Positions 1-64,000 of a stretch of 64,000 nucleotides of DNA are shown one piece after another (position 1 is the stretch's first letter; each line of letters opens with the position of its first letter). This stretch comes from Thermodesulfobacteriota bacterium (lineage in GTDB: Bacteria > Desulfobacterota > Thermodesulfobacteria > Thermodesulfobacteriales > Thermodesulfobacteriaceae). Made by a program: the position numbers and the translations under genes. The stretch is from assembly GCA_030550555.1 (NCBI GenBank), contig JAUQPD010000007.1, positions 17,563-81,562 of the forward strand, read 5' to 3'. Below the pieces are notes generated by a model, which was given only the letters and a program-made list of their open reading frames with translations, had not been told where the DNA came from and made no database searches.

Positions 1-402
1 AAGATTGGTCCTGAATTGATTCTTGAAAGAGACTATAGAGAAGCTATTCGCATCTATGAAAATCTTAAAGAACTTGATGGAAAAACTATCATAATACAAT
101 ATCGAGAAGAAAAAAGGCCTATCGAAAATATTCTTGATAACATAAATGAGGTATTATCTTGGTTGAGAGATGAAGGTAGAAAAGGATTATATGTGCAACG
201 CTATAAAGGATTAGGTGAAATGAATCCACAACAACTTTGGGAAACAACAATGGATCCTCAAAAAAGAGTTCTCAAAAAGGTTACTATTCAGGATGCTGAA
301 AAGGCAGATGAACTTTTTTCAATTCTTATGGGAGAAACAGTTGAACCCAGAAAAGAATTCATCTATCAACATGCATTAGAGTATAGAGAACTTGATATTT
401 AA
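1..402 (+). CDS. gyrB: DNA gyrase subunit B, C-terminal fragment (the gene starts upstream of the window)
   Basis: Frame 1 is open from base 1. The translation ...[21 protein letters not shown]...[20 protein letters not shown] matches the conserved GyrB C-terminal tail. Confidence 0.9.
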
Positions 403-417
403 AAAATAGAGGCACCA

Positions 418-942
418 ATGCAAGAGGAACTTCGAATTTTAATAACAGCAGAAGACATCGCTAAAAGAATTAAGGAGCTAGCTAAAGAAATTGAGAAAGA
501 CTTTGGGGACGAACCTTTAGTTTTTATAGGTACTTTAAAAGGTGCCTTTATTTTTCTTGCAGACCTAGTTAGATATATTCAAAAGGAGGATATCTTTATT
601 GATTTTGTAAGAGTTAAAAGCTATGGTTATTCAGACAAATCCTCAGGAGAAGTAATTATAACCAAAGATATAGAAATTCCTATAGAGGGCAAAAATGTCA
701 TTTTAGTTGAAGATATAATTGACACTGGAATTACTCTTGACTTTCTAAAAAAGCATCTAGCACTTCACAAACCCAAAACTATTAAAATATGCGCACTAAT
801 TGATAAAAAAGAGCGAAGAAAGGTAGAAATTAATCCAGATTATGTTGGCTTTAGAATCGAAAAAGGGTTTCTCGTTGGTTTTGGTCTTGATTATGCAGAA
901 AGATATCGACATCTACCACAAATTTGTGAGGTTATAAAGTAG
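418..942 (+). CDS. hpt: Hypoxanthine-guanine phosphoribosyltransferase
   Basis: 174 aa. It has the PRPP-binding loop VILVEDIIDTGITL and the C-terminal GFGLDYAERYRHLP typical of HGPRT. Confidence 0.9.
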   Translation: MQEELRILITAEDIAKRIKELAKEIEKDFGDEPLVFIGTLKGAFIFLADLVRYIQKEDIFIDFVRVKSYGYSDKSSGEVIITKDIEIPIEGKNVILVEDIIDTGITLDFLKKHLALHKPKTIKICALIDKKERRKVEINPDYVGFRIEKGFLVGFGLDYAERYRHLPQICEVIK

Positions 943-944
943 TA

Positions 945-1085
945 ATGAGAAAACCTTCGCTTTGGCAGAGATATAAAAAATTTGTATGGACCTATTTAAA
1001 GGAAAGTCCCTGGTATCTTTGGATCTTGAGAATTAGTGCAGCTCTATTGATTGCTTACATATTGATAAAAGCTTTAGGATTATAA
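945..1085 (+). CDS. Possible 46-aa small membrane protein (not in the ORF track, below its size cutoff)
   Basis: The ATG lies 2 nt after the hpt stop. Translation is MRKPSLWQRYKKFVWTYLKESPWYLWILRISAALLIAYILIKALGL, with one hydrophobic helix. A hairpin follows immediately. There is no homology evidence. Confidence 0.3.
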   Translation: MRKPSLWQRYKKFVWTYLKESPWYLWILRISAALLIAYILIKALGL

Positions 1086-1116
1086 GCCAGAGAGGGAAAA
1101 TCCCCCCTGGCTATTT
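1086..1116. terminator. Imperfect GC hairpin between convergent genes (possible bidirectional terminator)
   Basis: gccagagaggg-aaaat-cccccctggc pairs with two bulges and is followed by tattt on the + strand. Confidence 0.4.
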
Positions 1117-1123
1117 ACGCTGA

Positions 1124-1315
1124 TTACCACCAGGATATTGTCTTATCCGCTTCCCATATGAGATCAATTAGTTTATCATAGTCTGCATCTGTTTTGGCAT
1201 CAAAGAGATTAAATTCTACAACTTCATGTCCCTTATCTCTAAGTTTAGCAACTATTTTCTGTACGTCTGGATTTTCAGCACTCGCCTTGTGTCTATAAAT
1301 ACTTAGTATTTTCAT
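1124..1315 (-). CDS. Small conserved hypothetical protein, last gene of the YedE-TusA-DsrE cluster; C-terminus is DsrH/TusB-like
   Basis: 63 aa with an SD (gaggggg) upstream. The C-terminal ADYDKLIDLIWEADKTISWW resembles the DY..FV.L......W end of TusB/DsrH. Confidence 0.6.
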   Translation of the reverse strand: MKILSIYRHKASAENPDVQKIVAKLRDKGHEVVEFNLFDAKTDADYDKLIDLIWEADKTISWW

Positions 1316-1342
1316 ATGCCCTACCCCCTCGTTAAGTTGAAA

Positions 1343-1699
1343 TTATGCACATTGAGGTGGTGTCTGAATCTTTTGAGGCGGTAAACCATAACCGACAACA
1401 AAATCGCACTCAAGAATCTTTTCCACAACATCATCAAGTGTAGCTTCTGTGAGTTCCCATTCCTGGAGATTGAAGTTCTTAGTTTCCTCATCCATTGTTT
1501 CACTTACCGCAAAGACTTCACCTTCCATATCTCTTATCCAGGCTAAATTCTCCTCAAGATATTCAGTCTTCGCAGGCATTTTTTGATAAAAAATGTAAGT
1601 ATAGGAATACATATTCTCCACCGCAAGACCAAGAGCGGATCTTATTCCATCGGATATATAAGACCGATTAGCAATTAGAAAACAAACCTTGTAACTCAT
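1343..1699 (-). CDS. Conserved hypothetical protein, DsrE/DsrF-fold-like (118 aa from the ATG with an SD)
   Basis: The ATG at 1699 is preceded by gagggaggtaaat. The track's TTG start at 1714 lies inside that SD. The N-terminus KVCFLIANRSY..IRSALGLAVE resembles the DsrF/TusC Rossmann-like start. Confidence 0.6.
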   Translation of the reverse strand: MSYKVCFLIANRSYISDGIRSALGLAVENMYSYTYIFYQKMPAKTEYLEENLAWIRDMEGEVFAVSETMDEETKNFNLQEWELTEATLDDVVEKILECDFVVGYGLPPQKIQTPPQCA

Positions 1700-1728
1700 A
1701 TTTACCTCCCTCAATGAAATTTACTCAA

Positions 1729-2058
1729 TTAGAGCACGAGATACTTTCCTACCTCTTCAAGCAGTTCACCATGGAAGGCCTGAGTCCTTAGTTGATTAGC
1801 GGTAAGTTCACCTGCGTGATACTCTGGTTCAAAGCCTTCACAAGCAAGGGCAGCAACACAGATAGCAAAGTCCTCTTCTGGCACCATCTCCTTTAGTCTC
1901 TTAAACTCGGGATGAAGGACTAAATGAGTTGCCTTGAAGGTAAAAAAAATCTTTACCTTTTTTCCCTTTCTCTGACAGGCCTCAACAATCTTCACCAGTT
2001 CATTTATATGAACTGGTGAGGTAACGAATATTCCAAGCTTATCTGGATCCTTAGCCAT
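1729..2058 (-). CDS. DsrE/TusD-like sulfur relay protein
   Basis: 109 aa with an SD (aggaggaggg). LGIFVTS...KIFFTFKATH...FAICVAALACEGF resembles the DsrE/TusD fold with a Cys in the CVAA(L) position. Confidence 0.75.
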   Translation of the reverse strand: MAKDPDKLGIFVTSPVHINELVKIVEACQRKGKKVKIFFTFKATHLVLHPEFKRLKEMVPEEDFAICVAALACEGFEPEYHAGELTANQLRTQAFHGELLEEVGKYLVL

Positions 2059-2072
2059 GCCCTCCTCCTACT

Positions 2073-2318
2073 CTATTTTTTCTTGATGAAGAATCTTGTG
2101 TATCCCGTTTCTTCTATCATACCGAGAAATTCGTAGCCCTCTTTTTCACACATCTTTGGTATGTCATTCTTGCTTCCAGGATCAGTGCTTAGGACCTCCA
2201 AAATTTGTCCAGATCCAAGCTTTTGCAGGGCCTTCTTTGTTTTTAACATCGGCATTGGACAAGAAAGCCCCTTGCAATCTAAAACTTCATCTGGCTTAAT
2301 AGTGCTGAGATCAACCAT
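2073..2318 (-). CDS. tusA: TusA-family sulfurtransferase
   Basis: 81 aa. It has the canonical LDCKGLSCPMPMLKTKKAL (CPxP) motif and an SD (aaggagggg). Confidence 0.9.
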   Translation of the reverse strand: MVDLSTIKPDEVLDCKGLSCPMPMLKTKKALQKLGSGQILEVLSTDPGSKNDIPKMCEKEGYEFLGMIEETGYTRFFIKKK

Positions 2319-2358
2319 AGCTCCCCTCCTTAGAGTTAGTTTTCACCATCAAAAATTT

Positions 2359-3525
2359 TTATAATCCTATAACAAACTTTTCTGACTTTTCATTCCAATC
2401 AACAAAAAGATACCAGAGGATTATGATTAGAGCAAGGAGAATAAAGGCACCACCATAACCAAAATAATCTGGCAAAAACACAGCTCCACCAAGCCAGCCC
2501 TTGTCCCAAACTTCCCAAACGTTGTCAAGATAGTATCTTAAAATGGAATTAGTTAACGCGAAAAAGATAACAACTATCATCAACTTTACTTGGCCCTCTG
2601 CCACCCTCCAGAGTGCACCAGACCCACATCCACCAGCAACAACCATGGCAGCACCAAAGATTAAGCCTCCAATTAGGGCTCCCCAAACAAAAGTAGGCGT
2701 TACATAGGTCATAGGTTCTCTAATGCCCGCCATTTTAATCAAAAGAATTCCAAAAGTTGCAATTAAAATACTCAAAGCAACTCCCCTTGCCATTTCTGCT
2801 TCTCCGGAGAGGAAAGGCTCTCTAAAGGAATTGACAATACAAAATCTGCTTCTGTGCATAACAAAGCCTATACAAGCGGTTAACAATAGAGCACCTCCAA
2901 GTAGGAGTCCTTCCTCACTATCGCTACTAAAATAGGCATAAATGCCATACAATAAAATTGCAAGTGCAATTATTCCAAGTACAGGATTGATTTTCTTAGT
3001 AGAGATCTCAATGCCACCTGAGGAACTAAAGTGCTCAAGTTCCCAAAGTAAATATTTTACGCCGATAAAGACACCTACAACAAGTCCTAACATCATGGCA
3101 ATTCCACTTGCGGAAAGATTGGCAATTGCCATATAGAAGCCACCAATGTTGCACCCCTGTGCAAGAGCAGACCCAATTCCCATAAGAATTCCTGCAACTA
3201 TTGCCTTTATTATCTCCAGTCTTGGCGGAATTCTAAGACCAAACTCATTAGCAAGGGTAGCAGAGATAAAAGCCCCAAGAATAAGACCAATATTGAGAAC
3301 TGATGAAGAAAACCAGAGGGGATGTGGTGGAGCCTCCTCAAGGAATCCAATTCCATAAAGAACCCATTCACCCCAGTTTCTCAAACCACCAACAATTCCC
3401 CATGGGCGATACCACATCTCAAGAAGAATTACAAAAAGCGCAAGTAAAATACCTCCAGTAATAGGACTATAATTGTTTTTAAAAACAGTTTGATAAAGAC
3501 CCTTTAGACTTTCACTAAAAGACAT
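2359..3525 (-). CDS. YeeE/YedE-family (TsuA-like) sulfur-compound transporter
   Basis: 388 aa and polytopic. It has two repeats, each with a conserved Cys loop (LAQGCNIGG and VAGGCGSGAL). SD is caggagggggg. Confidence 0.9.
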   Translation of the reverse strand: MSFSESLKGLYQTVFKNNYSPITGGILLALFVILLEMWYRPWGIVGGLRNWGEWVLYGIGFLEEAPPHPLWFSSSVLNIGLILGAFISATLANEFGLRIPPRLEIIKAIVAGILMGIGSALAQGCNIGGFYMAIANLSASGIAMMLGLVVGVFIGVKYLLWELEHFSSSGGIEISTKKINPVLGIIALAILLYGIYAYFSSDSEEGLLLGGALLLTACIGFVMHRSRFCIVNSFREPFLSGEAEMARGVALSILIATFGILLIKMAGIREPMTYVTPTFVWGALIGGLIFGAAMVVAGGCGSGALWRVAEGQVKLMIVVIFFALTNSILRYYLDNVWEVWDKGWLGGAVFLPDYFGYGGAFILLALIIILWYLFVDWNEKSEKFVIGL

Positions 3526-3553
3526 ACCCCCCTCCTGAGGAAGTTTTGTGAAT

Positions 3554-3581
3554 ATATTATTAAAGCTTCTTTTATTGTCAA
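3554..3581 (-). promoter_or_regulatory. Sigma70-like promoter for the YedE-TusA-DsrE cluster
   Basis: The minus strand reads TTGACA-N16-TAATAT about 30 nt upstream of the yedE start. Confidence 0.5.
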
Positions 3582-3603
3582 GGGCAAATTTTTTCGTAAA
3601 TAA

Positions 3604-5745
3604 CTAAATAAATATGATCCAGTCTGCAAGTTTATCTGCTAAGGGATGAGGTTCTCTTATCATTATAGTCAGACCCTCCTCTGTAATTTTCTTTAAGAAT
3701 TTTTTCAACTCCATAAGTTCACCAATTGAGAGCCCTTGAAAGGGATGCGTTAACACTATTATCTGATTTGTTTTACGCTCTATAAGTGTTTTTACCAAAT
3801 TTACTCTAAGCAATTCACCACCTGAGAGTTCTCTCAATCTCTGAGAAAGTTTCAAGTAGTCCACCTTTAGGTCTCTCACAAGACTAAGAATATCTCGGAC
3901 TTTGGGAATCTGAGAGAAAAGTTCCAAGGCCTCTTTCAGGGAAAAATCAAGAATCTCCCTCACCCTATAACCTCTGTAAGTTAAAGCCAAAATCTCCGGA
4001 TTTAATCCCTTCCCAGAGCACTCCTCACAAGGGATTTTAAAGTTTATGTCTTGCAGGCTAATCTCCCTTTCTCCTTTTCCTTTACAGCGTTTACAGGTGC
4101 CCTCGGTTGTATGGAAACTGAAATGGCGTTTGTTGAATCCTCTAATCCTAGCATCAGGCGCCTCCCTGAGAACATCCCTCCAGACCTCCCAAATTCCCAA
4201 GTAATCAATCAGAAACCTATCCTTAACACTACTAGAAACCTGTTCTCCACAAAAAACCTTTAGCCCTAGACTCTTTAAGCTTTGTATGAGCTCTCTAATA
4301 AGGCCCTCTTCATCTTCAAGTAGAGAAAATTTGAGCAAATTTATTGCCCTCAAGTAATACCTATATTCCCTTCCCCGCAAATAAAAACTCTCAGGTTCTC
4401 CTTGAAGAGTAGGTTTATCTTCAGAACTTTGGAAAAATTCATATTTTGTCTCTGGAATCTGTAAACCTTCATAGGTTGCAATTAGATAGCCCCCTCTCTC
4501 TCCTCCCTCGGGTCCAAGCTCAATAACAAAGTCTGCAGACTTGATAAAGAGTGGATCGTGTTCAACAACTATGCAAGAATTTCCCTCATCAACGAGGCCT
4601 CTAAAAAACTTTAAGAGGACCTTTCTCCTAGCTTCATCAAGGCCAAGTGTTGGTTCATCAAAAATATAAAGGACTCCTCTCATTTTGATAGCAAGAGCAA
4701 GGATTAACTCAAGAAGTTTCCTAACCCCAAGGGACATCCTAAAAACTGGTCTGTCTAAAGGTAGTGCAGTGATTCTTAGGTCCTCAATTGGACCCTGTAG
4801 CTGTAGAAAATGAGGAAAATAAACCGAAACGAGGTCCAAAAACTCTGCAAGGGATAGTCTAAGAATGGTCTCAATTTCTCTATTTAGGAGAAGGCTCTTT
4901 AGAACAGCAGGACTCAATTTTAGGCCTTTGCAAACTGAACAAGGCTCCCTCTCTTTGTAACCAAGTCCTCTACATTGGGGACACTTTCTTAGGCCAAAGT
5001 AGAGAGGCTCTTCACAATTTAAACAATAGGCCTCAAAATTGAAAATCTCTTCAGCACCTGATAGAGCTTTCAGCTTAACCTTCCCCCTATTAATTGAGAA
5101 GGAGAGGGATATTGCCTCAAGAATACGTCTTCTTAAGTCACCAGTCTTTATCAGACGGTCAAGAATAACAAATACCTCTTGAGGCTCTTTTTGGAGCTCC
5201 TCCTCTGAGAGATCTATTTCTCTACCATCAATAAGGTAACGAGTAAACCCTAAAGAGAGAAGATAATTTAATGCCTTGAGAGAGGTCTCTTTAATCGGAG
5301 CAAGGACATAGAACTTTTCCCCATCAGGCAAAGTCTCTATCCAATTTAAGACATGGTGAACTTTACTTAATCTGTTTAGATTCCCACATTTAGGACAGGA
5401 GAGCTCTCCAAATTCTAAAAAGAGATATTCCAAAATAGGTATAAATCCAAGAATTTCACAAACATTCTTGTAGGGGAACCAATCTCTGGCCCCTTGAGAA
5501 AAGGCTACAACTGGAGGGAAAGCACCAGTAATTTCTGCAGGAGCACTACAGTAGTCGAAAAGTAGAGTTCCACAATTTTCGAGAAGAAGCATTCGCTGTT
5601 TTCCTAATTTAGCTATCGTGTCAAAAACAAGGGAACTTTTTCCCGAACCTGAGGGACCAGTGATGACAACGAGCTTATTAAGAGGGATGTCAAGATCAAA
5701 ACCCTTTAGGTTATGCGTAAAGACCTTTCGAAGTTGTAGATACAT
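3604..5745 (-). CDS. UvrA-like ABC ATPase paralog, shortened (713 aa) with degenerate motifs
   Basis: The N-terminus THNLKGFDLDIPLNKLVVITGPSGSGKSSL is UvrA-like. It has CxxC zinc modules (CPKCG, CLNCE, CPQCRGLG, CSVCKG, CKRCKGKG, CEECSGKG). Walker B is YIFDEPTLGLD. A second LSGGE is present, but I found no second Walker A. Confidence 0.8.
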   Translation of the reverse strand: MYLQLRKVFTHNLKGFDLDIPLNKLVVITGPSGSGKSSLVFDTIAKLGKQRMLLLENCGTLLFDYCSAPAEITGAFPPVVAFSQGARDWFPYKNVCEILGFIPILEYLFLEFGELSCPKCGNLNRLSKVHHVLNWIETLPDGEKFYVLAPIKETSLKALNYLLSLGFTRYLIDGREIDLSEEELQKEPQEVFVILDRLIKTGDLRRRILEAISLSFSINRGKVKLKALSGAEEIFNFEAYCLNCEEPLYFGLRKCPQCRGLGYKEREPCSVCKGLKLSPAVLKSLLLNREIETILRLSLAEFLDLVSVYFPHFLQLQGPIEDLRITALPLDRPVFRMSLGVRKLLELILALAIKMRGVLYIFDEPTLGLDEARRKVLLKFFRGLVDEGNSCIVVEHDPLFIKSADFVIELGPEGGERGGYLIATYEGLQIPETKYEFFQSSEDKPTLQGEPESFYLRGREYRYYLRAINLLKFSLLEDEEGLIRELIQSLKSLGLKVFCGEQVSSSVKDRFLIDYLGIWEVWRDVLREAPDARIRGFNKRHFSFHTTEGTCKRCKGKGEREISLQDINFKIPCEECSGKGLNPEILALTYRGYRVREILDFSLKEALELFSQIPKVRDILSLVRDLKVDYLKLSQRLRELSGGELLRVNLVKTLIERKTNQIIVLTHPFQGLSIGELMELKKFLKKITEEGLTIMIREPHPLADKLADWIIFI

Positions 5746-5749
5746 CCTT

Positions 5750-7480
5750 TTACTTTTGATTTCGGTCTCTTACCCATCTCAACCAGTTCATAAAGTCTTC
5801 ATACTCCAATATATTTAATAAATTCTCTCTTTGGCACCAGCCTCTTCTTGCAACTGCAACTCCATATCTTAGATACTCCATTTGATCAACAAAGTGGGCA
5901 TCAGAACCAATTATTAAGGGTATGCCTCTTTCTACGCAGGCCTTAGTGTTGATATCATTGAGGTCAAGTCTTTTGTAGTAAGCATTTATCTCAAGGGCTT
6001 TGCCGTAGCTCTTTGCAGTCTCCATCACCTGATTTAGGTCAACCGCGTAGGCCTCTCTTTCTCCCAATACTCTTCCAGTTGGATGAGAAATGGCATGGAC
6101 CAGAGGATGTTTGAGGGCAGAGACAATTCGTGAAGTCAGCTGTCTTTCATCTTGCTGAAAACCTGTATGAATAGATGCTATAACAAAATCTATCTCTTTT
6201 AAGACCTCGTCAGGATAGTCAAGAGTTCCATCAGAGAGAATATCGACCTCGGCTCCAAATATCAACTTTACACGTTCAGACCTCTTGTTTAGTTCTTCTA
6301 TTCTTGCCTTTTTCTTAAAAAGATCCTCAACAGGGACTCCTCCTGCAACCTTAAGACTCTGAGAATGGTCGCAGACTGCAACCCAAGAAAGGCCCATAGC
6401 AGAAGCCTTAGATAAAATTTCTTCAAGGCTAGCGGTGCCATCACTATACTTAGAGTGAACGTGCCCATCTCCTTTAATTTCATTATACTCAACGAGGACA
6501 GGCAATTTCCCCTGAAGAGCGGACTCGATCTCACCTCTATCCTCTCTTAGCTCTGGAGGAATAAAGGGAAGCCCAATTGCAGAATATACCTCCTCCTCGG
6601 TCTTACCTGCAATTTTTTGATCGCCTCGAAATACGCCGTATTCATTTATTTTAAGTCCCCTCTCAAGGGCAAGTTCTCGCACTCTGATATTGTGAGCCTT
6701 TGATCCCGTAAAATAGGCAAGGGCAGCACCCCAACATTCGGGATCTACCACCCTGACATCCATTTGAATACCTAATCTTAGTCTTACACTTGTTTTCGTT
6801 TCCCCAAAGGCTATTACCTCTTCAACAAGAGGAAGACTTGCCACAACCTTCATCACTTCTTCAGGCCTTTCAGAGGTAATTAGGATATCTATATCTTTTA
6901 CTGTCTCTCGCATCCTACGAATACTTCCTGCTATGGCAATTTCCTTGATGGGAGCTCTTGCCTTGATAAGCTTGACTATCTCCTCAGCAAGAGGTAACAC
7001 CTCACCAAGAGGTTTCCTTCCGGTCCTCTCTTTAAAAAGCTTAATACCCTTGAGAATATTTTCCTCAGTTTTTAATCCAAAGCCAGGAAGCCTTGCAATT
7101 TTGTGCTCAAGACAGGCCTTTTCAAGTTCTTCGAGGCTGGTTATACCATACTTTTCATAGATCGCCTTTACTTTTTTCGGCCCAAGACCGGGAATTTCTA
7201 AAAAGGTAAGTAGTGTTTGAGGAATTTCTCTCTTCAGTTCTTCATAAAGGAAAAATGTCCCCGTTTTTAAGATCTCTCTGATCTTCGATGCTAGATCTGC
7301 ACCTATTCCAGGTAGATTCTCAAGCTTACCTTCCCTTGCCAACTCCTCTATGTCTTTTGTAAGAGATTCAATCGTTTGAGAGGCCCTTTCATAGGCCCTT
7401 ATCCGATAGGGATTGTCTCCTTTAATCTCCAGTAGCTTAGCTGTTTTCCTAAGAATCTCTGCAACTTCTTTGTTTCTCAT
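5750..7480 (-). CDS. polX: Family X DNA polymerase with C-terminal PHP domain (PolX)
   Basis: 576 aa. It has HhH motifs (LPGIGADLA, IPGLGPKK), a Pol-beta nucleotidyltransferase motif GSIRRMRETVKDIDILI, and a PHP domain HVHSKYSDG...CDHS. Confidence 0.9.
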   Translation of the reverse strand: MRNKEVAEILRKTAKLLEIKGDNPYRIRAYERASQTIESLTKDIEELAREGKLENLPGIGADLASKIREILKTGTFFLYEELKREIPQTLLTFLEIPGLGPKKVKAIYEKYGITSLEELEKACLEHKIARLPGFGLKTEENILKGIKLFKERTGRKPLGEVLPLAEEIVKLIKARAPIKEIAIAGSIRRMRETVKDIDILITSERPEEVMKVVASLPLVEEVIAFGETKTSVRLRLGIQMDVRVVDPECWGAALAYFTGSKAHNIRVRELALERGLKINEYGVFRGDQKIAGKTEEEVYSAIGLPFIPPELREDRGEIESALQGKLPVLVEYNEIKGDGHVHSKYSDGTASLEEILSKASAMGLSWVAVCDHSQSLKVAGGVPVEDLFKKKARIEELNKRSERVKLIFGAEVDILSDGTLDYPDEVLKEIDFVIASIHTGFQQDERQLTSRIVSALKHPLVHAISHPTGRVLGEREAYAVDLNQVMETAKSYGKALEINAYYKRLDLNDINTKACVERGIPLIIGSDAHFVDQMEYLRYGVAVARRGWCQRENLLNILEYEDFMNWLRWVRDRNQK

Positions 7481-7641
7481 ATTTATATTTGTAATTTATA
7501 ATACATTAATTAATCCCGCAAGTATTGAGAACAATCTCCAGAAATTTATTGATATTTTCCAAAAAAGCACTTTCAAAAAACTTGACTTTTGAACTCTTTT
7601 TATTAAGCTTAGGCACAAGAAAAGATTAACAAACGGAGGGT

Positions 7642-8766
7642 ATGATGGCGAAAATCATGAAAAAAATTATAATCTTTTTTCTATTTTTCCATCTTTCTTT
7701 AATTTCTGCAAAAGGCTATGAAAATTTTGAAAATTACGAAAATCTTACCAGTATCGCAGGGGTTGCAATAGATGGAACTACTGGACGTATCCTTTATGCG
7801 AAAAATTCCCATATTAAGATTCCTCCTGCAAGCACAGTGAAGCTTTTAACTGCTATGGTAGCCCTTGATAGGCTACAACTTTCGCAAAAAATTAGAATCT
7901 CCAAGAAAGCTGAGGAAACCCCTTCAACTTCTCCTCATCTCTATGAGGGTGAGATCTATACTGTGGAGGACCTCCTTTATCTCCTTCTTTTAAGGTCTTC
8001 TAATCAGGCTGCAGTTGCTCTTGCAGAGGCTGTTGCAGGAAGTGAGGAAAAATTTTCAGAGCTTATGAATCAAAAGGCTAGAATGCTTGGTCTCAGAGAT
8101 TCCCATTTTGTTACTGCCTCAGGACTTCCTGGAGGGAATCAATACACTACAGCTTACGAAATTGCCCTTCTTCTCTATGAAGCCCTCAAATACCCTTACA
8201 TAAAGGAAATCATAAATACTCCTGTCAAGATAATCACATCCCAGCAGGGTAGAACTCTTGTTATTAGGAATACAAATAGACTCCTCTTTGATGAGGAGTA
8301 TAAAGAGACCATACTTGGTGGTAAAACTGGATATACACGTCTCTCCAAACATTGTTTAGTTAATGTAGCTAAGGTAAAAGATCGTCTAATCATAACCTCT
8401 ATTCTTGGGGCGCCAAACAGGGATGCCCTTTGGGAAGACACTAAAAAACTTATTCGTTTTTCTGAATTAGTGCTTGAAGGCAGGGTAAGTCCTGTTGCCA
8501 TTAACACTGCAGTCAATACCGCAGTTCCTGTGAGCATTAAACCAAGAGCCTATTACGGAGAGGTCCAAAAGAAAAGTCAAGTCATAAATCAGAAGAGAAG
8601 CGCAAATCTTGCAGGCGCATCAAAAAATAAAAATACGAAAAACGTAGCAAGTGTAAGAAGGACCACAAATAACAAAATCCAGACCGCAAAGTCCATTCAA
8701 ACAAAAACAAAGACTACCAAAACAAGACAGTATAGGGCCGAGACCATAATAAAGAGAAACTCCTAA
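7642..8766 (+). CDS. Serine-type D-Ala-D-Ala carboxypeptidase (PBP5/6 class) with a long basic C-terminal tail
   Basis: It has a signal peptide and the motifs SxxK (ASTVKLLT), SxN (RSSNQAA) and KTG (GGKTGYT). The last ~90 aa are a K/T/N/R-rich low-complexity region. Confidence 0.85.
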   Translation: MMAKIMKKIIIFFLFFHLSLISAKGYENFENYENLTSIAGVAIDGTTGRILYAKNSHIKIPPASTVKLLTAMVALDRLQLSQKIRISKKAEETPSTSPHLYEGEIYTVEDLLYLLLLRSSNQAAVALAEAVAGSEEKFSELMNQKARMLGLRDSHFVTASGLPGGNQYTTAYEIALLLYEALKYPYIKEIINTPVKIITSQQGRTLVIRNTNRLLFDEEYKETILGGKTGYTRLSKHCLVNVAKVKDRLIITSILGAPNRDALWEDTKKLIRFSELVLEGRVSPVAINTAVNTAVPVSIKPRAYYGEVQKKSQVINQKRSANLAGASKNKNTKNVASVRRTTNNKIQTAKSIQTKTKTTKTRQYRAETIIKRNS

Positions 8767-8786
8767 CGTCGCTATCAATTGCGAAT

Positions 8787-10094
8787 ATGCATATCGCTGT
8801 AATTGGAACTGGTTATGTTGGTCTTGTCTCTGGTGCGGGTCTTGCAGACTTTGGAATGATGGTAACATGTGTAGATAAAGATGCAGAAAAGATTGAGAAA
8901 CTAAAAAAAGGAGAGATTCCTTTTTATGAACCTGGTCTTGAAAATTTGGTTTTGAAAAATATTAGAGCAGGTAGGTTAGAATTCACAACAGATCTTGCTT
9001 CAGCTGTAAAGAAATCTTTGGTGATATTCATATGTGTTGGGACTCCCTCTCTTCCTGATGGTTCTGCAGATCTAAGTCAAATCCGAGAAGTAGCTCTCTC
9101 CCTTGCTGAGGTAATTGATGACTATAAAGTAATAGTTACCAAAAGCACAGTTCCTGTAGGGACAAATCGCTGGATCAAGGAGCTTATAGATCAGCACAAA
9201 AAACACGATGTAGCAGTTGATGTAATCTCTAACCCAGAGTTTCTTAGAGAAGGCAATGCTGTTGAAGATTTCATGCATCCTGATAGAGTGATTATTGGCG
9301 GTGAATCTGCATATGCTATAGCAATTATCAAAGACATCTACAGGCCTCTATATCTATCGGAAACCCCTTTCATCATTACTAATCTCGAAACTGCAGAACT
9401 AATTAAATATGCATCAAATGCCTTTCTTGCAACAAAGGTTACTTTTATTAATGAAATTGCTAATTTTTGTGAAAAAGTAGGGGCAGATGTAACAGTTGTT
9501 GCTAAGGGTATGGGACTTGATCCCAGGATTGGGGCTAAATTTCTCAATCCTGGTCCAGGATTTGGTGGTTCTTGCTTCCCAAAGGATACCCGGGCTCTTA
9601 TTAGACAGGGCAGACAGGTTAGCTCCCCTTTTAAGATTCTTGAAGCAGTTATTGAGGCAAATGAAAGACAAAAACTGAGAGCAATTGAGAAATTAGAGAC
9701 CTTCTTAGGGGAGCTTGAGGGGAAGACCATTGCTATTCTTGGCCTCTCTTTCAAACCAAATACCAGTGATGTAAGAGAAAGTCCTGCTCTTACAATTGTT
9801 CCTCTTCTTTGCGAGCGAAAAGCGAAGGTTAGGGTCTATGATCCAGTTGCTATGGAGGAATTCAAGAGAGCACTAGGTTCTCTACCAATTGAGTATGCTT
9901 CTAATTCAGAAGAGGCTGTTACCGGAGCTGATGCTATGGTAATCCTCACAGAATGGAATGAGTTCCGCTTCTTAGATCTTGCCAAAATCAGAACTCTCAT
10001 GAGAAATCCACTTCTAATAGACATGAGAAATATTTATGATCCTGAACAGGTGAAAAAACTTGGTTTTAGCTATTCTGGTATAGGTAGGTGTTAA
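8787..10094 (+). CDS. ugd: UDP-glucose 6-dehydrogenase
   Basis: 435 aa. N-terminal IAVIGTGYVGLVSG, catalytic GFGGSCFPKD, and C-terminal LGLSFKPNTSDVRESPA. Confidence 0.9.
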   Translation: MHIAVIGTGYVGLVSGAGLADFGMMVTCVDKDAEKIEKLKKGEIPFYEPGLENLVLKNIRAGRLEFTTDLASAVKKSLVIFICVGTPSLPDGSADLSQIREVALSLAEVIDDYKVIVTKSTVPVGTNRWIKELIDQHKKHDVAVDVISNPEFLREGNAVEDFMHPDRVIIGGESAYAIAIIKDIYRPLYLSETPFIITNLETAELIKYASNAFLATKVTFINEIANFCEKVGADVTVVAKGMGLDPRIGAKFLNPGPGFGGSCFPKDTRALIRQGRQVSSPFKILEAVIEANERQKLRAIEKLETFLGELEGKTIAILGLSFKPNTSDVRESPALTIVPLLCERKAKVRVYDPVAMEEFKRALGSLPIEYASNSEEAVTGADAMVILTEWNEFRFLDLAKIRTLMRNPLLIDMRNIYDPEQVKKLGFSYSGIGRC

Positions 10095-10102
10095 GCTCTC
10101 TC

Positions 10103-10131
10103 TTGATAATCAGATAGAATATAATTATATA
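10103..10131 (+). promoter_or_regulatory. Candidate recA promoter
   Basis: TTGATA-N17-TATATA lies about 35 nt upstream of the recA ATG. A GGGGGAGG SD follows. Confidence 0.45.
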
Positions 10132-10166
10132 TACGTTTAAAAGCAAAAGAAGGGGGAGGAAGTTAG

Positions 10167-11198
10167 ATGGAAAACCTTGATAAGAGAAAGGCAGTAGAGG
10201 CAGCTATTACTCAAATTGAGAGACAATTTGGCAAAGGCACTATCATGAAGCTTGGTGAGGGTGCCAAGAAGATCGAAGTTAGTATTATACCAACGGGTTC
10301 GCTTGCCTTAGATGTAGCAACAGGAGTAGGAGGAATCCCCAGAGGTAGGATTACGGAGATATTTGGTGCTGAGGCATCAGGTAAAACCACGCTAGCCCTC
10401 CATATCGTTGCTCAGGCCCAGAAATTGGGCGGGATTTCTGCATATATTGATGCTGAGCATGCCCTTGATGTCAATTACGCACGGAATCTTGGAGTTAACA
10501 TTGAGGATTTGCTTGTATCACAACCAGATACTGGCGAGCAAGCCCTTGAAATTGCCGAAGTTCTTGCAAGAAGTGGTGCTGTAGATGTGATTGTAATTGA
10601 CTCTGTTGCAGCCCTTGTACCAAGGGCTGAACTTGAAGGAGAAATGGATGAGCAACAAGTTGGGCTTCAGGCAAGGCTTATGTCCAAAGCTATGAGAAAA
10701 CTTACCTCTGCTATTGCTAAAACTAATACCGCGGTAGTCTTTATCAATCAGACCAGAATGAAGATTGGAATGACTGGTTTCGGTGGACCTCAAGAGACAA
10801 CCCCAGGAGGTATGGCTCTAAAATTTTTTGCCACTATGCGGATGGAGATTAAAAAAATTCAAACTCTGAAAGAGGGACAAGAAACACTTGGCAATAGAGT
10901 AAAGGTCAAAATAGTTAAGAACAAACTTGCCCCACCCTTCAAAGAGGCTGAATTCGACATTTATTTTGGAGAAGGTATTTCAAGAGAAGCCGAGTTGATC
11001 GATCTTGGTCTTGCCTTTGGCATCCTTGAAAGAAGTGGTTCTTGGTATGCCTACAAGGGTGAGCGTCTTGGTCAAGGAAGAGAAAATGTGAGAAAGTTAT
11101 TAAAGGAAAAGAAAGATCTTGCAGAAGAGCTCGAACTTAAAATTAGGGAGCTGACAGGTCTTCCTCTTCCTGAAGATTTGATCATTCCAAAGGCTTAA
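10167..11198 (+). CDS. recA: Recombinase RecA
   Basis: 343 aa. Motifs: [14 protein letters not shown], Walker [21 protein letters not shown]. Confidence 0.97.
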
Positions 11199-11246
11199 CA
11201 AATAAAGGAGGACTCAATAAAAGTATATGTGGCCTGACATCTTCTT

Positions 11247-12254
11247 ATGAAGATAGATCTGACTAGATTAGAGCAAAAGATCTCTGACTTAAGAATACTT
11301 GTAGTTGGAGATCTTATACTCGATCGCTATTTTTGGGGCGTTGTGGAAAGAATATCACCTGAGGCACCTGTTCCCATTTTTGAACTAAAAGAGATTACCT
11401 ATTCTCTTGGGGGTTCTGCAAATGTTGCCTCCAATTTGAGAGGGCTAGGTGCTGAGGTAGAACTCGTGGGACTTGTTGGTGAAGACAATAAAGGTAGAAT
11501 CCTAAGAGATCTTGCAAAAAGGGATGGCATTGGCACAAGGGGAATCCTCTCAGATAGAGAAAGGCCAACAATTATAAAAACAAGAGTTATAGCACAAGCC
11601 CAGCATCTTCTTCGGATTGACAAAGAGGAAAGGAAGCCACTTTCAGAAAAAATTGCAGTGGAAATCCAAAAGGTCTATCGAGAACTACTTCCCTTTTGCG
11701 ATGGGGTCATTTTATCTGACTATGCAAAGGGTATTTTTCTAAATGATGAGCTTTGTCAGTGGTTCATCAAAGAAGCTCGAGTCCTAAATAAGAGCGTCTT
11801 TGTTGACCCAAAAAGTCCCAACTGGAAAAAGTATGAAGGTGCAACTACGATTACCCCCAATTTTAAGGAGTTTAAAGAGGTCCTCTTTAAGGAGGGGCTT
11901 CCTACAGAGGATTTTGATCATTCTGCAAAGTATCTAATTTCCAAGTATGGCCTAAACTTCTTGATTGTAACCCTTGGGAAAGAAGGAATTTATCTCTATC
12001 ATGAAGAAATAGGTGGAGTGCGCTTGCCCTCGCAGGCAAGAGAGGTCTATGATGTATCAGGTGCAGGAGATACAGTTATTGCCAGTTTGACTACTTTTTA
12101 TTTGGCTGGCTTACCCCTAATTGAAGCAGTAAGACTTGCTAACATCTGTGCTGGAATAGTTGTAGGAAAGGTGGGAACAAAACCAATTTATTTTTATGAA
12201 CTCAAGAATTTTCTTAAATTTTCCGAGGAGGAGGGCCTTTATGGGAAAGATTGA
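11247..12254 (+). CDS. D-glycero-beta-D-manno-heptose-7-phosphate kinase (RfaE/HldE domain I type, PfkB family)
   Basis: 335 aa. [24 protein letters not shown] and the C-terminal [11 protein letters not shown] are typical of PfkB sugar kinases and RfaE domain I. Confidence 0.8.
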
Positions 12255-13518
12255 TAGAGTTAGGGCAAGAGAGATTCTTGACTCAAGAGGAAATCCTACA
12301 ATTGAAGTAGAGGTTCATTTAGAGAGTGGTTTTCATGCAAGGGCCTGTGTGCCCTCAGGAGCATCAACTGGTAAGTATGAAGCTTTGGAGCTGAGAGATG
12401 GCGATAAGAAGAGGTTTTTTGGAAAGGGAGTTAAAAAGGCAGTCTTTCATGTAAATGAGATTATTGCTCCGCAGATTGAGGGACTCGAGTCCACTCGGCA
12501 AGCTGAGATAGACCTCCTTCTCTGTGAACTTGATGGAACCGAAAATAAGTCACGATTAGGTGCTAACGCCATTCTTGGGGTATCTATGGCTATTGCCAGA
12601 GCTTCTGCTGAAGAATTAGGTCTCCCCCTGTTTTTGTATCTCGGGGGACAGAGAGCGCGAGTTCTTCCCGTTCCTTTTATGAATGTAATTAACGGTGGAG
12701 TCCACGCAGATAATCCCTTAGATATTCAGGAATTTATGATTGTACCCTGGGGAGCGGAGACCTTTAGTGAGGCCCTACGCATGGGAGTAGAAACCTATCA
12801 GGCCCTGAAAGCTCTCCTCAGAGAAAAGGGCCTCTCTACCTCTGTTGGAGATGAAGGAGGATTTGCTCCTTATATTGGCTCACCAGAGGAAGCTCTTGAG
12901 TATTTATTGATGGCTATTGAGAGAGCAGGATATAAACCTCTTGAGGACATTGCCCTTGCCTTAGATGTTGCTGGTTCTGAACTATACAAAAATGGTCAAT
13001 ACGAATTTTCAGGTATGGGGAAAATCTTCTCACGAGAAGAATTAGTTGAATACTATGAAAACCTTGTAAACAATTTTCCCATTATATCTATTGAAGATCC
13101 ATTTTCAGAAGATGATCCAGAGGGTTTTAAATTAATCACCTCAAAGCTTGGTAATAGAATTCAGATTGTAGGAGATGACCTTTTGGTTACCAATCCAAAG
13201 AGGATTGAATGGGGAATCAGAGAAAATGTATGTAATGCGGTTCTTATAAAACTAAATCAGATTGGCACCGTTACGGAGACAATTTCTGCTGTTGATTTGG
13301 CTATCAAGCACTGCTGGAACGCTATGATTTCTCATCGTTCTGGAGAAACAGAAGATGCCTTCATTGCAGATCTTGCAGTTGCCCTCAACACTGGTCAAAT
13401 TAAAACAGGAGCTCCTGCAAGATCTGAGAGAACAGCTAAATTCAATCAATTACTGAGGATTGAAGAATATCTTGGTAAATCTGCCATCTTTGCAGGGAAG
13501 AAATGTCTGAAAGTTTAG
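12241..13518 (+). CDS. eno: Enolase
   Basis: [25 protein letters not shown] is the canonical enolase N-terminus. The track start at 12196 adds 15 non-homologous residues. SHRSGETED is present. Confidence 0.95.
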
Positions 13519-14819
13519 AGCTTGAAAGCCTTATCTCCTATCTTGCAGAGCTGAGCAATAGTGATAAAGGGGTTGAGTTTTTTCTTACTGCTGAAGAGGG
13601 CTACACTCTTGACTACAAAGACAGACAACTTTATCTTGAAGATTCTTCAAAGGAAGTTATCCTTGCGGTTCGCTATCTCAACGAAAAGGGAAAAACAGGC
13701 ATACTCTCCATAACTTCTCCTAATAAGGACAAAATTGAAGAGGCAGTTGCTTATGCCAAGTCTCTATCAGAGGTTGGACAAGAGGGAATATTTCCATCGC
13801 TCTCACATGAGTATAGCCACCTAAAAAAATCGGAGACCTTAAGGCCTTCAAGGGATCTCCTTTACACTTTACTTGAACAGTCAAGAGAAACATTGGCAAG
13901 ATTTAAGAAGATAACTCGCATTGAACGCGAGATCTTGAGTTGGAATAGGTCAAATATTTTTCTGATCAGGGAGGGTTTAGTTCTTTCAGAGGAACTCCAA
14001 TCCTTCGGATTTTCTCTTTCCTGTGTTGCAAGAGGCAGGAAGAGAGAAGCTTCTTCCTATGTATCTGTTGAAGCAGTTAGTCCTGAAAGCCTTCAAATTG
14101 AAAGGATGGCAAGTTGGTGTGCCTTTAAAGCAGAGGTTCTTTCTGAAACGAGAAAGGGGAATTCTCTGAAATGTGCAGTTGTTTTTCCACCTGAGCATGC
14201 TCTTGAGCTTCTGGGTATTCTTGCTTTTTCCTTGAATGGAGAAGAAGTCCTAAAGGGAAGATCAAAGCTTGCAAATTCTCAAGGGGAAAAAGTATTTTCA
14301 GAGGGGCTCACAATAATTGATGACGGCATCGATCCTAAGCTTATTGAGAGTAGGGCCTTTGATGATGAGGGGATCCCTCAGCAGAGGACAGTTTTAATTG
14401 AAAGGGGAAAGGTAGTCAGCTTTATTTGGAATAACCTCACTGGTCAAAGGGCTGGTGTTCCTTCAACAGGAAATGCCAGAAGACCTGATCTTTCAAGTCC
14501 ACCTAGAGTTGATTTCACAAATTTGTATATTGTTCCCAGTTCTACAGATAGGACCTCTCTTCTTTGTTCAGCTCACAGGGTCTTTATGGTTCTTGAACTT
14601 CTCGGGGTTCATACCGCTGATCCTATTTCTGGTGACTTTTCTTTTGGAGCAAGTGGGATCCTCTATGAAAGAGGGGAAGAGGTTGACTACTTGGCTGAAA
14701 TGGCTCTTTCTGGAAATATCTTTGAATTGTTTAGAGAAGTTGAGATTGCCCATGACTTAACCTTTTTTGGTGCTATGGGGGCCCCAAGTCTTCTTTTTCC
14801 AGAAATATGCCTTGGTTAG
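13503..14819 (+). CDS. TldD/PmbA-family metalloprotease-like protein
   Basis: 438 aa. The C-terminal region (TGNARR..., [16 protein letters not shown]) is typical of the PmbA/TldD family. Confidence 0.75.
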
Positions 14820-14850
14820 AAAAAAAATCAAACTTGAGGGGTGGGAGATT

Positions 14851-15894
14851 ATGACCTTTAAAGAGGCAATAGAAAAGCTCAAAGAGAAGAAGAATCTTAC
14901 TAAAAATGAAGCTTATCACCTTTTTAAGAGTCTTGCGGTTGAGTCTTTTGATGAGGCTGAAGTTGAGGAATTTTTAAAGCTTTTGAGAGAAAAGGGTGAG
15001 AGTTGGGAAGAGATTGCAGGTGCGGTTAGGGCCTATAGAGAGGTTATGAGACCCTTTAAACATGGGCTTCCAGAGGATGCTATTCTCATTGATACTTGCG
15101 GAACAGGTGGTGATGCTAAAGGGACCTTTAATTTTTCAACAGCAGTTGCTTTGGCACTCTCTGCGGAAGAGGATATCTATGTAGTTAAGCATGGGAATCG
15201 GGCAATTTCAAGTAAGTGTGGAAGTGCAGACCTTGTAGAAGCTTTAGGGATCCCACTTGATCTTCCAGAGGAATTTCTTCAGAGAGCTCTCCATGAGATC
15301 AGATTTGTTTTCCTTTTTGCCCCACTCTATCATCAGGCCTTTGCAAAGGTTGCTCCCATAAGGAAACGAATCGGCAGGACTATTTTCAATCTCTTAGGGC
15401 CATTGCTAAATCCTGCTCAGCCCAAATATCAACTTCTTGGAGTCTTCAATTTTCTTCTCACAGAAAAAATTGCCCTTGTGCTTGATGACCTTGGAGTTAA
15501 GAGAGCTATGGTTGTTTGGGGCGAAGATGGTTATGATGAAGTAACGGTTACAGGCTCAACAAAAGTTTCAGAACTAAGAGATGGAAAAATAACGACCTAC
15601 TACTTAGATCCCGAGGACTTTGGATTGGAGAGGCTTCCAGAAGAGAGATGGGAAGAGCTACAGAGCTCTTCAAAAGAGGAAAGTTTAGAAATCTTACAGA
15701 AACTTTTCTCAAATCGCCTCGAAGGACCAATAAGGGATATGTTCCTTCTTAATCTTGCCTGTGCACTTTACACCTGTGGTAAAACCATAGACATCAAAGG
15801 CGGGCTAAAGCGAGCACGAGAGATGCTTGAAAATGGTGTCATTGAGAGGCACTTAGGAAGAATTATATCTTTTTATGAAGGAATAAAAAACTAA
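14851..15894 (+). CDS. trpD: Anthranilate phosphoribosyltransferase
   Basis: Motifs: DTCGTGGDAKGTFNFSTA, VKHGNRAISSKCGSADLVEALG, RTIFNLLGPLLNPA. The ATG at 14851 is preceded by gaggggtgggag. The track start at 14767 overlaps the preceding gene. Confidence 0.85.
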   Translation: MTFKEAIEKLKEKKNLTKNEAYHLFKSLAVESFDEAEVEEFLKLLREKGESWEEIAGAVRAYREVMRPFKHGLPEDAILIDTCGTGGDAKGTFNFSTAVALALSAEEDIYVVKHGNRAISSKCGSADLVEALGIPLDLPEEFLQRALHEIRFVFLFAPLYHQAFAKVAPIRKRIGRTIFNLLGPLLNPAQPKYQLLGVFNFLLTEKIALVLDDLGVKRAMVVWGEDGYDEVTVTGSTKVSELRDGKITTYYLDPEDFGLERLPEERWEELQSSSKEESLEILQKLFSNRLEGPIRDMFLLNLACALYTCGKTIDIKGGLKRAREMLENGVIERHLGRIISFYEGIKN

Positions 15895-15927
15895 GTCATA
15901 ACGAATTAACTTAGACAGTACTCAATA

Positions 15928-16707
15928 ATGGGAACCCGTGTTCTTGTTGTTGCTGGTTTTGATCCTTCAGGGGGTGCTGGTTTACTCCTTGACACAAAGA
16001 TGTTAACACTCCTTGGTCATTGTGTTGCCTCAGTTCCAACTACCTTAACTCTTCAGAATACAAAAACCTTTGAAGACTGGGAGCCCTTAAAAACTAGGCT
16101 CTTTGAGAGAATGCTTAAGCTCACACTTGAAGATACCCCTGTTGAAGGGGTAAAAATTGGAATGCTTGGAACCCAAGAGATATTGGAGATAACAGGGCAT
16201 TATTTGAGAAAATATAGATCTCAAATTAGATGGATTGTCCTTGACCCTGTTCTGAAGGCAACACTCCATAAGGACCTCTTTCAAGGGGAAAATTTTCTCA
16301 ATATACTCAAAAGTGAACTCTTGCCCTTAGTTGATGTTATCACCCCAAATATTTTTGAAGCAGAAACTCTTTCTAAACGACCTATAACTACCACTGAAGA
16401 CTTAAGAGAGGTTGCTCAGTACTTAAGTAGCTTTGGTGTAAAGATTCCGCTCATTACTGGGTATAGAAAAGGAGGAAGAATCTACAACTATCTTATGATT
16501 GATGGCAAGATTAGAGGTTTCTCTGTCAGGGAGCTCCCCTTGGAATTTCATGGAACAGGATGTGCCCTATCCTCTCTCCTTCTTGGTTACTTATTACTTA
16601 CAAATACTCCAGTAAAGGCTCTAAGGTTAGCTATGAGAAAACTTAGAAAAATACTAAAATTAAGGGCTTCCAATCCATTATCCTCTGAATTACAATTAAT
16701 TCACTGA
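15928..16707 (+). CDS. thiD: Hydroxymethylpyrimidine/phosphomethylpyrimidine kinase
   Basis: 259 aa. VLVVAGFDPSGGAGLLLD and the GTGCALSS motif are present. Confidence 0.85.
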   Translation: MGTRVLVVAGFDPSGGAGLLLDTKMLTLLGHCVASVPTTLTLQNTKTFEDWEPLKTRLFERMLKLTLEDTPVEGVKIGMLGTQEILEITGHYLRKYRSQIRWIVLDPVLKATLHKDLFQGENFLNILKSELLPLVDVITPNIFEAETLSKRPITTTEDLREVAQYLSSFGVKIPLITGYRKGGRIYNYLMIDGKIRGFSVRELPLEFHGTGCALSSLLLGYLLLTNTPVKALRLAMRKLRKILKLRASNPLSSELQLIH

Positions 16708-16746
16708 TTTCCCCTACAAAAAGATCTCTATCAACAAGGAGGACCT

Positions 16747-18234
16747 TTGATTTTGGAGCTTGAACAGGACGTTAGGAATAGTTTCTTTGAGCTTCTTGCC
16801 TTTCCAGAAAAAGGGTTACTTCTATCTCTTTTGAGAAAGTTTAGGTACAGGGACGATATTTACGTTGTTGGCGGTGCGGTTAGGGATCTCTTTTTTGGTC
16901 GAAGAATTTATGATCTGGACCTTGCGGTAAAACATGATCCACAGAAATTTCAGCTCTTCCTTGCAGAGAGACTCAAATACACTCCAGTTCCTCTCTCTCA
17001 AGAGTTCGGAATTTACAGACTAGCAAAAGGTAATTTAACAATTGACATCTGTCTCTATAGAGGAGAGACCATTGATGAAGATCTTAAGAATAGAGATTTT
17101 ACTATTAACTCCCTTGCTATTCCCATAAGATCTCTATTTGAAGGTCCAGTTATTCTTGTTGACCCGACCTGCGGACTAAGGGACCTAAAGTATGGAATTA
17201 TCAGGACCTTTTCACGAAAAAACATACTGGATGATCCTTTGAGAATTCTGAGAGCATATAGGTTTTTCTCTCAGGGATATGGGACCATAGATAGTAGTAC
17301 AAGAGAAATTTTTGCGGAGCTCTGGAGTCAAATGCAAGAGGTTGCTGGGGAGAGAATAAATCTTGAATTAAAACAGATACTACTTAGTTGTAGGGCCTAT
17401 GAAGCCTTCTGCCTTATGGCAGAGGATAGTGTTCTCTACTCTTTGATTCCAGAACTTGCCAAATGTAGAGGCATCAAACAGCCTTCATTTCATCATCTCG
17501 ATGTTCTCAATCATCTTCTTGAAGCTATGGGTTCTGCAGAGAAGATTCTGCTTAATCCAAGGGGCTATCTTCCTTTGGAGGAATTACCAAGAGAATTTGA
17601 AGATGAAGACTTTATTCAGGTGGTCAAACTGGCAAGCCTTCTTCATGATCTCGGAAAGGGTTATACTTATGCTATAGATGAAGACCGAATCACCTTTTAT
17701 GGTCATGAAAAAGTTGGTGCTGAGTTGTGGGAGGAGAGAGCCAAAGTCCTCAGATTTAAAAGTGAGATTATTGAAAGGGTAAGTAGGCTAATAAGAAATC
17801 ACATGAGACCATGTCATCTACTTAGAGAATGGGAAGAAGGGCGCCTTACTTTGAGAGCTAAAAGAAATCTTTTAAAGGATCAACCTTCCCTTTATGAACT
17901 TTGGATTGTAGCTCTCGCAGACTCACTTGCTTCAAAGGGACCTGATAAAGAGCCTGATTACGAGGAGAGACTTAACGCTTTCTTTTTGGAGATTTTAAAA
18001 TTTCAAGGAGAGATGCTAAGGATTGAGAAAAAAGAGCGTTTGATAACTGGGAATGATTTAATCAACTTAGGTTTTGTCCCAGGACCTCTCTTTAAAATAA
18101 TTCTTGAGGAGATTGAAATTCAGGTCCTTGAGGGAAAATTGAAAACGAAAGAAGAAGCTATCAAATATATTCTCTCTAAGTATGGCAATCAGCGACAAGG
18201 AAAAGAGGGAAATCAATCAGTTTGCAGAGCTTGA
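16747..18234 (+). CDS. cca: CCA-adding enzyme / poly(A) polymerase family nucleotidyltransferase with HD domain
   Basis: Head-domain motif VVGGAVRDLFFGRRIYDLDLAV, RDFTINSLA, and an HD region LLHDLGK...GHE. It has a TTG start, so the start is uncertain. Confidence 0.8.
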   Translation: MILELEQDVRNSFFELLAFPEKGLLLSLLRKFRYRDDIYVVGGAVRDLFFGRRIYDLDLAVKHDPQKFQLFLAERLKYTPVPLSQEFGIYRLAKGNLTIDICLYRGETIDEDLKNRDFTINSLAIPIRSLFEGPVILVDPTCGLRDLKYGIIRTFSRKNILDDPLRILRAYRFFSQGYGTIDSSTREIFAELWSQMQEVAGERINLELKQILLSCRAYEAFCLMAEDSVLYSLIPELAKCRGIKQPSFHHLDVLNHLLEAMGSAEKILLNPRGYLPLEELPREFEDEDFIQVVKLASLLHDLGKGYTYAIDEDRITFYGHEKVGAELWEERAKVLRFKSEIIERVSRLIRNHMRPCHLLREWEEGRLTLRAKRNLLKDQPSLYELWIVALADSLASKGPDKEPDYEERLNAFFLEILKFQGEMLRIEKKERLITGNDLINLGFVPGPLFKIILEEIEIQVLEGKLKTKEEAIKYILSKYGNQRQGKEGNQSVCRA

Positions 18235-18949
18235 AGAGGTCCCCTTTTTTCGAGGGAAATTAGTAGTCTATCAGCCAAAGAAAGGATTTCGTTTCGGAAT
18301 TGATAGCCTCTTACTTGCTGATTTTCTTGAGTTAAAGAGAGGAGAGAGGGTCTTAGAGATTGGTGCAGGGACAGGCATTATCAGTTTTACTCTGCTTCTA
18401 CGTTTTCCATACTCCAAAATCTATCTTTTAGAGATTGATCCTATGTGTGTGTCTGCCATCTCTTGTGGAATATCTGCAAATTCCTTCGAAGAGAGGGCCT
18501 TTCTCATAAGAGGAGATGCCCTCAAAGCTCCTTTTAAGTCGGGCATATGGGACGTAATTTTTGCAAATCCACCCTATTTTAAAGAGGGAACTGGACGAGC
18601 AAGTCCCAAAGAGCTCAGAAATCTTGCAAGAAGAGAGAGAACTTTAAACTTAGATTCCCTTTTAGAGACCTGCTCAAAACTTTTAAAAAACGGGGGAAGA
18701 CTATATCTGATATTTACTGCCTTAAGATTTGCCGAACTTATCTATAAGTTAAAAACCTTTCAGCTCGAACCAAAGGTTATTCGCCTTGTTCACAGTTATC
18801 CTGAGGAGAGAGCAAAACTTGTGCTCATAAAGGCAATAAAGGGAGCAAAGGAAGAGGTTTTGGTTGAAAGACCTCTCTATATTTATGAAACCAAAGGAGG
18901 AGACTATTCAGAAGAGGTGAGAAAAATTTTAAACCTGTCTTATATTTAA
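18182..18949 (+). CDS. SAM-dependent N6-adenine methyltransferase, TrmN6/YfiC-like
   Basis: SAM motif LEIGAGTGIIS and catalytic FANPPYF. It overlaps the cca 3' end by 53 nt. Confidence 0.65.
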   Translation: MAISDKEKREINQFAELEEVPFFRGKLVVYQPKKGFRFGIDSLLLADFLELKRGERVLEIGAGTGIISFTLLLRFPYSKIYLLEIDPMCVSAISCGISANSFEERAFLIRGDALKAPFKSGIWDVIFANPPYFKEGTGRASPKELRNLARRERTLNLDSLLETCSKLLKNGGRLYLIFTALRFAELIYKLKTFQLEPKVIRLVHSYPEERAKLVLIKAIKGAKEEVLVERPLYIYETKGGDYSEEVRKILNLSYI

Positions 18950-18958
18950 AAATTTGCT

Positions 18959-20974
18959 ATGATCTTTATTTCCAGAAAAGAGGCAGATTTTCGTTTAAAG
19001 GCAGAGATAGAACCAAAGGGTGACCAACCAAAGGCAATTTCTGCCCTTGTTGAGGGGATAAGGAAAGGAATTAAGCATCAGGTCCTGCTTGGGGTGACAG
19101 GTTCCGGCAAAACTTTCACTATGGCAAATGTAATTGCCAGAGTCAAAAAACCGACTCTCATTATTGCACCTAATAAGACTCTTGCAGGTCAGCTCTATAA
19201 TGAATTTAAAAAACTTTTTCCTGAGAATGCAGTTGAATATTTCGTGTCCTATTATGACTACTACCAACCTGAAGCTTATGTGCCTGCAACTGATACCTAT
19301 ATTGAAAAAGATGCTTCAATAAATGATTTTATTGATAGACTTAGACACTCTGCAACTACTTCAGTTTTAACACGAAGGGATGTAATTGTTGTTGCAAGTG
19401 TCTCCTGTATCTATGGTCTTGGGGCTCCTCACGAATACTTTTCAAAGCACCTCTATCTTCAAAGAGGTCACAAAATAAGAAGAGACGAATTAATCAGAGC
19501 TCTTATTACTATGCATTATGAGAGAGTAGATGCAGACTTTACGCGTGGCACCTTCAGAGTTAGAGGAGATATAATTGAAATCTTTCCCTCCCATGAGGAG
19601 AAACGAGCAGTTAGAATCTCCCTTTGGGGGACAGAGATAGAAGAAATAAAGATAATTGATCCCTTTAGGGGCAAACTTCTCGGAAAGGTCAATGATATTC
19701 TAATATTTCCAGCAAGTCACTATGTGACTTCTCAAGATACTCTTAAGAGGGCCATAGTAGAGATAAAAAAGGAATTAAAAGAGCGAGTTGACTATTTCAG
19801 AAACCAGGGACTATATCTTTTTGCAGAAAGACTTGAAAAAAGAACCCTCTATGACTTAGAACTTCTTGAAGAGACAGGCTATTGTAAAGGAATTGAGAAT
19901 TATAGTAGATATCTAGATGGTAGAAAACCCGGAGAGCCTCCCTACACTCTTCTTGACTATTTTCCCGACGATTTCCTTCTATTTATTGATGAGAGTCATA
20001 TCACGATCCCTCAGCTAAGAGGCATGTATAGAGGCGATAGGTCTCGAAAGGAGACTCTTGTTGAGTATGGTTTTCGTCTACCCTCTGCTTTGGACAATAG
20101 ACCTCTTAAATTTGAGGAATTTGAAGAAAGAGTAAATCAGGTAATTTATGTCTCTGCAACTCCTGGAGATTACGAAATAGAGAAAGCTGAGGGAAGAATA
20201 ATTGAACAAATTATAAGACCTACAGGGCTATTAGATCCCAAAGTTGAGGTGAGACCTCAGGAGAATCAAGTTGAGGATCTCTATTTTGAAATAAAGAAGA
20301 GGATTGAGAGAAATGAAAGAGTTCTTGTGTGTACATTGACCAAACGGATGGCTGAAGAGCTAACAGACTACTACAAAGAACTTGGAATTAAAGCCTGTTA
20401 TCTGCATTCGGATCTTAAGACCCTTGAAAGAGCAAGAATCATAAGGGATTTACGCAGGGGAGTCTATGATGTTCTTATAGGCATAAACCTTTTGCGTGAA
20501 GGGCTTGATATACCAGAGGTCAGTCTTGTTGCCATTTTAGATGCTGACAAGGAAGGCTTCCTACGATCAGAAAGGAGTCTCATACAGACTATGGGTAGAT
20601 CAGCACGAAATGCAAACGGAACTGCCATTCTTTATGCAAACAAGATAACATCTGCGATGGCAAGAGCTATTGCAGAAACAGAACGCAGACGGAAGATTCA
20701 AGAGGAGTATAACAGGCTTCACGGTATCACCCCACAGACAATAGTTAAATCCTTAGATGACCCTCTCATGAGGATGGTTGAAGCGGACTTTGTAGACTTG
20801 GAAAAAGTTGTAGAAATTGAAGAAACTTTTGGAAGCCTTGAACAATTAAAGCAGGAGATTGAGAGGGTTGAGAAGGAGATGAAGGAAGCAGCTAAAAAAT
20901 ACGAATTTGAAAGGGCAGCAATTCTCAGGGATCGACTCTTTAATCTTAAACAGCTTGCCCTGAATTGGACATAA
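18959..20974 (+). CDS. uvrB: Excinuclease ABC subunit B
   Basis: 671 aa. Motifs: [12 protein letters not shown], the beta-hairpin region [10 protein letters not shown], helicase motifs, and a C-terminal UVR domain (AAILRDRL). Confidence 0.97.
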
Positions 20975-20998
20975 AACTGGACTTAGGCCTGGCATTAA

Positions 20999-22378
20999 AT
21001 GCCCAAACTGCCAAAAGATAATCCAAGAGCGGTAGCTTTGAAAATTCTCTTAAGATGGGAGAAAGGAAAACCTCTTCTTGATGAGCTACTATCAGAAGTT
21101 CTCACCAAAAGTCCCCTGTCTGATGAAAGAGATAGAGCCCTTGTTGGAGAGCTAGTCAATGGAGTTGTCAGAAATCTCCTATATATTGACTACATTATAG
21201 GCAGGTTTTCTAAGATCCCCATCAATGAAATTGACCCTGAAATCAAGAATGCCCTTAGATTAGGCGTTTATCAACTACTTTTTACACGGATTCCTAAAGG
21301 AGTTGCTATTGCTGAGACTTTAAAAATCCTTACAAAAAGGGGGCGAGCAAGTTGGATTCGGGGATTCGTCAATGCAGTCCTCAGTAAGGTTGCAGAATGC
21401 TCAACAAGCCCTCCTGAACCCGAAAGGAAAGACCCTCTTCAATACCTGTGTATAAAATATTCCTTTCCCTATTGGCTTGTAGTTAGATGGCTCAGAAGAT
21501 GGGATTTAGAGGAATTGGAAGCACTACTTAAAGCTTCAAATGAAAGGCCTCCCTTTGTGATTCGAATTAATCCACTAAAGGTTAGCAGAGAGAATTTACT
21601 TAAATATCTAAAAGAACAAATACCCTCTGCTGAACTCTGCCCCTACTCACCTCAGGGAATAGTGCTTTATGGATTTCGAGGTAAAATAACTGAATTAAAG
21701 GGATTTCAATTTGGTTGGTTTACACTTCAGGATTCAGCAAGTCAGATCGTTACTCTTCTTCTCGACCCCAAACCTGGAGAATCAATTCTTGATGCCTGTG
21801 CTGGTGTTGGTGGTAAAACAAGTCATATCGTAGAACTAATGGAGAACATAGGAAAAGTCATTGCCTATGAACTCTATCCCTGGAGGCTTGAAAGACTAAA
21901 AGAGAACTTTAAACGCCTTGGATTAAATTTGCCTGAATGTCATGAGGGAGATGTAGTTGAAGGCTTAAAAAGCTTAAACCCAAAACCCTTTGACAGGATT
22001 CTCATTGATGCACCCTGCACAGGAACAGGTGTAATTAGAAAACACCCAGACATAAAATGGCTTCGCACTGAAAGAGACTTGGAGGAAATCCCCAAACTTC
22101 AGCTTCGCCTGCTTGAGGGAGTTGCTCCTTATCTTAAGAAAGGAGGAATTCTTGTATATGCCACCTGCAGTCTCGAGCCCGAGGAAAATGAGAAGGTAGT
22201 TGAAGAATTCCTCAAAAAGCACCCAAACTTTAGACTTCAAAGCCTCGAACCATACCTGAGAAGAATTTGTGGAGAGAGAGCCTCGGAGCTACTGGAAGGA
22301 GAACACTATCTCAAAGTATATCCCCATAAACATGGATTAGATGGATTTTTTGCGGTAAGGCTTGAAAGATTCAATTAA
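20999..22378 (+). CDS. rsmB: 16S rRNA (cytosine967-C5)-methyltransferase
   Basis: NusB-like N-terminus plus the MTase motifs DACAGVGGKT, DAPCTGTGVIRKHPD and YATCS. Confidence 0.9.
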   Translation: MPKLPKDNPRAVALKILLRWEKGKPLLDELLSEVLTKSPLSDERDRALVGELVNGVVRNLLYIDYIIGRFSKIPINEIDPEIKNALRLGVYQLLFTRIPKGVAIAETLKILTKRGRASWIRGFVNAVLSKVAECSTSPPEPERKDPLQYLCIKYSFPYWLVVRWLRRWDLEELEALLKASNERPPFVIRINPLKVSRENLLKYLKEQIPSAELCPYSPQGIVLYGFRGKITELKGFQFGWFTLQDSASQIVTLLLDPKPGESILDACAGVGGKTSHIVELMENIGKVIAYELYPWRLERLKENFKRLGLNLPECHEGDVVEGLKSLNPKPFDRILIDAPCTGTGVIRKHPDIKWLRTERDLEEIPKLQLRLLEGVAPYLKKGGILVYATCSLEPEENEKVVEEFLKKHPNFRLQSLEPYLRRICGERASELLEGEHYLKVYPHKHGLDGFFAVRLERFN

Positions 22379-22385
22379 TAACTGA

Positions 22386-22413
22386 TTGAAGTTAGTTAAA
22401 CATAGGTTATAAT
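22386..22413 (+). promoter_or_regulatory. Candidate promoter of the liv-type transporter operon
   Basis: TTGAAG-N16-TATAAT lies about 33 nt upstream of the ATG at 22447. Confidence 0.45.
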
Positions 22414-22446
22414 ACTGTTTTAAAATTTCAAGTTAGGGGGTGAAAA

Positions 22447-23595
22447 ATGATTCTAATGCGACTTTGTCTATTCCTAATCTTCTTATTTTTGTTTCATGTC
22501 GCTACCTATGCCTCGAAGGAGCCTATAAAGATAGGTGCAATTCTCAGCATTACTGGTCCAGCATCATTTATTGGAGAACCTGAAAAGAATACTCTTTTGC
22601 TTCTTGCTGATCAAATAAATAAGGCTGGAGGTATCAATGGCAGACCTGTTCAAGTGATAATTGAAGATTCAAAGAGCGACGAAACTCAGGCAGTTCTCTC
22701 AGCAAAAAAACTTATTGAACGTGACAAGGTTGTTGCCATAATTGGGCCTTCAACTACTGGAGAGAGCATGGCGGTCATTCCCATTGTAACGCAAGCAAAA
22801 ATTCCTATGATATCTCTCGCAGCAGGAACTGCTATTACCGAACCAGTAAGTGAAAGATATTGGATTTTCAAAACCGCCCAGTATGACAGAAGTGCTGTTG
22901 AAGCAATTTACAGATATATGCAGAAAAAAGGTATAAAGAAAGTAGGAATTTTGACTATTACTACCAGTTTTGGAGATCAGGGGAGGAAAGCCCTCCTTGA
23001 GCTCGCACCTAAATTTGGAATTACTATTGTTGCAGATGAGAGATATAAACCTAAAGACAAAGATATGAGTGTACAGTTGATGAAGGCCAAAAACGCTGGA
23101 GCTGAGGCTATAATCAACTGGTCAGTTGGACCAGAACAGGTCATTGTTGTGAAGAATTGGCATTCCTTAAAGCTTGGAATACCTCTCTTTCAGTCCCATG
23201 GTTGGGGAAGCAAAAAAAATATTGAACTTGCAGGTCCGTCAGCAGAGGGAGTCATAGCACCACTTAGCAGAATAGTTGTCTGGGATAAACTTCCAGACAA
23301 TCATCCTCAAAAAAAGATACTAAGGGATTATTATATGGCATACACCGCTAGATTCAAAACTGAACCTGGAACCTTTGGAGGCCATGCCTATGATGCCTTT
23401 ATGATGTTAGTTGAGGCTATAAGAAAAGTAGGTCCTGATCCTGCGAAGATCCGAGACTACATTGAGAATAATATTAAGAATTGGCCAGGAGTTAGTGGAA
23501 TTTTTAATATGAGCCCAAAGGATCACTGTGGGCTAGATCATACTTCCTTTGAGATGGTAATAGTTAGAAACAGAGATTGGGAAATTCTTCACTAA
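22447..23595 (+). CDS. Branched-chain/aromatic amino acid ABC transporter substrate-binding protein (LivJ/K family)
   Basis: It has a signal peptide. IKIGAILSITGPASFIGEP is typical of type-1 periplasmic binding proteins. Confidence 0.85.
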   Translation: MILMRLCLFLIFLFLFHVATYASKEPIKIGAILSITGPASFIGEPEKNTLLLLADQINKAGGINGRPVQVIIEDSKSDETQAVLSAKKLIERDKVVAIIGPSTTGESMAVIPIVTQAKIPMISLAAGTAITEPVSERYWIFKTAQYDRSAVEAIYRYMQKKGIKKVGILTITTSFGDQGRKALLELAPKFGITIVADERYKPKDKDMSVQLMKAKNAGAEAIINWSVGPEQVIVVKNWHSLKLGIPLFQSHGWGSKKNIELAGPSAEGVIAPLSRIVVWDKLPDNHPQKKILRDYYMAYTARFKTEPGTFGGHAYDAFMMLVEAIRKVGPDPAKIRDYIENNIKNWPGVSGIFNMSPKDHCGLDHTSFEMVIVRNRDWEILH

Positions 23596-23598
23596 ACA

Positions 23599-24486
23599 AT
23601 GGAGCTATTTCTTCAGTTTTTATTTTCTGGAATTACGGTGGGGGCAATTTATGCCCTCATCGCCCTTGGTTTTAACATAGTTTATAACGCTACATCTATC
23701 CTTAATCTTGCTCAGGGAGAATTTTTAGTTTTTGGTGGACTGTTGATGTGGTATTTTCTGGAGAAACTCAATCTACCCTATGGGTTTTCTTTTCTTCTTG
23801 CTCTTGGTGCAACTGGCTTTGTAGGTCTTCTTATGGAGAGATTTACCATTCGACCACTTCAGAAAACAGCAGATCCTCTTCTTCTGATTCTCATAACAAT
23901 AGCTTTTTCTATTCTTCTCCGAGGCATTCTCATGTTCCTTTTTGGAAAGGATCCCTACGGATACAGACCCATAGATGAGGGTCCACCATTAATTATATTT
24001 GGGGCGATTCTTCAGAGACAGGTTCTTTGGATTCTTCTCTTTGTGGTTCTAACTTTGATTTTTCTCTATCTTTTCTTCAACTGCACAATGATTGGAAGAG
24101 CTATGAAAGCCTGCTCTGTTGACAAAACTTCTGCTTCCCTCATGGGAATAAACACCTCTCAAATGGTAATGCTCTCCTTTTTTCTCAGTGGTATTTTTGC
24201 AGGCCTTGCAGGAATTTTAATTACTCCAATTACCTTTATAGAATACGACAAGGGCCCCCTTCTCACTATTAAAGGGTTTACTTCAGCCATTCTTGGTGGT
24301 CTTGGAAGTAATTGGGGTGTCATGGCAGGAGGATTTCTACTCGGTATCCTTGAGAGTCTCATTGCAGGATATGTTCATTCAGGGCTGAAAGATGCCCTTG
24401 CCCTCTTACTTATGCTCATAATGCTCCTTTTTCGTCCAGCTGGACTTTTCCAGTCTGCAGAACAAGCCCGTTTGAGAAAACTATGA
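23599..24486 (+). CDS. livH: ABC transporter permease, LivH family
   Basis: 295 aa and polytopic. N-terminal QFLFSGITVGAIYALIALGFNIVY is the LivH signature. Confidence 0.9.
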   Translation: MELFLQFLFSGITVGAIYALIALGFNIVYNATSILNLAQGEFLVFGGLLMWYFLEKLNLPYGFSFLLALGATGFVGLLMERFTIRPLQKTADPLLLILITIAFSILLRGILMFLFGKDPYGYRPIDEGPPLIIFGAILQRQVLWILLFVVLTLIFLYLFFNCTMIGRAMKACSVDKTSASLMGINTSQMVMLSFFLSGIFAGLAGILITPITFIEYDKGPLLTIKGFTSAILGGLGSNWGVMAGGFLLGILESLIAGYVHSGLKDALALLLMLIMLLFRPAGLFQSAEQARLRKL

Positions 24487-25445
24487 AAGATACTATTTTA
24501 AATCCCAACACAAAGACATATATTTATCTATTAATATTCTATATAGTCATCCTCAGTGCAGGTTTTTCTATCAAGGATCCCTATATTTTAACTATCTTTG
24601 TATTTGCTGGTTTGAATGCCCTCTCAGCCTTGGGACTAAGTTTATTGATGGGTCTTGCAGGACAAATTTCTCTTGGACACAATGGATTCTATGGGTTAGG
24701 TGCCTATTTATCTGCGATACTTTCAGTTTATTACAAAGTACCTGTGCTTCTCTCTATAGTTATTGCTGTTACTTTTACCTCGCTTTTTGCAATTCTTCTT
24801 GCCATCCCAGCTTTAAGGCTCAAGGGACACTATCTTGCAGTTGCTACCCTTGGTTTCGGAGAGATTATCTATCTTCTTTTAAATGAGTGGGGACCAGGTG
24901 GTCCCTCTGGATTTGGTGATATTCCACGTCTTTACTTGGGAGCTATAGAGCTGTCAAGTCCTCTTCATTTTCATCTTTTTGTCTGGACCCTCTTTGCAGT
25001 AGCTTTCTTCTTTTCTCTAAATTTAGCGAATTCTACCTATGGAAAAGTTCTAAGGGCATTACATGCTAGCGAAACTGCTCTTAGGACCTTAGGAATAAAC
25101 ATAGTCTCTTTAAAGGTAAAGATATTTATACTTAGTGCCTTTTTAACTGCCCTTTCTGGAGCAATTTATGCCCATTTCGTGACCTTTGTAAGCCCTGCGA
25201 CCTTTTCTGTATTCTATTCTGTGCTTCTTTTGATGATGGTCATGCTTGGTGGAATTCACTCCCTTTGGGGTGCTCCAATTGGTGCCCTCTTCATCACCTT
25301 TCTTCCCGAAACTCTAAGACCTTTTAAAGAATATGACATTCTCATCTATGGTCTCATTCTCACCCTTGGTCTAATCTTTTTTAGAAAAGGAATTATTCAC
25401 CTACTTGAAGTAGGTGCTAAGAGATGGCTACCCTTCTTGAAGTAA
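24483..25445 (+). CDS. livM: ABC transporter permease, LivM family
   Basis: 320 aa and polytopic. GQISLGHNGFYGLGAY is the LivM signature. There is a 4-nt overlap with livH. Confidence 0.9.
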   Translation: MKDTILNPNTKTYIYLLIFYIVILSAGFSIKDPYILTIFVFAGLNALSALGLSLLMGLAGQISLGHNGFYGLGAYLSAILSVYYKVPVLLSIVIAVTFTSLFAILLAIPALRLKGHYLAVATLGFGEIIYLLLNEWGPGGPSGFGDIPRLYLGAIELSSPLHFHLFVWTLFAVAFFFSLNLANSTYGKVLRALHASETALRTLGINIVSLKVKIFILSAFLTALSGAIYAHFVTFVSPATFSVFYSVLLLMMVMLGGIHSLWGAPIGALFITFLPETLRPFKEYDILIYGLILTLGLIFFRKGIIHLLEVGAKRWLPFLK

Positions 25446-26191
25446 AGGGCATTTACAAGTCCTTTGGTGGTCATGAAGTCTTAAAGGATGTCAACTTAAA
25501 AATTGAGGAGCTCACAATACATGCTCTTATTGGTCCCAATGGGGCTGGGAAAACTACTCTTCTAAATATAATTAATGGAATTGAGAGGGCGGATAGAGGT
25601 AATATTTATTTGCTAAATATGGATATCACTAATTACACTGTTGAGGCAAGAGTAAGAGTTGGTCTTGCAAGAACTTTTCAGCTCCTTGAAGTTTTCTCGG
25701 GGCTCACTGTGCTTGAGAACATCTTGACAGCTCTCTTTGCCAAGAATCCCTGGGGGATAATCAAAAGCATGCTCTTTGGAGAGAGGTTTCATCCTATTGA
25801 AGGACAGTTGAAAAAACGAGCCTTAGAGTACTTAGAATTTGTAAACTTAAGTCACAGAGCGGATGAGGAGGTCCAGAATCTGCCAGCAGGAGAGCAGAAA
25901 CTACTTGAGATTGCAAGAGCTCTTGCCCTTGAACCAAAAATATTACTTCTCGATGAGCCTGCAGCAGGCCTCAACAACAGGGAAACAAGAATTTTGGGAG
26001 AGATCTTGAAGAAGATCTGCAGGGAGAAGGGAATTACTATACTCCTTGTTGAACATGATATGGAACTTGTAATGAGAGTGAGTGATCTCATTACGGTTCT
26101 GAATTTTGGAGAAGTTTTAGCAGAAGGTCCACCAACACTGATACAGAAAGATCCTAGGGTAATAAAGGCATATCTAGGTGAGGATTTTTGA
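25424..26191 (+). CDS. livG: ABC transporter ATP-binding protein, LivG family
   Basis: Walker A GPNGAGKTT, signature-region AGEQKLLEIARAL, Walker B LLLDEPAAGL. Confidence 0.9.
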   Translation: MATLLEVKGIYKSFGGHEVLKDVNLKIEELTIHALIGPNGAGKTTLLNIINGIERADRGNIYLLNMDITNYTVEARVRVGLARTFQLLEVFSGLTVLENILTALFAKNPWGIIKSMLFGERFHPIEGQLKKRALEYLEFVNLSHRADEEVQNLPAGEQKLLEIARALALEPKILLLDEPAAGLNNRETRILGEILKKICREKGITILLVEHDMELVMRVSDLITVLNFGEVLAEGPPTLIQKDPRVIKAYLGEDF

Positions 26192-26931
26192 TGCTCCTTC
26201 TAAAGGGAGTTGACGTCTTTATTGGAAAGCTTCACATCTTAAAAAAGATATCTCTTCATATAGGAGAGGGAGAGCTTGTAACCCTTCTTGGGGCAAATGG
26301 TGCAGGAAAGACAACCCTCTTAAAGAGTCTTATGGGCTTGTTGAAGGTCGCAAATGGAGAAATTCTCTATGGGAGACAACCAATTCATACCCTACCAACT
26401 GAAGAGAGGGTCAAACTTGGTTTAGTGCTTGTCCCAGAGGGTAAGGGTATTTTTAAACCGCTTACAGTAGAGGAGAACTTATTGCTAGGAGCCTATGTGA
26501 GATATTCCTTTTTCAGACGAAATGAAATTAAACAATCTCTTGAGGAGGTTTATGAACTCTTTCCATTTCTTAAAGAAAAGAGGAAACAACTTGCAGGAAC
26601 ACTATCAGGGGGCCAACAGCAAATTCTTGCCATTGCAAGAGCTCTTATGGCTCGTCCCAAAATTCTCCTCCTTGATGAACCTAGTATGGGAATAGCACCC
26701 AACTTAGTGAAAGAAATCTTCCTCTACATCAAAAATCTCAAAGAAACAAAGGGGCTCTCTGTATTACTTGTTGAGCAGAATGCTAAATCAGCTTTAAAAA
26801 TAGCTGATAGGGCCTATGTGTTGGAAACAGGAAAGATTATCTATGAAGGGGATGCAGAGCTTGTCGCTAATAATCCAGAGGTTCAAAGGGCCTATCTTGG
26901 GCGTGATCTTGATAGGGAGTTTCCAGCATAA
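26188..26931 (+). CDS. livF: ABC transporter ATP-binding protein, LivF family
   Basis: Walker A GANGAGKTT, signature LSGGQQQ, Walker B LLLDEPSMG. Confidence 0.9.
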   Translation: MMLLLKGVDVFIGKLHILKKISLHIGEGELVTLLGANGAGKTTLLKSLMGLLKVANGEILYGRQPIHTLPTEERVKLGLVLVPEGKGIFKPLTVEENLLLGAYVRYSFFRRNEIKQSLEEVYELFPFLKEKRKQLAGTLSGGQQQILAIARALMARPKILLLDEPSMGIAPNLVKEIFLYIKNLKETKGLSVLLVEQNAKSALKIADRAYVLETGKIIYEGDAELVANNPEVQRAYLGRDLDREFPA

Positions 26932-26944
26932 AGGGGGCTAAATT

Positions 26945-28210
26945 ATGAGGGAAGAGGAATTAAGACAAATACAGACTGAGCGACTCTTTGCAGTCCTCAA
27001 CAGAGTCTATAAAGAGGTTCCCTTCTATCGTATCCTCTTTGATAAACATAGCCTTAATCCAGAGGAGTTTGAAAAGCCAGAGGATCTGAGAAGCTATCCC
27101 TTTACAACCAGGGATGATCTTCGCAAAAATTATCCCTATAACATGTTTGCAGTACCCTTAAGGGAAGTAGTGAGGATTCTCCCCTCTGCAGGGACAACAG
27201 GTGCACCAATTGTCGTTGGTTACACCAGAAATGATATTTATACCTTAGCAGAACTAAATGCAAGAACCCTAAAAAATCTTGATATCACGAAAGAAGATTT
27301 TGTAATGATTACCTTCCATAGAGGACTTTTTGCCTCTGCCTTTGGAATTCAGAGTGGAGCAGAATTGATTGGTGCCTCAGTCATTCCAACAAATCTTGAA
27401 GATCCTGTAAAGACACTTCGCATCCTTCTTGACTATCGGGTTACCACTCTGATTTGTAGTCCTTCTTTTGCTATCTGGCTTGCCGAGACCCTCCTAAATT
27501 CTGAACTCAATCCTAATACTTTTATGCTCAGAAGAGTCATTCTTTGCGGTGAACCTTTTTCAGAGGCTCAAAGAGAATTTATAGAGAATACTTTAAAGGT
27601 AAAGGTATATAATGTCTATGCGGTGACTGAAGTTTTTGGCCCATCTGTTGCTTCAGAATGTAAGGCAAGACAGGGACTTCACTTTCAAGAAGACCATTTT
27701 TACGTTGAAATTCTCAATCCTGACACATTAGGACCTGTTAAACCTGGTGAAATTGGAGAAATTGTCGTTACCACTCTTACAAAAGAAGCTCTTCCACTAA
27801 TAAGATACCGCACTGGTGATCTTACAAGTATTCTTCCTAAACCCTGTCCCTGCGGATCACCATTTTTGCAGACAGAGAGGATTTTGGGTAGACTCGATGA
27901 TCTTGTGCTCTTTAGAGGTGTAAAATTTCACCCAGGACAAGTGGAGCTCTTAATTGAACAAATTACCAAAACAAAAGTTCTATGGCAAGTCCTTCTCTGG
28001 AGAGAGGAGGGTGTTGAAAAGATTCTTCTTCAAATAGCTCCAAGTGAGAGTATCTTTAGTGACTCCTTCTCGGAACAGGAGAGGATGAGAAAGGAAATAG
28101 AAGAAAAGCTCTATTTAGAGTTTGGAATCCCTATTCCAGTAAAATTTGTGGAAGCTAGTTCTTTAGTAAAAGAGGGTGAGGCTTTCAAAAAGATTGTAGA
28201 TAAGAGGTAG
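26945..28210 (+). CDS. Phenylacetate-CoA ligase family adenylate-forming enzyme (PaaK-like)
   Basis: 421 aa. YPFTTRDDLRKNYPY, the AMP-binding loop SAGTTGAPIVV, and RYRTGDL match the PaaK/F390-synthetase family. Confidence 0.8.
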   Translation: MREEELRQIQTERLFAVLNRVYKEVPFYRILFDKHSLNPEEFEKPEDLRSYPFTTRDDLRKNYPYNMFAVPLREVVRILPSAGTTGAPIVVGYTRNDIYTLAELNARTLKNLDITKEDFVMITFHRGLFASAFGIQSGAELIGASVIPTNLEDPVKTLRILLDYRVTTLICSPSFAIWLAETLLNSELNPNTFMLRRVILCGEPFSEAQREFIENTLKVKVYNVYAVTEVFGPSVASECKARQGLHFQEDHFYVEILNPDTLGPVKPGEIGEIVVTTLTKEALPLIRYRTGDLTSILPKPCPCGSPFLQTERILGRLDDLVLFRGVKFHPGQVELLIEQITKTKVLWQVLLWREEGVEKILLQIAPSESIFSDSFSEQERMRKEIEEKLYLEFGIPIPVKFVEASSLVKEGEAFKKIVDKR

Positions 28211-28214
28211 CACC

Positions 28215-29384
28215 ATGGGTTACATAGTTGAAATGGGTGAGCTCTATCTTGCGGGCAACTATAGAAGAGAAAAAATTGCCTTCGTAACAGGTAGGGGCAC
28301 AAGACTATTTACTGAGGATGGCATCGAATATCTAGACTTTACCTCGGGAATTGCGGTATGTAATCTTGGTCATTGTCATCCTGCACTTGTTGAGATTTTA
28401 AAAGAGCAGGCTGAAAAACTTTGGCACACCTCTAACCTTTTCTACACAGAACCTCAGGCTAAACTTGCTAAAAAGTTAACAGAACTCACCTTTGGAGAAA
28501 AGGTATTCTTCGCAAACTCAGGTGCTGAAGCAGTAGAGTGTGCCCTTAAAATTGCAAGGAGATATGCCTTTGAAAACTCTCACTCTAAGAAATTTCGCTT
28601 TGTTGCACTGGAAAACTCTTTTCACGGACGCACATATGGAGCCCTCTCAGTAACTGGACAACCCAAATATTGGCAAGGTTTTGAACCCCTCCTTGAGGGG
28701 GTCACCTTTATACCTCCTAATGACCTAAAAGCCCTTGAAGAAAGCCTAAATGATGAGGTCTGTGCCCTTATCTTAGAGCCAATTCAGGGTGAGGGTGGTG
28801 TCTATCCTCTTAAAAAGGACTTTGTTGAGAAGGCAAAGGAGCTCTGCGAGAGAAGAAAGATTCTTCTTATATTCGATGAAATACAAACTGGAATTGGCAG
28901 AACTGGGAAACTCTTTGCCTATGAGCACTATGGTGTCGAACCAGACATCCTCTGTTCCTCAAAGGCTTTAGCTAATGGCCTACCTCTCTCTGCAGTGATT
29001 GCAAAAACCGAGATTATGTCTGCCCTCAAGCCAGGAACTCATGCCTCCACATTTGGCGGAAATCCTCTTGCCTGTGCAGTTGCTGTCAAGGTCCTTGAAC
29101 TTGTGTCTGATAAGACCTTCCTTGAAGAGGTTACTTTAAAAGGAAAGGTCCTTAAAGAAAAAATTTCAGCTCTTGGGAGTAAGAAGATTAAAGAATGCAG
29201 AGGTATGGGGCTTTTGCTCGCTATTGAGTTTCATGAACCAGCTCAATCAATCTATGAAGGACTCCTAAAGAAAAGGATCCTTACTACCCTACCTAAACCA
29301 AATATAATCCGCTTGACACCCCCGCTGATACTAAACTATAGAGAAATAGACTTTTTTGTAGACTCTCTGAAAGAATTAGTCTAA
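28215..29384 (+). CDS. argD: Acetylornithine aminotransferase (class III PLP aminotransferase)
   Basis: 389 aa. Motifs: FANSGAEAVE, LIFDEIQTGIGRTGK, and SSKALANGLP containing the PLP lysine. Confidence 0.85.
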   Translation: MGYIVEMGELYLAGNYRREKIAFVTGRGTRLFTEDGIEYLDFTSGIAVCNLGHCHPALVEILKEQAEKLWHTSNLFYTEPQAKLAKKLTELTFGEKVFFANSGAEAVECALKIARRYAFENSHSKKFRFVALENSFHGRTYGALSVTGQPKYWQGFEPLLEGVTFIPPNDLKALEESLNDEVCALILEPIQGEGGVYPLKKDFVEKAKELCERRKILLIFDEIQTGIGRTGKLFAYEHYGVEPDILCSSKALANGLPLSAVIAKTEIMSALKPGTHASTFGGNPLACAVAVKVLELVSDKTFLEEVTLKGKVLKEKISALGSKKIKECRGMGLLLAIEFHEPAQSIYEGLLKKRILTTLPKPNIIRLTPPLILNYREIDFFVDSLKELV

Positions 29385-29390
29385 AAAAAA

Positions 29391-29418
29391 CCAGGGGGAT
29401 AAAACCCCCTGGATTTTT
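29391..29418. terminator. Bidirectional rho-independent terminator
   Basis: A perfect 8-bp GC stem ccaggggg-ataaaa-ccccctgg is flanked by an A-run upstream and attttt downstream. It serves convergent argD and the small minus-strand ORF. Confidence 0.8.
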
Positions 29419-29446
29419 GAACAACTTTGATATTGGTGATAAAGGA

Positions 29447-29623
29447 TTACTTCTTCTTTTCCTCCTTCTTTGTCTTGTTATCAGTCTTTTTGTCTTTCTT
29501 TGCTTCAGCCTTTGGCTTGTCTGCTGGCTTGTCTGCCTTGCCCTTTTCCTGAGCAAATACAGGGGAAACCGCAAGACCAAATACTACTAAAAGGCTCAAT
29601 AGTTGTTTATTTTTAGTATCCAA
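29447..29623 (-). CDS. Small secreted lysine-rich protein (58 aa, TTG start; not in the ORF track)
   Basis: My translation is (M)DTKNKQLLSLLVVFGLAVSPVFA/QEKGKADKPADKPKAEAKKDKKTDNKTKKEEKKK, with a clear signal peptide and an AxA-like cleavage site. It ends at a TAA just before the terminator. The start codon is uncertain. Confidence 0.45.
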   Translation of the reverse strand: MDTKNKQLLSLLVVFGLAVSPVFAQEKGKADKPADKPKAEAKKDKKTDNKTKKEEKKK

Positions 29624-29721
29624 TACAAAAATTATGCCAACCTAATAACTACTTTTTTGAAGCTATGGCCTGATCTAAAATGACAAATTTATCGAAAAGA
29701 CTCATCAATTTTGTCGGATAC

Positions 29722-32028
29722 TCAGAGGACCTCGATTACCCTTTCAAGACTAAAGGGCTTAAAGAGGATGTCGTCAATTTTGTAATCTCTAGCCTGTTCT
29801 TGAATTTCCTTTTCAGTAAAACCAGTCATTATGATTACTTTTAGTTTTGCTAAATCTACTCCATAATCACGGAGTTTTTTCAGAAAATAAACTCCTCCTT
29901 TTCCATGAGGCACTGTTAAATCAAGAAGAAGATGAGTGTAGGGATTTCCCTCTTGCATTGCCTTGAGGAACTCAAACAGAGCGACATCACCGTTCTCAAC
30001 AGTAGTTACAAATAGACCCCTATTCTTCAAAAACTCCTCGAGGACATTTCTGATTTCTTCCTCGTCTTCAAGGATCAGAATTTTGACTTTTTCGTAGGCA
30101 GACTTCTCCATTTCCGCTTGAACTGTACCTTGTTTGAAAAGACCCTTGCTTAGAGTCACTTTTGGAAATCTAAGGGTAACTTTTGTTCCTAAACCAATGT
30201 TGCTCTTGATTTCTACTCTGCCTCCATAATTCTCCATTATTCTTTTTACAACAAAGAGCCCTAAACCTGATCCATGTGGTTTAGTAGAGAATCCTGGGTC
30301 AAAGATCTTATCCATTAAATGGGGAGGTATCCCCTTTCCTGTATCTTCGATTTCTATCACAATCTCAGAGGATTTATCATAGGCCTTTACGCTGATGACT
30401 CCTGTACCATCCATAGCCTCTTTAGCATTTATAACAATATTTTGAATAAGTGATATAAGATGACTTTCTTTTATGGGGATTATTAAGTTATCCTCCAGTT
30501 CAAATCTTATTTCAATACCAGTTCCTTGGAGAAAAAAGGGAATCCACTGTTTTAGAAACTCTCCTAGATTGACGATCTCAGCTGTCTGAAGCTCTACCTT
30601 GGATAAGATAAATAATTCTGAGACAAGGTTTTTCATCCTGTCAAAGGAGTCTAAAATTTTTTTTACATACAGACGGTCCTTTTCGGAATAGGTCTTAGCT
30701 CTCTCTGAAAGGAGTTCCAAATATCCTTTTACAATCATCAGTAGGTTGTTGAGGTCATGAGCAAGGCCTCCAGCTATTTTCTCAATTACAAACTCCTTCT
30801 CCTCCCTGAGAAGCCTTTCTTCAAAAAGCTTCCTATCCGTTATATCCTGAATAGCTCCAACAAAGAACCTCTGGCTATTGATATGAAACTCCTCAAAAAC
30901 TATTTCAGCTGGGAATGTTGAACCTTCCTTTTTTCTTGCAACTACTTCAATTTTAGTTTTGAAGAGATCTCCTTTTGATCTAACTGACATATCCTTAAAA
31001 ATATAACTACCCAGTTTTGTCAGCTTTTTGTTTGGATTAATCAAATTATGAAAATGGGACCCAAGGAGTTCTTCCTTTGTATAGCCAGTTATATTGCAGA
31101 GTTTAGGATTTGCATAAATAATTCTGTCATTTTCATCAATTACTGCAACCCCTACAGGAAGAAACTCAAGTATATCTTTGACGAATTTGATTGCCTGATC
31201 TTTTACTTTTAAATAATTTGTTATATCCTGTATAGCAGTATAAATAGTGATTTCCTCAGGACACTCATATAGCTTTGATGAGATAAGCGCATAAAACTCT
31301 CTCCCCTCAAAATCTTTGAGGACGGTCTCGAAGTTGAAAATCTCTTTTTCCTCGAGCAGTTTTTCAAGAAAGGCCTTTCTTACTTCAAGGTTACCCCAAA
31401 ATTGAGTTGAGTTAAGTCCATGAAGAGGGATACTTTCTGGAACTTTGAATAATTCTCTTGCCCTTCTGTTTGCTCTCAGTATCTCACCGTAAGGGGTTGT
31501 AACTACGAGAGCAACAACTGCCTCTTCAAAAAGTCTTAGTTTTTCGGTCTGATCTTCTATAAAATGAAGGTATCCCCAGACATCTCCTCCCTCACTGTAG
31601 AGAGGAAAAATTGTCACCCTCAAGAAACAGTTCAATTTTGGTTCAAAGAATTCTCTTACATACAATCCTGAATGCTTACCCCTTTCTTTACAGTTGCTAC
31701 AGGAGGGGCACAAACTTACCTTGTCGCAACCAGAAAAGAGACAAATCCCTTCTTTTAAAGGACAAAAATCTGGAATATTATTCAATCCATGAATCACCTC
31801 AAAGCATCGGCGACCAATTATGTTCTCTCTTGCTAATCCCAAGAGATTTGCAAGCGCCTGATTACATGATAGAATCCTATTGTCTTTTGAAAGAAGTAAC
31901 ACAGGATAGGGCGTATCCTCTACAACCTTCGTCAGATCAATGCAACCCTTGATGTCTCCCTTTTCCATTGGCGTTCCACAAAAAGAGATTTTCAATCTAT
32001 ATTTTAATGTAGAAGAACCTTTTTCCAA
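29722..32028 (-). CDS. Hybrid sensor histidine kinase with multiple PAS domains, HisKA, HATPase and a C-terminal receiver
   Basis: H-box GGLAHDLNNLL, an N-box/G-box region (IEDTGKGIP, GSGLGLFV), and a receiver (ILILEDEEE...LLLDLTVP...FKPF). The start is uncertain: TTG at 32028 or ATG at 31968. Confidence 0.85.
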   Translation of the reverse strand: MEKGSSTLKYRLKISFCGTPMEKGDIKGCIDLTKVVEDTPYPVLLLSKDNRILSCNQALANLLGLARENIIGRRCFEVIHGLNNIPDFCPLKEGICLFSGCDKVSLCPSCSNCKERGKHSGLYVREFFEPKLNCFLRVTIFPLYSEGGDVWGYLHFIEDQTEKLRLFEEAVVALVVTTPYGEILRANRRARELFKVPESIPLHGLNSTQFWGNLEVRKAFLEKLLEEKEIFNFETVLKDFEGREFYALISSKLYECPEEITIYTAIQDITNYLKVKDQAIKFVKDILEFLPVGVAVIDENDRIIYANPKLCNITGYTKEELLGSHFHNLINPNKKLTKLGSYIFKDMSVRSKGDLFKTKIEVVARKKEGSTFPAEIVFEEFHINSQRFFVGAIQDITDRKLFEERLLREEKEFVIEKIAGGLAHDLNNLLMIVKGYLELLSERAKTYSEKDRLYVKKILDSFDRMKNLVSELFILSKVELQTAEIVNLGEFLKQWIPFFLQGTGIEIRFELEDNLIIPIKESHLISLIQNIVINAKEAMDGTGVISVKAYDKSSEIVIEIEDTGKGIPPHLMDKIFDPGFSTKPHGSGLGLFVVKRIMENYGGRVEIKSNIGLGTKVTLRFPKVTLSKGLFKQGTVQAEMEKSAYEKVKILILEDEEEIRNVLEEFLKNRGLFVTTVENGDVALFEFLKAMQEGNPYTHLLLDLTVPHGKGGVYFLKKLRDYGVDLAKLKVIIMTGFTEKEIQEQARDYKIDDILFKPFSLERVIEVL

Positions 32029-32233
32029 GCCCCTAGCATTTTCCCTGTATCAGCTAAATTAATTACAAATTTTATTAAAAAAATTATAGAAATTCCTTTA
32101 ATAATTTGCTTTAGTTTTTTTAAGTTTTCAAAAAATAAGGAAATTTTCCCTTGACGATGGCCCTTGAAACTGTAAACTACAATTTTAAAAAAAGGTTAAT
32201 ATCTCATAAAAAAACTTTAAAGGAGGAGGGGTT

Positions 32234-33550
32234 ATGAGGTATTCGCGTGGTGCCCTATTTAAACCTTTAGTGGTTCCATTGATTTTTTTAGTTCTTCTCT
32301 TTTGGGGCAGCTTTAGTGCACTCCACAGTGCATCCCAACCTGCTGAGAAAAAGATCAAGGGGCAGGTCACCGCGGTTGCAGTTACGATTCAAACCATTAC
32401 TGTTCAACAGAGAGATCAGAGAATCAACATTAAGTGGGACAAAAACACTGTTTTTAAACACATCGATCCTGCAAAGATTAGAGAAATTCAGGGACAAGAG
32501 GTTGAGGTCACCTATGTAGAAGTTGGCGGACAAAATATTGCCAAGGTTATAGCACTTGCGGTTGTAGAAGTGCCCCCTGGGGCTAAGGAGATTAAGACAA
32601 ATGAACTAGCAAAGCTCATTGCTGAAAAACCAGGAACTTTTGTTCTTATTGACTCAAGACCACCTGCAAGATTCAGAGCATCCTATATTCCCACAGCAAT
32701 CAATCTTCCAATATCTGTAATGGAGAGACTTGGTGAAGCATCCTTACCTTTCCCCAAGGATAAGACCCTTATTTTCTACTGTGGAGGCGTTACCTGACCT
32801 TTCAGTCCAAAAGCGGCCAGTTTGGCCCTAAAGTGGGGTTTCAAGGATGTTAGAGTTTATCTCGAGGGAGAGCCTGCTTGGAAAAAGGCTGGTCATCCAA
32901 CCGAGTCCACCTTTGACTATGTTAGGACGGAAAACATTGTTCTCATTGACCTAAGAGATCCTCAGGTAGTTGAGAAAACGGGGTTCATTCCCAAGGCGGT
33001 AAATGTTCCTCTTGCAAAGCTTCCTGAGTATGAGGATAAATTTCCAAGTTTTAGAAGAGCACCTATTGTTCTCTACTCTGACAAAAAAGAAGACGCCCTT
33101 AAGGCCTTCAAGATTATCCGTGAGTGGGGCTATCCCAATGTAACTATCTTAGGTGGTGGGATTCAGTCCTGGATTTTCCAGGGGCTTGATCTTGCAACTG
33201 GTCCTATAGCTAAGGAGATAACCTATCAGAGAAGATATCAGCCCCATGAGGCATCTCCACAGGAGTTCATGAAAGCTGTCCAGGAGGGTAATGCGGTAAT
33301 AATAGATGTCAGAATGCCTCACGAATATCAAAAGGGCCATTTTAAAGGTGCAATCAACATTCCAGTCGATGATATCATCGCAAAGGCCGACCAGATTCCT
33401 AAGGACAAACCTATATATCTCTATTGTGCTACCGGTGTGAGAGCAGAAATGGCAATGCATAATCTGAAGAGAGTCTGCCCAACTTGTAACGTAAAGATTC
33501 TTGCTGCTGAGATCGAATGCGAAGGCAATAATTGCACCATCAGCGAATAA
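32234..33550 (+). CDS. Exported triple-rhodanese-domain protein read through an in-frame TGA at 32795-32797 (candidate selenocysteine, codon 188). This merges track ORFs 32234..32797 and 32822..33550.
   Basis: The two ORFs share a frame, with only the TGA plus 8 sense codons between them. The TGA splits a single rhodanese fold (LIFYCGGVT-TGA-PFSPKAASLALKWGFKDVRVYLEGEPAWKKAGHP). The downstream ORF has only a TTG start and no SD. A hairpin follows the TGA. Confidence 0.6.
32807..32836 (+). other. Candidate bacterial SECIS-like hairpin downstream of the in-frame TGA
   Basis: The core stem GGCCA-GUU-UGGCC spans 32815..32827, with 17 nt separating it from the TGA. It may be extended by CCA/UGG (32807-09 with 32834-36) around an A-rich internal loop. 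Confidence 0.35.
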
Positions 33551-33557
33551 TTCCATC

Positions 33558-33587
33558 TGCAGGCACAGGCCTACCCCTGTGCCTGCA
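33558..33587. terminator. Perfect 12-bp GC-rich hairpin between convergent genes (no strong T-tract)
   Basis: tgcaggcacagg-cctacc-cctgtgcctgca starts 8 nt after the rhodanese stop. Confidence 0.5.
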
Positions 33588-33777
33588 TCAAATTAATACA
33601 CAAAACCCGAACCACTCAACTAAATAACCAACAGAAAAAGTTGCTCATAAAGCTAACCCTTTAAACTACTGAGGAGTTAATTTTGACTCAGAGTCTTTAA
33701 TGACATAAAGAATTGAGAACTCATAAGATATCTCACGACCAATAAGAGTCAAATTATTTGCCTTTGCAATATTCTTC

Positions 33778-35193
33778 TTAGTACTCTTCTTCAGTCCAGA
33801 ACTCTCTTCTAAATCTTATTACTTTATTTCTTCCACCATCTTTTGCTTTGTAGAGGGCAATATCTGCAAACTTTATTGCCTCCCAGATAGTAGAACTATC
33901 TGTCGGAAACTCAGAAACACCTATAGAGATCGTTCGACGGACAATCCCTTTGGGGGTCTTGAACTCATGTACTTCTATCGCCTTTCTAAGTTTTTCGGCA
34001 ATCTTTTCTGCTTCTCCTTCTCTAATATCTATTAATAGAATTAAGAACTCTTCTCCACCAAATCTCACTACCAAGTCGGACTTTCTTACACTGTTTGCAA
34101 GAACTCGAGCAGTCTCTTTGAGGACAATGTCACCTGCTTCATGGCCGTATTTATCATTGACAGATTTGAAGAAATCTAAGTCACACATAAGAATCCCTAA
34201 AGTAGTACCTCTTCTGAGGATTTGAGCGGTGAGGTTATCAAGAATATTTTCTAGAAACCTTCTATTATAGAGATTTGTTAGAGGGTCTTTATGGGTTTGC
34301 TCCCTGAGAACTTCAGCATACCTTTTTGACTCAACAACAGGAGCAGTTTCTTCTATGTAGCTTGTTGCTAATTTTAATTTTTCTATCAGATTTTTATCTC
34401 TCAGAGTTGCATCAGTCAAGGGAAGGTGTATTTCAACCACTCCTAAGACTTTATTTCCTGTAACAATGGGTATACAGTAGTAATTAGTAATTCCCTCATA
34501 TTCGTAGAGTTTACACGGCCTTTGAGCATCTAAGGAAGAAACCACCTTACCTGTGCGCTTTGCTCGACATTTATCTGCATTAAAAATCTTCTCCACATTT
34601 ATATCAAGGGATTCATCACTCTTGTAAACTGGTCTCATAGTATTTTGAGAGTTAGATACTTCATATATCACGAAACTTGATAAAGAAAGACCCTTTAAAT
34701 GTTGAGCAAGTCTTTCATAAATATCTTCAACGGACTCATCATTTTCAATTAGGTGTCTATATTTCTGTAGATCTCTATAATTCTGGAGTAATTCTTTGAA
34801 TTTTTCTATTAAAATACCAATCTCATCTTTGAACTTAATTTTATCAAAGACTCTAAGATCTATTTTCTCTGGATCATATTTCATAGTGTTCAATGTCTCT
34901 ATGATTAGATCAATAGGTCTTTTCACCATAAACCAGAAGGCAATGGCTCCCAAAATGAGCAATAAAAAGGAAAAAATTACAAAAATGAATATAATATTTT
35001 CTAAATAAGTAAAGGTAATTGAGGAAACTTTGGCTAGTTCGAGTTCATCTTTTATTTTATAGAAAAAAAACAGAGTTAGAGTAAAATTTATTAATATGCA
35101 AAGCCCGATAATGAATCCGACTTTCCAGAATAGGCTTCTATTTATCAGAAGTGCAAGGATTTTTTCCACCATGTTCCCCATGATTCTACCCAT
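33778..35193 (-). CDS. Membrane-anchored diguanylate cyclase (TM/HAMP-like N-terminus, GAF-like middle, GGDEF)
   Basis: Two N-terminal hydrophobic helices. The GGDEF domain has an active-site RFGGEEF and an RxxD I-site (RKSD) five residues upstream. Confidence 0.85.
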   Translation of the reverse strand: MGRIMGNMVEKILALLINRSLFWKVGFIIGLCILINFTLTLFFFYKIKDELELAKVSSITFTYLENIIFIFVIFSFLLLILGAIAFWFMVKRPIDLIIETLNTMKYDPEKIDLRVFDKIKFKDEIGILIEKFKELLQNYRDLQKYRHLIENDESVEDIYERLAQHLKGLSLSSFVIYEVSNSQNTMRPVYKSDESLDINVEKIFNADKCRAKRTGKVVSSLDAQRPCKLYEYEGITNYYCIPIVTGNKVLGVVEIHLPLTDATLRDKNLIEKLKLATSYIEETAPVVESKRYAEVLREQTHKDPLTNLYNRRFLENILDNLTAQILRRGTTLGILMCDLDFFKSVNDKYGHEAGDIVLKETARVLANSVRKSDLVVRFGGEEFLILLIDIREGEAEKIAEKLRKAIEVHEFKTPKGIVRRTISIGVSEFPTDSSTIWEAIKFADIALYKAKDGGRNKVIRFRREFWTEEEY

Positions 35194-35350
35194 GGATTAT
35201 AAATTTAAAAATTTTTTATTAAAATTTTAACTCCCACTTAGGTTTTGTAAACACCTAAAATTCTCACAAAGCTATTTTGATCGAGGATGATTATATTGAA
35301 ATTTTTTCTCAATTTCTCTAAAAATTAAACTCCTTTTGGAGCTCTCCTCT

Positions 35351-35383
35351 TGACAAACAGAAAAAAGGTATTAACATATAAGA
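35351..35383 (+). promoter_or_regulatory. Possible promoter for tRNA-Asn
   Basis: A consensus TTGACA sits at 35351-35356. The -10 is ambiguous (AACATA at N17, or TATAAG further downstream). Confidence 0.35.
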
Positions 35384-35388
35384 AAAGT

Positions 35389-35461
35389 TCCCCGGTAGCT
35401 CAATAGGCAGAGCGGTGGGCTGTTAACCCATAGGTTGCAGGTTCGAGTCCTGCCCGGGGAG
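35389..35461 (+). tRNA. tRNA-Asn (anticodon GTT), no encoded CCA
   Basis: I folded the cloverleaf by hand. Acceptor tccccgg/ccgggga; D stem gctc/gagc; anticodon stem gtggg/cccat with loop ctGTTaa; T stem gcagg/cctgc with loop ttcgagt. Confidence 0.95.
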
Positions 35462-35531
35462 CTTTTCAATTCTTCCTCAAATCTCAAGTTGGAGAAATCT
35501 CCATTAAAAATCTTCCAATAGAGGTGTTCAA

Positions 35532-36812
35532 ATGGATGAAATCCTAAAGACATCATCTATTCATCTTTCCTACCTAAGAACTAAGACTCTTACTGAGCTC
35601 TATCAACTTGCTGAATCTCTGGGAATTGAGAACATTTATAATTACTACAAAAAAACTGATGTAATCTATCAAATCGTTCAGGCTCTGCTTCAAAGAGACT
35701 ACGAAATAATTGTAGAGGGTTTACTTGAAGTTCTCCCAGAAGGCTTTGGTTTTTTAAGATTCAGGGATTATAATTATCTACCTAGTTCAGAGGATATCTA
35801 TGTATCGCCTCCTCAAATCAGAAAGTTTGGCCTCAAAACAGGTGATATAATCTTTGGATCCATAAGACAACCAAAAGAAGGAGAGAAATACTTCGCCCTT
35901 GCGAAAATCGAGAAGGTAAACTATCTTTCGCCAGAGTTGGTCAGAACACGCACGCCCTTTGATCATCTAACCCCTATTCATCCCAACAAATGGCTCCGTT
36001 TGGAGACAACACCCGACAATTTTTCAACAAGGATCATAGACCTCTTTGTGCCTGTTGGTAAGGGACAAAGAGGGCTAATTGTAGCTCCTCCAAGAACTGG
36101 AAAGACAGTTCTACTCCAAAATATTGCCAATGGAATTGTTAAAAACTATCCAGATATCTACCTCATTATCCTCTTAATTGATGAAAGACCAGAGGAAGTC
36201 ACAGAGATGCAAAGAATTGTTCCAAAGGCAGAGATTATCAGTTCAACCTTTGATGAACCACCGCAGAAGCATACACAAGTAGCTGAGATAGTCATTGAAA
36301 AGGCAAAACGACTTGTCGAATGCAAATATGACGTAGTTATTCTTCTTGACAGTCTAACAAGGCTAACTAGGGCTTATAATCTTGTCGTGCCAAGCAGTGG
36401 AAAGCTCCTTTCTGGTGGTATTGATGCAAATGCCTTACACAAGCCAAAGAGATTTTTTGGAGCTGCAAGAAATATCGAAGAGGGTGGAAGTCTAACCATC
36501 ATCGCAACCTGCCTTATCGACACTGGCTCACGCATGGACGAAGTTATCTTTGAGGAGTTTAAAGGAACGGGAAATATGGAAATTGTCCTTGACAGACGCC
36601 TTGCAGACAGAAGAATCTGGCCTGCCATCGACATCCATCTCAGTGGGACAAGAAAAGAAGAACTCCTTCTTCCTCAAGATATCCTTCATAAAGTATGGCT
36701 CCTAAGAAAGGTATTGGCTCCCCTAAGCCCAGTTGAATGTATGGAATTTCTACTTGAAAAAATGAGAGATACCAAAAGTAACGAAGAGTTTCTAAGTATT
36801 ATGAATCAATAA
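35532..36812 (+). CDS. rho: Transcription termination factor Rho
   Basis: 426 aa. Motifs: [14 protein letters not shown], Walker [19 protein letters not shown], and the RxxWPAIDI C-terminal motif. Confidence 0.95.
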
Positions 36813-36835
36813 TTCTCTTTGGAGGAGCTATGTAC

Positions 36836-39277
36836 TTAATGTTCAAGTTGGTAGTCTCTTTTTTCTACCTTCTCTTGAAGGTTTACAAGTTCCCAAACAT
36901 CGAGATAGGGTGTTTCCTTGAAAAGCTCTTCAGGACTTTCAAGTTCAAGTGCAGTCTTCAGAACCTCATCCATCGATTCAACTATTACAATTTCAAGACC
37001 CTTTAAAATCTTAGGATTAATTTCCTTCAAATCCTTTTCGTTCTCTTTCGGAATTATAACAGTCCTTATGCCTCCACGAACCGCAGCAAGAAGTTTTTCC
37101 TTTAATCCACCTATGGGCAGAACTCTGCCTCTAAGAGTAATCTCTCCTGTCATCGCAACAGTGTTTTTGACGGGAATTTTAGTAAGGGCAGAGACTATAG
37201 CTGTTGCAATAGTTATACCTGCACTCGGACCATCCTTGGGTATAGCTCCCTCGGGCACGTGGACATGAATATCAACTTTCTTGTAGAAATCAAGGGGAAA
37301 ACCAAGTTGAAGAGCCCTTGAGCGAACATAACTCATCGCAGCCTGCACTGACTCCTGCATCACCTCTCCGAGTTTTCCAGTAATCTTGAGATTACCTGTT
37401 CCAGGCATAATTACTGCCTCGATCTGTAGGAGAGCTCCACCACTTTCGGTCCAGGCAAGACCTGTAGCAATACCAACCTGCGATTTCTCCTCTGCGGTTC
37501 CGTATCTGTAACGGGGCACACCAAGAAACTTCTCAACAACAGCCATGTTAATCTTAAAGGGTTTAAAGGAGCTTGGATCTTTGGCAACTTCCTTAGCTAT
37601 CTTCCTACAGATTGTCGCAAGCTCTCTTTCTAAGTTTCGTACCCCTGCTTCTCTAGTATATTTTCTTATGATCTCAAGGATTACCTTATCCGAAATAGGC
37701 ACATATTCGGGCTTTAGGCCATGGGCCTCAAGCTGTCTTGGAAGGAGATAATTCTTGGCAATCTCTAACTTCTCCTCCTCAGTGTAACCAGGTATCTCAA
37801 TAACTTCCATTCTATCAAGAAGAGGAGCAGGAATGGTGTAAAGGGTGTTTGCTGTGGTGATGAAAAGCACCTGGGAGAGATCATACTCAACTTCAAGGTA
37901 ATGATCCTGAAAGGCATAATTCTGCTCAGGATCTAAAACTTCAAGAAGAGCTGCTGCAGGATCTCCCCTAAAGTCAGTTCCAATCTTATCGATTTCATCA
38001 AGACAGAATACGGGATTGATTGTTCCAGCTTTTTTCATTCCCTGGATTATCTTTCCAGGAAGAGCTCCTACATAGGTCCTACGATGACCCCTGATTTCTG
38101 CTTCGTCTCTAACACCACCAAGGGAAATTCTTACAAAGTTTCTACCAAGGGCCTTTGCAATTGATTTTGCAAGAGAGGTCTTTCCAACTCCTGGAGGCCC
38201 AACAAAACATAGAATTGGCCCTTTAATCTTATCAACAAGCTTCTGTACCGCAAGATGTTCAATAATTCTCTGTTTCGGCTTCTCAAGACCATAGTGTTCC
38301 TTGTTCAAAAGCTCCTCTGTTTTGACAAGATCTATAACATCTTTAGTCTTCTCATACCAAGGAAGACTTAAGAGCCAATCTATATAGTTTCTTATAACAG
38401 TTGCCTCTGCTGACATTGGGGGAGTAAGACTTAGCTTTTTAAACTCTTTCCAAACAACATTAGAAACATGCTTGGGAAGTTTCTTTTTCTTAATCCTCTT
38501 CTCAAGTTCTCTTAGTTCACTCTTCCCATCTTCCCTCTCTCCGAGCTCTCTCTGAATCGCTTTCATCTGCTCCTGAAGATAATAATCTCGCTGGTGTTTC
38601 TCCATCTGCTTCTTTACTCTCTCTCTGATTCGTGCCTCTGTCTTGATAACCTCAAGCTCACCTCTTAAAAATTGAAGTAGACTCTCTAACCTTTTCTTTA
38701 CACTTATCGTTTCAAGCAATTTCTGCTTCTGCTCAAGCGGAAGAGGAAGAACTGCGGATAAACGATCACTAAACTCTGCAGGATTTTCTACTTGAAGAAG
38801 TGAAGAGACTGTCTCAGGATTAATTTTCTTGTTGTAATTCGCATACTCTTCAAAGGACTCTTTACAGAGATTAAAGAGCGCCTGAGTTTCAACATCAGAT
38901 TCAAGAACCTCTGTCTTTACTTCAACAGAGACCATATAGAAATCTGGATTGGGAAGGAAGTTTATTATCCGTCCCCTGAGTAGGCCCTCAACGAGGATTT
39001 TAAGAGACCCGTCTGGAAGTCTTAAAAGCTGAACTATCTTACAAATAGTCCCTACTTTATAAATATCTTCAGGGCTTGGGACATCTACCTTTGGATCCTT
39101 TTGGGCAGAGAGGAAAATTAACTTATCGCCTCTAAAAGCATGTTCAATTGCTTGAATGCTCTTTGCTCTGCCAATAAAGAGAGGTACAGCAGTGTTGGGG
39201 AAAATTACGAGCTCCCTTAAGGGAAGAAGTGGTAACTCGTAAACACTCTCTATAGAATTCTCTCTACGTGTTCTCAT
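36836..39277 (-). CDS. lon: ATP-dependent Lon protease
   Basis: 813 aa. [14 protein letters not shown]-terminal domain, Walker [10 protein letters not shown], and protease Ser motif KDGPSAGIT. Confidence 0.97.
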
Positions 39278-39284
39278 TACTTGC

Positions 39285-40538
39285 TTATCCCTCCTTAACT
39301 TTCTTTTTAGTATTAAAAGTTAAGATGGGTCGCTCTTTTTTCAAGACAACTTCCTTGGTTATCACACACTCCTTTACATCAGTTAAGGAGGGAATTTCAT
39401 ACATAACATCAATCATTATTTCTTCAATTATTGACCTAAGACCTCTTGCTCCTGTCTTCCTCTTGTATGCTTCCTCTGCTATTGCCCTAAGGGCTTCTTC
39501 AGTAAATCTTAATTCAACACCTTCCATTTCCATAAGCTTTTGGTATTGCTTCACAATGGAGTTCTTTGGCTCTACAAGAATTCTAACAAGGTCATCTACT
39601 GTCAATTCATCAAGAGTAGCTACAACCGGAAGTCTACCTACAAATTCAGGAATAAATCCAAACTTAATGAGGTCTTCAGGCTGAACCTGAGAGAGAATTT
39701 CTCCTAAAGTTAAGTCCTTGGTATGCTTAATTTCCGCCCCAAAGCCGATTGAGCCTTTCCCCAGTCTTCTCTTTATTATCTCCTCAAGACCAACAAAGGC
39801 TCCTCCACAAATAAAAAGGATATTACTTGTGTCCATACGAATGTATTCTTGTTGAGGATGCTTTCTGCCTCCCTTTGGAGGGATATTGGCAATTGTTCCT
39901 TCAAGGATCTTTAAAAGGGCCTGTTGTACACCCTCTCCTGAAACATCTCTCGTGATTGAAGGACTATCACTTTTCCGAGCAATTTTGTCTATCTCATCAA
40001 TGTAAACTATACCCTTCTGAGCTAGCTCTAAATCGAAGTTAGCAGATTGAAGCAAATAAAGGAGGATATTTTCAACATCTTCTCCTACGTAACCTGCTTC
40101 AGTAAGAGGGGTTGCATCAGCTATCGTAAAAGGAACTCTCAAGAATTTTGCTAAGGTCTGAGCAAGAAGGGTCTTCCCTGAGCCAGTTGGACCAATAAGA
40201 AGAATATTGGTTTTCTGGATCTCGACGTCATCTTTCTTCTTTTTGAGGAACTTTTCCTTCTCAATCCTCTTATAGTGATTATAAACTGCAACGGAGAGAA
40301 TTTTTTTTGCCCTCTCTTGACCTACTACATATTGGTCCAGATAGGCCTTTATCTCTGCTGGTTTGGGTAATGAAAACCCCTCATCGCTTTTCTCAGATGC
40401 CCTTTCGTATTCTTCTTCTAATATCTCATTACATAGTTCTACACACTCATTACAAATATATGCAGAGTTTCCTGCAATTAGCTTTAAGACCTCTCGTTGC
40501 GATTTACCACAAAAGGAACATCTGAGATCATCTGCCAT
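39285..40538 (-). CDS. clpX: ATP-dependent Clp protease ATP-binding subunit ClpX
   Basis: Zinc-binding N-terminus CSFCGKSQ...CNECV, Walker [18 protein letters not shown]. Confidence 0.97.
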
Positions 40539-41133
40539 CTTTTTTCACCTCTCTCTTTTCTAAAATCTTGTCAATAAGACCGTATCGAAGGGCCTCCTCA
40601 GCAGACATATAGAAATCTCTCTCTGTATCTATGCGAATTTTCTCTTTATCTTGCCCAGTGTGATAGGCAAGAATTTCATTAAGTATCTCTCTTAGTCTGA
40701 GTATTTCTCTAGCCTGTATCTCAACATCAGTTGCCTGACCTTGGAAAGCTCCAATCGGTTGATGAAGCATTATTCTTGAATGTTTTAGCGCATAACGCTT
40801 CCCTTTAGCCCCTGCAGCAAGTAGAACCGCAGCCATACTTGATGCTTGCCCAACACAAATCGTGCATACATCAGGTTTAATGTATTGCATCGTGTCATAA
40901 ATTGCAAGCCCAGCTGTGACAAGTCCTCCTGGAGAGTTTATGTAAAGCATTATGTCTTTGTCTGGATCCTCTGCCTCTAAAAAGAGAAGTTGAGCAACAA
41001 CTAAATTGGCAACAGTTTCATCAATCGGGGTCCCAAGAAATATAATTCGCTCCTTTAAAAGTCGTGAATAGATATCATAGGCCCTCTCGGTACGCCCTGA
41101 TTGTTCAATAACAATAGGTATATAGTAGCCCAT
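40528..41133 (-). CDS. clpP: ATP-dependent Clp protease proteolytic subunit
   Basis: 201 aa. Motifs: [16 protein letters not shown], catalytic GQASSMAA, and MLHQP. Confidence 0.97.
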
Positions 41134-41136
41134 CCC

Positions 41137-42417
41137 TTAGCTCTCCTTAATAATTGGTTTACTGTTCTCAACAAGAAAATTCATCACCCTTTCCGCAAGC
41201 ATTTTTGGCAAAATGTTATAGTAGACGATCCGCCCTGCCTCCTCAACAGAAATCCCAAGCCCCTTAACTATTTTCTCTATTTGCTCACGTATTTCCTCTT
41301 CAGTAATCTTTATATTTTCAAGCTCTGCAATCTTATCAAGTAAAATCTCTTCCTTAGATAACTTTTCAGCTAAAGGAAGAAGTCTTTCTCTTAGTTTTTC
41401 AGAAGAAATATTCATCTTTTCGAAACTCAATCCCTCTCTTTCGAAGCTCTGTCTTAATTGATCTACAAGCTGATAAAACTTAATTTCAACATATCTCTCA
41501 GGCACCACAAAATCAACCTTTGACAGAATCTTTTCCAAAAGCCTTTCTCTGTATTTATTTTCATTTCTTCTGGCTCTATCTTGAAGTAGACGATTTCTTA
41601 TGCTCTCTCGTAGTTGTTCAAGACTCTCAAAACCAAAATTGAGCTTTCGCACAAATTCATCATTTAACTCTTCCAGTTCTCTTTTATAGACCTCTCTAAC
41701 CTTGATCTTGTAAGTGATTTTTTTTCCAGCAAGAAGTGGATTCAAGGCATTTTCAGGATATTCCACATCAACTGTTAGTTCATCCCCTTTCCTTTTACCA
41801 ATTAGAGCCCTCTCAACAGTTTCGTTAAACTCTCCTGTTCCTATATCAATAAAAAGGGCCTCGGCTTGATGCCCAGGAATCGGAGTCTCTCCCTCAAAGG
41901 CCTCAAAAGAAATAACAACCGCAAATCTCTCCTCTATAGGCTCATCAGTCTCCTTTAATTCTGAAAAGGAATATCTAAATTCCTGAAGCATCCTTTCAAC
42001 CTCTTCATCACTCACCTCATCCTTTTCTCTCTCAACCTCTATGCCCACATAGTCCTCTCTTTTAAGCTCAAATTGGGGCCTAATCTCCACTAAAACAGTG
42101 TAAGTAAAGGCCTTGCCTTCTTCAAGTCGTTCAAAAGACTGAACTCTTGGATGTAAAATAGGTTCAAGCCCCTTCTCCTTTAGGGCCTCTGGTAAGGTCC
42201 TGTCAACCAATCTCTCTATGCTTCTCTCTTCAATTTCCTCCCTGAAAAGTTTTTTGACCAAACTTATAGGGGCCTTACCTTCTCTAAAGCCCTTTAATTT
42301 AGCCCTACGTCTTACCTCTGAAGTAACCTCATCCATTGTCTTGTTGACAACCTCTGGAGGAACTTCAATTCTCAGAATCTTCTCAACAGGGCTCTTCTCC
42401 TCAATCTCTAGCCTCAT
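41137..42417 (-). CDS. tig: Trigger factor
   Basis: It has a ribosome-binding N-domain with GFREGKAP and lies upstream of clpP-clpX-lon. The ATG at 42417 is preferred over the GTG at 42426. Confidence 0.9.
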   Translation of the reverse strand: MRLEIEEKSPVEKILRIEVPPEVVNKTMDEVTSEVRRRAKLKGFREGKAPISLVKKLFREEIEERSIERLVDRTLPEALKEKGLEPILHPRVQSFERLEEGKAFTYTVLVEIRPQFELKREDYVGIEVEREKDEVSDEEVERMLQEFRYSFSELKETDEPIEERFAVVISFEAFEGETPIPGHQAEALFIDIGTGEFNETVERALIGKRKGDELTVDVEYPENALNPLLAGKKITYKIKVREVYKRELEELNDEFVRKLNFGFESLEQLRESIRNRLLQDRARRNENKYRERLLEKILSKVDFVVPERYVEIKFYQLVDQLRQSFEREGLSFEKMNISSEKLRERLLPLAEKLSKEEILLDKIAELENIKITEEEIREQIEKIVKGLGISVEEAGRIVYYNILPKMLAERVMNFLVENSKPIIKES

Positions 42418-42544
42418 CCTCCCCACTCCTCTCCTTTTTTTACCCTTACCATACCTTATTTTTTAAATTTTACAATTATTTAACTTGCTTGCTAAGGCAC
42501 AAATTTGTTTTAAAATAGTTATGCACTTTACCTGGAGGGTAAAC

Positions 42545-42820
42545 ATGAAGGTGAAGATTGAAAGACCTGATGAGGAAAAACTCAAAGAACTCAGAGTGTC
42601 TGAATGGCCAATTTGGTCTAAAGAAGTGTCTCGCTTTGACTGGTATTATGGGGAAACTGAAATGTGTTACTTTATAGAAGGTGAAGTAGTGGTTGAATTG
42701 CCCAATGGAGAAAAACTTGAAATTAAGGCAGGTGACCTTGTGACTTTCCCAAAGGGACTCTCTTGCATTTGGGATATCAAAAAACCAGTGCGTAAACATT
42801 ACACCTTCTTGGATGAATAG
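42545..42820 (+). CDS. Small cupin-fold protein (DUF861/cupin_3-like), 91 aa
   Basis: The ATG at 42545 is preceded by ggaggg. The pattern WPIWSKEVSRFDW.Y...E.CYFIEGEV.V....GE...I.AGD.V.FP.G..C.W is typical of single-domain cupins. Confidence 0.7.
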   Translation: MKVKIERPDEEKLKELRVSEWPIWSKEVSRFDWYYGETEMCYFIEGEVVVELPNGEKLEIKAGDLVTFPKGLSCIWDIKKPVRKHYTFLDE

Positions 42821-44068
42821 ATGCCAGAATGTCTACCCTTCTGTGGTTACCTCTACAATAAAGAAAAGGTCAGTATCCAGGAGGTTCTTGCTCCTCCCTA
42901 TGATGTTGTAGACGAAAAAGAAATAGAATTTTATAAAAATAAGTCTCCATATAACATATTCCATCTTGAATTACCTGAAACACCACAAAAAGCAAAATTA
43001 CTTTTAGATAAACTAATTGAAGAGCAAATTCTTGTAAGAAATTCTATACCCACAATATATTACCATGAACTACATTTCCGTTTTCGAAATAAAGCTCATA
43101 TAAGAAAAGGATATATTTTATTAGTAAAACTATACGATTATGAAGAGCGCATTGTAATACCTCATGAACATACCTTTAAAAAAGTAACAGAAGAACGTTT
43201 TGAACTGCTTAAAACTACTCAATTTCAATTTAGTCAAATTCATGGCCTATATGATGATCCAACTCTTTATACATTAAATCTTGTAAATAATTTCAACAAT
43301 TTATATTTTGAAGTATCACTTAATGAAGAAATTCATAAACTTTATAAAATTCAAGATGATGAAATAATATCAAAATTAACTGACTTCTTACTTGGTAAAA
43401 AAATATATATAGCTGATGGACATCATCGCTATAATACAGCCTTAAAATATAAAGACTATATGAGTAAAATACATGGAAATAATAAAAATAAAGATTTCAA
43501 TTTTATGGCAATGTATCTAACACCTATTGATGACCCTAATCTGTTAATGTTACCAACTCATAGACTTTATACCTTTGAAGATGTAACTATTTTTTTACAT
43601 AGAATAAAACCCTTTACTGAAGTATTACATAGACATAAAAAAAATTCTCTAGAAGAAATAATTGAAAGCTATAACAATAGAGGAGATATCTTTATAGTAT
43701 TAACCGATACTGAAACTTATATTGTCAAAATTAGATCTGATATCTATGAAATCCTGTGTGAGAAAGAACCTGAGCTTTCAAAGCTTCCATTGTTTTCTTT
43801 TCTGTATATTCTCAAAGAAACCTTTCATATTACTGAAGAATATCTTAAAGAAAAAGGATTGGTTAAATTTTTTTCTGATCCCCAAAGACTTAGTCAGGAA
43901 CTCCAGATGCAGAGAGGATTTGGAGTCCTTTTTCCTGCTGTGTCACCCCTTGTCCTAAAGGAGGTGACCATAGGTGGAAAGCTTATGCCCCACAAGTCAA
44001 CTTACTTTTATCCTAAGATCCTCTCAGGACTTGTGATCTCAGAGGTAAGTGGCAAGTCTCTGCGATGA
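42821..44068 (+). CDS. DUF1015-family protein of unknown function
   Basis: 415 aa. N-terminal VLAPPYDVV and central ADGHHRY match my recollection of the DUF1015 family. The ATG directly abuts the cupin stop codon. Confidence 0.65.
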   Translation: MPECLPFCGYLYNKEKVSIQEVLAPPYDVVDEKEIEFYKNKSPYNIFHLELPETPQKAKLLLDKLIEEQILVRNSIPTIYYHELHFRFRNKAHIRKGYILLVKLYDYEERIVIPHEHTFKKVTEERFELLKTTQFQFSQIHGLYDDPTLYTLNLVNNFNNLYFEVSLNEEIHKLYKIQDDEIISKLTDFLLGKKIYIADGHHRYNTALKYKDYMSKIHGNNKNKDFNFMAMYLTPIDDPNLLMLPTHRLYTFEDVTIFLHRIKPFTEVLHRHKKNSLEEIIESYNNRGDIFIVLTDTETYIVKIRSDIYEILCEKEPELSKLPLFSFLYILKETFHITEEYLKEKGLVKFFSDPQRLSQELQMQRGFGVLFPAVSPLVLKEVTIGGKLMPHKSTYFYPKILSGLVISEVSGKSLR

Positions 44069-44574
44069 GAGACTCTATTCTCTACTTTACGCGACTCAAA
44101 GAGTTTTATGGTCAACACATGGAGTCGTTTCTTGAAAAGGATAGTTTCTTTAGGGAGAAAGCCCTGCAACTTAGAGAGGCTATCTCTAAGACAAAGAAAG
44201 CCTATATAGAGCATGGCTCTTTTGAGTTCTGTAGAGTTTGTGCTCAAAAAGGGGTTCGGTGTTGTGGGGAAGGCCTTGAGTGGAAACTCCGCCCTGAGGA
44301 ATTCTTCATCAACCTTTATCTCTCAAGGCTTGAAGAAAGAGATCTCAAACTTGAGGATAGGAGAGCTCAAGACTGTCTGTTTTTAGGAGAATTTGGTTGC
44401 ATTCTAATTCTCACTCCTCTTTTCTGCAGGAACTTCTTTTGCAAAGAACTTTCAGAATTTCTTGGACACAAAGGCCTTGTCCATCTTCAAAATGTAATTC
44501 AGGATGAAGCAGAGCTTACCTTTAAGCTTTGCGAATATTTGAAGAAAAAATTTCCTCGGATTTTAACTCTATGA
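44065..44574 (+). CDS. Cys-rich hypothetical protein (possible metal or Fe-S binding)
   Basis: 169 aa with a 4-nt ATGA overlap with the DUF1015 gene. Cys pattern: CRVCAQKGVRCC ... DCLFLGEFGC ... FCRNFFC. It is loosely YkgJ-like, but the spacing differs. Confidence 0.5.
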   Translation: MRDSILYFTRLKEFYGQHMESFLEKDSFFREKALQLREAISKTKKAYIEHGSFEFCRVCAQKGVRCCGEGLEWKLRPEEFFINLYLSRLEERDLKLEDRRAQDCLFLGEFGCILILTPLFCRNFFCKELSEFLGHKGLVHLQNVIQDEAELTFKLCEYLKKKFPRILTL

Positions 44575-44584
44575 GGGGGGACCT

Positions 44585-45553
44585 ATGAAGTGTTACTTAG
44601 TCACAGGAGCTGTTGGATTCATAGGTTGGAAAGTATGTGAAGGCCTTTTAATAGAAGGAAATCAAGTGATTGGAATTGATGAACTAAATGACGCCTATGA
44701 TCCCCAGTTAAAGAAGTGGAGACTTGAGAATTTAAAGAAGTTTGAAAAATTTACTTTTTACCATGCAAGTATCGTGGACCTTAAAAATTTAGAAGATCTT
44801 TTTAGAAAGTTCCAATTTGATGCGGTTATACACCTTGCAGGAAGAGCAGGAGTGCGACAAAGTGTGGAAAATCCCTGGATTTATGTAGAAAGCAACGTAA
44901 TAGGGACGCTAAATATCTTGGAGATGATGAGACAATTTGGACCAGATAAATTAGTTCTTGCTTCTACGTCTTCAGTTTATGCGGGAAGGACTCCACCTTT
45001 TAAAGAGGATATGAAGGTTGACTCTCCTCAATCGCCCTATGCTTCAACAAAACTTGCTTCTGAACACTTAGCATATACTTATCATTATATTTATGGGTTT
45101 GACGTTACAGTATTACGATATTTTACGGTCTATGGACCTGCAGGAAGACCAGACATGAGTATATTCCGATTTATAAAGTGGATTCTTGAGGATAGACCAA
45201 TTCAAGTTTATGGTGATGGATCACAGGCAAGAGACTTTACCTACATTGATGACATTGTTCGGGGAACAATCCTTGCTCTAAGACCTCTTGGGTATGAGAT
45301 TATCAATCTAGGGAACAACAAACCTGTGGCCATCAAGGATGTTATTGAGCTCCTAATGAAGCTACTTGGGAAAAGAACAACCCTAGAGTTCCTACCGTCT
45401 CATAAGGCAGATGTTGCTATTACCTGGGCAGACATTGAAAAGGCAGGGACACTTCTTGGATGGAAACCTGAGATCCCTATTGAAGAGGGATTAATGAGGA
45501 CCGTAAAATGGAGTCTTGAAAATATCGAACTAATAAGAAAAATAAAGATTTAA
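44585..45553 (+). CDS. NAD-dependent nucleotide-sugar epimerase/dehydratase (extended SDR, UDP-glucuronate 4-epimerase-like)
   Basis: VTGAVGFIGW Rossmann motif, catalytic YASTK, and RYFTVYGP.GRPDM. Confidence 0.85.
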   Translation: MKCYLVTGAVGFIGWKVCEGLLIEGNQVIGIDELNDAYDPQLKKWRLENLKKFEKFTFYHASIVDLKNLEDLFRKFQFDAVIHLAGRAGVRQSVENPWIYVESNVIGTLNILEMMRQFGPDKLVLASTSSVYAGRTPPFKEDMKVDSPQSPYASTKLASEHLAYTYHYIYGFDVTVLRYFTVYGPAGRPDMSIFRFIKWILEDRPIQVYGDGSQARDFTYIDDIVRGTILALRPLGYEIINLGNNKPVAIKDVIELLMKLLGKRTTLEFLPSHKADVAITWADIEKAGTLLGWKPEIPIEEGLMRTVKWSLENIELIRKIKI

Positions 45554-46122
45554 TGACTAAAAGGGCCTTTGAAGAATTACTCTTTTGGACTAAGTATTTG
45601 GCTGACAGGGAGCTTGTTGTAGGATCAGAAGGAAATCTCTCTATTCGCTGTTCAGAGGGCTTCTTCATAACTCCCTCTGGAAAAACCAAAGATACTTTAA
45701 CTAAAAAAGATCTTGCCTTTCTGACCTGGAGTGGAGAGGTTGTTTTTGGTAATCCCTCGTCAGAATGGGGACTTCATTTGAAGATATATCAAAAAAATCC
45801 TGAGGCAAGGGCTATTGTTCACACTCATCCTCTCTATGTTCTTCTCCTTGATGCTCTCGGTTTTAATTTTAGGGAATTTTCTCATCCTGAGGGCGCTATC
45901 CTTTTAAACAAACTATCAAGGGCTCCCTTTTTTCCTCCAGGAAGCCTCAAACTTTGGGAGTTTGCTTCAAATCTCTGTGTGAACAATTGCATTGTAGTTT
46001 TAGCCAAACATGGAGTAGTTGCCTGGGGAAAGTCCCTTGAGGAAGCAATAAATCTCACCCTTATTCTTGAAAAGCTCTCAAAACTTGAATACCTCTTAAG
46101 AATAGAACCAAATAGACGGTAG
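45553..46122 (+). CDS. Class II aldolase/adducin-domain protein
   Basis: Motifs: GSEGNLSIR, ITPSGK, SSEWGLHLKIY, IVHTHP. Confidence 0.8.
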   Translation: MTKRAFEELLFWTKYLADRELVVGSEGNLSIRCSEGFFITPSGKTKDTLTKKDLAFLTWSGEVVFGNPSSEWGLHLKIYQKNPEARAIVHTHPLYVLLLDALGFNFREFSHPEGAILLNKLSRAPFFPPGSLKLWEFASNLCVNNCIVVLAKHGVVAWGKSLEEAINLTLILEKLSKLEYLLRIEPNRR

Positions 46123-46131
46123 GGGGGATCT

Positions 46132-47415
46132 ATGAATTTAAGATCAAAGCTCTTTTTTGAGAGGGCCAAAAAAAGCATACCTGGAGGAGTAAACAGTCCT
46201 GTTAGGGCTTGTAAGGCAGTCAAAAGTGATCCCGTATTTTTTGAGCGTGGGGAAGGGCCATATCTTATTGATGCTGATGGGAATCGTTACATTGACTATG
46301 TGGGGAGCTGGGGACCTCTTATCTTGGGGCATGCCCATCCAAATGTAGTTGCAGAGGTCTATTTTGCAAGTAAACGTGGAACCAGTTTTGGAGCACCTAC
46401 ATGGCTTGAAGTAGAGATGGCAGAACTTTTAAAAACCTGTATACCTTCCCTTGAGCTTGTAAGACTTGTTAACTCAGGAACTGAAGCCACCATGAGTGCT
46501 CTCAGACTTGCTCGGGCCTATACTGGGCGAAAAAAAATAGTAAAGTTTGATGGCTGTTATCATGGTCATGTGGATTCTCTCCTTGTTAAGGCTGGATCAG
46601 GTCTTGCCACTTTCGGAATACCTGCAAGTCCGGGTATCCCTGAAGAACTTACTAATCATACAATAAGTCTTCCCTTTAATGACTTTGATGCAGTAAAATC
46701 AGCTTTTGAGAAATTTGGACAGGAAATTGCCTGTGTCATTCTTGAACCTGTTCCTGCAAATATGGGAGTTATTATACCCAAGGAGGGTTTTCTAATCTTT
46801 TTGCGAGAAATCACTGCTAAATACGGTGCACTTCTTATCTTTGATGAAGTAATTACGGGTTTTAGACTTGGACCAGGTGGAGCTCAGGAAAAGTTTGGAA
46901 TTAAGCCTGATTTGACCTGCTTAGGAAAGATAATTGGTGGAGGCTTGCCTGTTGGAGCTTATGGCGGAAAAAGAGAAATTATGTCACTTGTTGCCCCTGA
47001 AGGACCTGTATATCAAGCTGGAACCCTTTCAGGCAACCCCATTGCGGTCTCCGCAGGCCTTGCAACCATAAGGGAGCTCCTTAAACCAGGAGCCTATGAA
47101 AAACTTGAATCCCTCTCTCAAAGACTAGAATTAGGCCTAAAGGAGGTGCTAAGGGACCTCAATCTACCCTACAAGGTCACCCGTTTCTGCTCAATGTTAA
47201 CTCTCTTCTTCACAGATAAAGAGGTTACCGACTTTCAAAGTGCCCTCACCTGTGATACTGATAAATTTGCACTCTTTTGGCAGGGAATGTTGAAAAGAGG
47301 GATTTACCTTCCTCCCTCCCAGTTTGAAGCCTGGTTTGTAAGTCTTGCTCACAAGGTGGAAGATATTGATAGAACTGTTGAATGTGCAAGAGAGGTCTTG
47401 AGAGAATTAGGTTAA
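46132..47415 (+). CDS. hemL: Glutamate-1-semialdehyde 2,1-aminomutase
   Basis: 427 aa. Motifs: [30 protein letters not shown], and [15 protein letters not shown] with the PLP lysine. Confidence 0.95.
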
Positions 47416-47428
47416 ATTAGACAGACTA

Positions 47429-47452
47429 TTAGGGGGCATATCTGCCCCCTAA
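47429..47452. terminator. Bidirectional rho-independent terminator between hemL and ilvC
   Basis: Perfect 10-bp stem ttagggggca-tatc-tgccccctaa. Confidence 0.8.
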
Positions 47453-47465
47453 CAATGCACCTTTC

Positions 47466-48461
<996 letters not shown>

Positions 48462-48497
48462 TCACCTCCTGAAAGTTTTCCAAATGTTTAGTTGTCT

Positions 48498-48525
48498 ATT
48501 CTATCACCAAGGAGTTTTTTTTGAA
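48498..48525 (-). promoter_or_regulatory. Candidate ilvC promoter with extended -10
   Basis: The minus strand reads TTCAAA-N16-(TGa)TAGAAT about 40 nt upstream of the ilvC ATG. Confidence 0.4.
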
Positions 48526-48558
48526 GATATTCGAATGATTGGAATAGAGGGAACAAAG

Positions 48559-48578
48559 AAGATAAGATAAGATAAGAT
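48559..48578. repeat. Pentanucleotide microsatellite (AAGAT)x4
   Basis: Direct reading: aagat aagat aagat aagat. It lies in the ilvC upstream intergenic region. Confidence 0.9.
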
Positions 48579-48611
48579 GGCTTTTGGCAGAAATTTGAAA
48601 AATATATCGCA

Positions 48612-48632
48612 GAGGGGAGCTTAAGCCCCCTC
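48612..48632 (-). terminator. Hairpin downstream of the small lysine-rich gene (possible terminator)
   Basis: gagggg(a)gc-ttaa-gcccccTc forms an 8-bp stem with one bulge. On the minus strand a T-run follows after about 10 nt. Confidence 0.45.
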
Positions 48633-48651
48633 CTGAGTTACTTAAAACTGA

Positions 48652-48831
48652 TTAGCAACCCTCTACTTTCTTTTTCTTTGGAGCAGGCTTTGTAGCATTT
48701 CCAGTAGCGTTTTCTTTCTTCGCAGTAGCATTGTCCTTCTTGGCATCCTTCTGATGCCCAGCTGCTACACCAAGGCTAACAGCTCCAAAAAGAAATGTTA
48801 CACCAGTCAAAAGAGCTACTAACTTCTTCAT
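48652..48831 (-). CDS. Small secreted lysine-rich protein (59 aa from the ATG with an SD)
   Basis: MKKLVALLTGVTFLFGAVSLGVAA/GHQKDAKKDNATAKKENATGNATKPAPKKKKVEGC. A GGAGGTG SD precedes the ATG at 48831. The track's GTG start at 48840 lies inside the SD. Confidence 0.5.
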   Translation of the reverse strand: MKKLVALLTGVTFLFGAVSLGVAAGHQKDAKKDNATAKKENATGNATKPAPKKKKVEGC

Positions 48832-48854
48832 AGCACCCACCTCCTATTGTGATT

Positions 48855-49106
48855 TTATTTTTTGCCATACTGCTCAAAGGCCTTACGAATATCCTCATCA
48901 CTCATTGCCTTATGTAGGGCCTTCTTAGGTGACTTATTTCTAAGGAAATCTAAAAATTCAGAAGCACTCTTTGCACCAGACTTTTTAATTTTATCGGGAA
49001 GTGGATTGGCCTGAGTGTGACACCTAAGGCAGGGCAAATCTTGCGCAAAGGCTAAAGAAAAAGAAAGCATTGAAAGAACTATTAGTAAACTCACGACTCT
49101 TACCAT
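48855..49106 (-). CDS. Small monoheme c-type cytochrome-like protein (83 aa from the ATG with an SD)
   Basis: A GGAGGAGG SD precedes the ATG at 49106. It has the signal peptide MVRVVSLLIVLSMLSFSLAFA, then a single CxxCH (CLRCH) and a downstream Met (HKAMS). Confidence 0.6.
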   Translation of the reverse strand: MVRVVSLLIVLSMLSFSLAFAQDLPCLRCHTQANPLPDKIKKSGAKSASEFLDFLRNKSPKKALHKAMSDEDIRKAFEQYGKK

Positions 49107-49285
49107 CCTATCCTCCTCCTTGTGTTGTATGTTTAGCTTAGAATAAAACCTAGCATCTGTCAAGATGGTCGTCAAATGTGTTTAAATTATATAGAATCAA
49201 AATTCATACCCAAAAACTCTACTAAACACTGAGCTGATTTTCTTAGTATTGCTGAGGAATTGATAGGTCAAATAGGGACCCAAAA

Positions 49286-49318
49286 GACAATTTTGTCTCT
49301 TCTTTTTACAAAATTGTC
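49286..49318. repeat. Perfect 11-bp inverted repeat with 11-nt spacer
   Basis: gacaattttgt-ctcttcttttt-acaaaattgtc. It lies 26 nt upstream of the -35 of the candidate LysM-gene promoter. Confidence 0.9.
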
Positions 49319-49343
49319 GGGCACCTCAACCTTAAAAACACTC

Positions 49344-49372
49344 TTGACTTTTTTGAAAATTAATGTTATAAA
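49344..49372 (+). promoter_or_regulatory. Candidate promoter for the LysM/NlpC-P60 gene
   Basis: TTGACT-N17-TATAAA lies about 30 nt upstream of the ATG at 49402. Confidence 0.45.
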
Positions 49373-49401
49373 ACTTTAAAAAATCAGAAAAGTTAATAAA
49401 A

Positions 49402-50643
49402 ATGAAAGCAAAGCCTTTCAAATATACATTCCTTTTCCTCATTTTGATTAACTTTATCTTTGGAAACTCTTTTTTGCAGGAAGCTTTAGCTAACAATCAA
49501 AAAAAATCACAAACTAGCATTAGGGCCAATCTTAGTAAAAAAGAGACGCATTCTGGGTCCTCACAAAAGAGCAAAACAGTGAGGTCTTCTCAAGGATCTC
49601 AAGGCTCAGCTACGAAAAAAAACGCACAAACTAGGGTTGTAAAAGTATCCTCAGATAGAGTTTCAGAGACAGTTCATGTAGTTAAGAAAGGAGATACTCT
49701 CTATCGCATAGCCAAACAATACTCAATAACTGTGGAGGACATTAAGAGGGCAAACAACCTGAAATCGGAGAGACTTCAGCTTGGCCAAAAGCTACTTATC
49801 CCCATGAAGCAAGCCCAGCGGACAAATGGGCATCCTTCTCTATCTCTCAGATCCCATGGATTGGAAACTTTTGTTAATGAGCCCTTGTATGCAAAACAAC
49901 AAGAGATTTCAGACTATCTCTATCACATTGTTCAACCTGGAGAGACCTTATACAGAATCTCACTAAATTATGGGGTCTCTCTTGAGGAGCTCAAAAAAAT
50001 TAACAATCTCGAAAGTAATATCATCACCGTAGGACAAAAACTAAAAATTCCAAAAGTCAATCAGGAGTCTATAAGATCCTCTTTGAGTCTTGAGAGACCA
50101 CTGAGAGACCTTAAGTCTGAAGAAGATACTCTTCAGAGCAAGTTTGAGAAAAACCTATTGACAAGAGATAGGATTTTAACTCGATCCGTGCTGACCAAAG
50201 AAGATGAACTTGCCCTGAAGAGGAAGTTTATTGAGCTCTCCATCTATTATGCAGACTCCAGATATAGGCTTGGCGGTAATGGAGATGGTTATCTTGACTG
50301 TTCATCCTTCGTCAAGCTGATTTACAAGAAATTAGGAATTAATTTGCCAAGAAGCTCTGCTCAACAGTTTATGGTTGGAGTCCCTGTTGAGGAGCATGAG
50401 CTCATACCTGGTGACCTTGTCTTTTTTAGAACCAGAGGACGAACTATTTCCCATGTAGGAATATATATTGGAGACAATAGGTTCATCCACATCTCTTCGT
50501 CCCGAAAGAGAGTTGCTATTGACTCTTTAGATGATCCCTACTTTAAGAAGAGATACGCAGGAGCTAAAAGGGTTCTCAATGGTGAAGTTCTAGAGATGTT
50601 CCAAGGATATCTTAACCGTAGAGAAGGCAATAGAGACACCTAA
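49402..50643 (+). CDS. Peptidoglycan endopeptidase with two LysM domains and a C-terminal NlpC/P60 domain
   Basis: It has a signal peptide, two LysM repeats (HVVKKGDTLYRIAKQY...; HIVQPGETLYRISLNY...), and an NlpC/P60 domain with catalytic Cys (GYLDCSSFV) and His (ISHVGIY). Confidence 0.85.
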   Translation: MKAKPFKYTFLFLILINFIFGNSFLQEALANNQKKSQTSIRANLSKKETHSGSSQKSKTVRSSQGSQGSATKKNAQTRVVKVSSDRVSETVHVVKKGDTLYRIAKQYSITVEDIKRANNLKSERLQLGQKLLIPMKQAQRTNGHPSLSLRSHGLETFVNEPLYAKQQEISDYLYHIVQPGETLYRISLNYGVSLEELKKINNLESNIITVGQKLKIPKVNQESIRSSLSLERPLRDLKSEEDTLQSKFEKNLLTRDRILTRSVLTKEDELALKRKFIELSIYYADSRYRLGGNGDGYLDCSSFVKLIYKKLGINLPRSSAQQFMVGVPVEEHELIPGDLVFFRTRGRTISHVGIYIGDNRFIHISSSRKRVAIDSLDDPYFKKRYAGAKRVLNGEVLEMFQGYLNRREGNRDT

Positions 50644-50795
50644 CTTTAAAGTGAAAGTTCAACCAATCCTTTCCTATTAATTGAATTTTCAAATTGAGAT
50701 CAATTAACAGATCTCACCTAACTAAACTTTTAGGGTTGAAATGATGGGAAAAGAAATTAATATAGATGAGCAAAATTCTGAGAGGAGACAGGGCA

Positions 50796-52070
50796 ATGGC
50801 AAAGAAACCGATGACCCTTGCGCAAAAGCTACTTGCCAATAAGTTGGGAGTACCCTATGTTGAGCCAGGGGAGTTGATAGAGGTCCCAGTAGATCTCACT
50901 CTTGCGAATGATATAACAGCACCACTTGCCATAAAAGTTTTTGAGAGCACCTGTATTGAGAGGATTTTTGATCCAAATAAAATAGCCCTTGTTATGGACC
51001 ACTTTACACCTAACAAAGACATTAAAAGTGCAGAGCAAGTGAGAATTTGCAGAGAATTTGCTCGAAAATACGGTATCAAACACTATTATGAGGGTGGAAA
51101 CTGTGGAATAGAACATGCCCTCTTACCAGAATTGGGGTTAGTTGTCCCTGGAGACATAATTATCGGTGCAGACAGTCATACCTGTACCTATGGAGCCTTT
51201 GGGGCTTTTGCAACTGGTGTAGGCTCTACTGATCTTGCAGGTGCTTGGATTACAGGAAAGATCTGGTTTAAAGTTCCCGAAAGTATGAAATTTATTTACC
51301 ACGGAGAGTTGAAACCTTGGGTCACGGGTAAAGATCTAATCCTCTATACCATTGGAGACATTGGCGTTGATGGAGCTCTCTATATGGCGATGGAGTTTAC
51401 TGGTGAGGTTATAAAAAGGCTATCCATGGCAGAAAGGATGACCATGGCCAATATGGCAATTGAAGCTGGTGCTAAGGTAGGGCTAATGGAAGCTGATAGA
51501 ACAACTTTGGCCTATTTAAAGGGGAGAATTAGCAGAGAGCCTGTCATACTTAAAGCGGACAAGAAGGCAAATTACAAAGAGATAAGAGAATATGACTGCT
51601 CAAAAATAGATCTCGTCGTTGCTCTACCTCATCTTCCATCAAATGTCAAGTTTGTAAAGGAATTACCTAATAAGATTTACATAGATCAAGTCGTAATTGG
51701 ATCCTGCACAAACGGAAGATATGAAGATTTAGAAATAGCAGGACGAATCCTTAAAGGAAAAAGAGTTAATCCCAATATTCGATGCATAATAATTCCTGCC
51801 ACACCAGAGGTATTCAAGAAAGCCTTGAAAAAGGGACTAATTCAGATCTTTGTGGAAGCTGGAGCCATTGTTTCTCCTCCAACCTGTGGTCCCTGCCTTG
51901 GAGGACATATGGGAATCTTAGCAAAGGGTGAAAAGGCGGTAGCTACTACTAATAGAAATTTCGTTGGGAGAATGGGACATCCAGAGAGTGAAATCTATCT
52001 TGCAGGACCAGCAGTTGCAGCTGCTTCTGCCATATTAGGTTACATTGGAACTCCTGATGAGGTCCTTTAA
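50796..52070 (+). CDS. leuC: 3-isopropylmalate dehydratase large subunit (short archaeal/anaerobe-type aconitase-family LeuC)
   Basis: Motifs: MTLAQKLL, DHFTPN, GADSHTCTYGA, GSCTNGR, CGPCLGGH. The ATG at 50796 with SD aggaga is preferred over 50766. Confidence 0.88.
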   Translation: MAKKPMTLAQKLLANKLGVPYVEPGELIEVPVDLTLANDITAPLAIKVFESTCIERIFDPNKIALVMDHFTPNKDIKSAEQVRICREFARKYGIKHYYEGGNCGIEHALLPELGLVVPGDIIIGADSHTCTYGAFGAFATGVGSTDLAGAWITGKIWFKVPESMKFIYHGELKPWVTGKDLILYTIGDIGVDGALYMAMEFTGEVIKRLSMAERMTMANMAIEAGAKVGLMEADRTTLAYLKGRISREPVILKADKKANYKEIREYDCSKIDLVVALPHLPSNVKFVKELPNKIYIDQVVIGSCTNGRYEDLEIAGRILKGKRVNPNIRCIIIPATPEVFKKALKKGLIQIFVEAGAIVSPPTCGPCLGGHMGILAKGEKAVATTNRNFVGRMGHPESEIYLAGPAVAAASAILGYIGTPDEVL

Positions 52071-52100
52071 AAGTAAGACTAAATGTAGGAGGCTATAAAT

Positions 52101-52604
52101 ATGATCAGAGGAAGAGTTTGGAAATTTGGCGATAATGTGGACACAGATGTCATTATACCTGCTAGATATCTCAATACAACTGACCCTGAAGAATTAGCTA
52201 AACACTGCATGGAAGATGCAGATCCTGAATTTCCCAAGAAAGTTGGAAAAGGTGATATCCTTGTTGCTGGGAGGAACTTTGGATGTGGCTCTTCCCGTGA
52301 GCATGCACCTATTGCCATAAAGTCTGCTGGCATTTCCTGTGTCATTGCAGAATCCTTTGCAAGGATTTTTTATAGAAATGCCTTCAATACAGGCCTACTT
52401 ATCCTTGAATGCCCTGAGGCAGTCAAAGATGCAGAGACTGGCGACGAATTGGAAGTTGACATTGATGAAGGAAGAATAACAAACCTGACTAAAGGCAAAA
52501 CCTACAAAATTAAACCACTTCCTCAATTTATGAAGGAAATTCTTGAAGATGGAGGATTAATCCCTCATATAATGAAAAAATTTCAAGCAAGTTGCAAAAT
52601 CTAA
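52101..52604 (+). CDS. leuD: 3-isopropylmalate dehydratase small subunit
   Basis: 167 aa. Motifs: [21 protein letters not shown] and [12 protein letters not shown]. Confidence 0.9.
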
Positions 52605-52649
52605 AAAGGTATCTCAAAAAATTCTCTGTCTTTACCTTTAGGTCTCGAA

Positions 52650-53444
52650 ATGGGTAGATCTCTGAGGTTTAAGTATCATACAGAAGGGGATTTGAGTTCG
52701 CTTTTTGAACTAATTAAAGAGTTACGTGGGGAAAGTGGATGCCCATGGGATAAAAAACAGACACCTGAAACTCTAAAAAAATACCTGCTTGAGGAGGCTT
52801 ATGAGGCCATCGAGGCTATTGATCAAGGCGAACCAAAGGCGGTGATGGAAGAATTGGGAGATCTTCTCTTTCTAATTCTTTTCATCGTTTACATTTATCA
52901 AGAGAGAGGGGAATTTAGTCTAAAGGAACTTGTAGAAAAGACCTTCAACAAAATGGTCTCAAGACATCCCCATGTTTTTGGAGAGGAAAGCGCTAAATCT
53001 GCAGAAGAGGTGCTTAAAAGATGGCAAGTGTTAAAAGCTAAAGAGGGGAAAAGCCCCTCTATCTTAGGAGACCTTCCCAAGAGTCTTCCTGCTCTGCAAA
53101 GGGCATATAGACTTGGAGAGAGGGCTGGGAGGATTGGCTTTGATTGGAGAGACCCAAAGGAGGTCTTCGCTAAGATCTATGAAGAATTGAAGGAAGTGGA
53201 GATGGCTTTGAATGATAAGAGAGGAGAACAGTTAAAGGAAGAGTTAGGAGATCTTCTTTTTAGTATAGCTAACCTTTCAAGAAAGCTCAACATTAATCCT
53301 GAAGAGGCCTTGAGAGGGGCCTTAATTAAATTTGAAAATCGCTTTAAGAGGATGGAGTCTTTTGTAAAAGAGCAAGGCAAAAGGCTTGAAGACATGACTC
53401 TTGAAGAAATGGACAAAATATGGGAGACCCTCAAGAAGACTTAA
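52650..53444 (+). CDS. mazG: MazG-family nucleoside triphosphate pyrophosphohydrolase (tandem MazG domains)
   Basis: Motifs: CPWDKKQTPETLKKYLLEEAYE, and EELGDLLF occurring twice. Confidence 0.85.
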   Translation: MGRSLRFKYHTEGDLSSLFELIKELRGESGCPWDKKQTPETLKKYLLEEAYEAIEAIDQGEPKAVMEELGDLLFLILFIVYIYQERGEFSLKELVEKTFNKMVSRHPHVFGEESAKSAEEVLKRWQVLKAKEGKSPSILGDLPKSLPALQRAYRLGERAGRIGFDWRDPKEVFAKIYEELKEVEMALNDKRGEQLKEELGDLLFSIANLSRKLNINPEEALRGALIKFENRFKRMESFVKEQGKRLEDMTLEEMDKIWETLKKT

Positions 53445-54160
53445 TTAGAATTGAAGGTCTCTCTCTAAAGTTTGATGAAAAGACCGTTTTAGAGGATATT
53501 AATCTGAGTGTCAAAAAAGGAGACTTCCTTGCAATAATTGGTCCTAATGGTGGTGGAAAGAGCACACTAATTCGCTGTATCCTTGGATTTTTAAAGCCCC
53601 AAAAGGGAAAGATCTTTCTCTGGGGTAAGGATAGCAATCATTTCAGTGAGTGGTATAGGATTGGGTATGTTCCTCAAAGAGCTGGACAAAACCTTGGACA
53701 TCTCAATCCTATGACAGTAAATGAGTTCCTTCAGCTCCCCTCCAAATGGTATAGGATCTCTATTGATTTATCCTACTTAGATCTTCTTACTGAAAAATTT
53801 GGTATTAAATCTTTACTCAGAAAGAGACTTTATCAACTCTCCTTTGGTCAGCTTCAACGGACCTTTATTGTCAGAGCTCTTGCCCTCAAACCAGAGCTTC
53901 TCATTTTGGATGAACCCTCTGTAGGATTAGACTTTATGCTTCAAGAAGTCTTTTACAAATCTCTTGCTGAATTTCACAAAAAAGGTATCACCATCGTTCT
54001 TATCACTCACGAGACCTGGTTAATTACCAAGGAAGTAAATAAAGTTGCCTGTCTAAATCAAAAGCTCTACTTCCATGGAGAGCATCGGGAGTTTTGCAAA
54101 CTTGCTGAGGAAAATATCTATGGTTTTCCCACTCATGTGATTGAACATCATCACTGGTGA
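53420..54160 (+). CDS. Metal (Zn/Mn-type) ABC transporter ATP-binding protein
   Basis: Walker A GPNGGGKST, a degenerate signature LSFGQLQR, and Walker B LILDEPSVGLD. It overlaps the mazG 3' end by 25 nt. Confidence 0.8.
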   Translation: MGDPQEDLIRIEGLSLKFDEKTVLEDINLSVKKGDFLAIIGPNGGGKSTLIRCILGFLKPQKGKIFLWGKDSNHFSEWYRIGYVPQRAGQNLGHLNPMTVNEFLQLPSKWYRISIDLSYLDLLTEKFGIKSLLRKRLYQLSFGQLQRTFIVRALALKPELLILDEPSVGLDFMLQEVFYKSLAEFHKKGITIVLITHETWLITKEVNKVACLNQKLYFHGEHREFCKLAEENIYGFPTHVIEHHHW

Positions 54161-54981
54161 AAATGGATAACCTTCTTGAAACTTTATTTGAATACATTTA
54201 TCTTTTCAAATGGGGACTAATCACTGGAGTTCTTTTCGCTTTAGCATCCTCTTTCACCTCCCCATTTGTTATTTTGAAAAGAAATGCCCTCTTTCCACAT
54301 GCCCTAACCCATATAATGCTACTCTCCTTTCTTTCCGTTGCAGTATTTAGTCCCTTGATCCCTGTGTCCCTACATTTTTTCCTTATTCTTTTTATAACCC
54401 TCTTCCTCACCTATACCATTCACATTTTAATAAAAGGTTCACGACTCTATGAAGATACAGCAACTTCAATTGTCACCCATCTTTCATTAGGCTTTGCTCT
54501 AATGCTTGCAAGTAAGACTTCTCAATACGATGCTACCCTTCTGAACTATCTTTTTGGTTCGCTTTTAACTGTAGAGAAGAAGGAAACTTTTGAGGGACTC
54601 TTAGTTTTACTAATCAGTTCGGCCAGCTATTTGAAATTTCGTTACCTTTGGTTGACTGAAACCTTAGAAAGAGAAGTTCCTGGCCTAAATTATGGAAAGA
54701 GTAATTTATTTCTCCTTCTTATGATAACTCTCCAGATAATGATTGGAATAAAGTTAATGGGAGTGCTCCTTGTGACTTCCTTCTTTGTGTTTAGTCCAAC
54801 CCTTGCCCTAAGGCTCTCGCCTTCATTTGCCTGGGTTATTCCAATAACTGGAGCTCTAAACCTGCTCGCCATATTGGGCGGATTTACAATCTCTGTAGCT
54901 TTTGATATTCCCTTTTCTGCATCAGCTATTATATTTATGGGTTCGTATATTGTGTTCCTTTTCATTTTGGGGCGAAAATGA
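54157..54981 (+). CDS. Metal ABC transporter permease (ABC-3/ZnuB-like)
   Basis: 274 aa and polytopic. It has 4-nt overlaps with both neighbouring genes. The family call rests mainly on size and context. Confidence 0.7.
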   Translation: MKMDNLLETLFEYIYLFKWGLITGVLFALASSFTSPFVILKRNALFPHALTHIMLLSFLSVAVFSPLIPVSLHFFLILFITLFLTYTIHILIKGSRLYEDTATSIVTHLSLGFALMLASKTSQYDATLLNYLFGSLLTVEKKETFEGLLVLLISSASYLKFRYLWLTETLEREVPGLNYGKSNLFLLLMITLQIMIGIKLMGVLLVTSFFVFSPTLALRLSPSFAWVIPITGALNLLAILGGFTISVAFDIPFSASAIIFMGSYIVFLFILGRK

Positions 54982-55748
54982 GACTAATTGATACCCATGC
55001 CCATCTTAATTTTCCAGAATTTAAAAAAGACTTAAAAGAGGTTGTAGAGCGAGCAAAGAGTGTGGGGTTAACTAAGATCATTGTTGTTGGAATAGATAGA
55101 AAGACTGGGGAGAGGGCCATTGAAATAAAAAAACTCTATCCAGAAATTATAGAAGTTGCAATAGGTTTTCATCCTCACGAAGTGAAGAAAATTAGCGAGG
55201 AAGACTACCTTTGGCTTGAGTCTCAGCTTCCTCAAGCTGTGGCCCTTGGTGAAATAGGACTTGATTTCGTAAAGGAGTATTCGCCAAAGGAGGTACAGTT
55301 ACAACATCTGGAGAGACTCCTTGAAATTGCAAAAAAATATAATAGGCCTGTTATTCTCCATATGAGAGGAGATCAAAATTTTTGGAAATTCGCCTTAGAT
55401 ATCCTTTCGCCTTTTAAATACTATCCTCTTCTATTTCACTGCTTCACCGCAGATAAAGAGGTTGCTAAGGCAATTCTCGAATTTCATAGTATCATATCAA
55501 TTCCAGGAATAGTTACCTTTGAAAAGGCTGAAAACCTTAGAGAGACAGTTAGATATGTCCCCATTGAACGCATAGTTCTCGAGACAGACTGTCCCTTTTT
55601 ATCGCCCAATCCCTTTCGAGGAAAAAGAAATGAACCAGCTTTTATAGAATATACCGCAAAGATGGTTGCAAAGCTAAAGGGTATGAGTTATGAAGAGGTC
55701 TGTAATGTGACTTCAGAGAATGCTGAGAGATTTTTCAACTTAGTTTGA
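54978..55748 (+). CDS. tatD: TatD-family metal-dependent hydrolase
   Basis: LIDTHAHLN start, EIGLD, HCF, and ETDCPFL motifs. Confidence 0.9.
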   Translation: MRLIDTHAHLNFPEFKKDLKEVVERAKSVGLTKIIVVGIDRKTGERAIEIKKLYPEIIEVAIGFHPHEVKKISEEDYLWLESQLPQAVALGEIGLDFVKEYSPKEVQLQHLERLLEIAKKYNRPVILHMRGDQNFWKFALDILSPFKYYPLLFHCFTADKEVAKAILEFHSIISIPGIVTFEKAENLRETVRYVPIERIVLETDCPFLSPNPFRGKRNEPAFIEYTAKMVAKLKGMSYEEVCNVTSENAERFFNLV

Positions 55749-55780
55749 AAATATTTAAATAGGCTGAGGAGGAGAAGCAA

Positions 55781-57565
55781 ATGCGTCTAAAGAGGACTCA
55801 CTTTATAGGAGACATAACAGAAGATCTAATAGGGAGAGAGATCGTTGTTGCAGGATGGATACTTAGGCGTAGGGATCACGGAGGAGTAATTTTTTTAGAC
55901 TTAAGAGACCGCTCTGGGATACTTCAGGTCCTATTTGAAGAGGGGATCAATCCAGAGGTCCATGAGCTTGCAGACTCTCTGCGAAATGAGTATGTAGTGT
56001 CAGTCAAGGGGATTCTTCGTAGAAGACCCCCTGGAATGGAAAACCCCAAAATCCCAACTGGTAATGTAGAACTTGTAGCGAATGACCTGGAGTTACATAA
56101 TACTTCCCCTACTCCTCCTTTCCAAATGGATGAAGATTTGAGTGAGATTTCAGAGGCATTAAGATTGAAATACAGATATTTGGAGATGAGGGCTCTAAAT
56201 GGACATAGACCCTTTGTTTTTCGTCATGGGGTCAATCAGAGAATACGGGAGTTTCTTGACTCCAAGGGTTTTATTGAGATAGAAACACCTTATCTCACCA
56301 AGAGCACACCTGAGGGAGCAAGGGACTACCTCGTGCCAAGTCGTCTTTACCCTGGTAAATTTTATGCTCTCCCTCAATCGCCTCAGCTCTTCAAACAAAT
56401 ACTCATGGTTGCAGGCTTTGAAAAATATTATCAGATTGTCAGATGCTTTCGCGATGAGGACTTGAGGGCTGACAGACAACCGGAGTTTACTCAACTTGAC
56501 TTAGAGATGAGCTTTGTGACTGAAGAGGATGTCATGACCCTTGTAGAAGAACTCCTTCAATACCTCTTTGAAAAAACCCTTGGAATTAACCTCGAGATCC
56601 CCTTTCCCCGAATAAGTTACAGCAGAGCCATCTCCGAGTACGGCACTGACAGACCTGATCTTCGCTACGATCTTCTCTTGAGGGACCTTTCCTCCGTGGC
56701 TAAGGAGTCGAATTTTCAGGTCTTTTTGACAGCTCTTGAAAAGGGTGGGGTCGTAAAAGGAATTAAAGTGCCATATCACTTCAGCAGAAAGGAGATTGAA
56801 GAACTCACACAGTTTGCTCAAAATCTAGGTGCTAAAGGGCTTGCCTGGATGAGATACACAAAAAATGCCTCTCCCGATGAAAAATGGAGCTCACCTATTG
56901 TAAAATTTTTCTCAAGAGGACTTCTTGAAAAACTTGAAGAACTCTTTGATTTAAAAGAAGAAATTGCCACCCTTTTCTTTGTGGCTGATAATTTTGAGAT
57001 AGTTCACGCAGTACTCGGTGAACTGAGAAGAGAGATTGCTCAAAGACTAAGGTTGATTAAGGAGAGGGAGTTTAGGTTCGTTTGGGTTGTTGATTTTCCG
57101 CTTTTTGAGTGGGATGAGACTGAGAATAGGATTGTTGCGGTTCATCATCCCTTTACTCATCCTCATCTTGATGACTTGGAGATACTGGAGAGTGAGCCTT
57201 TGAAGGTGCGATCCAGAGCCTATGACATTGTCCTTAATGGAGTTGAAGTTGGTGGAGGAAGTATTCGTATTCATAGAAGGGATTTACAGGAGAGAGTTTT
57301 TAAGATATTAGGAATAAGCAAGGAGGAGGCTGAAGAGAAGTTTGGCTTTCTACTTCGGGCCTTGGAGTATGGGGCTCCTCCCCATGGTGGACTTGCCTTT
57401 GGGCTTGATCGGTTGATAATGTTAATGCTTGGTTGTAAGAGTATTCGGGAGGTCATTGCTTTTCCCAAGACTCAGAGAGGGCAATGTCTTTTGACGGGAG
57501 CTCCAAGCTCGGTGAGGGTTGAGCAGATCTTGGAACTCCATCTCCTTCCAGGATGGGAAAAATAA
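55781..57565 (+). CDS. aspS: Aspartyl-tRNA synthetase (bacterial type)
   Basis: 594 aa. Motifs: [20 protein letters not shown], class II motifs ([34 protein letters not shown]). Confidence 0.97.
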
Positions 57566-58909
<1,344 letters not shown>

Positions 58910-58921
58910 GATCTCAAATCT

Positions 58922-60307
58922 ATGAGAGAAAAGATCCTAATTGCAAATAGAGGGGAGATTGCTCTAAGAATAATGGAAGCCTGTGAACTTTTAGAACTTG
59001 ATTATGTTGCAGTATATACAAAGGAGGATGAAGAATCTCTTCATGTAAGGCGTGCCAAAAAGAAATATCGCATTTCTGACTATAGGGACATGAATGATCT
59101 CCTTGCAGTAGCAGATGAAGAAAAATGCATAGCCATTCATCCGGGATACGGTTTTCTCTCTGAGAATTATAGGTTTGCAAGGAGAGTAATAAAGCGGGAA
59201 AGACCTCTTATTTGGATAGGTCCATCCTGGGAAGCTATTAGGGACTTAGGAAATAAACTTTATATGAAAAAGGTTGCTAAGGAACTGGGGATACCGATAA
59301 TTCCAGGCACAGTTGATCCTCTATATAACGAAATTGAAGCAGAGCTAAAGGCTGAGGAGCTACTTGAGGAAGCAGAAGCACAAGGTTTTGAAAGCATTTC
59401 ATTTCTTGTGAAAGCAGTTGCTGGCGGTGGAGGGATGGGGATTGAAGAGGTAAAGAATTTGGAAGAAATTCGTCCTGTTTTCAGAAGAGTCAGAGCCTAT
59501 GCCAAAAGACTTTTTGGTGAAGAGGGAATAATTATTGAGATAAAGATACCAGTATTTCAGCACCTCGAAGTTCAAATACTTGGCACCAAAGATGGTGAAT
59601 ATGTGCACTTTGGCACAAGAAATTGCACAATCCAGAGTCCTTTTAGACAAAAAAGAATAGAACTTGCCCCAGGATTTTGTGAGCGGTTTCAATTCAATTT
59701 TGATCCAAAAGCAGTAGAATCTGCAATTATCAACTATTCTCTTAAGCTTGCTCAGCACTTTAATTATGATAGCGTTGGCACCTTTGAATGGTTAATAACA
59801 CCTGATGGTAAGTATTATTTAATGGAAGTCAATACTAGAATTCAAGTTGAGAATGAAATTTCAGCTAAAATATCCTTTATTAATGGAAAACAAGTTAATC
59901 TTTTGAGAGAACAGATTCGAGTTGCCCTCGGTGATAAATTGGGTTACAGTCAGGAAGACATAGAATTTAGAGGAATGAGTCTTGAATTCCGCCTAATTGC
60001 TGAAGACACAAGAAGAGGATTTATGCCTCTTAGTGGAACTATTACAAAATTTCAATTTCCTGACTATCCTTGGTTGACGGTTAGGACCCATGTGCCTCAA
60101 GATAGGCCCTATGTGATACCAACCCAATTTGACCCAAATCTCGCATTAGCTATAATTTATGCAGAAGATCTTGAAAACCTTCTTGAACGTAGTCGTAGAT
60201 TTCTTGATGAAGCCATTATAGAGGGAATTACTCCAAAGGGAGATCCCTTGATTACAAACATTCCCTATTTGAAAGAAAAACTTGCATTAATATACCAATT
60301 TATATAA
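58922..60307 (+). CDS. Biotin carboxylase-like ATP-grasp enzyme (divergent AccC)
   Basis: Motifs: KILIANRGEIALRI, IHPGYGFLSEN, Gly loop KAVAGGGGMGI, EVNTRIQVEN, EFRLIAED. Confidence 0.85.
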   Translation: MREKILIANRGEIALRIMEACELLELDYVAVYTKEDEESLHVRRAKKKYRISDYRDMNDLLAVADEEKCIAIHPGYGFLSENYRFARRVIKRERPLIWIGPSWEAIRDLGNKLYMKKVAKELGIPIIPGTVDPLYNEIEAELKAEELLEEAEAQGFESISFLVKAVAGGGGMGIEEVKNLEEIRPVFRRVRAYAKRLFGEEGIIIEIKIPVFQHLEVQILGTKDGEYVHFGTRNCTIQSPFRQKRIELAPGFCERFQFNFDPKAVESAIINYSLKLAQHFNYDSVGTFEWLITPDGKYYLMEVNTRIQVENEISAKISFINGKQVNLLREQIRVALGDKLGYSQEDIEFRGMSLEFRLIAEDTRRGFMPLSGTITKFQFPDYPWLTVRTHVPQDRPYVIPTQFDPNLALAIIYAEDLENLLERSRRFLDEAIIEGITPKGDPLITNIPYLKEKLALIYQFI

Positions 60308-60332
60308 AATTGTGAGAAATCCTCTGTGAAAC

Positions 60333-62555
60333 ATGATGAACCCAGTTGAAATTCACAAAAAGCTTAGGGAACTTTTGGAGCTAGCAGAATATGTGAGAGA
60401 CATAAAAGGTGAGGACTTTGAAGGTATAGAGGAACTTTATAGAGAAATACACAGGACCTATCACAATTTTTATGAATTGCCTCCAGAGGATATAGACAAC
60501 CTTTCAAGAGAGTGGGAATTTAAGCTCAAAAACATTCTAGAAATTGCAGAAAAAACGCTTACACCCTATGAGATAGTTAAGATAGTTAGACATCCTCAGC
60601 GATTTACTCTTATGGATATTTTAGAAAATGTTTATGACAGTTTTATGGAACTTGGTGGTGAGGGAGAGTTAAATATAGATCCTGCAATTGTATGTGCAAA
60701 GGCTTTGATTAGTAGAAGAGTTGGTGACGAAGTATATTTTCACCAGGTGATGGTTATTGGGCATGAAAAGGGTCATGGTGAGGAGTATAGAAGAGGCGGA
60801 AGTGCTACTCCTTGGGGCAATGAAAAGGCCCTAAGATATATGAGAATGGCTGAAACAGAAGGAATTCCTATCCATTTCTTTATCTTCACTCCAGGAGCCT
60901 ATCCTATTGAGGACTATCCAGGTGCAGCTCAACAGATTGCAAGAAATCTCTATTATATGAGCAAATTGTCTGTACCTACTATATCTTTCATCTCCGAAGG
61001 GGGATCAGGGGGAGCAGAGGCAATTGGACTGACAGATCTGAGGCTAATGGCTGAAAAGGGTTATTATTCTGTAATTAGTCCTGAAGGGGCAGCAGCTATT
61101 GAAGCCAAATTGAAGGATGAAAGACCTCCTAGAGAGCTTGTGGAGAAGATGGCAAAGGCTCTCAAGTTAACTGCCCGTGACAATTTGGAATTAGGAACAA
61201 TTGATCGCATTATCCCTGAGCCTCCGCTTGGAGCAAGAAGAAAAGATTATGAGTTCTTTAAAAGACTTAAAATTGAGTTAATAAAAGCAACTGATGAGGT
61301 TGTTCTTCAGACTAGAAGCCTAAAGGTCCTGAGGAAATATGCTCTTTCAAAACATAGTGAAGAGGGATTTCCATTCTATATAAATTGGGAGCTCTCTGAG
61401 GATGAAAAGGAGGTTCTTTTAGAAAATCGTAGGAAAAAATATAGAGAAATGACCCGATGGGCGGTTCTTGAAAGTAAAGGGATCTGGAAAAGTCTCTCAG
61501 AAAAAGGTGTAAGGATAACTCAGAACCTTGCCTATGAAGTAAAATATCAAATTTTCAAGAGGGGACAGAAAACATTTAAGAGATTTTGGGATGAACTTTG
61601 GAGTGAATCTTCTATACTTCTTAAACCTGTATCAGATCCTGTTAAGAGTGTATATAATCTCATTGTAGGAAAAAAGGTAAAACCTAAGGTGAGGATTCTT
61701 GCAGATTTAGAGGAAGACACTTTTACCTATCAGAGTCCTCTTGCTCTTCAGGATCGCACTGTAACTTGTCCACAAGCTGAAAAGTACGGCTGTCCTGATT
61801 TATGGGTGCCTGATCTTTACGGTGAGTTCTGTGGAGTTTGTCCCAGTTGTGGATATCATTTCCCTCTAGAGTATTACTGGTATCTTAATAACATATTTGA
61901 CAAAAATTCAATTAAGTTTTTCAACGAAGATCTAAGTTCCTGTAATCCATTGAATTTTGAGGGATATGCAGAAAAACTAAAGAAAGCAAGGGAGGAAACA
62001 GGACTTAACTCTGCGCTACTCTCATTTGAGGCAAAGATTGGAGGAATTTCTTTAATTGCTGTTATGCTTGTTGCAGATTTCAGACAGGGAACCGTAGGAG
62101 TAGCTGAGGGTGAAAAGTTTATTAGGGCAATAGAGCTTGCAATGGTCTCTAGAAGACCCTTTCTTGCCCTTGTGCATACGACTGGGGGAATCCGAATTCA
62201 TGAGGGAACAACTGGAGTTGTTCAAATGCCAAGATGCACTATGGCTGTAAGGGAGTATGTTGATAGTGGTGGTCTTTATATAGTGGTCTATGACAACAAT
62301 TCCTATGCAGGACCTGTTGCTAGCTTTCTCGGATCTGCCCCTTATCAATTTGCTCTCAAATCTACTCGTCTTGGTTTTGCAGGACCGAGAGTTATTCTTG
62401 AAACAACTGGTCAACCAGTTCCGCCAGACTATCACAGCGTAGAAAATGCCCTTAAAAGAGGCCACATTCAGGGTATTTGGGATAGAAGGGAATTGAGAAA
62501 GAAATTATTTTTTGCTCTCCTCACAATGGGCGGACCAAATCTCTATTACAGGTAA
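60333..62555 (+). CDS. Fused acetyl-CoA carboxylase carboxyltransferase, with an AccA-like N-half and an AccD-like C-half
   Basis: The N-half has VRHPQRFT, IGHEKG, TPGAYP, EGGSGGA and VISPEGAAAI (AccA). The C-half has a Cys cluster ending CPSCGYHF and then GFAGPRVI (AccD). A linker of about 130 aa joins them. Confidence 0.85.
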   Translation: MMNPVEIHKKLRELLELAEYVRDIKGEDFEGIEELYREIHRTYHNFYELPPEDIDNLSREWEFKLKNILEIAEKTLTPYEIVKIVRHPQRFTLMDILENVYDSFMELGGEGELNIDPAIVCAKALISRRVGDEVYFHQVMVIGHEKGHGEEYRRGGSATPWGNEKALRYMRMAETEGIPIHFFIFTPGAYPIEDYPGAAQQIARNLYYMSKLSVPTISFISEGGSGGAEAIGLTDLRLMAEKGYYSVISPEGAAAIEAKLKDERPPRELVEKMAKALKLTARDNLELGTIDRIIPEPPLGARRKDYEFFKRLKIELIKATDEVVLQTRSLKVLRKYALSKHSEEGFPFYINWELSEDEKEVLLENRRKKYREMTRWAVLESKGIWKSLSEKGVRITQNLAYEVKYQIFKRGQKTFKRFWDELWSESSILLKPVSDPVKSVYNLIVGKKVKPKVRILADLEEDTFTYQSPLALQDRTVTCPQAEKYGCPDLWVPDLYGEFCGVCPSCGYHFPLEYYWYLNNIFDKNSIKFFNEDLSSCNPLNFEGYAEKLKKAREETGLNSALLSFEAKIGGISLIAVMLVADFRQGTVGVAEGEKFIRAIELAMVSRRPFLALVHTTGGIRIHEGTTGVVQMPRCTMAVREYVDSGGLYIVVYDNNSYAGPVASFLGSAPYQFALKSTRLGFAGPRVILETTGQPVPPDYHSVENALKRGHIQGIWDRRELRKKLFFALLTMGGPNLYYR

Positions 62556-62561
62556 TCGACG

Positions 62562-63218
62562 ATGAAGATAGACTTCTCTCAATTAACAGAGCTTCTTCAA
62601 GAGTTAAAACAAAATCCCTACAAATTATACCCTGTCTATACTCCTCATACTGGAAAAATTTTAGAATTTTTGGTCAAGGAAGGTGATGCTGTTAGGGGGC
62701 CAACCGGGACCTGGCTCGAGAAACCTGGAACACCTCTCTTTGTTCTTGAACGAGAAAAAAATCCCAAGATTATTAGAGCATCCCATAATGGAATTGTACA
62801 AGATCTCAGATTAGACCTTGTCAATAAATTTGTTGAAGCTGGTGAACAGGTCTTAACCATCAGACATCCCCTTTCTCAAGAAGAAGTCATATCTGAAATC
62901 CTATTATCTGCTCTCTTAATAGTGAGAGCTCCCGAGACCGCAAGATATATTTTAAGTCCTGATCTTGCTAAAAAACTTGAAAAGGAAGGACTTGGAAAGG
63001 TTAGAGTTAAAACTGGTGACGAGTTGCTAATTATGACCTTTATGAAAAGAGAAACTCCAATTACATTGAGTCAAGAAGGACAATTTGTAATTTTTCAACT
63101 GTATTTTAAGCCATTCGAATTAGTTCAAAGTGGCTCACCTCTTATTGGACTCTGTCCTGTAGAGGATCTTCCCAACCTGGAAAAGTTGATTACTCGTATA
63201 AAAGAAGAGTGGTCTTAA
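62562..63218 (+). CDS. Biotin-carrier-like protein with two biotinyl/lipoyl-like domains (non-canonical)
   Basis: The C-terminal domain VKTGDELLIMTFMKRETPI...GSPLIGL aligns to the BCCP hairpin (EAMKM becomes TFMKR). The N-terminal domain VYTPHTGKILEF.VKEGDAV...LFVLEREKNPKIIRA...GEQVLTI has EREK at the same place. Confidence 0.5.
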   Translation: MKIDFSQLTELLQELKQNPYKLYPVYTPHTGKILEFLVKEGDAVRGPTGTWLEKPGTPLFVLEREKNPKIIRASHNGIVQDLRLDLVNKFVEAGEQVLTIRHPLSQEEVISEILLSALLIVRAPETARYILSPDLAKKLEKEGLGKVRVKTGDELLIMTFMKRETPITLSQEGQFVIFQLYFKPFELVQSGSPLIGLCPVEDLPNLEKLITRIKEEWS

Positions 63219-63988
63219 GTAAAAGTCTTTCTCTCCCTTCTGTCATAGGGGGAGAAATCTGGTTTTTCCCGACTTTACAAAGTGGCTTTGAAAAGGCAAG
63301 AGAGCTTTTAGAACTCTACCCTAAGACTGCTCATGGACGCATCATAGTTGCTGGAGAAATCCTCCATGCAAAGGGTCGATTTAAAAGAATTTGGTATGCA
63401 AGTAAAGGTGGACTTTGGATAAATATTACACTTTTTGATGAACTATATGAGGAAAGCAAAGGATTGCTATCACTTATCTGGGGACTATCAATCGTCAGAA
63501 CCTTGAGAGAACTAAAGATCAATGAGGCCTATGTTAAGTGGATAAATGATGTTCATGTTAAAGGAAAAAAACTTGCAGGAGTCCTTCAAGAGCATGTGGG
63601 AGAGTGGATTCTTATTGGTATCGGAATAAATATAAACAATGAAATACCTTACAATCTTCCTGCAATAAACCTTAAACATATCTTAGGCTATGAAATATCA
63701 CCTTATTACTTCCTTGGTAAACTATTGGGGTGGATAAATCATTATTATAGCCTAATATGGGATTTAGAAAAAAAAGAAGAAAATATATTAGACCAAAATC
63801 CTATAATAGAGGATATGAAAAAACTTTCAGACACTATTAATAGATGTGTCTACTACAGTTATAATCTCGATATTCCTAATAGCGGAGTATATGGTTATAC
63901 TAAAGGTTTCACTAACAAAGGAGGACTTCTTCTTGATACCGGTGAAGTCCTCCTTGAACTTTATTCTGGTGAAATACTTTATTTATAG
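63209..63988 (+). CDS. Biotin-protein ligase, catalytic-domain-only type (BirA-like, no HTH)
   Basis: The motifs AKGRFKRIWYASKGGLWINI and KWINDVHVKGKKLAGVL match the GRGRxGRxW.S..G.L and KWPND....KK.AGIL motifs of BPLs. It has a GTG start overlapping the upstream stop by 10 nt. Confidence 0.7.
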   Translation: MVLSKSLSLPSVIGGEIWFFPTLQSGFEKARELLELYPKTAHGRIIVAGEILHAKGRFKRIWYASKGGLWINITLFDELYEESKGLLSLIWGLSIVRTLRELKINEAYVKWINDVHVKGKKLAGVLQEHVGEWILIGIGININNEIPYNLPAINLKHILGYEISPYYFLGKLLGWINHYYSLIWDLEKKEENILDQNPIIEDMKKLSDTINRCVYYSYNLDIPNSGVYGYTKGFTNKGGLLLDTGEVLLELYSGEILYL

Positions 63989-64000
63989 TATTGAAACTCT

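Follow-up and report, generated by a model that had tools for sequence, protein, structure and literature searches.

The DNA analysed here (the window, 64 kb in all) contains two 'rhodanese' open reading frames, 32234..32797 and 32822..33550, which follow each other on the forward strand, as do all features described below. The question is whether the TGA between them (32795-32797) ends a gene or is translated. Direct reading of the sequence shows that the two are in one shared frame, separated by the TGA and then by eight sense codons (PFSPKAAS). An earlier, sequence-only reading had claimed that the TGA bridges them into a 438-codon product, and the frame check agrees; read-through gives a gene at 32234..33550 with 438 codons, UGA as codon 188, and a TAA at 33548-33550. 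This mid-gene TGA is almost certainly read as selenocysteine (Sec), judging from the sequence features described below, and would thus give one exported protein with three rhodanese domains.

The gene is preceded by a Shine-Dalgarno sequence read directly from the DNA, AGGAGG at 32221..32226, 7 nt before the ATG. A candidate sigma-70-like promoter (TTGACG, 16 nt, TAAACT) is located at 32151..32178; it is a consensus match only, and the region holds four such matches where chance alone predicts 3.4. Just 3' of the stop codon, between convergent genes, the inverted repeat GCAGGCACAGG...CCTGTGCCTGC (33559..33586) is possibly a terminator stem without a T-run; a terminator scan of the region did not call it. 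On one side the gene is flanked by a PAS histidine kinase/receiver, and on the other by a GGDEF gene. TGA is the ordinary stop codon of 12 of the 50 genes in the window, and a genome-wide reassignment of TGA is therefore rejected. Only one other same-frame TGA junction is found in the 64 kb, at 16705. This was considered as a second recoding site and rejected, being merely the thiD stop before cca.

A selenoprotein is expected to have its UGA aligned with cysteine in related proteins, and the residue aligned to this TGA is Cys in 97 of 98 full-length homologs spanning the position (FYCGGxTCxxSP). Conservation of the second loop cysteine reaches at least 90% across the family, whose consensus is FYCGGxTCxLSPK, so the subfamily with a YCxGxxCxxS loop named in the sequence-only reading does exist. 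The serine of U188-P-F-S191 is invariant across the family. The UGA should also recur with a long open frame beyond it. A pattern scan found TGA at the same column in at least 120 metagenome contigs, mostly with about 190-230 open codons upstream and 245-270 downstream, the exceptions being contigs cut at an end; loci L001-L004 read YCGGPT-TGA-GMSPK. Cys or TGA at this exact column had been named beforehand as the supporting outcome of a homolog alignment. Some 20 database 'proteins', each 246-250 aa long, begin 2-3 residues past the TGA column and are therefore mis-called Sec forms. Merging the two 'rhodanese' fragments into one exported selenoprotein corrects an annotation mistake found widely in public databases. 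At least about 10 switches between Cys and Sec are seen on the family tree. The family is abundant in Desulfobulbales, Nitrospirota, Geobacter, Comamonadaceae, and Thermodesulfobacteria.

Taken jointly with Sec decoding, it is very probable that the gene encodes an exported protein of about 48 kDa consisting of a signal peptide, a β domain, rhodanese domains 1-3 and a Cys-rich tail, in that order. A signal peptide of the Sec type is predicted from the sequence for residues 1-33 (32234..32332), with R2, R5, and K10 in the n-region, a hydrophobic core, and a cleavage site between HSA and S. The structural information comes from the AlphaFold model of a natural Cys ortholog (P0001, 66% identical) standing in for the window protein; it has an N-terminal helix, 7-23, of low pLDDT. 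The small all-β domain covers approximately residues 39-108 (32348..32557; strands 33-102 of P0001, offset +6) and has no Pfam match. A Pfam search of the read-through protein finds three rhodanese stretches (PF00581), scoring 158.2 bits against a gathering cutoff of 22.2. Domain 1 (about residues 122-218, 32597..32887) carries the active-site loop C183-G-G-V-T-U188 (32780..32797), which in homologs is C-x4-C or C-x4-U; Sec would occupy its sixth position, where almost all homologs carry the second Cys. Domain 2 (about residues 227-315, 32912..33178) has LYSDKKED in place of a loop with a catalytic Cys and is, going by its sequence, presumably inactive. Domain 3 (about residues 342-414, 33257..33475) has the classical loop C398-ATGVR. 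Rhodanese domains are recognised by a cysteine opening the loop after the central strand as well as by the PF00581 threshold, and both C183 and C398 are found at strand ends in the model of the ortholog, while domain 2 is without this Cys. The chain ends in a β-hairpin tail (33476..33547) with four Cys (CPTC...CEGNNC), which are found only in the window protein and in L010, the ortholog from a Caldimicrobium MAG. In all, the product has Cys at positions 183, 398, 415, 418, 429, and 434, and the translation bears out what had been stated about the Cys set, the Cys-less LYSDKKED of domain 2 and the CATGVR of domain 3. The TGA follows YCGGVT and precedes PFSPKAASLALKW; in the fold, this position is the loop joining the active-site strand to its helix. 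The claim that it splits a single rhodanese domain is thereby confirmed by both Pfam and the AlphaFold model, which place the break between the Cys loop and the next helix.

In bacteria, Sec insertion depends on SelB recognising a hairpin of the SECIS type whose loop has a conserved GU, and searches of the bSECISearch type look for a stem-loop shortly downstream of the UGA with a G in the apical loop. Such a stem-loop is found here just 3' of the UGA, at 32815..32827 (GGCCA-GUU-UGGCC), with the G in its apical loop, about 21-22 nt past the UGA. A stem of at least 4 bp combined with a loop GU, both present in the window, is found in 90 of 102 Sec forms and in 3 of 78 Cys forms, two sets that come from different collections and search patterns and therefore differ in taxonomic make-up. 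The loop GU by itself is present in 94 of 103 Sec forms against 7 of 78 Cys forms. Mean MFE over +15..+42 is -9.6 kcal/mol for the Sec forms and -5.0 for the Cys forms, and a rank test of folding over +12..+45 separates the two (p ~1e-11); the Sec set folds into the stabler hairpin despite its lower GC content. Paired cells amount to 87.6%, compared with 34-48% in slid controls, and the pair 21:33 switches between CG (36) and UA (34) through synonymous third positions, which is covariation. In the comparison with the diverged strain L210, the longest run of invariant codons, 194-203, spans the hairpin (P ~0.003). The SECIS search that had been suggested was thus carried out in an equivalent form, and the hairpin is specific to the TGA form, covarying, and conserved at synonymous sites.

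L010 is the closest Cys ortholog of the window protein (68% identical). Both share the peptide AASLA, and all five codons differ synonymously: GCG GCC AGT TTG GCC in the window (-8.3 kcal/mol) against GCT GCT TCT CTT GCT in L010 (-3.1 kcal/mol, no hairpin). The pair is an unusually clean case of a SECIS hairpin built wholly from synonymous codon changes. A covariance model made from 76 Sec-form elements, the window left out, scores the window at 31.0 bits and L010 at 12.6, and the match in the window is unique at E 1.4e-6. As a discriminator for Sec this score was rejected, since many Cys-form loci, through shared coding sequence, also score from 9.6 to 58 bits. The whole 91-nt region does not fold more stably than shuffled sequences (z = +0.77); what counts is the small local hairpin. 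Rfam returned only a tRNA-Asn, both at a permissive E-value for 32600-33000 and at the gathering threshold for the 64-kb window, a null result limited by the poor coverage of bacterial SECIS elements in Rfam.

The simplest objection, that the TGA arose in sequencing or assembly, had to be excluded, and it is extremely improbable given that five independent Logan assemblies and a further two diverged strains all agree at this site. The gene could also be a pseudogene caused by a nonsense mutation, considering that the closest ortholog has TGC, from which TGA is reached by a single base change. However, seven alleles that are up to 10% diverged and have up to 18 amino acid differences all end at codon 188, retaining the TGA. 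Purifying selection past the UGA, as expected of a selenoprotein, is moreover evident; compared with the diverged strain L210 there are 85 synonymous and 18 nonsynonymous codon differences upstream of the TGA, and 57 synonymous and 9 nonsynonymous ones downstream with no further stops, while L010 is 72% identical past the TGA and 64% identical before it. A pseudogene would neither be expected to acquire a hairpin through five synonymous changes nor to have its TGA repeated in at least 120 unrelated contigs, and we regard this explanation as very unlikely. Equally improbable is termination at the TGA, leaving an exported fragment of 187 aa and a fragment of 242 aa re-initiated at the TTG at 32822-32824. 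Gene callers do split the gene in this manner, here and in many public records, and a Sec UGA is expected to cause partial termination when selenium is scarce. Against this, the break lies inside a rhodanese domain, between loop and helix, and the downstream piece would be without a signal peptide. Its putative start codon is buried in the hairpin and, as the sequence-only reading claimed, has no Shine-Dalgarno sequence upstream; nor is the start conserved, as other lineages use a Met at a different position.

This leaves the identity of the inserted residue. According to the proposed mechanism, Sec-tRNA and SelB would recode UGA 188, directed by the stem-loop at 32815-32827. None of selA, selB, and selD is found among the approximately 50 NCBIfam-annotated ORFs of the 64-kb window, and ARAGORN finds no tRNA-Sec (selC) there. 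The case for Sec competence therefore draws on relatives and on the SECIS evidence; a Sec-type MccSep has been reported from Thermosulfurimonas dismutans, which belongs to the same family, Thermodesulfobacteriaceae. The UGA might instead be read through as Cys or another standard amino acid, either by selC* tRNA-Cys, which resembles tRNA-Sec, or by near-cognate suppression in the leaky UGA-C context found here. Such selC* genes are known from Thermodesulfobacteria, one of them translated UGA as Cys in a reporter, and the ancestral state of this column is Cys. On the other hand, every Thermodesulfobacteria genome bearing selC* also has a complete selABCD set, no selC*-type tRNA is present in the window, and a hairpin of the SECIS type whose loop keeps a GU is a target for SelB. 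Exchanging a working TGY for TGA only to insert Cys again would bring no evident gain, and still the change from Cys to TGA has recurred at least about 10 times. Insertion of Cys or another standard residue is accordingly considered unlikely, while we have good confidence in the full explanation, one gene in which UGA 188 is decoded as Sec by means of SelB and the hairpin, and in which C183 and U188 have a redox role.

The protein is likely to handle sulfane sulfur or polysulfide in the periplasm, with C183 and U188 as a redox pair. The two residues would form a redox-active thiol/selenol pair, reversibly bridged by a selenenylsulfide or S-S(n)-Se bond. In a sulfur disproportionator resembling Caldimicrobium, this pair might take up, resolve or hand on periplasmic sulfane sulfur (polysulfide, thiosulfate). 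Rhodanese domain 3 (CxTGxR) would act in the conventional, persulfide-forming manner. The combination of the C/U pair and domain 3 therefore points to a periplasmic sulfur carrier or reductase partner of the Sud or ExtH type. No sulfur enzymes are encoded near the gene within the 64-kb window. In other genomes the neighbours include DsrE, YeeE/YedE-type transporters and a molybdopterin oxidoreductase, and further an octaheme cytochrome c, cytochrome b, and a DUF3373 outer-membrane protein. Up to about 24 Cys-form loci are found in a porin-cytochrome setting (an outer-membrane porin-like protein, a protein of about 105 aa, and a multiheme cytochrome); these neighbours are absent at the window gene and at most Sec-form loci. 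The presence of Sec flags the second Cys of the family's loop as redox-active, and the family offers a concrete, testable way into the periplasmic part of sulfur disproportionation and polysulfide respiration, whose steps are poorly understood.

Five forms of Sec-containing rhodanese-like proteins, forms 1-5, have been catalogued in a 2026 selenoproteome review (PMC13188914), in line with the statement in the sequence-only reading that such proteins exist. The same reading implied that a periplasmic three-domain version would be new. A literature search found no experimental work on this particular rhodanese family, but the claim to novelty is weaker than implied, given the five catalogued forms and the fact that the motif of form 1, UxxS (example WP_010941598.1), fits the window protein (PMC13188914). 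A periplasmic rhodanese with three domains also exists in E. coli YnjE, discussed below. The exported triple rhodanese is thus almost certainly a real, yet not unprecedented, type of selenoprotein. Like forms 1-5 it has a rhodanese fold with Sec in or beside the active-site loop, and like them it is predicted from Cys/Sec pairing and a SECIS element. Compared by motif descriptor, both U188-P-F-S191, located inside a PF00581 domain, and the U-G-M-S and U-R-L-S of its relatives agree with the Sec-x-x-Ser of form 1. The window protein is a candidate member of form 1; among the 120 best relatives of a Geobacter Cys form, no G. sulfurreducens entry was present. In forms 2 and 4 (UxxG) Sec appears, from the motif, to replace the catalytic Cys itself, while the window protein keeps this Cys; in form 3 the motif is C-x-U, whereas the Sec of the window protein is located five residues past the retained catalytic Cys. 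It has also been considered that a C-x4-U protein lies outside the five forms and represents a distinct, selenenylsulfide-forming redox class acting as a reductase partner. This is a tentative proposal, and rather doubtful. If true, the protein would be no passive carrier; in the periplasm of organisms that disproportionate or respire sulfur, it would serve multiheme cytochromes or molybdoenzymes as a polysulfide/sulfane-sulfur reductase partner.

Two selenoprotein-specific NCBIfam models match domain 1. TsoB (NF045694, UxxxxU) aligns with residues 118-228 and has the same four-residue spacing between the chalcogens. TsoB is a rhodanese/DsbD fusion-like selenoprotein, and the DsbD fusion suggests that this type of loop is a redox-active pair. 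The window protein is not a TsoB, however; with 71.7 bits it stays below the cutoff of 805, the match covers profile positions 44-161 only, there is no DsbD-like part, and it has one Sec in C-x4-U instead of the two of U-x4-U. It has, in addition, two more rhodanese domains and a signal peptide. The other model, rhodanese_LYCAU (NF041203), aligns with residues 116-225 and also has Sec downstream of a retained catalytic Cys. It describes a single domain of 126 residues with C-A-U, and the window protein, with C-GGVT-U, scores 70.6 bits against a cutoff of 115 and thus falls outside it as well.

Among solved structures, the only one found with the same loop type is BH2092 of Bacillus halodurans (PDB 3nhv, 3o3w), where YCWGPAC aligns with YCGGVT(C/U). 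This is a single-domain protein and not a selenoprotein, listed in the PDB as 'BH2092 protein' with no function given. Sud, the polysulfide-sulfur transferase of Wolinella (PDB 1qxn), and YnjE of E. coli are both located in the periplasm, contain rhodanese domains and carry sulfane sulfur on a Cys; YnjE is a three-domain rhodanese of solved structure (2wlr/3ipo) with one active domain. Sud matches domain 3 (E 1e-7) and YnjE matches by fold (E ~1e-9). The similarity is at the level of domains only, with a whole-chain TM of 0.2-0.25, and both proteins are without the C-x4-C/U loop and without Sec.

ExtH of Geobacter sulfurreducens is a 49-kDa rhodanese-like lipoprotein found with ExtI, ExtJ, and MccSep, the last being a proven periplasmic Sec-dependent polysulfide reductase. 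The likeness to ExtH, an exported rhodanese of similar size, is drawn from its description and gene context. The operon of the Comamonadaceae and Geobacter Cys forms encodes a multiheme cytochrome c, cytochrome b, a DUF3373 protein, a protein of about 106 aa and the rhodanese, which is the parts list of extHIJKL. The two systems differ in that ExtH is a lipoprotein while the window protein has an ordinary predicted signal peptide, and in that the cytochrome of the Cys-form operon is an octaheme protein of the MccA Pfam type, whereas MccSep is pentaheme.

The triple-rhodanese gene at 32234-33550 on the forward strand comprises 438 codons, with a TGA (32795-32797) as codon 188. The sequence-only reading had described two ORFs in the same frame, 32234..32797 and 32822..33550, split by this TGA and eight sense codons; the sequence bears this out, and translation across the TGA gives the proposed 438-codon read-through product. 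The residues flanking the TGA are ...LIFYCGGVT before and PFSPKAASLALKW after it. AGGAGG is found 7 nt 5' of the ATG, and direct reading agreed that the internal TTG, which sits within the hairpin downstream of the TGA, has no SD. The gene is monocistronic, with a divergent PAS-histidine kinase-receiver gene on one side and a convergent GGDEF gene on the other, and the promoter-like site 5' of it is a consensus match only. TGA serves as an ordinary stop in 12 of the 50 window genes. The sole other same-frame TGA junction, at 16705, was rejected as a second Sec-type junction, being the thiD stop before cca; thiD (15928-16707) and cca (16747-18234) are unrelated complete genes which share a frame with a TGA and 13 codons between them, and so mimic such a junction. 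Both a DUF1015 protein (415 aa) and the following 169-aa ORF without NCBIfam or Pfam match (together 42821-44574) also end in TGA.

At the N-terminus a basic n-region is followed by a hydrophobic core of 17 residues and HSA|S, without lipobox or twin-Arg, and these features indicate probable export via the Sec translocon. An all-beta domain of roughly 70 residues with no Pfam match comes next, followed by three Pfam rhodanese stretches. The claim that the TGA cuts a single rhodanese domain holds. In the AlphaFold model of P0001, a 66%-identical Cys ortholog (pLDDT 94.2), the strand reaches as far as the first Cys, while two residues past the second the helix begins; the TGA thus falls inside the active-site loop of domain 1, C183-GGVT-U188. 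Rhodanese 2 has Asp at the expected Cys position, and rhodanese 3 displays a classical loop, C398-ATGVR, where C398 and R403 correspond to positions with at least 90% conservation in the family consensus. A C-terminal tail with four Cys (CPTC...CEGxxC), perhaps binding a metal or forming two disulfides, is found only here (33476-33547) and in the Caldimicrobium locus L010 (about 5400-5474), the rest of the family having none. The nearest solved structures, 1yt8, 6mxv, EanB and YnjE, match at the domain level only (TM 0.2-0.4). BH2092 (3nhv), for which no function is given, has a C-x4-C loop (YCWGPAC) in common with the family.

Alignment with homologs had been proposed as a check, and both Cys and TGA were found at the TGA column. 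Among the best 120 homologs 98 span the column, and 97 of these have Cys there, in the motif FYCGGxTCxxSP (Cys forms). Some 20 more 'proteins', 246-250 aa long, start with a Met that lies two or three residues past the column; two such lineages read YCGGPT-TGA-GMSPK at the DNA level, and there the part before the TGA is annotated as a gene of its own. At least 120 metagenome contigs match the DNA pattern FYCGGxT-TGA-xx-[S]P (Sec forms), with about 190-230 open codons before the TGA and 245-270 after it where the contig permits. A rough NJ tree (147 sequences) interleaves the Sec and Cys forms, requiring at least about 10 switches, and the nearest neighbour of the window sequence is a Cys form. 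Public records split the Sec forms into two genes (P0055, P0085, P0086, P0098 and about 15 other matches), NCBI-sourced members, including MAG entries, being annotated as C-terminal 'rhodanese' fragments of about 247 aa; no full-length U-annotated member was among the database matches listed.

A search for a SECIS element after the TGA, carried out in a form equivalent to that first suggested, found a hairpin with a GU loop, GGCCA-GUU-UGGCC, at 32815-32827. The loop lies about 21-22 nt past the UGA, and both the stem and the GU hallmark are present; this geometry fits the published bacterial SECIS model. The hairpin region has no Rfam match, and the whole 91-nt region is no more stable than shuffles. 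The Sec forms carry the hairpin in a fixed register, at alignment columns 19-35 counted from the T of the TGA, where 87.6% of the cells are paired, as against 34-48% with the 3' arm slid. Pair 21:33 alternates between CG (36) and UA (34), and since it is made up of the third positions of Ser and Ala codons (TCC...GCG or TCT...GCA), it covaries at synonymous sites. Comparing Sec and Cys forms, sets drawn from different collections with different search patterns, the four core pairs are formed in 96-100% versus 42-97%, loop columns 26-27 are GU in 94/103 versus 7/78, and a stem of at least 4 bp with GU is found in 90/102 versus 3/78; the mean MFE of +15..+42 is -9.6 versus -5.0 kcal/mol, the Sec set being the lower in GC. 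A covariance model built without the window found the hairpin site as its sole window match (31.0 bits, E 1.4e-6; next 11 bits). Its score was rejected as a Sec/Cys discriminator, as Cys loci also score 9.6-58 bits via coding conservation. Three members with a Cys codon (TGC/TGT) retain an intact GU-loop hairpin (L011, 6559-6615, 58 bits with this model; L060, 5676-5732; L086, 6298-6354), and these look like fossil SECIS elements after recent Sec-to-Cys reversion.

The TGA might instead have been a sequencing error, a pseudogene mutation or the border between two genes. The closest ortholog, from the uncultured Caldimicrobium MAG (L010; 68% identity by tblastn), has TGC at this column, followed by a peptide, SPKAASLALKWGFKDVRVYLEG, identical to that of the window. 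Its AASLA codons are GCT GCT TCT CTT GCT and form no hairpin (-3.1 kcal/mol, 12.6 bits), while those of the window are GCG GCC AGT TTG GCC (-8.3 kcal/mol, 31.0 bits). Identity between the two is 72% after the TGA versus 64% before it. The TGA is identical across five independent assemblies, and the 90% cluster of the 187-aa fragment comprises seven alleles that differ by up to 18 substitutions, all ending at codon 188. Half of all codons differ from the diverged strain L210, with 85 synonymous and 18 nonsynonymous changes before the TGA, 57 and 9 after it, and no extra stops. The longest run of identical codons is 10 (194-203) and starts exactly at the hairpin; by shuffling, P is about 0.003 for a run covering the hairpin codons and about 0.14 for one anywhere. 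Because of the L010 contrast, the five assemblies, the seven alleles and the L210 codon differences taken together, sequencing error, which the sequence-only reading had wanted excluded, is excluded for practical purposes, as are a pseudogene and the two-gene reading.

The one serious rival is that the UGA is decoded as Cys by a tRNA-Sec-like tRNA-Cys. Such a tRNA (selC*) has been described for Thermodesulfobacteria in the paper on selC*, but the selC*-bearing Thermodesulfobacteria also have complete selABCD, and Cys decoding is judged very improbable here. In Thermosulfurimonas dismutans, which shares a family with Caldimicrobium, a Sec-type MccSep accompanied by a SECIS-like element has been reported; this and the selABCD sets lend indirect support to selenocysteine use in the window's organism. 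ORF annotation of the 64-kb window found no selA, selB or selD, nor was tRNA-Sec found there, the only tRNA being tRNA-Asn. The window is an ordinary chromosomal stretch, with the gyrB end, hpt, recA, eno, trpD, uvrB, rsmB, a liv-type ABC system, argD, rho, lon, clpXP, tig, hemL, ilvC, leuCD, aspS, purA, acc genes and birA. When clustered at 90% identity, the organism's housekeeping proteins each stand alone. One ORF (60333-62555, 740 aa) fuses acetyl-CoA carboxylase carboxyltransferase alpha (residues 50-336) and beta (501-726), and adjoins accC (58922-60307), a biotin-lipoyl protein (62562-63218) and birA (63209-63988). Next to PolX, a UvrA-like protein of only 713 aa (3604-5745, reverse strand) reaches 331 bits in three stretches with the NCBIfam UvrA models (924-943 positions; cutoff 730) and is perhaps a UvrA paralog that is truncated or belongs to class II.

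The conserved neighbours in other genomes point to a probable role in periplasmic sulfur redox chemistry. Sec-form loci have a DsrE-like gene upstream, and a 139-aa protein (12 loci; no Pfam match) and YeeE/YedE-type 'sulphur transport' genes downstream. The Sec-form locus L001 additionally has HdrA-like and CCG-domain proteins; its order (1-5500) is HdrA-like FAD/FeS, ferredoxin, CCG-domain, DsrE, Sec rhodanese, 139-aa protein and two Sulf_transp, possibly a cytoplasm-periplasm sulfur-relay island. A molybdopterin oxidoreductase is close by in 15 loci of both forms. Comamonadaceae and Geobacter Cys forms are accompanied by an octaheme cytochrome c of the MccA-type Pfam family (PF11783), cytochrome b, a DUF3373 outer-membrane protein and a protein of about 106 aa. 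In the conserved operon of the betaproteobacterial L028, L035 and L038 the order is octaheme, cytochrome b561, DUF3373, ~106-aa protein and three-rhodanese, while Geobacter L013 has the same genes in another order and without cytochrome b (about 1200-7200 in these four loci). All cable bacteria have periplasmic rhodaneses, which are strongly expressed both in them and in Desulfurivibrio, and Cys forms of this family also occur in Desulfobulbaceae and Desulfurivibrio. Within the window, 30 kb from the gene, lies a YedE-TusA 'YTD-like' cluster (1124-3525, reverse strand): a YeeE/YedE-like membrane protein (2359-3525; its scores miss the cutoffs of NCBIfam YedE/FdhT and TsuA), TusA (2073-2318; Pfam 96 bits, CPMP motif) and three small ORFs without Pfam match (1729-2058, 1343-1714, 1124-1315). 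A five-gene YTD cluster of similar layout has been put forward as a marker for sulfur disproportionators, and the cluster in the window fits such an organism.

Selenocysteine is known to evolve almost only at redox-active Cys positions. Because of this, and because the Sec-rhodanese TsoB has U-x4-U, C183 and U188 are tentatively taken as a possible redox pair, forming a selenenylsulfide or S-S(n)-Se. The task of the pair would be to resolve sulfane sulfur or pass it on, with domain 3 as a conventional persulfide carrier. The position of the selenocysteine is a testable mechanistic pointer.

Predictions of Sec-containing rhodanese-like proteins go back to at least 2005, and conservatively the gene is a further member of this group. 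A Sec-rhodanese as such is no surprise to the specialist; the case is clean, and the family is large and ecologically relevant. In its components the Cys-form operon parallels G. sulfurreducens extHIJKL, where the 49-kDa rhodanese-like ExtH is found with the porin ExtI (the candidate counterpart of the DUF3373 protein), the 104-aa ExtJ and ExtKL, the latter being MccSep, an experimentally shown Sec-dependent periplasmic polysulfide reductase. Five Sec-rhodanese forms are listed in a 2026 review (PMC13188914), and it seems rather doubtful that this exported three-domain C-x4-U family falls outside them. Two of the five are covered by NCBIfam models, and membership failed for both: for LYCAU (NF041203; motif C-x-U), with 70.6 against a cutoff of 115, and for TsoB (NF045694), in which a rhodanese is joined to a DsbD-like electron transporter and the motif is U-x4-U (PMC13188914), with 71.7 against 805. 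The descriptor of form 1 (PF00581, UxxS), compared by descriptor only, fits the U-P-F-S found here; a search started from a Geobacter Cys form had no G. sulfurreducens member among its 120 best relatives. In forms 2 and 4 (UxxG) selenocysteine appears to replace the catalytic Cys.
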